Part shown: in pieces, positions 1 to 50,671 of the stretch
Layout: the number at the start of each line of letters is the position of its first letter
Numbering within the stretch: the stretch's first letter is position 1
NCBI GenBank assembly: GCA_002104905.1
Contig: MCFE01000640.1
Coordinates: 1-50,671 of the forward strand
DNA length: 50,671 nucleotides
Direction of reading: 5' to 3'
DNA from: Basidiobolus meristosporus CBS 931.73
Taxonomy: Eukaryota; Fungi; Basidiobolomycota
Translations under genes and position numbers: made by a program
Notes under the pieces: generated by a model
Databases searched by the model: none
Seen by the model: only the letters and a program-made list of their open reading frames with translations
Told to the model about the DNA's origin: nothing

Positions 1-10
1 ATCTAGATTT

Positions 11-2014
11 AAAATCAAGATTCATCGGTATTTTTGGGGTTCTCTAGCTAGTGTTTATCGCAGACCATGTGCAACAATGTTATATATCATTTATACTTTA
101 TAAGCGACAGTGTTACCTGCAATTGTTGATTGAATATCATTACCGCTTTAAGTCTCCAACGGTATCCACTCTCATTCCATTGTTACAGACTGCTTAGCCA
201 CAACAGCCATAGAATGTACATGCTACAGTAAACGTAATTATCAACATTGTCTATGCATCTCGAGGTCCTGATTTACTTTCCCGTTAGAGACCAAAGATGC
301 CTTATTGGTGTAGAACTACCCCTACACAATAGCATATCTGAAGAGCAACCCGGTTTATGGATTTTGATTTTGTGTATTAATACCACATTAACTCTGTACC
401 ACTATGCCATAATGCTGCAGCTTTGTGGAACTGGTTTACATTACCCAGGTAGCCTTCTGAGCTGGTTTACATTACCCGGGTAACTTTCTTCTCTTGCACA
501 ACCATTTGTAGAGCTAGCCACAGCGACTATTGACAAAAGTATGTGCAACAATGGGGAAATGACGCCTATATATTGAGCTCACCTTGCTGCTAGACATCAT
601 TCACACACTAAGCTCTCAATCAAAACAATGATGAAGAAACTTGCAGTCTCCTTGATGGTCGCCTTCCATGTGGCCAGCTCCAGTTCCAGCTCCGTAGATG
701 CTCTCTCGTGCCAAGCCCAAGGGAACTCAAGAGGCTCCTTGTGCGTTTCCGGTAGCTGCCCACCGGTTGGAGATCCGTGTTCTGGGATACTGGATGCAAG
801 TCTGGCCAAAGATGCTGTATCTGATAGTTAATAAATCCAATATGTTCAATGTTGAATTTACACACAATAATGCAAATGCTAGAAACAGGACAGAGTATTC
901 GGAGATTGACGCTTAAGAAGCAAGCAGCAACTATATAGCCAAAGTGTAGCAAAATATGTTTGCCTCCTCTTTATGTGAGAGAGTGTTTTGCACAGAGGAA
1001 GGATAAGTAACAGTGTACATGATGTCCTATATTGCGCATGCGTCAAGAGGACTTGCTTACTTTACATATTACAACTTTCCTTGCCTGCCATTATGGAGGC
1101 CAGTTGTGTTGACACTCTCTACTTGCGCCCTTCAGGCATAAGTCAAAGTTTGATATCCCGGAACACCAAAGATGTTGTATCTACGTAATAAATTATCTAA
1201 TGAATTATCGGCTAAGTCGTCGTAAAGAATACATCATATTCCAATTCCCAAGTGGGACAGCAATCTCATATTTATATTTACTTGTAGCAAAATCAATGCA
1301 GGTCGTTACAAACACTAAAGTTATATCAAATACTTACGTGTTATTGCAAATAGCAGCATCTGGGCTTAAAAATCAAGATTCATTTATACTTTATAAGCGA
1401 CAGTGTTACCTAGGACTTTGCGTATCTCGATTGAATATCATTACCGCTTTAAGTCTCAAATGGTAGATTTGACTGTAATCAATGTGTCCACACTCATTCC
1501 ATTGTCACAGACTGCTTAGCCACAACAGTCATGGAATGTACATGTTACAGTAAACGTAATTATCGAGATTGTCTATGCATCTTGAGGTCTTGATTTACTT
1601 TCCAGTTAGAGGCCAAAGATGCTTTATTGGTGTAGGACTACCACTACACAATAGCATGTCTGATGAGCAACCCGGTTCATGGATTGCCAATTTGTTTTTG
1701 TGTATTAACATCATCTCAATGCTGCAGCTCTGTGTAACTGGTATACATTACCCAGGTAGCCTTCTTCTCTTGTACAACCATTCCTAGAGCTAGCCACAGC
1801 AACTATTGACAAAAGTATGTGCAACAATGTGGAAATGACGCCTATATATTGAGCCAACCCCGCTGCTAGACATCATTCACACACTAAGCTCTCAATCAAA
1901 ACAATGATGAAGAAGTTTGCAGTCTCCCTGATGGTTGCCTTCCTTGTGGCCAGCTCCAGTTCCGGCTCCATAGATGCTCTCTTGTGCCAAGCCCAAGGGA
2001 ACTCAAGAGGCTCC
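11..2014 (+). repeat. Tandem segmental duplication (~1.3 kb period) of a promoter plus small secreted-peptide gene; copy 1 ~11-738, copy 2 ~1367-2014
   Basis: Colinear near-identical blocks, e.g. catttatactttataagcgacagtgttacc at ~88 and ~1381 and catcattcacacactaagctctcaatcaaaacaatgatgaag at ~595 and ~1871; ATGs at 628 and 1904. Confidence 0.9.
628..824 (+). CDS. Small secreted 6-Cys peptide, beta-defensin/CBM52-like spacing; needs a +1 nt correction near 775
   Basis: Signal peptide MMKKLAVSLMVAF...VDA, then CQAQGNSRGSLCVSGSCPPVGD; the adjacent frame continues VFWDTGCKSGQRCCI-stop (777-824); TATA at 567-573, AATAAA at 830-835. Confidence 0.55.
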
Positions 2015-2038
2015 TACACATCATTTACAACAGTATAA
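1904..2038 (+). pseudogene. 3'-truncated copy of the Cys-rich peptide gene (MMKKFAVSLMVAFLVASSSSGSIDALLCQAQGNSRGSYTSFTTV*)
   Basis: Homology to 628-738 ends abruptly at 2014; only the first Cys is kept. Confidence 0.75.
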
Positions 2039-2976
2039 ATAAAAGTGCTACTCTGTCAAAAACCTCTGGTGGATGCTGGACAATAAGTATAAATACACTA
2101 GTAGATGTATGTGACTATTTATTCCCATAAGATCAGGGCCTGGGATCCCATTATAATCACTAATTAGTCTTAGTGCTTCTGTTTGATGCTTCCTATTCTG
2201 TTTATAGAATCATCAGCCTAGACTAGTGCTTCCAACAGTAATACTTGTGTGTGAATTTCATGATAGCATATTACCAAATCTTGTGAGAGGTTATTCACCC
2301 TATTCACCTTATTCACCCTATTAGGATCACTTAACCTACAGGCAAGCTCCCAAATACATAAACTGCCAATAGACAGTAATATAAGGGTAAAACAAATTTA
2401 GCAAAATACCTATATGGCTGCAGGAGGACTCAAAATAACAGTTCTAGATAATCTATTTTTCCTGCTTAGAAACATGTTGATTTCTTCAGCACCTACATAG
2501 ATCAGCGCAATAGCTGTTGCAGATTCAAAGTGGCGTCTGGCTGATAGATGCTTAATGGTCTCAAGGTTATTTAGGATATACGCTGAGTTCTAGGTTGTTT
2601 GGTAACAGAAATTAGACAAAGCCTTTTCTAAAGGAAGCCAACGCTACTAAGGCAAAAGCAAAGACCTTGGGGGTGCCATATCATATTGACCGCAACAGAA
2701 AAGGATTGTCTTCAGAAGTGCGGAGTGTGCGACACGATACTGATTGCTGGAACGGATGCCTGTACATGGCAGTTGTACACATGTATCTGATCAAAACACT
2801 TGAACAATCAAAGTAGCAGCTCACACATATGTTAGATGCTCACAGTGCAATGAGCATAATACAGCTGGGTCAAAGGAACGCGGATTTGAACTCATTTATT
2901 TCACAATGCTTCAGCTAAATATCCATAACAGCAACATCTCCAAGAGTCCACCGGCTAAGTAGGTACCAACCAAACC

Positions 2977-3195
2977 CTACGAGATTACCCATGTCTGGCT
3001 ATCCACGCAGGCGGTCCCCTTTCTTCCTTCGAGGATCTGCTTGAAGGACAGCTCGCCAGTTCCGGGTCCTCTCCAAGTCCAGCGAATCCCTTTGACTGTG
3101 ACTGAGGCGTAGTTCCCGTTGTTAGCTCTCTTGGCTCTGGCAATTTCTTCTCTGACATTGGCAGAATACAAACGGGCTTCTTGATCGGATACCAT
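2977..3195 (-). CDS. Candidate 72-aa orphan protein (MVSDQEARLYSANVREE...WVIS)
   Basis: ATG at 3195 with TATAAA ~55 nt upstream on the minus strand (3251-3256); CpG retained locally, unlike the TE-like DNA to the right; no recognisable domain. Confidence 0.35.
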   Translation of the reverse strand: MVSDQEARLYSANVREEIARAKRANNGNYASVTVKGIRWTWRGPGTGELSFKQILEGRKGTACVDSQTWVIS

Positions 3196-4235
3196 GGCTG
3201 AGAAAGTGGAGTGCAATAAGTCTTGAGACTGACAAGCCCACACCTGCTGCTTTATATCACCTTATCCAGGTGGTGGCTTAGTGTTGGCTGCTTCATGTGC
3301 CCTTTTCTACTAAGTATAGCGGCTTCCCACCTAAAGTGCTGAGTCTTAGGCCAAGCTTGGAGAAATAATCCAGAAATCATGAATGGTTACAGTTGAGGCC
3401 AAATCTGCAACATTACCTGAGGAAACCAGTACTAGCTAAACACATCCATGAATATTTCCTTCTTGCCAGCACCGTCTCTATGCTCCATGCCGGTCATTGC
3501 TGACAAGGATTTGCACCAATCAGCAATGAGTCTGTTCTTGAAATAACAGGTTATATAATCAACCTGCCCAAAAGAATGACTGTGGTAGTTGGTGGCTGAG
3601 CTCTTAATCCAACGCTGTACTCCATCTGTGGCAGGGTAAAGTTTGCAATAGATAAGTGCATGTGTCTTGCAAGAAAGCATTGCCATCCAAGCTATTGATT
3701 GTGGCAGCATAGACAAAGCGTAACACAAATAAAGTGAACAGTCACATTTGGCTTGTTTCTTGACAAATAACTAATTGAAAACGCATGTACTACAACAAGA
3801 AATTCCAAGGCAGCCTCAACTATCCCAAGCACTATCCACTCAATATCCCCAACTCTTGGCAAAAAACTAACCAATTTATTCTTGCCTGTACTGTGCTGTA
3901 CACCCCATGACAGTCGTATTGTTCACCAATCAGCAACAACCCTAGGTTCTTGTAATAACTGGTTAATTTAATAAGCCTGCCCCAAAGCTTGACTGTGGTT
4001 GCTGCTCTCCAGTTGCGGCAGGGTCAGATCAGCAATATATTTAATCATGTGTACAGCAAGAAAACAGCACTACCAAAGGACAATACCTTCCAGGCAATGA
4101 CAGGACTATTGTAAGAGACACTTGACTTAAAGATGGAATAAAGATACCAAAAGTGCATGTTAAGCTCACAGTACTACACTGATACAAAAGAGTACCGAAC
4201 CCCATTGAAATTGACCACAATGACCTTGGACTTTC

Positions 4236-6156
4236 TTGACGGTAACCCTCAAGCTCATTAGTAAAAAATTACCAAAGTCCTTACTAACACAGATAGTCAG
4301 AAATGCTGGCTATCTCTCAATTTCAGAACAAAGAAACTACCTCAAGGACCTAGGTATTCATATGCCTAAGAGTATTAACATTCAATACATTGCCAGGGAT
4401 CTCTTGGAAGTTATTCTTGACAAAGATATTGTTGAATATTTTACAGAGGAAGTCAAAAATATGCTGGATTGGGAGCTCTCAGAGCATATACTCAGACATC
4501 ATTTAGACATTCCACTCTTTGTACCATTCTCTCTGGAAAAAGAACTCCTCTAAAGGTTTACCAGCTTGTTGAAAAACTCTCCTTCCCTTCAAGTCACAAA
4601 CTTCCTCAAGAAATACTACAGTGAACAAGCAGTTTTGCTACATTCTCCTTTAGACTTTGATATTGAGGATATTTGGGATACAGCAAAGTCCAAGTTTATC
4701 TTGTAGGCTTACTGCATCTCAAATATTCATATTCAAACTTGGCTACTCTTTTTATTATTTAAATAAAGATTTCACCCTGTGGTGATTATCATCCCCCTAA
4801 CCCTCTCTGCTGTCCACCTGCAGAAAGGTGTTTGAGCTCCTGCTTGCTCAGGAGCTCTACTCTGACTTCCTCAAGTTTCACCCTGCACAGTTTGGCTTTG
4901 TTCCTGGCCTCTCCTTGGAATATGCAGTCATACTTAGCCAAGATCACACTCTCCAGTGCAAGTATCCCTCTGTTCTGTTTGATATTACTAAGGCCTTTGA
5001 TTCAATTGACAGAACACTGCTTTGGTCCAAGTTGCAATGCTTCTCCAGTGCCTCTCTCACCCTCCTTGTCAGGTCTCTGTTTCTGGATCCACAAGCAAGA
5101 ATTCTGCCCCCAAGTGAGCAATCACCAGTGTTATCAGTTCCTAATGGAGTGGTTCAAGGCTCTGTGCTTGGACCTATACTCTTTGCCATCTTCCTGAATG
5201 ACTTCCCAGGACTCTTAGCTGCTGGCCTGGTTACTCTCTTTGCTGATGACATCAAAATATCCTCCTCCAATGTGCAACAAGACTCCCAGACCATTCATCA
5301 GTATCTGCAGAAGAATAATATCCAGCTTTCCATTGCAACAACAGTACCTTTGGGCTCTCCCATCAACTTGGAGAACTCCACTCTACCTGCCCAGGTTTCT
5401 GCTACATATCTTGGCTTTCCTTTCCTTCCTACTGGGCTAGACTCTGGTGCACACCAGAAGAAGAGAATTATCCTGGCAAGACAGGCACTCCACAAGCTAC
5501 TGGCTGTTACTCCTCCTACAACTTCAGCTCCCAGCTGCCTCCTTCTACTCAAGCAGTTTGTCTTCCCTGTCCTGGAATTTAGCTTACCACTTCTCTTTCT
5601 TACTTCTAGAGACTGCACTAAGCTTGACAAGTTGGCAGTATGGTGCATTACCTCCTTGGTGCCTCATTTGCCTGAATGCCCCTACAGACATGCTATTCTT
5701 GGTGCTTTTGGGTTTATGCCCTATAAGATCAGACTTCTCTACCTCAGAACCAGATTATATCTCAGACTTCACCACTGCAACAACCCACTGATTAAGGCCT
5801 GGAAGAGAACACACCACACTACACCTGGCTCCTGCTGGAGAACTATACTTAGAAATCCTGAAGTCAAGAAGTTTGCTCATTATATTCTGCAGTCAGAAAA
5901 ACCCAAGCTGGCCTACCTGAAGTACTTGACAGATCTTTGGCAGCAATATCTGCAGCAGCACACACCCTTTATGATGAATATCAATCCTTATCATATTCCC
6001 CTCATCAATGTTGTTCACAAGTCTTTCTTACCTCTCTTGCTACCCCCCTTCCCTCTGAACAGTATCTTGAGCACTGAAGAACTATCATCACTTCTTATTA
6101 ATATACATACAAACTCCCCTCAGCTGCACACTCTTGCATCAAAGCTACAACAGTAG
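4236..6156 (+). mobile_element. Degenerate non-LTR (LINE-like) retrotransposon remnant
   Basis: RT ORF 4828-6156, preceded by a frameshifted DYHP/LLSTCRKVFE start (~4784-4836) and an interrupted upstream frame (4236-~4709). Confidence 0.75.
4828..6156 (+). CDS. Non-LTR reverse transcriptase domain plus C-terminal region
   Basis: Motifs QFGF, FDITKAFDSIDR, GVVQGSVLGPILF, LFADD, YLGF. Confidence 0.9.
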   Translation: MFELLLAQELYSDFLKFHPAQFGFVPGLSLEYAVILSQDHTLQCKYPSVLFDITKAFDSIDRTLLWSKLQCFSSASLTLLVRSLFLDPQARILPPSEQSPVLSVPNGVVQGSVLGPILFAIFLNDFPGLLAAGLVTLFADDIKISSSNVQQDSQTIHQYLQKNNIQLSIATTVPLGSPINLENSTLPAQVSATYLGFPFLPTGLDSGAHQKKRIILARQALHKLLAVTPPTTSAPSCLLLLKQFVFPVLEFSLPLLFLTSRDCTKLDKLAVWCITSLVPHLPECPYRHAILGAFGFMPYKIRLLYLRTRLYLRLHHCNNPLIKAWKRTHHTTPGSCWRTILRNPEVKKFAHYILQSEKPKLAYLKYLTDLWQQYLQQHTPFMMNINPYHIPLINVVHKSFLPLLLPPFPLNSILSTEELSSLLINIHTNSPQLHTLASKLQQ

Positions 6157-6526
6157 CACTGGCTTCTTTGTTTCAACTGAAATAAAGTTTTCACCTGTTG
6201 GTTACTGTCTCCCCCCTAACCAATACACTGTATTTCTTGAAATATTAACATGCCAGTTTGGTAGACACTTCTTTGAAACCAACTGGAGTAGTTACTGGGA
6301 GCAACTTTTTGAAGGCATGGCCTTCTTTTCCATAGAAATACTCTGAGACCTTGCTAGGCTTGACAAGTTTACTGCTTGCTTCATATCTCCATGGGTCCAC
6401 ATATTCCTCAGACTCCTTACAGACAAGCACATCTGGGTGCCATTGGCTTTCTTGCCTACAAAAGCAGAGTGGTTTAACTTCAACTCCAACTGTGTCAAAG
6501 CCCTCATTTTAAGCAGTGGCTAAGCT

Positions 6527-6876
6527 TTTTGTAAGAATCTTGGAGATATTGGAAGTGATTGGGAGAACAAGTAGATTATGTGGTTTTCACTTCATGATTT
6601 ATTGAATGTAAAAGTAGTACTTATACTTTTACATGGTCTTGGCATAAAAAACATGTAGAATAGGTATAGTAAAGTCCCAAGAGCATGTGTGCAAAGTTTG
6701 GGGCTGTTTGGACAGCTTTGAGAATTTTTCATGCCCTGGGTAACTGATATCTTGGTGAAAATGTCCTAAGTAAATCCTGATAAGGAATTTGTTCAGTATT
6801 CTCTGGGATTTGAAGGTGATGATTGAAGTGACCAAGTTAAGTGAATATTTAGGTGGAATTACAAATTTTTACAACA
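6527..6876 (-). mobile_element. Copia-family solo LTR with 5-bp target-site duplication AAGCT
   Basis: Homologous to the LTRs at 27847, 29278, 29860 and 41337; aagct at 6522-6526 and 6877-6881. Confidence 0.85.
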
Positions 6877-7851
6877 AAGCTTTCATTACACTGGCTCACT
6901 GTCCTGCTGAATAATACCTCTTGATGACTCCCAGATATAGCAGCTTGCCCACCATGTTCAAGATTGTAAAAACTCAGTACTTACATATGCCCCATATATC
7001 TCCCCTTTATGGACAAGCTAACTCAGCTACCATACACAAATATACTTTCCTCTTATGCAAACTTGCCTAGCCTATTGTAATTGTTGATGGGGCACTACCT
7101 CCTGTAGCCATCCTTTCAGTCCTAATTAACTCTAGTTTAGCTCCTCTTGAGCATAGTGGCCTTTTTTATAAGCTTTGGTCACTTAGCCACAAGATCTTAA
7201 TTTTGTGATGGCTTCTTGTAAATGTATTCTGGGAAAATAAGAAGGCCCCTGCAAGTTCATGGGGACTTTCAAGGGATCAGATAGCTGCAGCTCCTGATGC
7301 TAAGACTCTTTGGGTAGATCAAGACACAGCAGATGGTTCTCTCAGAAGGAACAGGAAGGACACTGAGAGATAAAAAGCTATGAAAGTTGATGCTATAGTG
7401 AAAACATGTTGAAGGGCTTATGAGGGGATAGTTTTTTGCATTACGAGTTCTGGTAATGCAGGGCAGGCTTGCAAAAGGGGTGCCCACGATGCATCAAGTA
7501 AATCTGCGTGTTATCACGAATGGTGACTAATTGGCAGTGTGCAGTTTTCATAGTGTTTGATCAGTCAGTGTTCCGGTTGATAGGAGTGCCAAGTTGTGAT
7601 GTGCATCATTGTTACAAGAATACTGAAGGGCCCGAAGTTCCTGATATGCAATAACAGTCCAGTAGAGCACAGAAGCTGGTCTATTTTGAATCAAATCTCT
7701 AAGCAAATGGCACAATCATAGGTAGACCCGCTATGCTATCCGCAATCCACAGTCCTATAGTGTATGGTTCATTATTTTATTCATTGTAGCCATGTCAGCG
7801 TTGACAAATCAACAAAAAGCAATCCCCAGTATTTCTTTTGATGTGACTATT

Positions 7852-8694
7852 CTAGCAAGCACCCAATTTTACCCAAGCATCTACAGTTCCTGGAGCTTGG
7901 TCCTGTGTCCACCACTTGGCCTCCCACAAATACCCGTCATAAGTTACCTGCGCTGATCCCGTGTAAGCGGTGGATGGATCCCAGCTGGCGACTCCAGCAC
8001 AGATGCCGGTATCTGGTGTGGATGTAGGGCTCGCAACAGCAGTCGATGAGCTGGTAGTTGTAGGGGAGGTTTTCTCCGGTCGAATGGTGACCGTTGGACG
8101 AGCTTCAAATAGATCTTTACCATCATATTGACCTGGGTGGGGGAACTCTGGAATGGTTGGGTATCCTGGTAGATTGGCCACCAAAAGCTTGGGTCCACTG
8201 ATGTAACCATCATCAGAGCCCTTGATTTCGATATCAGCACAGTTCATGTAATATTCTCTATAGCCCACTTTGTTGATCCAGGCCCATGCGAACACCACAT
8301 TTGAACTGCTCGCCGCGCTGCTGGGGATAGGCACTGTGTAATCCAGGCTAGCAATGAGGCAGTCATCGTAGACGGTCTTTAACACGGCAAATGTGTCTCC
8401 CCCGTCATAGGATACTGCGAATTGGCAATGGCCTCCGCTGTGAGTGGCTATGCCGTTCAGTTTGACCTGGATTGAACCACCAGCGTCAACAGTCTGAACG
8501 ACCTTACCCTGTTCGTAGCCCTTGCATGGGTACACCCCTAATGGCTCAACCATGTTATAATCAGGAGTACCGGTAAAGGTGGGATTATATTTTGAATGAC
8601 GTGGTGGCGGTTGAATCATTTCCATGTGTGCAGTTACCATGGTGACCAAGCACATGAGGGTAGCACTCGACTGGAAGACCTTGGAGAAGTACAT
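7852..8694 (-). CDS. AA11-type lytic polysaccharide monooxygenase with C-terminal CBM5/12-like chitin-binding module
   Basis: Signal peptide followed by N-terminal His (HMEMIQPPPR), HSGGHCQF, FAWAWINKVGYREYYMNCADI; S/T/P linker; WDPSTAY...VTYDGYLWEAKWWTQ; TATA at 8749-8755. Confidence 0.85.
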   Translation of the reverse strand: MYFSKVFQSSATLMCLVTMVTAHMEMIQPPPRHSKYNPTFTGTPDYNMVEPLGVYPCKGYEQGKVVQTVDAGGSIQVKLNGIATHSGGHCQFAVSYDGGDTFAVLKTVYDDCLIASLDYTVPIPSSAASSSNVVFAWAWINKVGYREYYMNCADIEIKGSDDGYISGPKLLVANLPGYPTIPEFPHPGQYDGKDLFEARPTVTIRPEKTSPTTTSSSTAVASPTSTPDTGICAGVASWDPSTAYTGSAQVTYDGYLWEAKWWTQDQAPGTVDAWVKLGAC

Positions 8695-9696
8695 GTCAAT
8701 TCAAGAGAATGGTTGGAAGTATACGGTGGTATTTCCTGATATTTGTGCTTATATAGCGACTTTATGTGGCTACTCGCATCCACCGTGGTTGAATATTTCA
8801 TCAAGTCCCAACCTGCGGGCATGACTGACCAGAACTAGAATCGATTTGTACTATATTGGTAACAGATGGAGTTTCTGCCCCTCCTACCTGACCATATGCC
8901 GCTATCCAGACCACTACCCATGATATTTCACAACCCGCAACATTTGCCATTGATTGGAAATAGGCGCATTGCTATCCACCCCTGCAATTTCCTAATATCG
9001 AGTACTCCAACCCCGTTGGCAAATTTTTGTCTGGCCATTGACTGTGTCACCACCTTAACTGGGTAAAATTAATTCATCAAGTGGCATTATTAACCTCGGG
9101 TTACACTTATTAACACTACCCATTGGTTAGTTTGGATGTTCATATTAATGGCTCTATGCTAGAGATGCGCTTCTAGGCCACTGTAGTCAAGTCAAACCTG
9201 CACCCGATGCCATCTTTACGTCACGAAAAAATCTTCCCTTTGGCCATTTTATCATGCACAGTGTGAACGCCACCTAGAACCAAGGCGACAAAGTAAGGCT
9301 CTGAGATTCTGCAGAAATGGCACCAACACGTAGCTGTGCAAGAGAAATGCATACATGCTTCAAGGTTACACGCTGTAACTAGGTACAGCTGCCAACCGAC
9401 CCAAGTTTGCTAGGATATGGCATTGACTAACGATTAAATGGTATTATACAGCGATTACTCTTCAGTAAGCTAATCTCAGACCTCGTATGAGCCGGAGTAT
9501 CTACCTGAAATGGTAGCAAGAAAATGGGAACATCTGTATATAAACCACCGCTCTATTCTGGAAGAGACTGCACCAATAGTTCTCACAAAAAGGTTTATTT
9601 ACCATCGAAGATAATATTCATAGTGGGGTATCATGGAATGCTTATTTGAATAATAGTATACAGAGTGGTCACTGGGCCTTCTATTTTTCTTTGGAA

Positions 9697-11451
9697 TTAT
9701 ACGGGAGCTTGGCAACCGAATGGTGAAGCCGCTCCTTGCCGGCTAAATCCTTGAATGATCCCTTGCACACTGGAGTATATACCAAGTCCAGCAGTTACAA
9801 GAGCAGCCAAGAAGAAGAGGAAGTTGAATAGTTTGATGTACCATTGAGGCAATAGGCCGCGACGCCAGCGTGAGAGATCACGCCATGTATCCACTCGATG
9901 AGTGGCCCCGGTGGCTACGTCGAAAGGTTTATCGCCCTTGGTGGCGTCAACTTGTATTTGGAAACCGAGCATAAGGATCGGTGGGAACGTGTAGGTGAAC
10001 TGGAGGATACAGACCGCCGCCACCAGACCAGACACATTACTAAATTGAGGGATGGAACTTGCAATCACATATGCCACGACCCAATAGGCGACAACCAAGA
10101 CAGTCCATAACATTCTTCCAGCGCGAGAACTCATCTCGGGGCCTTTCAGCAAGTCCAACACAACATTCTGATAGATGACTTTGATTCCGATGTTTCCGTA
10201 CAACCCGGCAGCAATCAGGGCCGACACCAAGGAGAGGATGTTGGTGGCCGTTTGCCAGGCGTAGCTGGAGATCCCTTGGTTTCCTGGGTTGATGGTGAAC
10301 TGACCCTGGAAGTGGTAGACGAAGACCCCGAAGAACATGTAACAGGAGAAAATGAGCACTTGGGCGCAGGCCATTCCCTTCCAGAAGTCCATGGGGCGTC
10401 TCATCTCAGACATGAACTCAATGAACATCATTGCTCCGCCATAAGAGTACACGATCTGCATGATGCCGACAATCTGCGAGTTCAACGACCCGTGGATGAA
10501 CGCGTGGGTGATGACTGTGGTTCCCGAAACTCCATTTTGCTGATGGGCCACCGCATAGTTGGGTAGGGTGTGGGCAATCACCCCCATGGTCAACGCAATG
10601 ACCAGGAGGTTCAGCCAGACCGCGAAGTTCGCCAACCATCCGAGGTTTTTCAGCGAGCGGATCTGCCCGATGAACATCCCGGCGAACGCCCAAATCAAGG
10701 TCAGGACGCTGAAGCAAACTCGGTACTGGGAAATTTGGGCCAAACCCTGGCCGTTGCCCAAAATGATCACCGATACGTTGAACAGCAATTGGATGGTTTG
10801 TAAGATGTTCACCACGTGTTGGGCCCACTTGCCGAAGACCCGAAAGCTAAGCTCGCTGTAGGTCCGCACCGGATACTGCTCCGAATCCAGCTTCATGAAC
10901 ATCGTCCAAAGCTGCCATCCTGTATATGCGGCGGCCAACCCCATGAAGAAGAACATCAGAACGCCCGGAGCGTAGCCCAGCTGGGAAAAGGCCCACGGAG
11001 CAGAACTTGGACCAAGGATGTCGGTGGTGATCAGATAAAACACCGCCTGCCAAGAGGCAGATCGCAGTGCACGCTGTGCCTGAAGCTTGTCTGCGTCCAA
11101 GTCCCAGCCAAGAATCTGGGGTGCACTTGTGGCAGGGTCTGGGTTCGTTTCCATGTCTTGATCGGTTTTTAGGTGCGAGGCACCTCCACTTTTGGCGCCA
11201 TTTCGGTCTCTCCATCTGTCGTTCTCCCGTTTGACTGTCGCCCAATGAAGGTATGCCTCAAGTGGGACTTCGTCTTTGCAACTGTAGGGAGACATTCCAA
11301 GGCCTCTCTCCACGGGTGTTAGGGAGTTTTTGGCCGACTTTTCCTCCTGGCCATGGGCGGACTCGTGATGTGGGCGATGATGCAAAGATTCATGATGCAG
11401 GCGAGGATCGCTTCCCTCTAAAGCTAGGGCGACGGGTGCTGTGTATGCCAT
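9697..11451 (-). CDS. Amino acid/auxin permease (AAAP, Aa_trans) family transporter, 584 aa, intronless
   Basis: Multiple TM helices; ITTDILGP, YSYGGAMMFIEFMSEMRRPMDF; start placed at MAYTAP (11451) because TATAAAA lies at 11481-11487 on the minus strand. Confidence 0.9.
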   Translation of the reverse strand: MAYTAPVALALEGSDPRLHHESLHHRPHHESAHGQEEKSAKNSLTPVERGLGMSPYSCKDEVPLEAYLHWATVKRENDRWRDRNGAKSGGASHLKTDQDMETNPDPATSAPQILGWDLDADKLQAQRALRSASWQAVFYLITTDILGPSSAPWAFSQLGYAPGVLMFFFMGLAAAYTGWQLWTMFMKLDSEQYPVRTYSELSFRVFGKWAQHVVNILQTIQLLFNVSVIILGNGQGLAQISQYRVCFSVLTLIWAFAGMFIGQIRSLKNLGWLANFAVWLNLLVIALTMGVIAHTLPNYAVAHQQNGVSGTTVITHAFIHGSLNSQIVGIMQIVYSYGGAMMFIEFMSEMRRPMDFWKGMACAQVLIFSCYMFFGVFVYHFQGQFTINPGNQGISSYAWQTATNILSLVSALIAAGLYGNIGIKVIYQNVVLDLLKGPEMSSRAGRMLWTVLVVAYWVVAYVIASSIPQFSNVSGLVAAVCILQFTYTFPPILMLGFQIQVDATKGDKPFDVATGATHRVDTWRDLSRWRRGLLPQWYIKLFNFLFFLAALVTAGLGIYSSVQGIIQGFSRQGAASPFGCQAPV

Positions 11452-12839
11452 TGTTGGGGAAACTCTTGAAACAGCGTGGCTTTTATAGTTCCTACTCTCG
11501 GTCTGGAACTCCAAACCTGGAATCATTTGACAGAAATGGCGATCGAAGCAACTGACCGCAGAGAAGAACCTTCCTACAAATCGGTTTCCATGACTCACCT
11601 GACCTGCCATAAATGGTAAGCCCAATAGGACAGCACATGATGTACCAACACCTAGTACAAATCAAGGTGATCTGGGTGACAAATGGGAATGATCGTGAAC
11701 TTTGTGGTCCATTGGGTTGTGCTGCTTTATGGAACTGAATATCAGAAACTCTCGGGTTCAGATATTCCTTGATTTATCCATGTCTTAGGCGTCTGCTAGT
11801 CTTTCCAGAACACCATTTTACTCGTTGGTAACTACGTTGAGTGGGCCCACCTCACCCAATTTCGCTCCAGAAGCAATACTAGTCTCGCTGATCATGCAAG
11901 GTCTGTGCTAGTCATACAAGGAGTTGTGCCTAACCACGAGTAACTAGCTTTGAATGTTGAGAATCTCCATCGAATATGACTCAACATCACAATCACGCCA
12001 TTCTAACTCGGAATCCAATCAAAGCCAACCTTTATGATGACTGATATCCCAAACATTCCCAAGTCCTCTATCTAATATAATATTCAGCTACCTCATAAGG
12101 AATGCCCTTGTCTCGTTATGCCCCTGCTTGCTACCATGAAACCTTAGATATGCGGTAGCTAGCTGCCATCGCTCCTAAACTCAGATTCTGATACCTCCCC
12201 TGTTCGTCATTACTGGATGCCACAGGTTTTCAACGATAATCCATAGATAGCATTTAGTTGGTTGAACTACCAGAGCATCACCGGACAACATAAGGGATTA
12301 ATGCACTGTGGGAACGAAACGGGTCTCTGCACTCCCCAAATCAGTGGAGCTCGAAAGTTATCACTCGCGATAAGATTTCGCTTATCCGCTCATGTGACCC
12401 ATTACCAAATACTGTTGGTCACCCGTCGAATTTCTGGAAATAGTAATGAATAGAAAGTACTGCACTGCCCCGTGTTGTTGCCTATGCGCCACGCTTTGAA
12501 TAGCCGACCCCACGATACAACAGCATTCATTGGAAACACCTTCACATTTCCCAATTCGCCCACTCCCACGGAAATCCCGCATGTCACAATGGATTTTAAG
12601 AAGGCCCCTCAAGTCACACAGGAATCCGAGTGACTGGTAAGGAAAGGTATTAAATCCTTTATTCCCTCAAAAGAATGTTCGGATGAGGACAAATGAATGA
12701 TGCTGATGGTAATGGTAATGGTAATGATATCGGTATCGGTATCGGTATTGATGTTGGTATTGGTATTGGTATAGTGGTAATATGGGTCACAGCTATGGGT
12801 AACATCGAACTATGTATTAAAATCGACGGTAACCGGTCT

Positions 12840-13987
12840 TTAAGCAAAAATTAGATACGCGTTGATCGCTCCAATCACAATGGTCCAAAATGAGGGATCG
12901 AATGCTAGGGTGGATGAGCTTTGGCCAGGAATACCTCGCTTCTTCAACGACACTGGTGTGCTGGAGTCCGGGTCAGCACTACCGGACTCAGAGTCCGTGT
13001 CTGCGTCAGTGTCAGTAGTATCATCGGTGCTTTCTCCATCGTTGTTGTCATCAGGACTGGGAGTGCTTGTGTTGGGGTTAGGAGTGAGAGTGCTGGTGCC
13101 CGAGGGCATGGCCGTGTTCTGGTAAGGTGCCAGGTTGGCACATTCGTAAGCAAGGACAAAGTGGAAGCTGTATTGATCCAAGAGCTGGGCAATGGCCGGC
13201 GTTTGTTTAACCGTATCGATGTATAGGTCATGCTGCAGGGAGATGAACCCCGGTCGTTGTGAGCATTCAGTTCCGTCCCGTTGATAATCGCCGACTTGAA
13301 TGAGTCCAGAATCAGGCTGGCGCTTTCATTCTTGTCCGATATATCCCAGTCCAGAGTGTCCATGTTCCACAAAAGGGTGTGATATCCCATGGCCTTGAAG
13401 ATCGCTTTGACACGATCATCAGCCTCGCCATAGGGTGGGCGGATGTATGCCGGCACTGCCCCAGTGATGTTGAGAAGCGCGTTCTCAGTGGCCTTGACCT
13501 CGGCCACAATCTGCTCAGTGGACAGGGACATCAAATGAGGATGAGACCATGTGTGCGAGGCGATCTGGTGCCCCTCGTCGTAGGCCCTTTTGACCACATC
13601 CGGATACTGAACTGCATTCGAGCCGATTATTTGGAAGGTGGCTTTCACGTTGGCCGAGGCAAGGATGTCCAGCAATTCCGAAGTGTATTGGGATGGTCCA
13701 TCGTCAAACGTCAATGCCCACTGACCGGTCTGGCAACCATAGATATCATCAGCCAACGGACAGTTGCCACAGGTTTCCCAACAGTTCTCACAGTCACCAG
13801 GCCCACACTGAGAATCCGGACAGGTTCCTGAGCCTACTGGTCTGGGGGCGGTGTCCGGAACACTGGAAAGGTCGTACTGGCTAACCCATGCTGGGTCGAT
13901 GGTGGCAAGAGCGGAAGGCCCGGCATCTTGTGCACTTGCCAAGCCGAAAAGGAACAAGGCTGTGAACGAGGCGGACTGAATATGCAT
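12840..13987 (-). pseudogene. Chitin deacetylase (CE4) copy 1 with a 1-nt deletion at ~13251 (pseudogene or assembly error)
   Basis: Near-identical to 15382-16554; gaaccccggtc versus gaaccccaggtc in copy 2 shifts the frame just before the LQHD motif. Confidence 0.8.
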
Positions 13988-15381
13988 TAGAATGGGAGTG
14001 GGAATGGGAATGGAATGGAAATAGGAATGTGACTGATAACGAGATGGCTATTTGGATGGAATGGCCTTGCCAGCTACTTATACTACTCCGCTTACCGTGT
14101 AGGGCTTGGGGCATTCCCACTCGTAAGTGGATGTCACAGTCGTTGGCCGGAACGACAGCAATCAAGTGATGACTCAGGTATTTTTGGCATCACTTTATTT
14201 ATGGCAAGCACTTAGCCTAAGGAAGCCATAACGTTCCACCACATATATCGTTTGCAGATGTCTATGGTTTTGATTCAGGAGGGGAATATCAGCATCTGGA
14301 TTTATTCCCTTTTATGGTATCCTAGGGGGCCAAACCGCCTCCTAATGAAAAATCAACGTGCAGTACAGGCTTGTACGAAGGCAGTTGGTTAGGACTCCAT
14401 AAAGTGGGAGATTCGATCAGATTCATTGATTGTATATCAGCCATGTGTCAATCCATAATAGATCGACAAAATGGAGCCTTGTGGCTTATGATCAAGTCGG
14501 TGCTTTGGTGAGTAGCACTTACCCCGGTATCTAAAATTGTTGCCAGCTGTACTTTCCTCAGAGGGGTTTTTTAGCTGTGGGGTGGCATTTCAAACCTTAT
14601 ATATACAGGGTTTTAGCCGACTTATGAATCGGAATGAGGGGTTCTGTAGTGCTTATCATTACCCAGAACAAATTACGATGATCTTTGTGATATATAGGAA
14701 TGATCATGCACTTGGTTGACCATTGGGCCGCATGCTTAATGGAAACGATCAACAGAAACTCTTGCAGTGAGATATTCCTGGAGTAATTATGTCTAAAGCA
14801 TGTCTGGAGGGCTTTCCAGAACATCGACCCACATGCTCATAATCATCGCTGTCATACGACTCTTATTGTGGTGTACCACTTTTCTCCTAAATAGCTTGAA
14901 TGCGCAATCCGTTCCGGCAGTGGCAATAGCTTTACTGATCGTTTGGGGCTTCCGCTGGTCATATTCTGAGCAATTATCTCTTATGTGACATTGAGAATCG
15001 CCTTCGAGTATAGAGACAAGTGGCCGTTGTATGCTACAAACCTAGTTTTACGCATATCGAACTAGGAATGCGACTTGACCAACAGACACCATTGACGTAA
15101 TATATGATGAATAAAGGGAACCACGTAATCCTATGTTGTTGATTGTTAACTATACTGAGGATCATGGTACCAACCAGTATTGTGCTTTCCTACGGAGATA
15201 TTGAAGGCACATCAAGTCACAAAGGAATCCAGGTGACTGATAAGGGGAAGTTAAGTAGATGAAACTTTATTCTCCCAAAATAATGATTGGATCATGACAG
15301 ACGATAGATGGGAACCAAAATGGTGAAATGCTAACATAGAGCATAATTATGGGTAACCTCGATATCGGATGGTAACGAGCC

Positions 15382-16554
15382 CTAAGCAAACATCAGGTAT
15401 CCGTTGATCACCCCAATCACAATGGTCCAAAACGAGGGATCGAATGTCAGGGTGGATGAGCTTTGACCAGGAATACCTCGCTTCTTCAACAACACTGGTA
15501 TGCCAGAGTCAGGTTCAGTACTATCGGACTCCGTGTCTGTGTCTGTGTCTGCGTCAGTGTCAGTGTCAGTGTCAGTGTCAGTAGTATCATCGGTGCTGTC
15601 TCCATCGTTGTTGTCATCAGGACTGGGAGTGCTTGCGCTGGGGTTAGGAGTGAGAGTGCTGGTGCCCGAGGGCATGGCCGTGTTCTGGTAAGGTGCCAGG
15701 TTGGCACATTCGTAAGCAAGGACAAAGTGGAAGCTGTATTGATCCAAGAGCTGGGCAATGGCCGGTGTTTGTCTGACAGTGTCGATGTATAGGTCATGCT
15801 GCAGAGAGATGAACCCCAGGTCATTGTGAGCATTCAGCTCCGTCCCGCTGACAATCGCCGACTTGAATGAGTCCAGAATCAGGCTGGCGCTTTCGTTCTT
15901 GTCCGATATATCCCAGTCCAGAGTGTCCATGTTCCACAAAAGGGTGTGATATCCCATGGCCTTGAAGATCGCTTTGACACGATCATCAGCCTCGCCATAG
16001 GGTGGGCGGATGTATGCCGGCACTGCCCCAGTGATGTTGAGAAGCGCGTTCTCAGTGGCCTTGACCTCGGCCACAATCTGCTCAGTGGACAGGGACATCA
16101 AATGAGGATGAGACCATGTGTGCGAGGCGATCTGGTGCCCCTCGTCGTAGGCCCTTTTGACCACATCCGGATACTGAACTGCATTCGAGCCGATTATTTG
16201 GAAGGTGGCTTTCACGTTGGCCGAGGCAAGGATGTCCAGCAATTCCGAAGTGTATTGGGATGGTCCATCGTCAAACGTCAATGCCCACTGACCGGTCTGG
16301 CAACCATAGATATCATCAGCCAACGGACAGTTGCCACAGGTTTCCCAACAGTTCTCACAGTCACCAGGCCCACATTGAGAATTCGGACAGGTGCCTGAGC
16401 CTACTGGTCTGGGGGCGGTGTCCGGAACACTGGAAAGGTCGTACTGGCTAACCCATGCTGGGTCGATGGTGGCAAGAGCGGAAGGCCCGGCATCTTGTGC
16501 ACTTGCCAAGCCGAAAAGGAACATGGCTGTGAACGAGGCGGACTGAATATGCAT
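15382..16554 (-). CDS. Chitin deacetylase (CE4/NodB), secreted, probable GPI anchor, 390 aa
   Basis: TFDDGP, HTWSHPHL, RPPYG, LWNMDTLDW, LQHD; signal peptide; S/T/D linker; hydrophobic C-terminus. Confidence 0.93.
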   Translation of the reverse strand: MHIQSASFTAMFLFGLASAQDAGPSALATIDPAWVSQYDLSSVPDTAPRPVGSGTCPNSQCGPGDCENCWETCGNCPLADDIYGCQTGQWALTFDDGPSQYTSELLDILASANVKATFQIIGSNAVQYPDVVKRAYDEGHQIASHTWSHPHLMSLSTEQIVAEVKATENALLNITGAVPAYIRPPYGEADDRVKAIFKAMGYHTLLWNMDTLDWDISDKNESASLILDSFKSAIVSGTELNAHNDLGFISLQHDLYIDTVRQTPAIAQLLDQYSFHFVLAYECANLAPYQNTAMPSGTSTLTPNPSASTPSPDDNNDGDSTDDTTDTDTDTDTDADTDTDTESDSTEPDSGIPVLLKKRGIPGQSSSTLTFDPSFWTIVIGVINGYLMFA

Positions 16555-17321
16555 TAGAATGGGAGTGGGAATGGGAATGGGAATGGAAATAGGAATGTGA
16601 CTGATAACGAGATGGCTATTTGGATGGAATGGCCTTGCCAGCTACTTATACTACTCGGCTTACCGTGTAGGGCTTGGGGCATTCCCACTCGTAAGTGGAT
16701 GTCACAGTCGTTGGCCGGAACAACAGCAATCAAGTGATGACTCAGGTATTTTTGGCATCACTTTATTTATGGCAAGCACTTAGCCTAAGGAAGCCATAAC
16801 GTTCCACCACATATATCGTTTGCAGATGTCTATGGTTTCGATTCGGAGGGGAATATCAGCATCTGGATTAATTCCCTTTTATGGATTTCAGGAGAGATGC
16901 ACCAAGGTCATAGCTTGTTTTGGGCAAACTATTCCCCAGTGTGTAGTATCGGTTTGTATATGGTCAGTTGATTAAAACTCTGTGTAAAGTGAGAGACAAA
17001 ATCAGTTTCATTGATTGTATCTCAGCCAAGTATCGACCCATAATGAATCTCCAAAACAAAGCCTTATTGCAGATAACCGGAACACCGCTGGATGACAAGC
17101 AACTCACCCTAAATATGTGTGCATCACTATTCTTAGTCATTTTGCTAAAAATAACTGGCGAAAACTGCTTAAAGTTAACCATCTTTTGGCCTATTCCTTG
17201 GCCGCTCAAGGTTAAAGTAAGAATACCCCCAGAATCAATATGGATCTAACTTATTTATGTATATAATATGTACATCGAAATTGACAGTATATACAGCATT
17301 GCGTATGGTGTACATAGAGAA

Positions 17322-18323
17322 CTAATTGGAAGGAAGGTAATATGATGGAGGAGTATCGGAAGCTGATGGTAAAGTACAGTAAGAGGGGGGTAACTCTGCC
17401 AGTGTGTACATAGGGAGTTGATCCAACTCTGACTGGCCAATTGAGGCAACTATCTCGAGTGGAATGGTCAGTGTAGTGGAATCTTTCTGGCCGTTTTCTA
17501 ACTCCCAGTCGAAGCGCACTACCAGGTTGTGCATAACCTCCACAAGCGGGTTGATACAATGAAGGATAGCACTCTCTGGTATGGCCATGAGTAATGTCTT
17601 TGAGTGGTTGTTAGAGTTGAGTGGGGTGGAGGTGAAGCTAAGACGCTTCATATACTCCGCGACCGATACCCGCCTTTGGTCACTCCTGGATGGGATGTGG
17701 AAGTGTACATATTGTTTGAGTGTACAGGCAACATTGGTCACCTTCACCTCTGGATCGAGTGCCTCTCCTGATACCAGAACATCGAATTTCTCACCTGGAG
17801 TGTATTTTGTGGTTGGCAACATAACTTTGCAGGAGATCTTATTGGGGAGGCTCTGCTCGGTGGTGTTTTCGTCAGGAACCTCGTCCAATGTGTCGATGTT
17901 TCGCTGCACATGAATCGGGACTTTGGACTTCAATCCGGATCCGAGGAACGTGGTTTCAGCGATCGCTTTCAGAGTATACCGGATCTTTCCAAACTCCCCT
18001 CGGAATGATTCGGGGAGATCGTTCGGAACCAGAATCTCGAAGGGGAAGATGTGTCTGCCAGATAATGGGACCGCTTTCTGATGTTCGAATAGAGTGACCG
18101 AGAGGTCGATAATATTGCGACGAGTCTTTTTGATGCAACCGGGGAATTGCATCGACAACTTGCCATCAAAATTCAGGTACAACCGTTTGACCTTCAATAT
18201 GGTGCTGGAGTCGAAGGTGACTGTCCCGCGCAAGCTCATTCTCTGCTCCTCCAAGCCTAGATACGGGCTCGTATAGAGGGAGTCACTCTGCAATGTGATG
18301 CTGACTGATGATGATGAGAACAT
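17322..18323 (-). CDS. Alpha-arrestin (ART-like adaptor), 333 aa
   Basis: LRGTV, HIFPFEILVPNDLPESF, GKIRYTLKA; C-terminal PY motifs LPMY, LPPSY, PPSY. Confidence 0.88.
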   Translation of the reverse strand: MFSSSSVSITLQSDSLYTSPYLGLEEQRMSLRGTVTFDSSTILKVKRLYLNFDGKLSMQFPGCIKKTRRNIIDLSVTLFEHQKAVPLSGRHIFPFEILVPNDLPESFRGEFGKIRYTLKAIAETTFLGSGLKSKVPIHVQRNIDTLDEVPDENTTEQSLPNKISCKVMLPTTKYTPGEKFDVLVSGEALDPEVKVTNVACTLKQYVHFHIPSRSDQRRVSVAEYMKRLSFTSTPLNSNNHSKTLLMAIPESAILHCINPLVEVMHNLVVRFDWELENGQKDSTTLTIPLEIVASIGQSELDQLPMYTLAELPPSYCTLPSASDTPPSYYLPSN

Positions 18324-19470
18324 CTTACCGAATGGTACGGCGTCTTAACCGCAAGGAGCCCCCTATTTATATGTGACTGGCAGCATAAGCACCACCCACA
18401 GATAGCTAGATTGTTATCAGACAATTAAAAAAATCAATAAAGAGGAAAATCAACATTGACTAATCAGCATTTATTGAGATAGAAAATTGCTCATTGTAGC
18501 TCATTAGCTTATTAGCCCATTTGCCGCAAGCTTGTTAATCGATCCGCATATCTAGCGAACCCACTAAGTAGGAGAGTTGACACCTATCTGGTTTCACAAT
18601 GGAAGCTTGGATTGATTAGTGCAGATGTATATATAGATGCAATCAGAGAGGTAACCAGAGAGGCAACCATTGTAATTCAGAAATTCCCAATTCTGCAATT
18701 TGGGGGGCATCATAGGAACGGTTGATTACCTTACCATATCAGGCCAATGAGGCTATCAAGTTAATAATTATCGAATGACCAAATCTACAATCCATGCTTG
18801 CTGATAACGGGATGCGTAGTTAACCATTGTTGTTATCTCAGGGACCGTGTAACTGCGTAATTAATCATTGTTGTTATCGTGTTACTGTGTATTTAATCGT
18901 GGTTGCGCTACAGATCGCTATCGTGCTTCGCCATAACAAGAAAGTGTATGATCACAACAATTGGCGCAAGGGCCAGATCATCATGATAAGTGGGCATGGA
19001 CGAGTGTCCGATCCAACCCTAAACCACGTTTTTTGCTAATCCGCAAAAATGATGATTTCACTGCTATATTTGGCAAGTATGCTATCTTTCCTATCTTCTG
19101 GATAACGGGAGCACCAAAGAGAGTAGCAAATCTTTTTTCCGGCAGTAGCAATAATTATCATTGCCATTTGGGGCCAATTCTAGCACCATTCGGTATCAAG
19201 ATGAAGTCATATCGATACTATGTGTACATGTTTCCAAAAATGCCAGGGAGTGTGTTTTCAAAAATCCGTTGAGTAATGTGCGTTATCGAGGGAACACCGT
19301 TTACTCTATGCTATCAGCTGCCTTCACAACAATCATTGATCCGGCAAAAGGCTATCGATATCATAGATATAGCTGATCTCTGATTCTGACTGCTTTATCG
19401 GAAAGCGAGACTATATATTGAGGCGGATCAGGGGTTAGTATCCCCCATCGACAGCATATCACAAACCATC

Positions 19471-20472
19471 ATGTTCTCATCATCTTCACTTGACATTTAC
19501 CTTCAGAGCGACACGCTTTACTCAAACCCCTACCACCATGAAGATGCCTCTCCACTGAGTCTTCGTGGCAGTGTGGTTTTGAACACAAACTCGGCAGTCA
19601 AGATCAAGCAGATCTATCTACAATTCAGCGGTAAGCTCTCCATGATGTTTCCCGCTGCGATCAAGAAAACCCGTCGCAACCTTATTCAGCAGACGGTCGT
19701 ACTGTTCGGCGATCAAGAAAAAATGACCCCGATCAGCGGACGTCATACATTCCCCTTCGAGATCCTGCTTCCCAATGACCTGCCCGAATCATTCCAGCAG
19801 GGTTTCGGGAAGATCAAGTACACACTGAAGGCGGTCGCCGAAACCTCCTTCATCAGCTCCGATCTCAAGTCCGAGGTCCCAGTGTATGTCCACCGCAATG
19901 GTGCCGCACTGGAAGAGCCTACCGAGGAGTATTCCTTGGAAAAGAGCCTTGCCAGCAAGCTCTCCTGCAAAATTTCATTGCCCACCGTCAACTACACTCC
20001 TGGTGAGAAGTTCGATGTGCAAGTGTCTGCCACTGCCCTGGATTCGGATCTAAGGGTGACAAACGTGAACTGCTCCCTTAAGGAATTCGCCCATTTCCGC
20101 GTCCCCTCCAAGAGCGACCATACTCGAGTGCTGGTAGCCGAGTATGTTAATCGACTCGGCTTTGCTTCTACGCACTTCAATGCCGACGAGCAGACAAAAA
20201 CCATCGTCATGAAGACCCCGGAAGACGCGAGCCTTAGCTGCGCCAATCATCTTGTTGATATCACCCATGAGTTGCTTATCCGAGTATACTTCGAACAGGC
20301 AGCTGGCGGAATCGACTATTTCACAATCCATGTTCCCATTGATGTTGTTTCCCAGACCATAACGTCAGAACTTGACCAACTGCCCGTGTACCGTCCAGTC
20401 GAACTCCCACCAACCTACAAGAGTTGCGTGGAAGAGATCGCCCTGCCTCCAGCTTACTGCTCTGTGGCCTAA
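19471..20472 (+). CDS. Alpha-arrestin (ART-like adaptor), 333 aa, paralog of 17322-18323
   Basis: LRGSV, HTFPFEILLPNDLPESF, GKIKYTLKA; PY motifs LPVY, LPPTY, LPPAY. Confidence 0.88.
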   Translation: MFSSSSLDIYLQSDTLYSNPYHHEDASPLSLRGSVVLNTNSAVKIKQIYLQFSGKLSMMFPAAIKKTRRNLIQQTVVLFGDQEKMTPISGRHTFPFEILLPNDLPESFQQGFGKIKYTLKAVAETSFISSDLKSEVPVYVHRNGAALEEPTEEYSLEKSLASKLSCKISLPTVNYTPGEKFDVQVSATALDSDLRVTNVNCSLKEFAHFRVPSKSDHTRVLVAEYVNRLGFASTHFNADEQTKTIVMKTPEDASLSCANHLVDITHELLIRVYFEQAAGGIDYFTIHVPIDVVSQTITSELDQLPVYRPVELPPTYKSCVEEIALPPAYCSVA

Positions 20473-20986
20473 CTGTACATCTAGAATAGACTCATGTTAA
20501 TATTGTAAACAACATCCTGTAATTTAATTAACGTAACATAAAATAAATAGAATCATCCAAAGCTAATCTTGTGCGATTAAGTGCTGCTTAACACAACCAG
20601 GGGTTTAATCAACATTGCGGAGGACCCAGCATGATGGATGTTTAGTGATTAACATTAGTTGCGTTTGTTTGTTGATCATTCCTGCAGAAACAGGCGGCAG
20701 TTGAAAAAGAAAACAAAGAAAAAATTTTATCGCGGGGTTTTTTTTCTGGACGATACTGATGATGATGAGCTCGAGTCCCTGGGGAATCTAGTAGAAAGTA
20801 ACAGAAGGAAATCCTTTTTTTCGTTTTTTTTCGGTTGATTTCGGTGGCCCCGAACCGTATCTCTCGAATTCGACACCCCCTCTAGCTGACCCCCGGTTTG
20901 CTTGGGTGATTACAATTCAACTGTGATTTTTGTTTAGTGTTCCTATCGCTCTTCTTTAGTAAAATAAAGCAATAGAATAACTGACA

Positions 20987-22971
20987 ATGAGCGCTGTTTA
21001 CGCAACTGACGAGTACGGTCGCCCCTTCATCATCGTTAGGGAGCAACAAAAGAAGAGCAGACTCTCTGGTATCGAGGCACAGAAGGTGAGTATTGCTCTT
21101 GATCTGCCCTGGCTCGCAACACCCCGGGCACAGAAAGACTTCCCCTCGAAACGACCGGCCCGTGTTAATCGACCGCTTTTATCTCCCCTACTGTAGTCGC
21201 ACATCTTGGCCGCCAAAACTGTTGCCAACATCATCAAATCCTCCTTGGGTCCCAGAGGTAGTATAGTCAGCATTTACTCACCTTTCACACATATCCCATG
21301 GTCATTTCTCATCTGTTACTCCATTCCCATCTACCCGTCCCCACCTTCCCTTCATATGTTAAACCTTCTCTTGTTTAGGTCTTGATAAGATCTTGATTTC
21401 CCCTGACGGCGATATCACCGTCACCAACGATGGTGCCACCATCTTGGGCCAGATGGAGGTTGAACACCAAATTGCCAAACTCTTGGTACAGCTGTCCAAG
21501 TCCCAAGATGACGAGATCGGTGATGGTACCACTGGCGTAGTCGGTAGGTTATCCACGGCACCAGACGTTGTATGTCTCTCCTGAGGAGAAGTAACCAATT
21601 TCGTACGATTGTAGTTCTTGCCGGCGCTTTGTTGGAGCAGACCGAGGACCTTTTGAACCGCGGTATCCACCCCATCAGAATCTCCGACGGTTTCGAGAGA
21701 GCCTGCCAGGTTGCTATCTCCCACTTGGAAAACGTGTCCGACGTGGTCGAGTTCAGCAAAGACAACACCGAGAACTTGTTCAAGACCGCCATGACCAGTT
21801 TGGGCAGCAAGATGTAAGTGCCTCCACCACCCGCCTCTCTCGTGGCGTTGTTTGATTCTGACATTGCCCTTCCAGCGTATCCAAGTGCCATTCCCAATTC
21901 GCTCAGATCGCCGTCGATGCCGTCTTGGCCGTGGCTGATCTCGAACGCCGAGATGTCGACTTCGAGTTGATCAAGGTCGACGGTAAGGTTGGTGGCTCCA
22001 TGAGCGACACCGTTCTCGTCAAGGGTGTCGTCGTGGACAAGGAGATCTCCCATCCTCAGATGCCCCGTGACATCAAGGATGCCAAGATCGCCATCCTCAC
22101 ATGCCCCTTCGAGCCCCCCAAGCCCAAGACCAAGCACAAGCTTGACATCACCAGTGTCGAGGAGTACAAGAAGTTGCAGGAGTACGAGCGGGACCAGTTC
22201 GAAGGAATGATCAAGAAGGTCAAGGACTCCGGAGCCAACCTCGTCGTTTGCCAATGGGGCTTCGATGACGAGGCCAACCATCTCCTCTTGCAAAACAAAC
22301 TCCCTGCCGTGCGCTGGGTTGGTGGCCCCGAGCTCGAGTTGATCGCCATTGCCACCAACGGTAGAATCGTGCCTCGCTTTGAAGACCTTGCTCCCGAGAA
22401 GCTTGGTACTGCTGGCCACGTTCATGAGCTCTCGTTCGGTACTACCAAGGATCGCATGCTTGTCATCGAGGAATGCGCCAACTCCCGTGCCGTCACCGTG
22501 TTTGTGCGTGGTGGCAACAAGATGATCATCGACGAAGCCAAGCGTTCCCTTCACGATGCCATCTGCGTTGTCCGTAACTTGGTGCGCGACAACCGTGTGG
22601 TCTACGGTGGTGGTGCCGCCGAGGTGGCCTGCTCATTGGCCGTCTCCAAGGCAGCCGACGAGATCTCCTCCATCGAGCAATACGCCATGCGCGCCTTCGC
22701 CGCCGCCCTCGATTCCGTGCCACTGACCTTGGCCGAGAACAGCGGTCTCTCCCCCATCGAGACTTTGGCCGATGTCAAGTCTCGCCAAGTCACAGAGGAC
22801 AACTTCCGTCTTGGTGTGGATTGCATGTTGAAGGGCAGCAACGACATGCGTGAACAACACGTCTTCGACCCACTCATCTCCAAACGCCAACAATTCCTCC
22901 TTGCCACCCAGCTGGTCAAGATGATCCTCAAGATCGACGATGTCATCACCACCGCCCCCGACCAACAGTAG
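20987..22971 (+). CDS. CCT5: T-complex protein 1 subunit epsilon; exons 20987-21085, 21197-21257, 21379-21543, 21615-21813, 21876-22971 (539 aa)
   Basis: [47 protein letters not shown]; four GT-AG introns whose removal gives 1620 nt in one frame. Confidence 0.95.
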
Positions 22972-23408
22972 GCTCGCCTGGGTGGGAAAGCAGGTCCACT
23001 TGATCTCTCAACACACACTCTCTACCCTCCCCATTTCGTTGTTCCCCAACCACGAAACATCCACTCCCCGACTTGATAAAGATGTCATGTAATGCTTTAT
23101 TTTCCCTCTTTCATATGTCTTAATATATTTGATGTAAACTGTTGCAATCACCAATCGAGGTTCTTGTGTGGTGAGGTCTGTGGGAAGGGGGTGAACAGAG
23201 GTGGGTTGGGATTGGACTGGGACTGGGACTGGGATTGGCATTGGCATCGGCATCATAGCATTCATCGAGCACAATAAACCCGTTTGTTTCCGCAGAGCGT
23301 GGATTTCCCACTCTACCGGAGTGTGTTACGTGTTCGGTCCAGGGTCACGTTACATTTTCCTACCACCGCTCGCCCACCGAGGCGGTATAAAAGCTCGTCG
23401 AGCGCCCC

Positions 23409-23816
23409 ATGTCCACCATGTCCAAGCTTGTTGAAAAGAAAGGGAGTTGCCATTGCGGAAGGGTCCGATTCACGGTGGACCTCCCGACGGAGGTGACCGT
23501 GGTCGACTGCAATTGCTCCATCTGCCAAAGGAAGGGTGGCCCCCACCTGATCGTCAGCCAGAGCAGGTTCCGCCTGGACCCCGAGAGCGACCAGTTCCTC
23601 ACCAAGTATCAGTTCGGCACCAAGACCGCCCAGCACTTTTTCTGCAACGTGTGCGGCGTGCATCCGTTCAGCATCCCTCGGAGCAACCCGGACGGCTGGG
23701 ATCTGCACGTCGGCTGTCTGGAGGACGTGGGCGATATCCAGATCACCGTCGAGCCTTTCGACGGCCAAAACTGGGAGCAACAGCGCTCCCTTGCCCACCT
23801 GTCGAGCGAATCCTGA
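23409..23816 (+). CDS. GFA/CENP-V family zinc-binding protein
   Basis: GSCHCGRVRF, DCNCSIC, HFFCNVCG; TATAAAA at 23386-23392. Confidence 0.88.
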   Translation: MSTMSKLVEKKGSCHCGRVRFTVDLPTEVTVVDCNCSICQRKGGPHLIVSQSRFRLDPESDQFLTKYQFGTKTAQHFFCNVCGVHPFSIPRSNPDGWDLHVGCLEDVGDIQITVEPFDGQNWEQQRSLAHLSSES

Positions 23817-23959
23817 GCATCAGAAATAAACTGAACGTTCGTCGAGCATTTATTATACATGTTCTGGTTTCCCATTTCGGTGGTACAAAATCTACGGGCT
23901 AAGGGTCGGTCAAGGTTATGGTGAGGGTGGTTGGGGGTGGAAATGGGTGGGCGGCCGGT

Positions 23960-25342
23960 TTAGCGGACAAACTTGTTCTTGACGCTGTCCAAAGGAATCT
24001 GCTCGTGGAGATAGTGCTTGTCGTTCTCACCGACCCCGTAGGAGCCTGCGGTTTGGCCGTTTCCGTACAATCTGTACTTATAGATCATCAATCCCTCCAA
24101 ACCAACGGGTCCACGGGCGTGTGTCTTGTTGGTGGATACGCCTATCTCCGCACCAAATCCGTATCTGAATCCGTCAGCGAAGCGGGTGGAGGCGTTCCAG
24201 TAGGCGCCAGCGGCATCCACCTTGGTCATGAACAATTCGGCAGTCGGGGCGTCTTCGGTGATGATGCATTCGGTGTGCTTCGAGCCGTGGGTGTAGATGT
24301 GGTCGATCGCCTCGTCCACCGACTTGACCACCTTCACCGCCATGGTGAGGTCCAAGAACTCGGTGTCGTAATCCTCCTCCACGGCGGGGATCACCTTACC
24401 ACCTTCCACCTGCTTGAGCACTTGGTAGGATTTTTCGTCAGCATGGAGCTCAACTCCCTTGGCGAAAAGTCCCTTGGCAATGGCTGGGAGGTGGCTCTCC
24501 ACCACATCCTCATGGACCAACAAAGTCTCCGCCGAGTTACAGGCCGCTGGGTAGTTGGTCTTGGAGTCAACCACCAGATCGACCACCTTGTTGAGGTCGG
24601 CTTGCTTGTCGACATACACCGAACATAAACCATCGGCGTGTCCCAAAACCGGGATGCGTGTGGAGTCCTGGATGTAGCGAACCAAGGAGCCGGATCCACG
24701 AGGGATGACGATGTCGATGTATTTATCTTGGTCCAAGAGGGAGGCGATCTCTTCGCGAGAGGACACCAATTGAACTGCACTAGGAGGAATGGACAGTTCC
24801 GCGGGGAGGGACTCCAACGCAGCTCTTAAGGCCTTGTACAGGGCGGTCATGGTATGAATGGCCTCTTTGCCACCCTTGAGGATAACGGCGTTACCGGACT
24901 TGAGGGCCAGCGCGGAGATGTTCACGATCACCTCAGGACGGGCCTCGAAGATAACCAACATCACACCAACGGGGACGGCGACACGATACAGATCCAGGCC
25001 GTTGTCCAGACGGGTGGCAAGAGAAACCTGTCCAGAAGGATCGGGAAGGGAGTCCACCTCGGCAACCCCCTTCAACATGGTGTCGAACTTGGAGCCGTTG
25101 GGGCCCTCGATATCCAAACGCTTGAAGAGGGAGGCGGAAAGCTTCCCGGCTGCCACTTCCTTCTCGGCGTTGGCCCTGTCCAGGGCGTTCGCCTTAAGGA
25201 TGTCTTCCTTGGCGTTCTTGATGTACTCTTGGATGCGGCTTAAAGCGGCGGACTTGTGGGCAGCAGTGATGCCTTGTAGGGATTTCGAAGCCTCACGGGC
25301 TTGCTTGGCGATCTCTACTGCGGTGAGGTTTTGGCTACTCAT
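23960..25342 (-). CDS. PRO2: Gamma-glutamyl phosphate reductase (proline synthesis), 460 aa
   Basis: IFEARP, NAVILKGGKEA, PRGSGSLV, YPAACNSAETLL, NASTRFADG, GAEIGVST, HARGPVGL; start placed at MSSQN (25342), TATAAATA at 25444-25451. Confidence 0.93.
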   Translation of the reverse strand: MSSQNLTAVEIAKQAREASKSLQGITAAHKSAALSRIQEYIKNAKEDILKANALDRANAEKEVAAGKLSASLFKRLDIEGPNGSKFDTMLKGVAEVDSLPDPSGQVSLATRLDNGLDLYRVAVPVGVMLVIFEARPEVIVNISALALKSGNAVILKGGKEAIHTMTALYKALRAALESLPAELSIPPSAVQLVSSREEIASLLDQDKYIDIVIPRGSGSLVRYIQDSTRIPVLGHADGLCSVYVDKQADLNKVVDLVVDSKTNYPAACNSAETLLVHEDVVESHLPAIAKGLFAKGVELHADEKSYQVLKQVEGGKVIPAVEEDYDTEFLDLTMAVKVVKSVDEAIDHIYTHGSKHTECIITEDAPTAELFMTKVDAAGAYWNASTRFADGFRYGFGAEIGVSTNKTHARGPVGLEGLMIYKYRLYGNGQTAGSYGVGENDKHYLHEQIPLDSVKNKFVR

Positions 25343-26188
25343 TTTTCGAGGGGTAAGGAAGATTATGCGCTGTTCTATGTTACAAAGGAACGTACGAAGT
25401 TCTGCTTTGTGATGACGAGGATCTGTCACGGGGGAGACGGGAGTATTTATAGGGGGGCAGGGTTTTTTTGGCTCCTGCCCTCATTCAATGGTGATCCCCA
25501 ACCCTAACCCTACCGAATCGCTAGCCTTGGCGCATTTGGTAACCGTGATGACAACAAACTGGTCATCCGATTTCCAATTTAAGAAAGCCCATGAAGACAT
25601 CTTCCAGAGATCCATCGTCATCATGACCTTTCAATCTGTTGATGAGATACCATTCGATTCCGTTCGTATCCCCCGAGCATGCGACCTTCATCAGCCAGTG
25701 TGCAGAGGAGTGGTTACAACACCTGGGGTCAGGGTAAGGGGCCAGGAATTCATTGGACCATGATCCATGTCGGCCGGTTTGATCTGAACCCTCGCAACCC
25801 TAATCCTAATCCCGGATCAGATTCAACTCGAATATCGTTCCTAGTGCCACGCCATGCCAACCCGCACACCACTGATCACCTCACCATCACACTATTCTCC
25901 ATGGCTTTGGCATCACCACACCTGTCCACTGCTCAATCGTCATCAGGACATCTGGTTTGTTTCTGGTGCGATTCTGGCCTCACTGGACTGTCCCCCCACC
26001 ACACAGCCAATCCCGCTAACACAACATCGACCGAGCCGCTTTGACCAACCTGTATCACTTCAGGTACCTCCGCATCAACCGGGTAGCCGGTGGCTTAGGT
26101 TCGATCGAGCCTCGAGGATAAATAGTAGAGAAGCGAAGTAACGGCCAACCACATCCCACTTTCGCAGCAGACCCTTCAGATCAAGAAA

Positions 26189-27079
26189 ATGCCCATTTCC
26201 ACCGCCGACTTCGAGAGCCCCGCCTACCGTTGGGTCCCGGTCAAGAACGGGGAGATCCCAACGGGTCAGGCGCTGAATGTCTCCGAGACTTACTACGTCG
26301 GCCGTACGAACCACCCGGACAATGGGGAGCTGGTCTACGGCACCGCCGCCTCCGACACCAAGAAGTTGTGGTACCCATGGGGTGGTGTCGAACATACCGC
26401 CACTAATTACGAGACGCTGGTACTCTCGGAAGGAAGCGAAGCCGTCTGGATCCCCACCCAAGCCCCCCAGGTGCCCGCCGGAGCGGTCGGGGATGATGGT
26501 ACCTACGTCGGCAGAGCCAATGTGGGTGGTAGACTGATCCCAGGGAAGTACATTCCCTACAAGTGGGGAGGGAAGTTCTTCGTCGCCCTACACGGCAAGG
26601 AGCATGAGTTGACCGATGGATTTGAGGTGCTGGTGGTCAAAGCCAAACCCTACACCTGGATCCCAGTGGAGAACGGGGAGATCCCAACCGGGGCCGCCCT
26701 GAACGTCTCCGAAACCTACTACGTGGGACGTACCCGTCATCCTGGGAACGATGAACTGGTCTACGGGACCGCCGCTTCGGATACCAAGAAGCTGTGGTAC
26801 CCTTGGGGACAGCAGGAACACGCCGTCAGCAACTACGAGGTCCTCTCCATCGGTCAGGGCTACGAGGCCCGCTGGGTCGCGGTGCGCGCGCCCGAGCTCC
26901 CCGAAGGGGCGCTCGGCGAAGAGGATATCTATGTCGGTCGCACCCACATCGGTGGTAGATTGATCCCTGGGAAGTACATCCCCCACCAATGGGGAGGGAA
27001 GTTCTTCGTCGCCCTACACGGCGAGGAGCACGAGTTAACCGATGGCTTCGAGGTGTTGGTGATCGAGTCCGTCTATTAA
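26189..27079 (+). CDS. DM9-repeat (DUF3421) protein, four repeats in two duplicated halves, no signal peptide
   Basis: W..G.IP, YVGR, IPGK and EVL repeat motifs; the two ~143-aa halves are highly similar. Confidence 0.85.
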
Positions 27080-27204
27080 ACCTCGCACGGGGACCCCTTA
27101 TACCATCCATAACCCATTGGTTCCCTGTCCACATTAGTCTCCCCCTGCCCCATGTCATGTCCCCGGCCAGCCAGGCTATGGGAGTCCCCCTTCCCCCAGC
27201 AAGT

Positions 27205-27316
27205 AAAGATTGAACCGTAATATAATGTTACTGCAAATGGGAATAACATTATTATTTCCAGATCAAATACTATGAATAATATTGCTACTAAGAAGTAATG
27301 GATTGAGAATTTTTCT
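27205..27316 (-). pseudogene. nad3: Nuclear copy of a mitochondrial nad3 fragment (NUMT)
   Basis: AT-rich ~110 bp island encoding [31 protein letters not shown], the conserved ND3 core. Confidence 0.8.
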
Positions 27317-27846
27317 CCGGCATCCCCCCCCTCCAAAGATCAGATCCGGTAATAAAATCGTTCTCGAGGATTTTCATCATCCAGCCCCTCGTTAATCCCC
27401 TCGAGTGACGCCCCATGGAACCTTGAACTCCTATGGTGTTACTTGATTACATGGTACATGCACTGTAAACTGCAAGACTGATCCTTACCCAGAATATGGG
27501 CCGTCATCGAGCCTCATCCGAGGTGACGTCATCCGCCCATGGGAGTTCGAAATGGCAGCGGTGCAGTCGCCAGGTACCCCAATTCCTTGGGCATTGCTAC
27601 CGGAACCCTTCGCTCGCCTCCACGTCAGGTCCGAGGGCCCCCACGAACATCCACCTTGACGGTCACCGGCACACCATACTTGACGCGGTGGCATAGGGCG
27701 TGACATCACCCCAACGGGAATCCTGATGGTCTAGGTACCGCAACCATCCATCGGGATCGGCCAGACCGGTTTTCTCACGCATGCATATGGCATTCAACCG
27801 CAATAGACTTACTAGAGGTGGTTACATGGATCCTCCAGCTGATTAC

Positions 27847-28800
27847 TGTCGTAAACATCGTAAATACACCCAAACATCCACCTAACCCGGCCACTTAGAT
27901 CATTGCCTACAGATCCTGGAGAATTCAGACCAGATCCCTTGTTGGGACCCGCTTGGACTATTTTCACCGAAATATCAGGTATACAGTACACAGTACATGA
28001 AAATTCCCGAAGTTGGCCAAACCGTGCCAAACTTTGCACACATGCTCTTGGGACCTTCCTGAGCATGTTCTACGGGGGTTTTTTTTGGTCAAGACCATGT
28101 AGAAGTATAAATACCACTTTTCCACTCAGTAAATCATCAAGTGAAAACCTTGTGATCCACTTGTTCCCCCAATCACTTCCAATATCTCCAGACTCTTACA
28201 ATAGGCCATGCGCCTCAATAGGTCCCTCTCTGAGTTGCTTACCACCGCTATTATTGGAATTTTCCCCTCTGCTGAAAAGGTGGATGGATTTAACTACCAT
28301 GTCTGGAAGGTGAAGATGAGCATGCTGCCACAGGAAAGAGGTCCTTGGGATATTCTTGTGGGAAAAGAATGTCCTCCTAATGGTGTAGGCGAAGAAGTCT
28401 TAAGGCACCAGAAGAAAGAACAAAGCACCTTTGACTGCATGTATCTCAATGTCAATCACACATTGCTAGTTCAACGCTCAAAAGCAAAAAGGGCCAAGAA
28501 TGCTTGGAGGGCATCAGAACACTGCTTACCATCATACTCAGCTGCAAAGAAGATGTGTCTTTGACAAAAGGTCTTTACCGCAGAGATGCTTCCAGGAGAA
28601 GAATTGAATAGCCTAATTTGAAGAGGTACCCTGTTGGTTGACAAGATGGGATCAGTTTGTGTACAAACCAATGCCACAGATGTCATAGTTGGAAAGAAGA
28701 TCTTATGCAAATGACAACATTTGAAATGTTGCCAGAAGCAACAAAACACTATATTAAAAGCATTTTTGAGTTGACATGCATTCCCATTGCAATCCTCCAG
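27847..28800 (+). mobile_element. Copia 5' LTR (27847-28203) plus degenerate gag fragment
   Basis: LTR homologous to the other copies; gag SAEKVDGFNYHVWKVKM...WDILVG with stops downstream. Confidence 0.8.
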
Positions 28801-29277
28801 TTCTAAGAAATTGTGAACAGACATATCAAATTTTACCTATTTATACAAAAACTACCATCACAAGACTCAAATCCCAGGACCTAGAGGTCTAGATGCTGTT
28901 AGGAGACTATGCAAAGACTAGTACAAAAGGTTTGCACCATATATTCCTTAAAAAGCTTGGGCAAAGGTTTTCATCCCAGTGGCACCTAGGCTGGTTTTGA
29001 CTATTTCACTGCCATTTTTCTCACTTTCAGATTCTGGACACTCATTTGTCCCCCACATATGTGTACATAGATGGGCTGTTGCTTTTTTTCATATTTCTTA
29101 CTTACTTACTTGACCAGTGCCCTTACTTTTCATCCATTCAAATTGGTATAATTCCATTGAGTCTTCCAATGTAACTCAACTGCTGTACTGACATTTGCAA
29201 GTCTATACTCAATACCTGTTGCAAGCACCTTGGAGATGTTGGAAGTGATTAGGAGGACAAATAGATTATATGGTTTC

Positions 29278-29713
29278 TGTTGAAAAGTGTTTAATCCCAC
29301 TCAAATATACACCTAACTTGGTCAATCAGATCATTGCCTACAGATCTTAGAGAATACTCACCAAATTCCTTCTCAGATTTACTCAGAATATCTTAACCAA
29401 TTATCAAGTACCCAGAACATGGAAGTACTCAAGGTTACCCAAAAAGCCCTAACTTTGCACACATGTTCTTTGGATCTTTTTAAGCATATTTTATGTGTTT
29501 GTTAAGCCAAGACCATGTAAAAGTATAACCACCACTTTTTCATTCAATAAATCACTAAGTGAAAGCCACATCATCTGCTTGTTCTCCCAATCACTTTCAA
29601 TATCTTCTAGACTCTGACAACAGGTCATGGGCCCCAAGCTGTCACTCTCTGCAATGTCCACTACTGCTATTACTGGAATTTTTCCCCCTGCTGAAAAGTT
29701 GAATGGATCTAAC
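29278..29713 (+). mobile_element. Copia 5' LTR (29278-29622), PBS and gag start, interrupted at 29714
   Basis: tgttg...acaaca followed by ggtcatgggcccc and PAEKLNGSN. Confidence 0.8.
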
Positions 29714-30249
29714 TGTTATAATTATTTACTTGTCACCTAAATATTGATACCAACATAGTCACCAAGATCTTGTTCTGTGATTAGCATCTCATCCTGACCA
29801 AAGTACTTGTTGGGATTTACTTGGAAAAAATTTATCAAATTATCAGGTACCCATATGACTGCTGTAAGAGTCTTTGAGATAGTGGAAGTGATTGGGAGAA
29901 CAAGTGGATTAAGTGGTTTTCACTCAATGATTTATTGAATGTAAAGTAGTATTAATACTTTTACATGGTCTTGGCATAGCAAACATAAAAAATCCGTTTA
30001 GGATGGTCCCAAGATCATATGTGCAAAGTTTGGGGCTGTTTGGACAACTTTGAGAACTTTTGTGCTCAGGGTACCTAATATTTTGGTGGAAATATTTAAA
30101 GTAAATCCCAACAAGGATTTTGGTCAATATTCTCTAGGATTTGAAGGCAATGATCTAAGCATATAGTTCAGGTGAGGATATAGGTGGAACTACAAATATT
30201 AATAACACTGCCATTCAAATAAGTGTTCATACTAACTAGTCCTAATTCT

Positions 30250-32831
30250 GACCAAAGAAATTCAAACTTGTCTCTAGCCAATGCCTTTGTGAATATATCT
30301 GCAATCATTTCATCAGTAGGACAGTAAGCTAAGTTAACCAAGTTATTCTCTGTAACTTCACTTATGAAATGGTGTCTAATATCTATGTGCTTAGTTCTAG
30401 CATGAAAAGTTGGATTTTACCTAATTGTATACATCCTTGATTATCCTGAAATAAAGCAATAGGCATTGTTTGACATTTGCCTAAATCTTTAAAAAGCTTC
30501 CTTAGCCACATTGCCTCTTTTGTAGCTTTACAGGCTGTCATGCAGTCTATCTCTGTGGTATAAAGTGCAAAGGTTGGTTGGGTTCTTGAGTTCCATGAAA
30601 TTGCTCCTTTACAGTAAAGAAAGGTGTATCCTGTGGTGGATCTTCTGTGTTTCAAATTTTGTCCCCAAACAGCATCAGAGTATTCCACAAGATCCTGTTC
30701 TGAATCTTCATAAGTTTAACTTAAGTAGATATCAGCAGTTCCTTTTAGGTATCTAAAAATCCACTCAACTCCTGCAATATGATCAGATCCATAGTTCTGA
30801 TTACACTGGCTGACAACTCCCACTGGATATTAGATATCTGGACATGTTCTAAGCATGATATACATCAGACTGCCAACCATAGATTTATAATGAAAGCAGG
30901 GCTTCCAGATGGCACCAGGCACTCTTGATTGGTTGAGTTTTAACCAAGTTAAGGTTTGACTCCATTGGGGTAGCTGCTGGTTTACAGTTGTTGATTTGGT
31001 ACTTCCTTAGTATATCTTGAATATACTTGGACTGGCTTAGGGCTATAGTCTGGGTACTTCTGTCTATGAAGAACTTTATCCCTAAGTAGTAACTGAGCTC
31101 TCCTAGATCAGACATCTTGAACTCCTTAGATGGGCTGGATTTAGTCTCTTTCAATGTTTCTAGGTTATTGGTGACTATAAAAAAAGCATCCACATATATA
31201 GCTAATAGAACTGGATCTGCTCTATCTGGCTCAGGGTAGATACTCTACTCAGCATTACTTCTTTTGAAACTCAAAGATTCCAAATAAGAATCTATTTTGT
31301 AATTCCAGGGTCTTGGTGATTGTTTGAGTCCATTTAGTGACTTTTTAAGCTTGCAGACCAAATGGGGGTTGTCTTGGTCAGCGAACCTGTCTGGCTGGTC
31401 CATATATATGTCCTCATCAAGTTCTCCATTCAAAAATGCAGTTTTTACATTATTCAATGTACAAAAACTTATATTTGGCTGCAATAGCCAATATCAATTT
31501 TATGGAATTAAGCTTGGCTACTGGTGCAAAGGTCTCAGTGTAGTCAAGTCCTTTTGTTTGAGGGTATTCTTTGGCCACAAGTCTTGCTTTGTATCTTTCA
31601 ATTGTACCATCAGCCTTGTATTTTGTCTGAAACACCCACCTGCATTCAATCAATTTTTGGTTGATTGGTAGTTTGACCAAGTCCCAAGTTTGATTTTCTA
31701 CTAGGGCCTGATGTTCCTCAGTCACTGTAGATCTCCAAAACTTTGTCTGAGAGCTGTTGAAGGCCTCTTCTACAGTCTGGGGCTCATTAATATGGACTGA
31801 ATAAGCATAGGCTAAGTTTGTACCCTCATTAATACAGTAATTTGGGCTATTTCTTGTCTGGTTCAATTTCTGGGCAATTGATGCTGGAATGAGAACTTCT
31901 GGGATATTCCTGGGCAGCAATTCAGGCTGAACCATGGTTGTAGAGTCCTCTGGAGGGAAAAAACTTTCATTTTTGGCTCTGATTCAATCCTGACAATTGG
32001 TATACTTGAGATTGTATATTTGTCACCATCTGATGACATTGTTTGAGAAACTTGAGTTTTCATCAAACAGCACATCCCTGGACATGATCAGCTTCTTTGC
32101 TTTGGTATTGCAGAGTCTGTATGAATTACTCTCATTGCAGTAGCCCAATAATATAAATTTTGCACTTTTTGGCTCATATTTTGACTGATTTCTGGGCAGT
32201 TTCTTGGCATATGCTGTACACCCCAATATTCTTAGATATTCTGCACTTGGTATGTATCCATACCATGCCTTGAATGGAGTAGAATAACAGAGTATTCTGG
32301 TATAACTCCTATTTTTAAGGTATACAGCTATAGCAACTAATACCACCCAAAAACTGTAGGATACTTTTTGATCATGGATCATTGATCTTGCCATATCAAC
32401 TATTGATCTGTTTGCACATTTTGCTACCCCATTCTGCAGTGGGGAGTATGCTACAGTAGTCTCTTGCTTTATCCCATCAATTTTGCAGAAGTAGAAGATA
32501 GGTATGAGGTATATTTTCCACCATTGTCCAAGCAGATTTTCTTAATTTTTTAACCAGTCTCTCTCTCCACCATGGCTTTAAGCTCCCTGAGCTTAGACAG
32601 AGCTTCTTTCTTTCTCTCTATGAAGTAGACCCACAGGTATCTTGTATAATCATCAATTACAGTGATTAAATACTACATCCCACTTAATGATAAATTTTGC
32701 ATAGGTCAACACACATCTGGGTGAGTTAAATCTAATCTTTTCTTAGTATTAGTTAACCCAGAGCTCTTGAATAGTTGTCTGGCTTGTATCCTATATATGT
32801 AGGCCTCACAATGCTCCAAACTAGCTGGGGG
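30250..32831 (-). pseudogene. Copia integrase-RT-RNase H remnants
   Basis: IDDYTRYLWVYF, TPLQNGVA, KKLPRNQSKYEPKSAKFILLGY, TFAPVAK, YLGIKF, STTGY; many stops and frameshifts. Confidence 0.9.
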
Positions 32832-32835
32832 ATAA

Positions 32836-33612
32836 AATTTACTCTGGAAATATGAAATTAATTGTAATATCGTTTGGTTAATTCTGTATTTGGCTGTTAT
32901 TTTGATAAATGCACTTTGTTGGATAATTAATCATAAACTTAAATGTTGCAAATCTTTGCAAGTTTTGTTAAATCCATGTTGGTATGATGGAAGTTACAAA
33001 TATGGACTAATTTTTATGTTATTATTGGTGTATATATTTTGTTGTGGTTATCAAAAGGAATTGGGTTTTATATGGTTTATTTTTTATTATATGCATTTTG
33101 CATGTAGTTTAGTAGCTATATACGCAATGTTTTTTTGCAAATTTATTACTTTAAATAAGTATAATTTGCCTATATTAAATAGTATTAACTGGGATATTAA
33201 AATCTCTTATTCTGATGAGGTCAAATTTGGTAGCACTAATATTAAAAACATAGAACGCCTTAGACTTTATGTGGACGCTTATTTATCTGGAAAATATGAT
33301 TATCCAGACAAATATAAACAACAATTTAGACAAAAGTTTAATAATTTAAAACATAAGTTCGATCAAGAATACAACCAGAATGCTGGGCATGAAATAAATT
33401 ACGTATTAAAGCAACAATTGGAACAAAATTTACAAAATGTAAATCAGGAATACAAAAAGTTTGAACGTAATTTAACAACTATAGAACAGTAACACAAACA
33501 AGAAATTCTTGAACAGGAATCCAAACTTTTTAATTTTAAATACATCAAACGTTTATCTGATAACAAACTCAAAGAATTTAAAAATATATTTATGTCTGCA
33601 ATTATATTTTAG
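32836..33612 (+). pseudogene. Insert ORF A: 5'-truncated membrane plus coiled-coil protein; in-frame TAA at 33490-33492
   Basis: Hydrophobic N-terminal helices; the frame continues past the stop as HKQEILEQESKLFNFKYIK...KEFKNIF, homologous to the ORF B C-terminus. Confidence 0.65.
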
Positions 33613-33697
33613 ATATTATAGATGTGATAAAATTATTGTTTTTTGTCAAAATTTACATCTTGATGTTTAAAAAAGTTAATTCGGAAAAAGTTTTAAT

Positions 33698-33801
33698 TTT
33701 GATTTTTAATATTTAAATTTGGTTTTTGATATTTGATTTTTAAATTTTAAATTTGGTTTTTGATATTTGATTTTTAAATTTTAAATTTGGTTTTTGATAT
33801 T
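33698..33801 (+). repeat. Three tandem 34-bp T-rich units
   Basis: ggtttttgatat recurs at 33721, 33755 and 33789. Confidence 0.85.
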
Positions 33802-34063
33802 TAATAATTAAACTTGATATTTGAAAAATGTTTTTTAAAAAAGTTTAAATCTTAATGCAAAAAATTATTTCGGGTTTAATGCCAAAAAATGTACAAATAA
33901 TATAGCAAGAAATTATTAATTCCATTTACGCAAATAAATCAAATACAATTAACTTATTGATGTCAACATTTATGTTATAATATTAATAATACAAAAAAAC
34001 CCTTTCTCAATGTGAGAATTAAGTTACAAAATTGGACAATTGTGTTGAAGATATATTTATATA

Positions 34064-35008
34064 TTGTATATACCACTTTTATACAATCAAATATTTTACT
34101 CAGGCGGATCTGCTAAACACACATATATTGCATGTTTTGTAATTATTGCGTTTTTGATTTTAATAAATGCAACATGTTGGATTATTAATTTTAAAATTAA
34201 ACGCAGAAAGTATTTGCAGGTTTGGTTGAATCCAAGTTGGTATGATAGCAATAAAAAATATGCAATAATAGTGTGTTTGTTACTATTACCAATAATATGG
34301 CGTTTTTTTTGAACAGAATTAAAGAAAAACAAGACTATTATTTGTTATTTGCACTTTGCAATGATATTACTAACTATTATAACCAATCTTGATTTTAGTA
34401 AACCAGAAAGGTGTAATTTATATGTTTTAAATAACATTAAATGGGATATTAAATTATTGCTTAGGGATGGATTTTATTATAACAACAGTAATATATTTAA
34501 TATAATAAATCTCAAAGATTACGTAGGAACTCTTTTATTAATCAATGAATTAAATAATAAATACACCGATAATTTTATACAAAATTTAAAAATTAATTTT
34601 GACCCACAATTAAAAGAGAAATTGGATACGTTGGAGTATGATTTAATTTGGGCTAAACAAGAATCAAAAAGGGTGTTGCAAAAATATGAAGAAGATTTAA
34701 AATACAGATTAAAACTTAAAATGGACAAACAAAGATCAAGGCAAAGATTAGATAGGATACAACAAGAGTTGAAAGGATTGGTCTGGAATTTTAACAAAAA
34801 TATGGAACAAAAACCTGAACAAAAAATTTTACAGCAGTTTGGAAACTTAAGATGCAAATTAGATAGATTAAAAGAAATATTAGAAAAGAAATCCAAGTGT
34901 TTTGAGATTAGATATATAAAACATTTCTCTAACGATGAACTAAAGGAGTTCAAAAATATATTTTTAGATGATGAAACATTAGATGAAGTTAAAATAGGAT
35001 GCAATTAA
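34064..35008 (+). pseudogene. Insert ORF B: paralog of ORF A; single in-frame TGA at 34310-34312
   Basis: ORFs 34064-34312 and 34349-35008 share one frame; LINA.CWIIN, LNP.WYD, MHFA, LN.I.WDIK and KEFKNIF shared with ORF A. Confidence 0.7.
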
Positions 35009-35408
35009 ACAAATATTTTGCATTAAAAAAATTGGGATGAATAAAAATAAATTTTTGGTAAATAAGTTATTATGTTTGAATTAAAAAGATTTTTTGTATG
35101 ATTAAGTTTTGGGTTTAGAGTATTTGTTTAAGTTTTTTGGGATGACAAAGTTGAGATCTTGATGTTTAAAAAAGTTAATTCGGAAAAAGTTTTAATCTTG
35201 ATGCTTAAATTAAGTTTTTGATTTTTGATTTTTAATATTTAATATTAAAATTTGGTTTTTGGAAAATGTTTTTTAAAAAGGTTTGAGTCGGGTTAAGAAT
35301 ATTGTTTGATTGTTGTATATAATAACATACAATTTTTACGAAACTTAAAAAAAAATTTCTTGCATTCTTACAGACGTTGAAGTTGCAGAAGTAAATACAG
35401 ATCTTACT

Positions 35409-35762
35409 TTGAATGCGTTAACGTTTTTGAACAAAGATCTTTTTAATATGATATCTTTGTCTACTAATAGTGTTGTTACAAATGGATCATGCCAAGGATA
35501 TAATTATTTTGGTTATTTAAACTACAACAATAATACAAATATAAATATTTTGCAAAACAAGACTTTTGAAGCAATTAATTTGTGTTCAACAAATGGTTCT
35601 ATGTATTGTTCTGCCCAATGTAGTTATATCAACTTTATAAATACAAAAATGTATACAAATATTACAACTCTGGGTAGGAATTGTGTATTTCCAATTGGGT
35701 CAAGCAGTTCTAAAATAACTATAAACGGGTTGTTTATAATGTTAATTGGCATTATGATTTAA
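35409..35762 (+). CDS. Insert ORF C: Cys/Asn-rich glycoprotein-like fragment with hydrophobic tail
   Basis: Five N-X-S/T sequons, five Cys, SSSS then TINGLFIMLIGIMI; frame open from 35349 with no clear initiator, so probably 5'-damaged. Confidence 0.45.
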   Translation: MNALTFLNKDLFNMISLSTNSVVTNGSCQGYNYFGYLNYNNNTNINILQNKTFEAINLCSTNGSMYCSAQCSYINFINTKMYTNITTLGRNCVFPIGSSSSKITINGLFIMLIGIMI

Positions 35763-35879
35763 AACTGGTTAAAAAAAAATAAACAAAATATACATTAGAA
35801 TAAAAACATAGATTAAAAAAATCTGGACTAAAAGTCTGGAGAAAACTTTTTTATTTGTCAAAGTTTAGTCAAAAAAGTT

Positions 35880-36305
35880 TTGCGTGATGACAAAGTTTAG
35901 ATCTTGAAAAGAGTTTGGCGGGAAGACTAAACTAAAATCTTGAAAAAGTTTAGTCGAAAAAAGGTTGCGTGATGACAAATTTTTTTAAAAAGAGTTTTGC
36001 GTGATGACAAAGTTTAGATCTTAAAAAAAGTTTGGCAGGAAGACTAAACTAAAATCTTGAAAAAAGTTTGGTCAAGAAAGTTTTGCGGGATGACAAAGTT
36101 TAGATCTTGAAAAAGGTTTGGGTCAAGAGAGTTTGGGAGTAGAAAGATTAAGTTTGGTCAAGAAAGTTTTGCGGGATGACAAAGTTTAGATTTTGAAAAA
36201 AGTTTGGTCGAGAAAGTTTTTTAGGATGACAAAGTTTTAATCTTGATGTTTAAAAAAGTTTTTTAAAAAGTTTTCATGATGATAAAGTTTGGATCTTGAA
36301 AAAGA
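35880..36305 (+). repeat. Array of at least 7 copies of gatgacaaagtttagatcttgaaaa with related spacers
   Basis: Copies near 35886, 35970, 36003, 36089, 36175, 36225 and 36278, plus a dispersed copy near 35140. Confidence 0.85.
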
Positions 36306-38112
36306 TGTTAATTGGAGTTTGACGGTTAGACTTTGGGAAATGTTGTTAGAGAAAGATTAGGGTTTATAAAAAAAGTTTTATTAAGGGGTGGGAGTTAGGT
36401 TTGAAAGGAGTTTTAAAAAGGGATAATCATTGGGTTAGAATGGTTATTGTTCAAAATTTAAGATAAGATCTTTGGTGGTGCTAGCATAGCCGTTAATCTG
36501 GAGTTTATTTTGGTGGGTTTTAACGTGACAGTTTTTGCAAAGAGCAACGAGATTAGATTTAGAATTTTTGTGGCAATGGTCGATCATACCATTGTTTTCA
36601 GAAGTGTGTTGATGTTGGATATGGTGGACATTGATAGGGAGGTCGGTGGTTTGGGTAGGGACGTAGTTGCAGATTTGACATTTGTAAACAAGTTTATCTT
36701 TGTTGTAACGGCTATATTTGGAGTATTGGTTTAGAAGACCATTGGCAATAGTGGGACAAGTTTTATCTTCACGGGACAAAATGTTGGCACGGATTTGGAA
36801 AGCTTTTTGGAGGAAGTTAGAGTCCATGTTAAGGAATTCGCAGACTTTGAGGCCATAAATGGAGTCACAGGGGCCTTCTTTAATTTTGCGTTCAAAGATA
36901 ATAACATTTTTAGAATTAATATGTTCAAAATTAACAGAAAGATGAAAAACTTTAACGTTGGGAATATCTTTGATAAATTTGTAGATGTTGTGTAAATGGG
37001 TGGTGAACATAAAGCTGATATTTTGTTTGGCAAGAGTCATGACGCTGGAGGCAAAGATGGCAGATCCAGAGATATGTTCTGTGCCGTGGATAATTTTGTC
37101 GGCAAGAACTAAAGTGTAGGGGTCGGCACATTTGAGGATATTTCTAAGGTCAGACATTTTGGCAACAAAGAAGGATTGGCCTTTGAGAATATTATCTTTG
37201 CTAAGGATGCAAGTCATGAGAGATTTGTAGGGAGAGAATTTGAAAGAAGAAGCGGGGACAAAGGAGCCCATTTGGGCAAGGATGATGGAGAGGCCACAGG
37301 CTTTGAGGAGGCTGGTTTTGCCACAGGAGTTCATGGAGTATAAGATGATACCGTCATGGTTGTTGGTACCAATGGTGATATTGTTAGGGACATATTCTAG
37401 ATTAGTTTGGAGGCGTTCAATGAGGGGGTGATGGAGATCAGTGGCTTTAAAATAACTTTTGTTGGAGAGTTTGACAACAGGGCGGCAGAAGTTGTAGAGG
37501 CAACTAATTTTGTAGTTAGATTTAATAACGTCAAATTCGGCAACAAAGAGTTTGATGCAACAAAAGATATTTTTGTAAGAAGATAAGTGTTTGAGGCTGC
37601 TAAGGAAGAGAGATTTAAGTTGTTTGTTAATTTGGTCATCTAGGGAGAGAATATGATTGCTAATGTGGGTTAGGCTGTTGGAGGAGATTTTGGTGTTTAA
37701 TTTGTCAGATTTAAAGGTAATGTAATTGTTAGAGATGAAAGATTTGGTTAAGGAAGATTTAAGTTTGGTGGCAAAAGAATTGGTGACAGAAAGATAGTAT
37801 CCAGAGCGGGGAGAATAGTCGACTTTAATGGGGATAAGTTTTTTGTTGACATATTTGCGTGAGGTAGAAGAAAGATAAGAGAGGGCGTGAGAAGAGAGAG
37901 CAAAGGCAATATCTTCTAATTTGTCAAGTTCAGAAGTTTGAGAGTTGGAGAGGGAGTCAAGATTGGGGAAGATACCTTTGCAAAAGATGGAGGGATCAAG
38001 GGTGCCAGTGGTGGGGATATTATCAATAACAAAGATACAAGAGATGTCGTTAACAAATTTGTTAAGAAGGGAAATTTTGTGTTGAGACAAGAGGATATGT
38101 TGTAAAGAAGAT

Positions 38113-38430
38113 TTGGGAGGTAAAGTTTGTGGGTTAGGAAGATCATCAGATGAAGAGGAGTGTCTATTGGGAGGCTCATCGGATGAAAAGGAGTGTCTAT
38201 TGGGAGGCTCATCGGATGAAAAGGAGTGTCTATTGGGAGGCTCATTGGATGAAAAGGAACGTCTATTGGGAGGATCATCAAATGAAGAGGAGCGTATATT
38301 GGGAGGCTCATTGGATGAAGAGGAGCGTATATTGAGAGGCTCATTGGATGAAGAGGAGGGTATATTGGGAGGATCATCAAGTGAAAGAGTTTGTAGGTTG
38401 GGAAGATCATGAGAGGAAGAAGTAGTATTA
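38113..38430 (-). repeat. In-frame 33-bp tandem repeat (~8-9 units, PNRHSFSSDEP-like) inside MutS7
   Basis: Repeated gaggctcatcggatgaaaaggagtgtctattgg variants on the plus strand. Confidence 0.9.
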
Positions 38431-39300
38431 GGGGAGGAGAAGGCAGGAATAAGAAGATTGCAAAGATCAAGGATAGCTTTGTAAGAGGTATAGAGTTGAG
38501 AAAGTTTGGGTAAAGTTAGAACTTCTAATAAAAGTTGGCGATGAAGTTGTTCAAGCTTGGCAATATTAGTTAAGAGACGATCGAAAGTTTTTACGGAAGG
38601 TTTGAAGAGAGAACCAAAGTTGTCAAGTTGGCAATAACGATGTTTTAATTTGTGGGGATTGGTGACAGGAGAGAGGAGACGCTTTTTAAGGAGTTGTTTA
38701 CCCATTTTAGTAGAACAGAGATTGATAATGTCAAGTAAACATTGGGTTTGATTAGATTTGTGGGAAGACTTGGATTTGGGGAAGTGGATAAGATCAAGTA
38801 GGTCTATAGTATTGGTGGCAAGGAGAAGATGGTTGGAGGATAAAAAGATTTCAGGAGGGGAAAGTTTGCGGACAAGCACAGGATTGTGGAGGTAAAGGAA
38901 TTCTATAAGAAGGACGTAACTAATAAGAGCGAGGGGTTTGCGTTCAAGATCTAAAAATTCTATGTTGGAGAGCATGGTTTTGTGGGGGAAGATGTTGCCT
39001 AATAGTTTGTTCTGGTAGTTGAGTTGAAGAGCTTTAGGAGTGGCATCTATGTAATGGAAGAGGATATTGTTGGAGTAGAGTTCTAAGTAAGATACAAGGT
39101 TGAGGGATTTAATAAAGTCTAAATATTTGGAGGGAGAGCAGAAGACAACTTCACAAGGGTGGTATTGTTTGAGGAAGGAGAGGATATGATCAAAAGAGAG
39201 ACAATGATCTTTGGGGGTAGAGTTAGATTTGTAAACGGTATTTTTACCGGTAATAACATCAATGGCACTAATACCAATGTTAAAAGAGATATTATTGGAT

Positions 39301-39372
39301 TCAGAAATTAATTTTTTATTGGTGTCAGAAATTAATTTTTTATTGGTGTCAGAAGTTAATTTTTTATTGGTG
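39301..39372 (-). repeat. In-frame 24-bp repeat x3 (SDTNKKLI) inside MutS7
   Basis: tcagaaattaattttttattggtg units at 39301, 39325 and 39349. Confidence 0.85.
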
Positions 39373-39990
39373 TCAAAGAATAAGAGAACAAGATAATTGC
39401 GAGAGACAAGAGATTTGTCAACGTCAACATAGGTGGAGGGGCTAATAATATTGGTAACTTTGCGGGTGATATTGGGAGGGGAACCTTTTTGGTCAATAAT
39501 AACAAGGGTGTAGTTATGCTTGAGTAATAAAGGGATGTATTTTTTAAGTGCGACACAGGGGAAGCCGACGAGTAGGGGGTTGGAGCGGTTGTTGTAAGAG
39601 AGTTTTTAATTTTTTTTAGTTAGGATGATATTATGGAGCTCGGAGATATTGGCTGGGTTACCAAGTTTTTTGGTATTGTTGTCAACACCGTAAATTTTGT
39701 AGAAGCTACCGACTTGCATAAGAACAATGAGTTGTTGACCATATTGGTGTTGGTAGAGAGTTAAAAAATTAAAGTATTTGTTGACAACGGATTCTTTACT
39801 CATGTTCAATATATGAAGGGGTGGATGAGGGTGTAACCAATTTAATTGGATGGAGATGAGAATGGGATGGACATGGATAGTTTAGTGGGATATTTTTTAA
39901 AAGGCAGGGGGGAGGGTTCAACAATCAAAGAAGAGATATACATGGGGCGTAAAGAGAGGATAGAAATAAAAGTTGTTAGTAGAATATATC

Positions 39991-41300
39991 TTCAAGTATA
40001 AATTTGGCACTACAGTAGTAAACTTTGCACAAGTAATGAAAATTGATATACACATATCTCCTATGCCAAAGCCTTGGTGCTTCTTCCTTCAAGTTACTTA
40101 TATTGGCTTCCAGATATGATGGAACTTAAGTCAACTTATACAGATTCTGATCTCCAATACCCAAAGCAATATGGGCACCATTTTGATCAGTGATCCTGCA
40201 TCCAGAATTGTCAAAGCTGAAGCTGAGTCCTTCTACAGTGGCCTTGCTTACAGATAGTTGGTTCTTGGCTATTTCTGGCACATAGAGTACTAATTTGGAA
40301 GTCAGTGTATGGCTTACTTCACTGCTTCTGAGGTTTACTTGGATAGTTCCTTCTCCCACTGCATCAAGTGTTCTATTGTGACCTATGAAAACCTTCTTAA
40401 TTGAAATCTCTTAGTATTGGGTAAGACGCTCTTTTTGGTGAGTAAAGTGTTGAGATGCTCCAGAGTCAATGTACAACATCTGAGATTTCTTGTTTGTGGT
40501 CATATATGGTGTAGATATGAGTAGTCTATCTTCAGTTGTTGCAGCATTTCCATATTCAGGCTTCCTTTGCTGATTATCTCTCTTTTTGAGACACCAGTCA
40601 GATTTGTGTCCATTCCTTTTGCAGTAGTTGCAAAACAGGTTGCTGTTGCCTTTGTAAGGTCTTGGGTACCTCCTTTGTTGGTTACCGTAACTTATTAAGG
40701 CATTTTCTTCTTCCTTCTTATTGGCACTTGATTTTCTTGATTCTTCAGCCAGGAGCCTTCCATATATATAATTTAAGGTCAAATCTTCAGCTCTGAACTC
40801 TAGGGCTGATATAAGGCGCTGAAACTTGTCTGTCAGGCTATTCAGGATGGTAACTATCTCATCCTCATCAGTAGTTGGTATGCCCATAGATTCCATCTCA
40901 TCCTCCAGCAGGGTACTTCTGTTAATAAGATTCTTGATTTCTTCTCCTGGCATCATCCTTGTAGTAAAGAACTTTTGTCTTGGATACATTTTCTTGCCAG
41001 CCAAACATGAAGGTAGGTGCTTTCTAATGCCTTCCAGGCATTCTTTGCTGTTCTTGCTCTTGAGCATTAAATTAGTTATTTGTCTTTACCATTATGGCAA
41101 ATGCAGATAAAGACACTTTGCTCTTTCTTCTGGTACTTCAAGGCTTCCTCTCCCACATTTTTAGGAGAGCATTCTTCTCCCATGACAATATCCTAAAGGC
41201 TTCTTTCTTGTAGCAGCATCTTCATCTCAACCTTCCACACTTGACAGTTGGATCTATCCAACTTTTCAGCAGAGGGAAAATACTAGTAATAGCAGTAGTA
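39991..41300 (-). pseudogene. Copia gag, zinc knuckle, protease and first half of GAG-pre-integrase
   Basis: RQKFFTTRM, CNYCKRNGHKSDWC, LYIDSGASQHF, NQLSVSK, LWHRRYVYINF. Confidence 0.88.
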
Positions 41301-41336
41301 GACATTGCAGAGAGTGACAGCTTGGGCCTCATAGAG

Positions 41337-41684
41337 TATTGTAAGAGTCTAGGAGATATTAGAAGTGATTGTCAAGACAAGTAGATTATGTGGTTTTCAC
41401 CTAATGATACATTGAAAGCAAAAGTAGTATTTGTACTTTAACATGATCTTGGCATAAAGAACATGTAGAATAGATTTAGGAAGGTCCTAAGAGCATGTGT
41501 ACAAAGCTTGGGGTGGTTTGAACAACTCTGAGAATATTCAGGTTCTGGGTATCTGGTATTTTGATGAAAACATTCTGAGTAAATACCAGCCAGGAATTTG
41601 AGCAGTATTCTCTAGGACCTGAAGGCAATGATCCAAGTGACTAAGTTAGGTGAATATTTAAGTGGAATTCAAATTTTGACAACA
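41337..41684 (-). mobile_element. Copia 5' LTR of the split element
   Basis: tgttgtca...ttacaata in element sense, followed by a degenerate PBS and gag. Confidence 0.85.
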
Positions 41685-41940
41685 GATGGATCTAACTACC
41701 ATGACTGAAAGGTAAAGATAACAATGCTGACATAGGAAAGAGGTCCTTGAGATATTTTGTGGGAAAGGAATGCACTGCTAATGGTGTAGGAGAGGAAGTC
41801 TCAAGGTATCACAGAAGGAACAAAGCACTTTTGACAGCATATATCTTAATGTCAAATGTATATGGCTACTTCAGTGTTCAAAAGCAAAAATGGCCAAAAT
41901 GCCTGGAGGGCAATGGAACACACCTTACCATTGCCCTATG
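41685..41940 (+). pseudogene. Plus-strand Copia gag fragment (DGSNYH*KVK...)
   Basis: Homologous to gag at 28280-28520; resumes where the gag at 29640-29713 stops. Confidence 0.7.
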
Positions 41941-43213
41941 AAAAATAACTTGGTCCTGCAGGTGAATCTGATCCAGATCTGCCATCAGGATCCCATTTGG
42001 ACTCTGTCATAATGCCAGCAGCTTGGAATTAGTGACCCTCTTAACAATCTTTTGATGGAATCACAACAGCATATAGCTAATTTTACTGTTAAATAAATGT
42101 ATAAAACTTGACAGGGTTTGATTGGTGCTCTGGCAATAATTGCATGGTATTGTTGTGGTTGTAGTGTGTGGTACCACCATCTTAAATGGATTTATCTGGC
42201 CTGTACATCCAACTTTTTTATATGGCAAATAACTTGACGGTGTTTTAAAGGCCTCATTGCAAGTCTCTAATGGCATTATGACAGCACTATGGCAGCCTAT
42301 ACCTTGTTATATATAGTGCTACCATACCAATTTACCAAATGGTACTTTGTTTTTCTACCTCCCCTTGTACAATTCATATATTCCACTGTAGAATCACCCC
42401 TGTTATTTACTCACACACTACTACCTTGGGTATTCCATCTATAGTTCAAATAAAAAAGAACTATGGCCTCCTGCTTACTAATCTCTGCAGACATGCACAC
42501 CTGCTACAATTGGCATACTTCTATCACCTCAACTTTACAGCTTTTTAGTGTGATACTTGCAAAGTAGCCATATACCTTGTACTACTGGTAACATACACAT
42601 ATTGCAAACATATGCTTAGTTGCCACCACTAGTGTTGTGAATACCTCCTGAGTATCCACAGAGTACCTTTTGGTATTTAGCCAATATATTCCTATCATGA
42701 TCACATGACAACCATGAACACCTGTGCCAAGTTTCAGCTCCCTAGCTCAATTTCTAAGAGATTCCTTCTGGAACCTTCTACCACCTTCCAGAAAGTTCCT
42801 GACCATTCCAAATCATTGTTAAACAATGGAACATTCCATGGAAGCTTTCCATTGTATTTTTCATAGTACAGTACCATATATGGAAATACCAGGTCACATG
42901 ACTTAGTCGCATGATCAGGTGACCCAATCCATCTCCCATCCCGTCTCAGTGCCGTGTCATCTATGTCAATATCCCCAGCACCATTGCTGTGCCTCACTCC
43001 ACAACCCCATTAGTATTAGCTGATATCTCTTGGCATCAGTATAGCCAAAAGTATATATAGTCCTATCCCCCCTTAAGTATTCCTCAGTCTGATAAACACA
43101 GGTCTTGAATAAACAGCCTTGCCTTGAATCCTGCCTTGCCTTGATGGTCCACACCTAAGTCCTTTCCTGCCATGCCTAGCTTTTCCTCCTGCCTTGTGTC
43201 TATTCATAACAGT

Positions 43214-43224
43214 TTTATCAGACT
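43214..43224 (+). promoter_or_regulatory. Self-priming primer-binding site (Tf1-like)
   Basis: tttatcagact is the exact reverse complement of agtctgataaa at 43086-43096, ~30 nt downstream of the LTR TATA box. Confidence 0.75.
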
Positions 43225-44169
43225 CTCCTGACTTACCTGTGAATCCCTGCCTTCTGCCCAAAGTTTGAAGAAAACTTGTAAAAGGAATACTCACTGTAAG
43301 TATCACCCATCATCTTTCCCTAGTCTTGTCCTATAAAGGCAAAGATGCTTTATCTTTGTAAAACTATTGGTCAAAGCTGCATTCACTTTATTACCCTGCT
43401 GGTGGAGTTTACAGTTGTTACAGTATTGGAAGCTTTAGTACAATACTCTATCAAAGGATGTCAAAACCAGTACCTTCTGAAGTGACGCTGTGGTGGTGTA
43501 TAAGTCCAGAGGGCAAAATACGGCCAACACTTCTCAAGTGTGAATGTGTGTGGGGTGTTCACTGGGTGTGATAACCTCTGGCAAAAGCTTGCTAGGAATA
43601 CTGGGTCTTTTGTCTAATCTAATGTGATGGGGGATAAAGCCTCAAGCTTGTCAAGGGAAAACTATTGAACTACAATCCCCAACTTAGTTGGTGTCTTAAC
43701 AAAAGTTTATAATGGCTTTGATGTCCTTTGAGATGACAATGTACTAAAGCTTCCAAAGTCAAAATAACTGTAAACTCCACCAACAGGGACTTGATAAGAA
43801 TGCAGCTTTGACCAATAGTTACAAAGACTGAAAAGTATCTTTGCCTGTACAAGAACAAACTTGGGAAAACAAACAAATATAATAAAATATACCTACTCTG
43901 AGTATTCCTCACAAGTAGTGCCTCCAAGGTCAGTTGGCTGTCAGCACGGTTTCCTGGGCGTTGTGGTGGTGTAGAGGTACTCCTGGGAGAAGCTACACAA
44001 CTCAAGGTGTGTGAGGTGTTTGATGGGTGCAATAACCTCTGTGTCTAAACTGCTGGTGTCTTTGTCAATATGTCACTATGGTAAAAGCTCCTGCTTCTCT
44101 AGCTTCCTAGGTGCTCCAAGTGTCTCCAAAGGCCTCTGTGTGTCTTGTGCACTACCCTGAAAAGCTCCT

Positions 44170-45379
44170 TGATGGCAGGTCTGAGATGTACTGTTGAAGG
44201 CAGGTGCAGTGATCAACTGCTAATCAATAAGGTAGAAGTGTTACTGATAGAAGGGATGATTTATTGATGAGGGATTGCTTTCCCTTAAATACTTTTCCTG
44301 ATTGCCAAGTGATTACTAATGTAAAGGTTCTAGAAGATTCTAGGTATCAGTGGAATTCTTGATGACATCACAATGAGCTAAAAATATGCCGAGAATGTCC
44401 TGGAAGGTTCTAAAAGGCACAGCACATTCAACCAATCAGGAATCAGTTGTCTGAAACCTATGCAACATAGAAATACCATACATGGTATTGAAATGGTAGG
44501 GATGGTAACACAGACTTAGGTCATGTGTCACAGGTACTGACGCGGGTACTTGCCTTATATAGATACATCTACTGATTACAAAGCTGAATAACATCTGGGA
44601 TAACTAATGCTAATAACTAATCAGGGTAAACATCATATGGGGATAATACAGATAATATGGGCAAAAGAAGAATGGGATAATACTGATAAGATAAAATATG
44701 GATAAGTATATCATAATGACTATATGAGTAAACTTGTCTGTGGGAGGTTTGTTTACCCTACCACAGCGTGTCGTCAGGTCTGAGTCAGAAAATAGTGGTA
44801 ATAGGTAGCGGTGATCTCACTAATCAATAAGTCGGAATATTGGAAGAGGGATCATTTATTTTAAGGGATAGCCTCCCTTATATACTTTTTTGCTGCTTGA
44901 ATTCTTGCTAGAAAATACTTTCCGGAAGTTTCCAGAAGGTAGTAGACAACCAATCATGTCTTTGTGTACTAAAAATAGCGCAAATTCTTGGCGGATTGTT
45001 CCATGAGACATAGTAGCACCTAGCCAATCAGGTAGTGGTAATATGAAACCTCTGTGTCATGTGGTTGCCTCTTATGGTAGTGAGATGGGGGGGGGGTTAT
45101 GAAACCAAGATGGTCACGTGACATGGGCACTGTTGGGGTACTTGCCTTATAAGCTAACTATCTTATCTTGGCATCTTGGCAAGGAATAAGAATAGCTTGT
45201 GCAATGGGTTAATAGTGACAAATAGTTTGTCAGGTTGCATAGTAATAATCACATAGACAAAAATAGGAAATATTGCAAATTTGGGATGATAATAATATAG
45301 GCGGGGTAATCCTTTTTAGGGAAGTGAACGCATAAGAATGAGCACATCTGCCTGTGGGTGTCACTGTGACCCCACTACA
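44170..45379 (-). mobile_element. Two tandem ~600-bp solo-LTR-like units (44170-44765, 44769-45379) nested in the chromovirus leader
   Basis: TG...CA ends, colinear diverged homology (caggtctgag, ctaatcaataag, ccaatcagg, gggtacttgccttata); TATA then AATAAA on the minus strand; no TSD found. Confidence 0.6.
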
Positions 45380-45511
45380 ACGCTAACTTATTTAAGTTGG
45401 GGATTGTGGCTCAATAGCTGTATTCTTACATACTAGTGGCTTTACAAACCCACAATCTAGTTTAGTATATTCCAGTATTCCTTGCAAGTTCATCCTCCTT
45501 CCTCTGCTACC

Positions 45512-46444
45512 ATGTCCAACCTAGAGCTGAACTTTGCCCAGCTCATGGCTGCCTTTACCCAACTGCATCAAGACCATGCAGGCCTCAGAAACACTCTTGC
45601 TCAGTTCCAGAACCAAAGTGTCCAGCAAACTAGCCATGTCCCAGTCTACCAAGAACCCAAGTATACTCCTGCTACCAAGTTCAATGGCTCTCAGAATGAA
45701 TTCCGTGGCTTCATCAACATGGTGAAGAACAATCTTGCCCTCCAGCCCAACCAGTACCCCACTGACCAGGCCAAAGTTGGTTTCATCTCCAACCTGCTTA
45801 CTGGTACAGCTCTCAAGTGGTTCTCCCCATTAGTGGAGACCAACTCTCCCCTCTTCAGAGACTACCAAGCTTTTCTCACCGAAATGGAGCTAACATTTGG
45901 TGACCTTGACCAAGCCAGAACTGCTGCCAACAAGATCAAGACCCTCAAGCAAGGGAACAAACCAGCATCAGTCTATGCCTCAGAATTCCGACAACTCTCC
46001 AGTGACCTCAGCTCCTGGGGTCAAGCAGCCTTGATTAGCCAATTCCAAGATGGCCTCAATGATGAAGTTTGTGATCTACTACTCACACTCCCAGATCCAG
46101 ATACATTGGTTGAAGCTATGCACCAAGCAATCCGGTGTGATAACAGACTATTCCAGAAGAAGCAAAAGAACCGTCAAAGACACATTCCTGTTGCAGTCCC
46201 AGCCCCTCCTGCTCCCCAAGTCACTCCAGAAGATCCTATGCAGATTGATAGTGCCAAATACAAGAAACAATCATAGAGTGAAAAGTCCAGACGTCAACAA
46301 GCCAACCTCTGTCTATACTGTGGCCAACCAGGTCACTTTGCCAAGTCCTGCCCCAACAAGAAGTCCAGCTTCAAGCTGATGCAGTCCTCCAGCAACCAAC
46401 CTGATTCAGATCTGTTGGGAAACTCCAATGTCCAGTTGCACTGA
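45512..46444 (+). pseudogene. Chromovirus gag with CCHC knuckle; in-frame TAG at 46274-46276
   Basis: LLTGTALKWF, YASEFRQL, FQDGLNDEV; [14 protein letters not shown] lies in frame after the stop. Confidence 0.9.
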
Positions 46445-46537
46445 CAGGCTTGCAACTGGACCCACCCATGGAAATCCAGCATATCCAAGAATCTTCCTTT
46501 GCCACAAAATCTATCCAGTCCTTGAGAATGCCTGTCA
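46417..46537 (+). promoter_or_regulatory. -1 programmed ribosomal frameshift signal
   Basis: G GGA AAC at 46417-46423 in gag phase; 10-bp stem 46431-46440/46451-46460; loop complementary to 46530-46537; pol is in the -1 frame. Confidence 0.85.
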
Positions 46538-49500
46538 AAATCCAGATCCCTGACTCCAGTCCTGTCCCAGTTCTAGCCCTGATTGATTCCGGTGCTTCAT
46601 CCTGTTTCATTGACCAAGCCTTTGTCCAGAAGCACTCTATTCCTGTTACCTTGAAATCCTGTCCAGTCCAAGTAGAAGTTATTGATGGAAGATCACTCTC
46701 CTCTGGTGCCATTACCCATGAAACATGCTTACTTCAGCTGTCCAGTACTGCTCACCAAGAAAGAATTGCCTTCAACATCATCAACTCACCACACTATCCT
46801 ATTGTGCTTGGAAGCTCATGGCTGAGCTACCACAATCCAAGTATTGATTGGAAATCCAAAATCCTGTCATTCACCAGATCCCACCAAGTCAACTCCATGA
46901 AATCTCCAGACCCTGATAACCGTGAAAAGACTGTTGCCAACAGTTCAACAGCCCAAGATACCTTGCCAGCTGAAGGAGCCCCCTCAGCAAACATACCAGC
47001 CAAGTACCAAGAGTTTACCCATGTGTTTGACAAGAAGAAAGCAGAACTCCTCCCTGACCATTGGCCTTATGACTGCCCTATTGACCTTGAAGATGGAAAA
47101 GTCCCTCTATTTAGCCCAATATATAACCTCTCCCAGCCAGAGCCAAAAGAACTCCATGGTTATATTGAAGAAAACCTCCAGACGGGTTTTATTCAGCACT
47201 CCAATCACCTGCTGGAGCCCCAATCCTCTTTGTCAAGAAGAAGGATGGCACACTCAGAATGTGTGTGGACTACCGTGCTTTGAATAAGATCACATTCAAG
47301 AACCGCTACCCCCTGCCCCTGATCAACACACTGTTGGATCAGCTCTCTGCTGCCCAAGTCTTCACCAAGATTGACTTGAGAGGAGCCTACAATCTTGTCA
47401 GAATCAAGCCCGGTGTTGAATGGAAAACTGCCTTTTGCACAAGATATGGTCACTTTGAGTACAAAGTAATGCCATTTGGCCTCACCAATGCCCCTGCTGT
47501 GTTTCAACACCTCATGAATGACATATTCCGTGAATACCTTGACCAGTTTGTGGTAATCTACCTTGATGATATTCTCATATACTCCAAGAGCCAAGATGAA
47601 CATGATGAACATGTCAAGAAAGTATTGAGAAAACTAGACTCTGCCAGTCTCTATCCCAAGCTAGAGAAGTGTGAATTTGACCAGAGAGAAGTGGAATTTC
47701 TTGGTTACCTCATCAGCCCTGAGGGAACAAGAATGGACCCAAAGAAAGTTGACTCAGTCCAATCCTGGAAAACTCCAAGCTCAGTCAAGGAAGTACATCC
47801 TTCCTGGGATTTGCCAACTTCTATTGCAGGTTCATAGCCAACTACTCCAAGATAGTCACCCCTCTGACAAAGCTTACCCAGAAGAACACACCTTTGGCCT
47901 GGAATGAGGAGCAATCCAGCTCATTCAACCAACTCAAGAAATCTTTCCTGAAGGCCCCCCTGCTTGCCCACCCTGACCTTGAGAAGCAATTCATAGTGGA
48001 GACTGATGCTTCTGATTTTGCCCTTGGTGCCATACTCTCCCAGGATGATGAGGACAATGTGTTGCACCCCATTGCATTCTACTCTTGGAAGTTTTCCCCT
48101 GCAGAGATCAACTATGATATCTACGATAAGGAGTTACTTGCCATCATTGTAGCCTTTGAGCAATGGAGACACTACCAGGATGGTGCAAAACACAAAATCA
48201 AAGTCTTCTGTGACCATAAGAACCTTGAGTACTTTGCAACTTCCAAAGTACTAAACCGGAGACAAGCCAGATGGTCACTCCTCCTGTCCAGCTTTGACTT
48301 TACTATCACCTATAGACCTGGTGCAAAGCAAGGAAAGCCTAATGCCCTGTCCAGAAAAAAGGAATATGTCCTGGAAGAGGGAGATGATGCCTGTTGGCAA
48401 ATGAAACACCCATTGCTGAGCAAGAAACATTTTGAGATTCTTGCCACCCAGTCCTCAAGTCTTGTCATCCCTTCATTCCTAGTAAGGATATCAGAATCCC
48501 AAGCCTCTGATATGACTTCCAGCACTGTCAAGAAATATCTGGAATCCCCAGTTGGGCCCCCTCCCAAGTTCCCAAACATCCAGAACCTGCATTTGGTAAA
48601 CAACCTCATCTACCACAAGCAGCAGCTTTATGTCCCAGACCTTGCCACCCAGCTAGACATCATTAAGTCTTGGCATGATTTAATGGCTGCAGGCCACTTT
48701 GGTACTGTCAAAACCTTGAATGATATCAAAAGAGATTTCTGGTGGCCTAGAATGATAACTCTTATCAAAGAATACATTCTGACTTGTGATATTTGCAACC
48801 ATGCAAAACCAGCTAGACACCAGCCCTATGGACTTCTTCAGCCCTTGCCTATCCCAGAACACCAATGGAGATCTATATCTATGGACTTCATTACTGACCT
48901 CCCTGAGTCATGTGGCTTCAATGCTATACTTGTAGTGGCTGACCGGCTGACCAAGATGGCTCACTTTATCCCTTGCTGTAAGAACACTGATGCAAAAGAA
49001 ACTGCTGTTTTAGTCCTGAAGAATATTTTCCGCCTTCATGGTATCCGCAGTGATATTGTGTCAGATTGAGGCCCACAGTTTGTGTCCAAGTTTTGGAAAC
49101 ACTTCATGCAATACCTTGGTGTTCAAGTCAAGCTCTCTACTGCCTTCCATCCACAGTCTGATGGCCAGACTGAAAGAATCAACCAGATTCTAGAGCAATA
49201 CCTCCGGTGCCATATCAATTACCAGCAAGACAATTGGGTTGATCTACTCCCTGTTACTGAGTTTGCCTACAACAACTCAAGCCATAGTGCAATCAGTTTT
49301 ACACCATTCTATGCAAACTATGGATTCCACCCTCAGTTTGATATCCAGATTCCAACAAACCCAATGAGCCCACATGCGGCTGAACATGCCCATGCAATCC
49401 AGGACATCCAGAACACCCTCAAGGAAGAGCTATCCTTAGCTCAGGAAAGCTACAAGAAATTTGCCAATCTAAAATGGCATCCCAGCCCTGATCTTAATGA

Positions 49501-49963
49501 AGGAGATTCTGTATGGTTGCTCAGAAGAAACATCAGCACCAACTGCCCTGATGACAAGTTGGATTTCAAGAAACTTGGTCCCTTCAAGATCAAGAAGAAG
49601 CTTAGCCCTATAGTATATCAGCTACAGTTACCAGCAAGTATGAAAATCCATGATACTTTCCATGTGTCCCTCCTGGAGCCGTATTGTAGGAACACATTGC
49701 CAAACTGGCAAGAAGCAAAGCCCCAAGCCATCCAGGTTGACCAACATTAAGAATTTGAAGTTAAAAAGATTCTAGACTCCAAGTATATCCAGTCAAAGCT
49801 GTACTACTTAGTAGACTGGATTGGTTATGATCCAAGTGACCAAACATGGGAACCAGCTACCCATCTCACTGATTGTCAACATCTAGTTACCCAGTTCCAC
49901 CAACAATATCCTGCAAAACCTGCCCCGAAGGAAAACAGAGCTTCGCCTGGAAGAGGAGAATAG
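46420..49963 (+). pseudogene. Chromovirus pol (protease, RT, RNase H, integrase, chromodomain) with two frameshifts and two stops
   Basis: [73 protein letters not shown]...TWEP; lesions at ~47203, ~47798, 49067 and 49748. Confidence 0.92.
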
Positions 49964-50671
49964 TGTCATGATCACATGACAACCATGAACACCCGTGCCA
50001 AGTTTCAGCTCCCTAGCTCAATTTCTAAGAGAATTCCTTCTGGAACCTTCTACCACCTTCCAGAAAGTTCCTGACTATTCCAAATCATTGTTATACAATG
50101 GAGCATTCTATGGAAGCTTTCCATTGTACTTTTCATAGTCAGTACCATATATGGAAATACCAGGTCACATGACTTAGTCACATGATCAGGTGACCCAATT
50201 CATCTCCCCATCCTGTCTCAGTGCCGTGTCATCTATGTCAATATCCCCAGCACCATTGCTGTGCCTCACCCCACAACCCCATTAGTATTAGCTGATATCT
50301 CTTGGCATCAGTATAACCATAAGTATATATAGTCCTATCCCCCCTTAAGTATTCCTCAGTCTGATAAACACAGGTCTTGAATAAACTGCCTTGCCTTGAA
50401 TCCTGCTTTGCCTTGATAGTCCACACCTAAGTCCTTTCCTGCCGTGCCTAGCTTTTCCTCCTGCCTTGTGTCTATTCATAACAATTCCTTCTCCCTGCTG
50501 GATTCTAGTCCCCCTTATAGGTGCATTCTGGCTCTTGTTTGTGTGAATTTCATATTGAATAGTGTAGAAGTTGGCTTGTGACCAAGAGAAGCCTGGCATA
50601 ATTTGGTAGAGCATTCCTATTAAAAATTAGATGCTTGTTGCACCCAACTCAACTTTGCATTACTTATCAAA

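Follow-up and report, generated by a model that had tools for sequence, protein, structure and literature searches.

Positions 32853-40013 of the window, a 50,671-nucleotide stretch of Basidiobolus meristosporus CBS 931.73 DNA analysed at its full length, replace, together with a 10-nt filler, 18 bp inside the gag-pre-integrase region of a Copia retrotransposon. We propose, with a probability of roughly 0.7, the following history: the insert broke off from a fungal virus of the pithovirus-related fundsalphavirus lineage, was likely end-joined into a double-strand break of a Copia element that had probably died earlier, and afterwards accumulated CpG decay, for which host methylation is the likely cause. 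The initial annotation had described giant-virus-like DNA nested within a split Copia element; Nucleocytoviricota DNA is indeed integrated here, and the capture by break repair that it suggested is consistent with the junction anatomy. The Copia element and the borders of the insert comprise the following features.

29863-30207, minus strand: Copia 3' LTR, TG...CA, 345 bp, with an adjoining purine-rich tract
30208-32851, minus strand: Copia pol side, with the end of the gag-pre-integrase region, integrase, SH3, reverse transcriptase (RT) and RNase H; broken
32851-32853, no strand: left junction; Copia stops at 32851 and virus homology runs from 32853
39804-40013, no strand: viral DNA upstream of MutS; contigs of X4-X6 (related strain) have loose ends behind 40013
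40014-40023, no strand: filler of 10 nt with a 5-nt fold-back of the final viral bases
40024-41333, minus strand: Copia gag side, with the primer-binding region, gag, protease and the start of the gag-pre-integrase region
41340-41684, minus strand: 5' LTR-like copy, TG...CA, possibly foreign to the element

Both junctions are fixed at base level from the host side and from the virus side. On the host side, one X1 contig (depth 160), which comes from another Copia copy and was found among the best 12 of 40 matches, carries the empty site and connects 32851 to 40027 via 21 different letters. The window retains 3 of these 21 positions as the last codon, and 18 bp of the target were therefore lost. 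On the virus side, the match of X4-X6 contigs to the insert starts exactly at 32853, to the left of which they extend for 595-1269 nt in different sequence, and on the right they match up to 40013 and diverge beyond. The gag side reaches ...LWHRRYVYINFHYLCK, ending at 40024, and the pol side opens with ISRV codons followed by KFYPPASLEHCEAY in a shifted frame. The split of the Copia element thus stands as annotated, with the gag end moved from about 40010 to 40024 and the pol start from about 32835 to 32851. The truncation of ORF A by the left junction was also read correctly, as the intact relative P0164 has approximately 40 extra N-terminal residues, and the insert is flanked by no target site duplication (TSD), as first noted.

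A cut within a gene, loss of target sequence, a filler with a fold-back, and the lack of a TSD or terminal repeat are the marks of non-homologous or polymerase-theta-type joining and not of an integrase or reverse transcriptase. Because the insert has a mid-gene cut, 18 bp of lost target, a 10-nt fold-back filler, and neither TSD nor terminal repeat, we infer that the viral fragment was joined by such a pathway. A fold-back like that in the filler, which was spotted post hoc, occurs at 42 of 7139 insert positions (0.6%). A transposon or Helitron was rejected, since the insert has no terminal repeats or TSD, its ends are cut mid-gene, and the CACTA word at 40008 is wrongly oriented. Likewise, the comparison with 15 polymerase C-termini lent no support to 39972-40013 as the end of a polymerase gene.

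Neither junction is bridged by a contig among the longest X1-X6 pieces listed, and the ORF A/B contigs of X1 stand at only 0.16-0.20 of host-gene depth, both of which would suit an assembly chimera or a contaminant contig merged into the repeat. We nevertheless consider such an artifact very improbable. The insert bears host CpG decay and stops, which are unexpected for a free contaminant, and contigs of X1/X2, which may be the same sample from which the window was assembled, are identical to it across 616-1015 nt. Moreover, both joins fall within ~20 nt on the Copia map, which would happen by chance in ~1% of cases, and no homology is present there by which an assembler could have been misled. 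The depth of X1 drops with GC over eight pieces (247 at 0.56, 221 at 0.42, 152 at 0.40, 89 at 0.29, and 40-50 at 0.24), a trend that fits library bias as the source of the low ORF A/B depth; these ORFs may also be present in some nuclei or haplotypes only. The GC content of the insert is 0.315 (ORF A/B 0.23, MutS 0.39) versus 0.38-0.40 for Copia, in agreement with the AT-rich, intronless, MutS7-bearing segment first described.

The host element shows the Ty1/Copia order of gag, protease, integrase, RT, and RNase H between TG...CA LTRs. It is not an intact full-length Copia, as its LTRs are 76% identical, its flanks differ, and it has many stops and shifts. The pol side matches Pfam SH3_retrovirus and RVT_2 and contains, by eye, ~6 stops and 6-7 frameshifts (CpG o/e 0.01), and the gag side matches Retrotran_gag_2 with 2 stops within a long frame (CpG o/e 0.06). 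The 3' LTR shares 76% identity with 41340-41684 and 82% with a solo copy at 6529-6876. The earlier observation that the LTRs lack a TSD holds, and their identity is 76% where ~70% had been guessed by eye. For the internal halves, the closeness of the breakpoints makes the earlier caveat of an origin from two Copia copies unlikely to hold, and it may apply to the 5' LTR; bases 41334-41339 are unlike the corresponding bases of X1/X2 family contigs, 32-42 of which have loose ends behind 41333.

The position of the insert inside the element could also mean that template switching brought the viral genes into Copia and that the element then mobilised them as cargo, as the initial annotation had envisaged. 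A retrotransposed carrier starts out with identical LTRs, whereas those of this element are only 76% alike. Spacers separate the genes, which occupy both strands, poly(A) is absent, and the insert interrupts the sole ORF of the element. In addition, ~8 stops and 6-7 frameshifts interrupt Copia, whereas the ~1690 codons of the insert contain 3 stops, one in each of the three long ORFs. These lesion counts suggest that Copia was dead before the insertion. Cargo mobilisation is unlikely because the element is broken and ORF A/B stand at one contig's depth in X1/X2, although contigs can merge near-identical copies. Gong, Zhang and Han (2020, PMC7017919) proposed that retrotransposons might aid integration and proliferation, and the part of their paper available to us draws two other polymerase scraps of B. 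meristosporus among Copia domains; the related scaffold described below is drawn there without an adjoining Copia domain. We therefore give the cargo hypothesis hardly any credence. In the favored reading of a captured viral fragment, Copia would have been the landing place, since its family is very large here, and not the carrier.

The insert contains a MutS7 gene and three orphan ORFs, and neither a tRNA gene nor a polymerase, capsid, or ATPase gene is present in the window.

32854-33612, plus strand: ORF A, orphan, 5'-truncated, internal stop at 33490-33492
33629-33846, no strand: AT-rich spacer with a 34-bp tandem unit that recurs at 35128-35284 (families D3, D5, D15)
34049-35008, plus strand: ORF B, 41% identical to its paralogue ORF A, interrupted by a stop at 34310-34312
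35349-35762, plus strand: ORF C, small Asn/Cys-rich orphan with a hydrophobic C-end; putative start
35856-36302, no strand: spacer-motif array with 8 of the 10 insert copies of a 38-nt motif (family D5)
36444-39803, minus strand: MutS7-type pseudogene with MutS I-V and a C-terminal HNH-like finger; stop at 39606-39608

A twin of this cassette, consisting of P0002 (ORX78500), P0165 (ORX78502), and P0163 (ORX78503), lies together on a 33,329-bp contig. ORF A, which has a hydrophobic N-terminal part and a predicted coiled-coil C-terminal part, is 93% identical to P0165, and 7 of 11 differences are of the CpG type. The sole convincing relatives of ORF B are P0163, P0164, and P0165 (three of five hits among 1.84 billion representatives); P0166 and P0167 were discarded as short repeat or coiled-coil matches. 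No usable match to ORF A was found in the ESM Atlas, ORF C had no NCBIfam or Pfam match and ESM Atlas hits of at most 0.79, and relatives of ORF A/B were matched at none of 91 loci. Similarly, the 18-nt core of the spacer motif gave 0 matches in viral_contigs.

The MutS gene is intronless and spans 1119 codons in a single frame, interrupted by one stop; it contains a 33-bp tandem array at 38137-38420 and a 24-bp array at 39292-39375. Pfam MutS_I, III, IV, and V are found on both the window ORF and the twin, which gives the domain set that a MutS7 carries on one chain of ~900-1000 aa. HNH (PF01844) on the last 118 residues reaches E 0.0025 and 18.4 bits, below the cut-off of 21.4; the match is weak yet was found in every relative scanned (L002 at 21.0 bits, P0008 precomputed). 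Solved MutS1, MSH, and MutS2 proteins score at most 126 bits, whereas the 10 closest metagenome proteins score 652-801. In a fast tree of 14 rows that comprised no MSH rows, a long branch sets the single MutS1 sequence outside the rest, so the gene stands apart from MutS1, as the initial annotation expected. In a quick tree of 28 rows, which omits L005, L008, and L009 (near L004, L007, and L006) and 19 of 25 short hits, the five Basidiobolus rows form one clade (100) within a 21-row clade (99) that holds L001, L002, and L010 and is separate from L003-L007. The identities run in parallel, with 46-50% to L001, L002, and L010 versus 33-38% to the L003-L009 group. A metagenome scan yielded 1 locus out of 602 candidates, and none of 59 candidates was related in a scan of genome contigs for prokaryotic MutS7. 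An octocoral-like mitochondrial origin was rejected for the window strain, as X1 has no high-depth form.

Although the evidence from polymerases lies outside the window, on the twin scaffold and on IMG/VR contig L002, the sequence comparisons place the insert lineage among the fundsalphaviruses, which are pithovirus-related. In a figure of Gong 2020 (PMC7017919), a DNA polymerase, which the tree of that paper puts in the fundsalphavirus clade, adjoins MutS_III as well as a coiled-coil ORF on the twin scaffold, which also carries an SNF2 helicase. The insert genes recur on a second scaffold beside both genes, where the equation of the twin contig with the published scaffold rests on the equal 33,329-bp size and gene content. 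On L002, a 49%-identical MutS is accompanied by PolB and part of RPB1. Among named proteins, two from moss come closest to this PolB, and they fall within the fundsalphaviruses in the available part of Gong 2020 (PMC7017919). RPB1 pieces adjoin MutS in both L001 and L002. Among the genes shared by fundsalphaviruses (D5, SNF2 helicase, methyltransferase, RPB1/2/5), the window has none and the twin scaffold has the SNF2 helicase. A scan with a polymerase alignment returned 80 distant loci (23-34%), with a weak MutS match in one (L027). The initial annotation had pointed especially to Imitervirales, to which another paper, in the part available, mainly ties MutS; the linked polymerase is instead pithovirus-related and the MutS clade lies apart from L003-L007. 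Nor is the virus unsampled, as it was called, since endogenous fundsalphavirus polymerases of B. meristosporus were published in 2020 (PMC7017919). In the available MCP and A32 trees of that paper, no B. meristosporus accession appears (all 10 places located), and in the part seen of PMC13533422, an HMM search of 40 non-zoosporic fungi returned no MCP.

The substitutions mark the insert as a nuclear fossil that decayed at CpG sites. The MutS proteins of window and twin are identical at 836 of 895 aligned residues. Of the 59 amino-acid differences, 43 are of the CpG type and have the derived state in the window, where 4.2% would be expected (p ~1e-46). Among the G>A/C>T changes, 43 of 49 are CpG-type, against 22% expected (p ~1e-22). 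At 37 sites the outgroups share the residue of the twin, at 6 that of the window, and at 16 they match neither. CpG o/e is 0.51 for the insert, 0.01-0.06 for Copia, 0.66-0.97 for host genes, and 0.93-1.16 for L001/L002/L010. C-to-T loss at CpG has struck conserved MutS residues, and the altered ATPase positions include Glu at position 903; host methylation is the likely cause.

The closeness of window and twin raises the question of whether ectopic break repair copied the patch from viral DNA that already resided in the nuclear genome, for example the twin, and not from free viral DNA. Both have the expanded 24-bp repeat, which strain B (48 nt shorter) and B. ranarum P0016 do not have, and X1 contains no high-depth form of the insert genes (bins wholly within the insert reach at most ~670, versus 247 for host genes). 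However, decay has gone much less far in the twin (end branch of 0.014 versus 0.071), whereas a nuclear donor is expected to be no younger than its copy; heavier methylation within Copia could account for this gap. MutS position 397 apparently decayed independently in the two copies, and other MutS7 pieces span 87-99% identity to the twin. A nuclear donor therefore seems improbable to us. Pieces of MutS7 with unequal decay occur on five scaffolds, which suggests repeated capture. With free viral DNA as the source, the donor virus may have maintained itself in the cell in many copies, a view suggested by a form present in the related strain.

In X4-X6, which derive from one sample of one study, single contigs carry insert genes at 78-250x host-gene depth, as read from contigs, which lose rare variants and whose depth is not copy number. 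MutS stands at 194-250x and ORF A/C at 78-91x (the ORF C homologue at ~80x), and the ratios recur in all three runs; for example, a 2184-nt contig has a depth of 7507, against 30 for a 6894-nt host contig. The 38-nt spacer motif is also present in these contigs, differently arranged. At all 8 listed amino-acid-changing sites, their MutS has the undecayed residue of the twin. This form may represent a still replicating virus, possibly one that lacks a capsid, from a lineage of which only fossils are known. By a slight preponderance, we favor the view that the related strain carries a live pithovirus-related virus, or a capsid-less derivative, at ~250 genomes per host genome. It would be the first replicating fundsalphavirus, with MutS7 beside its polymerase, and would shed fragments into chromosomes, including the Copia-nested scrap. 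From what is known of the family, its MutS7 may sense mismatches and nick DNA on its own, next to the polymerase.

The same depth could reflect a recent nuclear amplification (a tandem array or young mobile family), library amplification bias, or the virus of a contaminant, and we judge this possible at somewhat less than even odds. The single sample and the contig-based depths leave room for it, as do the threefold gap between MutS and ORF A/C and the fact that Basidiobolus has no known capsid gene. On the other side, the depths are those of single contigs with recurring ratios, the threefold step agrees with the GC effect in X1, and the MutS residues are undecayed. Repeats shatter into 1697-1884 small pieces, mostly Copia, whereas the contigs with insert genes stay at 0.8-2.2 kb, which speaks against nuclear amplification. 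Against a contaminant, the genes differ by 10-12% from the window, in parallel with host genes (7-14%), which fits a Basidiobolus-borne element. Moreover, published fungal extrachromosomal elements were called at 7-80x (PMC13348850) and ~50x (PMC13533422) in the available parts of these papers.

Comparison with known systems, as far as the available parts of the sources go, brings out what is shared. The endogenous fundsalphaviruses of Gong 2020 (PMC7017919), of which three are polymerase pieces in B. meristosporus with retrotransposons noted nearby, share lineage and species with the insert. However, that screen used the polymerase only and treated the elements as fossils, and the insert has no polymerase and is outside its three. 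Its main text, as available, does not mention MutS and contains no junction analysis, decay spectrum, or read depth. Mycodnaviridae in Allomyces (PMC13533422) are likewise integrated and, in one strain, reach ~50x coverage, with part CpG-methylated. Unlike the insert, they lie near Algavirales/Imitervirales, have zoosporic hosts and a capsid gene, and include a complete provirus of 350 kb that ends in inverted terminal repeats; Basidiobolus, Pithovirus, and MutS are unmentioned in the part seen. Amoebidium (PMC11244446) similarly tolerates recurrent captures of giant-virus DNA under CG methylation, but it is non-fungal, its 5mC was measured where ours is inferred, and its insertions are large compared with a 7-kb scrap. 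The cytosolic VLEs of Mucoromycota/Zoopagomycota (PMC13348850) resemble the X4-X6 form as high-copy dsDNA in related fungi; they are capsid-less, at 7-80x, and differ in their protein-primed polymerases and 8-53 kb size, and that text, as available, mentions neither MutS nor Basidiobolus. The MutS7 proteins of Mimiviridae, Epsilonproteobacteria, and octocoral mitochondria (PMC6163669, PMC8438181) share MutS I/III/V and the C-terminal HNH with the window gene. In 2018, MutS7 was deemed unique to Mimiviridae among such viruses, whereas the polymerase linked to it here is pithovirus-related. In the open literature, outside subscription journals, we found no paper joining Basidiobolus with Nucleocytoviricota by name, and none treating endogenous Pimascovirales jointly for Physcomitr- and fungal genomes. 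The main text, without supplements, of a 19-genome Basidiobolus preprint does not mention virus or viral in the part available.

The locus is a further fossil of a lineage known in B. meristosporus since 2020, with unusually clean junction and CpG-decay evidence, and its main value is as a pointer to the high-depth form. Fundsalphavirus fossils span six fungal phyla and moss, and the pithovirus-related viruses of fungi and moss are so far known as pseudogenes only. Active giant-virus infection of fungi has so far been described, in the available parts of PMC13533422 and PMC13348850, in zoosporic hosts and for a different lineage. If the X4-X6 form is a free replicon, public reads would yield the first genome of the lineage and settle the capsid question. 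A culturable fungus would then be its host, providing the first culture in which a fossil-only lineage is still copying, and MutS7 would lose its status as a Mimiviridae-only marker.

The Copia element on the minus strand is interrupted inside its gag-pre-integrase region, as the initial annotation had proposed: the gag side stops at 40024 (...INFHYLCK), and the pol side starts at 32851. Among the 12 of 40 rows listed for X1, a sequencing run possibly from the window's own sample, one contig connects 32851 to 40027 via 21 different letters and represents the empty site in another member of the Copia family. As the window retains the final codon of this 21-letter gap, 18 bp of Copia are missing. 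In X4–X6, three runs from one sample of a related strain, contigs match from 32853 and then extend 595–1269 nt in different sequence on the left, and on the right they match to 40013 and diverge beyond. These limits define the insert as 32853–40013, followed by 10 filler bases. The last viral bases recur in the filler as a 5-nt fold-back, a feature that was spotted post hoc and has counterparts at 42 of 7139 insert positions. The reported absence of a TSD held, and a terminal repeat is likewise absent. No contig bridging either junction is among the contig pieces listed for the runs, and the joins therefore rest on the assembly and on Copia colinearity.

It had been cautioned that the two halves could come from different Copia copies. 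This is improbable for the internal halves, since the chance of breakpoints this close in two different copies is ~1%, and it is possible for the 5′ LTR: at 41334–41339, where the primer-binding region adjoins this LTR, six bases are unlike those in 32–42 family contigs, so the LTR may be foreign, from another copy. The LTR-like ends are 76% identical to each other, and each is 82% identical to the solo copy at 6529, values that would fit one old element.

The window is fungal DNA. Domain annotation identified host genes for an amino-acid transporter, chitin deacetylases, arrestins, TCP-1, ALDH, and DM9, interspersed with LINE, Gypsy, and Copia remains. The stretches 12841–16851 and 17325–20469 hold a recent tandem duplication of a polysaccharide deacetylase gene (95–98% identical, ~2.57-kb period) and a divergent arrestin pair. 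The protein at 7855–8700 combines a CBM5/12 module with weak matches to LPMOs (AA10, E 0.002; AA9, E 0.006) and may be a chitin-active enzyme of bacterial type. The Gypsy element at 42761–50486, whose LTRs are 95–97% identical and 7272 bp apart, is far younger than the split Copia. Inverted Copia LTR and 5′-end pieces cluster beside the 3′ LTR at 27846–29853, and a solo LTR occupies 6529–6876.

Four genes were recognized in the insert, namely ORF A, ORF B, ORF C, and a MutS7-type gene:

39803–36444, minus strand: MutS, a single 1119-codon frame interrupted by one stop

In the MutS product, Pfam domains I, III, IV, and V are accompanied by a weak match to HNH at the C-terminus, the architecture of MutS domains plus C-terminal HNH described for MutS7 (PMC6163669 and PMC8438181). 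ORF A and ORF B are paralogues (41% identical) with hydrophobic N-parts and one stop each, and their convincing relatives (3/5 matches; 1.84 billion representatives searched) are only two B. meristosporus proteins and one Logan protein. ORF C is an orphan by profile and Atlas comparison, and the insert spacers have a 38-nt motif in common (10 copies). An extreme GC skew across MutS (36000–40000; 0.44–0.62 on the plus strand) is unmatched elsewhere in the window. Within MutS, a 33-bp Ser/Pro-rich repeat (38137–38420) marks where contigs of the high-depth form in X4–X6 break; because it seems to be present in that form too and corresponds to the "mucin-like" domain of a published figure (Gong 2020), it is not decay. 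The database gene model of the window MutS (P0168) omits 59 residues around the stop via an apparent false intron, and the model of its best match, P0002, omits ~200 residues and shifts frame, likewise bridging lesions; dead viral genes thus resemble intron-bearing host genes.

P0002 is the best match to the window MutS (94%) and lies together with the ORF A/B relatives P0165 and P0163 on a 33,329-bp contig, the twin scaffold. The polymerase on this scaffold was classed among the fundsalphaviruses, which are Pithovirus-related, by Gong et al. (2020; PMC7017919). Independently, the IMG/VR contig L002 encodes a 49%-identical MutS close to PolB and a split RPB1. The nearest named relatives of this PolB are two moss proteins, and Gong nested the moss polymerase group within the fundsalphaviruses (PMC7017919). 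Both links sustain the proposed Nucleocytoviricota origin; the Imitervirales assignment must be replaced by the Pithovirus-related one of the linked polymerase, and the virus is not "unsampled," as its lineage was already reported from B. meristosporus (PMC7017919). A quick 28-row tree groups all five Basidiobolus rows in a single clade (100) inside a 21-row clade (99) with L002 and two further metagenome/viral loci (L001 and L010), and L003–L007 fall apart from it. In a separate fast tree of 14 rows, the one MutS1 row is placed outside, and solved MutS1/MSH proteins score ≤126 bits. Five contigs of the assembly (33,329, 50,671, 261,329, 30,783, and 134,283 bp) bear annotated MutS7 pieces; the three short ones are 87–99% identical to P0002, and a B. 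ranarum piece is 83% identical. Near the MutS7 of L002 (13804–15980) are a dUTPase, a MYND-finger protein, and a truncated globin. P0164, an intact 332-aa ORF A/B family member on a 1348-bp Logan contig, and P0043 and P0044, PolB proteins from sequencing-run assemblies 55–56% identical to that of L002, are further candidate live members of the lineage. Overall, the locus is an endogenous fundsalphavirus fragment, already a known kind; in the literature searched, with incomplete coverage, neither a replicating fundsalphavirus nor the recognition of MutS7 in this lineage is described.

The transposon remains (3000–6153, 27846–32851, and 40024–50671) are nearly CpG-free (o/e: LINE 0.13, Gypsy 0.09, Copia 0.01–0.06), whereas host genes retain 0.66–0.97, a difference that reads as a very sharp methylation footprint. 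The insert is at 0.51, and the three closest viral loci are at 0.93–1.16. Compared with the twin, the window MutS has 59 amino-acid differences and 836 identities, residues 402–625 being omitted because most are absent from the twin's gene model. CpG-type changes with the window derived account for 43 of the 59, against an expectation of 4.2% among all single-base changes or 22% among G>A/C>T changes; ten outgroups share the twin's state at 37 sites, the window's at 6, and that of neither at 16. Invariant MutS residues are affected in the window, including Glu at 903, which we take to be the Walker B residue. Likewise, 7 of 11 ORF A differences are CpG-type. These sequence patterns mark the insert as a nuclear fossil, and we infer methylation and then deamination as the probable cause of its decay; PMC11244446 states that fungal transposons carry 5mC. 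Counting against a nuclear fossil, X1 contigs exactly matching ORF A/B have only 0.16–0.20 of host depth; X1 depth tracks GC across 8 pieces, which suggests library bias.

The fragment was cut within a gene, a little of the target was deleted, the short filler is templated in part, and a TSD is absent. These are marks of end-joining repair, by which the viral fragment was probably joined into Copia. Template switching, the other route initially suggested, is unlikely: the insert has genes on both strands with spacers, Copia has ~8 stops and 6–7 frameshifts (by eye) versus 3 stops in ~1690 codons of the insert, the depth over ORF A/B is that of one contig, and no Copia domains are drawn beside the twin in PMC7017919. 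The Copia family is very large (summed contig depth 4–8 × 10^5 versus 247 for host genes, which is not copy number) and is therefore a likely landing ground by chance; two polymerase scraps are also situated among Copia domains (PMC7017919). We favor free viral DNA as the donor (probability roughly 0.7) and consider another nuclear copy an unlikely source.

X4–X6 carry the same species label and were generated in a different study; their host genes differ by 7–14% from the window. A 6.9-kb host contig has depths of 30, 30.6, and 13.7, respectively, whereas single MutS-homologous contigs reach 7507, 7494, and 3274 (239–250× host; other MutS pieces 194–214×), ORF A-homologous contigs 2601, 2607, and 1251 (85–91×), and ORF C-homologous contigs 2449, 2705, and 1063 (78–88×). 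The threefold step between MutS and ORF A/C agrees with the GC effect in X1, where no high-depth form of the insert genes was found. The amino acid is changed at 8 of the 10 MutS sites listed (>2000 rows in all), with the twin's residue at 8/8, and the listed indels are in frame or mutually compensating. The surroundings are unlike the window, with different sequence behind MutS and a further A/B paralogue. Elsewhere, 7–80× coverage was counted as evidence for free elements in related fungi (PMC13348850), and ~50× was read as high titre of a mycodnavirus (PMC13533422). We lean slightly toward a replicon, whether free or reactivated; amplification in the nucleus, bias, or contamination would be a serious candidate at somewhat under even odds. 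Neither of the two papers checked for it (PMC13533422 and PMC7017919) reports a Basidiobolus capsid gene, and thus a capsid-less form is possible. The chief interest of the locus is this testable high-depth lead in X4–X6.

Follow-up and report, generated by a model that had tools for sequence, protein, structure and literature searches.

MutS proteins with a C-terminal HNH domain are defined as MutS7 and are described from Nucleocytoviricota, Campylobacterota and octocoral mitochondria (PMC3166940, citing Ogata et al.). Among the literature matches listed, none reports a fungal MutS7 by its title or the start of its abstract, and a search joining Basidiobolus with Nucleocytoviricota found no paper, most subscription papers lying outside both searches. 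In two Basidiobolus species, Gong et al. (2020) described fossils of Pithovirus-related ‘fundsalphaviruses’, with PolB as the probe (PMC7017919). In B. meristosporus, these PolB fossils lie amid copia domains, and Fig. S2 of that study places a fundsalphavirus DNA polymerase beside MutS domains on a contig of 33,329 bp. In the accessible parts of the study, MutS appears only where Fig. S2 labels domains and is unmentioned in the main text, which also gives no account of the segment analyzed here, of an HNH fusion, of CpG decay or of a high-depth form. In the literature found, fundsalphaviruses are represented by fossils only, and the sole active fungal giant virus belongs to the unrelated Mycodnaviridae of Allomyces. 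The Mycodnaviridae of Allomyces and other zoosporic fungi resemble the lineage studied here in being fungal giant viruses with integrated copies but differ in being capsid-defined and placed near Imitervirales/Algavirales (Myers et al. 2026, PMC13533422). The first sign of their replication came from strain Cali8, where coverage was about 50-fold in excess; the capsid search produced one non-zoosporic match, Dimargaris, and Basidiobolus and MutS are unmentioned in the accessible text. Giant-virus DNA under CpG methylation is known from insertions in Physcomitrium, Amoebidium and Acanthamoeba; in listing earlier accounts of 5mC-marked insertions, the accessible part of PMC12344493 names no fungus. 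The accessible parts of PMC13524828 and PMC12142844 leave the present reading unaltered.

The window analyzed here is a stretch of 50,671 nucleotides (contig MCFE01000640.1) of B. meristosporus CBS 931.73. Very probably, it holds a broken MutS7 gene within a 7.2-kb island that cuts a copia pol gene, the island being likely a fundsalphavirus fragment that was likely inactivated by CpG methylation. The virus lineage is already published for Basidiobolus; its MutS is here recognized as MutS7.

The MutS7 pseudogene (36444..39803, minus strand) comprises 1,119 codons and encodes MutS domains I, III, IV and V followed by HNH, as identified by translation, Pfam and PHROG searches. It starts with the ATG at 39803 and closes with a stop codon ending at 36444. 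The original prediction assigned two separate ORFs to one frame broken by a single stop, and both indeed lie on the minus-strand frame 39809-36444, whose translation is free of frameshifts over 1,119 codons and meets a single internal stop, a TAA at 39606..39608 (minus strand; codon 66 from the ATG), at a position occupied by Lys in 8 of 8 other aligned proteins. The TAA consists of assembly letters; the read-contig rows listed did not include 39606-39608. The shorter of the two ORFs (67 aa) opens at a TTG two codons before the ATG, and the stop-to-stop frame downstream of the TAA spans 1,053 codons (36444-39605).

When the read-through protein is searched with X at the stop, Pfam detects MutS_I (E=3.4e-9, above the cut-off), MutS_III (7.3e-12), MutS_IV (3.1e-5) and MutS_V (1.9e-34). 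The region between the two ORFs was predicted to encode the rest of domain I and domain II; for domain II, the paralogue ORX78500.1 yields no more than a faint match (E=0.0035). The HNH domain (36486..36686, minus strand) displays the motif CxxC...HH...N...CxxCH, with the change D1058N adjoining the His pair. Pfam does not report HNH when the whole read-through protein is searched; the C-terminal piece alone (last 90 residues) yields a match just under the cut-off (E=9e-4, 19.7 bits compared with 21.4), 13 of its 14 PHROG matches are HNH endonucleases (best E=1.5e-6), and a PDB sequence search with it returns weak zinc-finger and cytochrome matches only (best E=0.033). The HH-N-H pattern is present in 163 of 202 alignment rows and in none of the 16 bacterial MutS1 rows. 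The anticipated MutS-HNH fusion is thereby confirmed, as is the expectation that profile searches would match MutS_I, MutS_III, MutS_V and HNH. The NCBIfam scores for mutS1 (208, cut-off 642) and mutS2 (99, cut-off 400) fall below threshold.

Two in-frame tandem repeats, both on the minus strand, explain most of the surplus size over the relatives of about 930 aa. The first has a 24-bp unit in 3.5 copies, located 3' of domain I (39292..39375); the number of units varies, with one extra copy in ORX78500.1 and 48 bases fewer in a variant from another sample (X4-X6, discussed below). The second has a 33-bp unit in 7.2 copies (38143..38378) and forms a Ser/Pro-rich insert in domain III, which is likely the ‘Mucin-like’ block in Fig. 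S2 of Gong et al. (PMC7017919). Like described MutS7 proteins, the window frame combines domains I, III and V with a C-terminal HNH domain containing HH-N-H and groups with giant-virus MutS-HNH proteins; unlike them, the window copy is a pseudogene with a stop, lost catalytic residues and two in-frame repeat inserts at a nuclear site in a fungus.

The best protein match is ORX78500.1 of B. meristosporus, which is 93% identical and encoded on contig MCFE01000822.1 of 33,329 bp; because this is also the length of the polymerase-bearing contig of Gong et al., the paralogue is placed on the latter. The next 70 matches listed are proteins of about 930 aa that are 47-62% identical over the searched C-terminal part. 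In a FastTree phylogeny of 80 rows subsampled from 202, rooted by 7 bacterial MutS1 rows, including no named octocoral, Campylobacterota, MSH1-6 or MutS2 sequences and with long branches meeting near the root, the window falls on the 73-row non-MutS1 side (support 100). Together with ORX78500.1, it belongs to a 29-row clade (support 100) that includes the relatives L001, L002 and L080, on whose contigs the neighbors include split RPB1, PolB, D5, FEN1, helicase or dUTPase. Thus, the predicted giant-virus link is upheld, both by the grouping with giant-virus MutS-HNH proteins and by the NCLDV core genes adjoining the relatives. The subclade of about 930-aa proteins (45-48% identical overall) stands apart from the majority of GVMAG MutS7 in the phylogeny, and its profile matches solved MutS1 (1e-74), MSH2/3/6 (1e-66 to 1e-60) and MutS2 (1e-30) structures only distantly. 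A metagenome scan yielded at least one locus. With the decayed C-terminal protein as the query, no relative was found in viral_contigs, because the peptide patterns carried decayed residues; alignments used as the query did find relatives.

The window itself encodes neither PolB nor capsid protein, so that the assignment to a virus lineage is indirect, by way of the contig bearing the paralogue and of the relatives. In a 45-row PolB tree with unreliable rooting, the L002 and L080 polymerases belong to a 29-row clade (support 99) with Physcomitrium PolBs, apart from the rows of Pithovirus LCPAC104 and iridoviruses; Gong et al. count the Physcomitrium PolBs among the fundsalphaviruses (PMC7017919). 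This PolB evidence points to a lineage that would be distinct from the Mycodnaviridae. Like the published endogenous fundsalphavirus elements (PMC7017919), the locus comes from the same genus, has a paralogue on a contig listed there, is surrounded by copia-rich sequence and contains stops. We hold with high confidence that this is a real MutS7 pseudogene within a fossil of the published virus lineage.

Among the relatives, 22 of the 70 closest listed are on contigs of 53-89 kb and only one is on a longer contig (137 kb), hinting at compact genomes in this virus group. Three relatives are on contigs of the same sizes as those carrying PolBs of the moss-virus clade (13,280, 42,600 and 60,831). 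The PolB of L080 (9980-13120), a MutS7-bearing relative, includes an intein-like stretch (Pfam E=6e-6, below the cut-off).

Depths of 80-250 times nuclear DNA are within the range of organelle DNA. Such an excess, recorded for the X4-X6 variant, would be accommodated if the gene were a nuclear copy of an octocoral-like mitochondrial MutS7 and the high-depth variant were mitochondrial; alternatively, the gene could be bacterial, of the Campylobacterota type, given the many bacterial transfers reported in Basidiobolus (PMC10386755). Such an origin, bacterial or mitochondrial, is highly improbable: 5 loci turned up among 185,579 scanned prokaryote genomes, with 22-35% identity and all on MAG contigs of 1-50 kb, the nearest relatives adjoin NCLDV core genes, and the paralogue lies beside a viral PolB (PMC7017919).

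The likely endogenous viral island that contains the pseudogene occupies about 7.2 kb (32853..40015), as delimited by GC content, skew, an X4 piece that begins at 32853 and a loose contig end at 40013. Its GC content is 21-25% outside MutS (33-36 kb) and 39% within MutS, with a skew of 0.5-0.6 over MutS. Besides MutS7, the island encompasses two members of an ORF family and one further ORF, all on the plus strand and without a match in Pfam, NCBIfam or PHROGs. Copy 1 (32853..33600), with a hydrophobic N-terminal part and a likely coiled-coil C-terminal part, has a stop at 33490-33492; its single homologue among 67 candidates is K493DRAFT_308697, encoded on a 33,329-bp contig (93% identity over 156 aa), relative to which the E>K and D>N pattern plus a stop recurs. 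Copy 2 (34049..35008), about 35% identical to copy 1, is split by a stop at 34310-34312, and the third ORF consists of 137 codons (35349..35762). An AT-rich intergenic repeat array (35856..36302) is built of a 38-nt unit family with 10 copies within the island, including those at 33629 and 35128; a 25-nt stretch of the repeat has no exact match in viral_contigs.

The island is bounded on both sides by halves of the same decayed copia element, on the minus strand. The 5' half (40027..41085; Pfam-type domain search) contains gag, Pol_BBD and a cut GAG-pre-integrase, whose profile ends at position 42 of 67, near 40020, right of the island; the 3' half (30168..32851; domain matches and ORFs) contains integrase, SH3, RT and likely RNase H. 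Read evidence takes the form of contigs, in which summed depth gives no copy number, and hence single-record depths are used. In contigs from X1 and X2, 21 other letters take the place of the island between 32851 and 40027, so that these contigs show the unoccupied site of other copia copies. From the domain break and these empty-site joins, it follows that a single copia pol gene received an insert of about 7.2 kb, which split the GAG-pre-integrase domain. The replacement of about 21 bases fits end-joining rather than integrase or copia-borne transfer. The segment is embedded in host DNA, inside copia pol, with host genes 5 kb away and with stops and CpG decay.

The window copy and ORX78500.1 differ at 64 of 913 aligned positions, of which 5 (459-469, 622) flank a 200-aa gap in the ORX78500.1 gene model and may be misaligned. 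CpG transitions account for 43 of the 64 differences: 34 of the 36 G>A changes are preceded by C (33% expected, p=1e-14) and 9 of the 14 C>T changes precede G (6.7% expected, p=4e-8; base-context null in both cases). A RIP-type mutation at CpA was rejected, as the changes sit in CpG context. Change is one-sided, with FastTree end branches of 0.073 for the window and 0.002 for ORX78500.1. About 190 columns are conserved in 95% or more of 58 relatives; at 15 of these, the stop counted, the window deviates where ORX78500.1 does not, compared with a median of 2 departures among the 58 relatives. These lesions include E36K in Phe-X-Glu and E903K in Walker B (we take the Phe-X-Glu and Walker A and B residues of MutS7 from established knowledge, with PMC3166940 as an additional guide), along with R791H, R865C, S878F, E882K and T905I. 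The S878F allele is present among X1 contigs at a depth of about 66. The stop itself arose by an A/T transversion, not a CpG change.

An intact frame, Phe-X-Glu and the Walker B DE pair, all expected of a functional enzyme, are lost through the TAA at codon 66, E36K and E903K. The description of a near-complete gene hidden by a single stop was therefore misleading: with 15 lesions at conserved sites, the window copy is a decaying pseudogene that read-through would not rescue. Stop read-through and an alternative code were rejected, since the lesions elsewhere would persist. A functional, domesticated fungal MutS7, with the stop a sequencing error or read through, could draw on the single stop and the lack of frameshifts in 1,119 codons, on the intact HHNH residues and Walker A, and on the absence of the stop from the read-contig rows listed; against the catalytic and other conserved-site changes, the CpG-biased and one-sided character of the change, the broken neighboring ORFs of the island and the X1 support for S878F, it is extremely improbable. 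About 200 residues of domain III are missing from the ORX78500.1 gene model, in which a false intron was likely placed across the repeat insert; apart from this, the paralogue is almost undecayed and may represent a very recent or unmethylated insertion.

Remnants of LINE-type RT, copia and Ty3/gypsy elements (4828-6156, 28000-32850 and 40027-50000) are almost CpG-free, which is a strong sign of repeat-directed CpG methylation, as far as base composition can tell. The observed-to-expected CpG ratio is 0.00-0.10 in four retroelement stretches, 0.61 in MutS and 0.65-0.97 in eight host genes, a contrast that fits a recent arrival of MutS7 in a methylated repeat zone. Host CpG methylation thus likely inactivated the viral island; in the insertions of PMC12344493, 5mC is described, whereas here methylation is read from the mutation spectrum alone. 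No 5mC data for Basidiobolus were found among the literature matches listed, including the accessible part of PMC10538959.

The course of events can be envisaged as follows. In the virus, MutS7 would have bound mismatches via Phe-X-Glu and used its ATPase, and its own HNH domain would have nicked DNA, making it a self-contained repair enzyme as proposed in PMC3166940. A copia copy that was by then depleted of CpG would have broken and taken up viral DNA at the break, with about 21 bases replaced; methylation of the repeat neighborhood presumably spread over the island, 5mC deamination would be erasing it, and the window copy would yield no working protein.

In X1, the window host genes are matched over 5,837 bases with 0 differences at a depth of 247, so that X1 may be the source of the window assembly and thus not independent of it. 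Island pieces with 0-2 differences have depths of 40-50, and the window alleles overall 40-66 (32960-34763, 37171), compared with 216-247 for the host flanks. X1 also contains several further MutS7-like pieces at depths of 82-243; given these depths, the MutS7 family appears to be multicopy, with the window copy under-represented. The low depth of the window copy may reflect AT bias, presence in one haplotype or a partly composite assembly. In X3, from the same sample, only the copia bins are covered. The occurrence of window alleles at a fifth to a quarter of the host depth, together with the lack of a contig spanning the island-copia junction among those listed, would suit a contaminant or misassembled free-virus DNA fused in silico to fungal sequence. 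Such an artifact is very unlikely: a free virus would not be expected to show CpG-specific decay and stops, the two junctions coincide at a single point within one copia domain, where about 21 bases are replaced, and PolB fossils amid copia domains are on record for B. meristosporus (PMC7017919).

The X4-X6 contigs come from three DNA runs of one other sample (S2) with the same species label. There, the host genes are on one 6.9-kb contig with depths of 30, 30.6 and 13.7, respectively, and an in-frame, seemingly undamaged MutS7 variant, roughly 88-90% identical to the window (with 202 letters differing across about 1,730 bases), is represented by contigs of 0.4-2.2 kb with depths of 5,806-7,507 (X4), 6,220-7,494 (X5) and 2,718-3,274 (X6), that is, 194-250 times the host genes; its AT-rich neighbors reach 78-91 times. 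Among the 23 examined of more than 800 differing places, the indels leave the reading frame intact (+9, -48 and, twice, a +1/-1 pair within 6 bases), the variant carries the paralogue residue at 8 of 8 positions where the window differs from ORX78500.1, and 12 of the 13 other differences are synonymous. The retroelement pieces listed for X3 measure 57-88 bases, compared with kilobase contigs for the variant, which suggests uniform copies. X4 also contains a separate MutS7-like piece at depth 22, the host level. At 32959, 34158, 34246, 36437 and 40013, the variant contigs extend into sequence that the window lacks, and they join 32992 to 34415 and 34455 to 33824; this suggests that the island ORF family has additional members, arranged differently.

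This Basidiobolus culture may harbor extrachromosomal, replicating Pithovirus-related DNA that encodes MutS7, at about 100-250 copies per host genome, a reading of contigs from one sample on which our confidence is evenly divided. Alternatively, the high-depth variant may be mitochondrial, may stem from recent chromosomal amplification or from a small circle amplified during library making, or may belong to a virus of a co-cultured organism. If replicating viral DNA is indeed present, the fundsalphavirus and moss-virus lineage would gain its first replicating member, in a non-zoosporic fungus that can be cultured and whose sister strain carries the silenced fossils, and a natural intact MutS7 would be on hand for probing the proposed self-contained mismatch repair. 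Should the public reads hold the whole replicon, the genome, capsid status and natural host would be directly testable. The window locus, for its part, adds MutS7 to the gene set of the fundsalphavirus lineage, and its mutation spectrum shows the likely way in which giant-virus DNA, once captured, is destroyed by a fungus.

The left part of the window carries host-type ORFs, namely an amino-acid transporter, TCP-1, aldehyde dehydrogenase and DM9, along with retroelements. Located at 12944-16554 and 17322-20472 are two tandem polysaccharide (likely chitin) deacetylase genes and two arrestin-domain genes in divergent orientation, each long and uninterrupted. A 280-aa ORF (7852-8694, minus strand) combines weak LPMO matches (AA10/AA9) with a CBM5/12 module, and the DM9-repeat protein (26189-27079, plus strand) has four repeats and a GC content of 61%.
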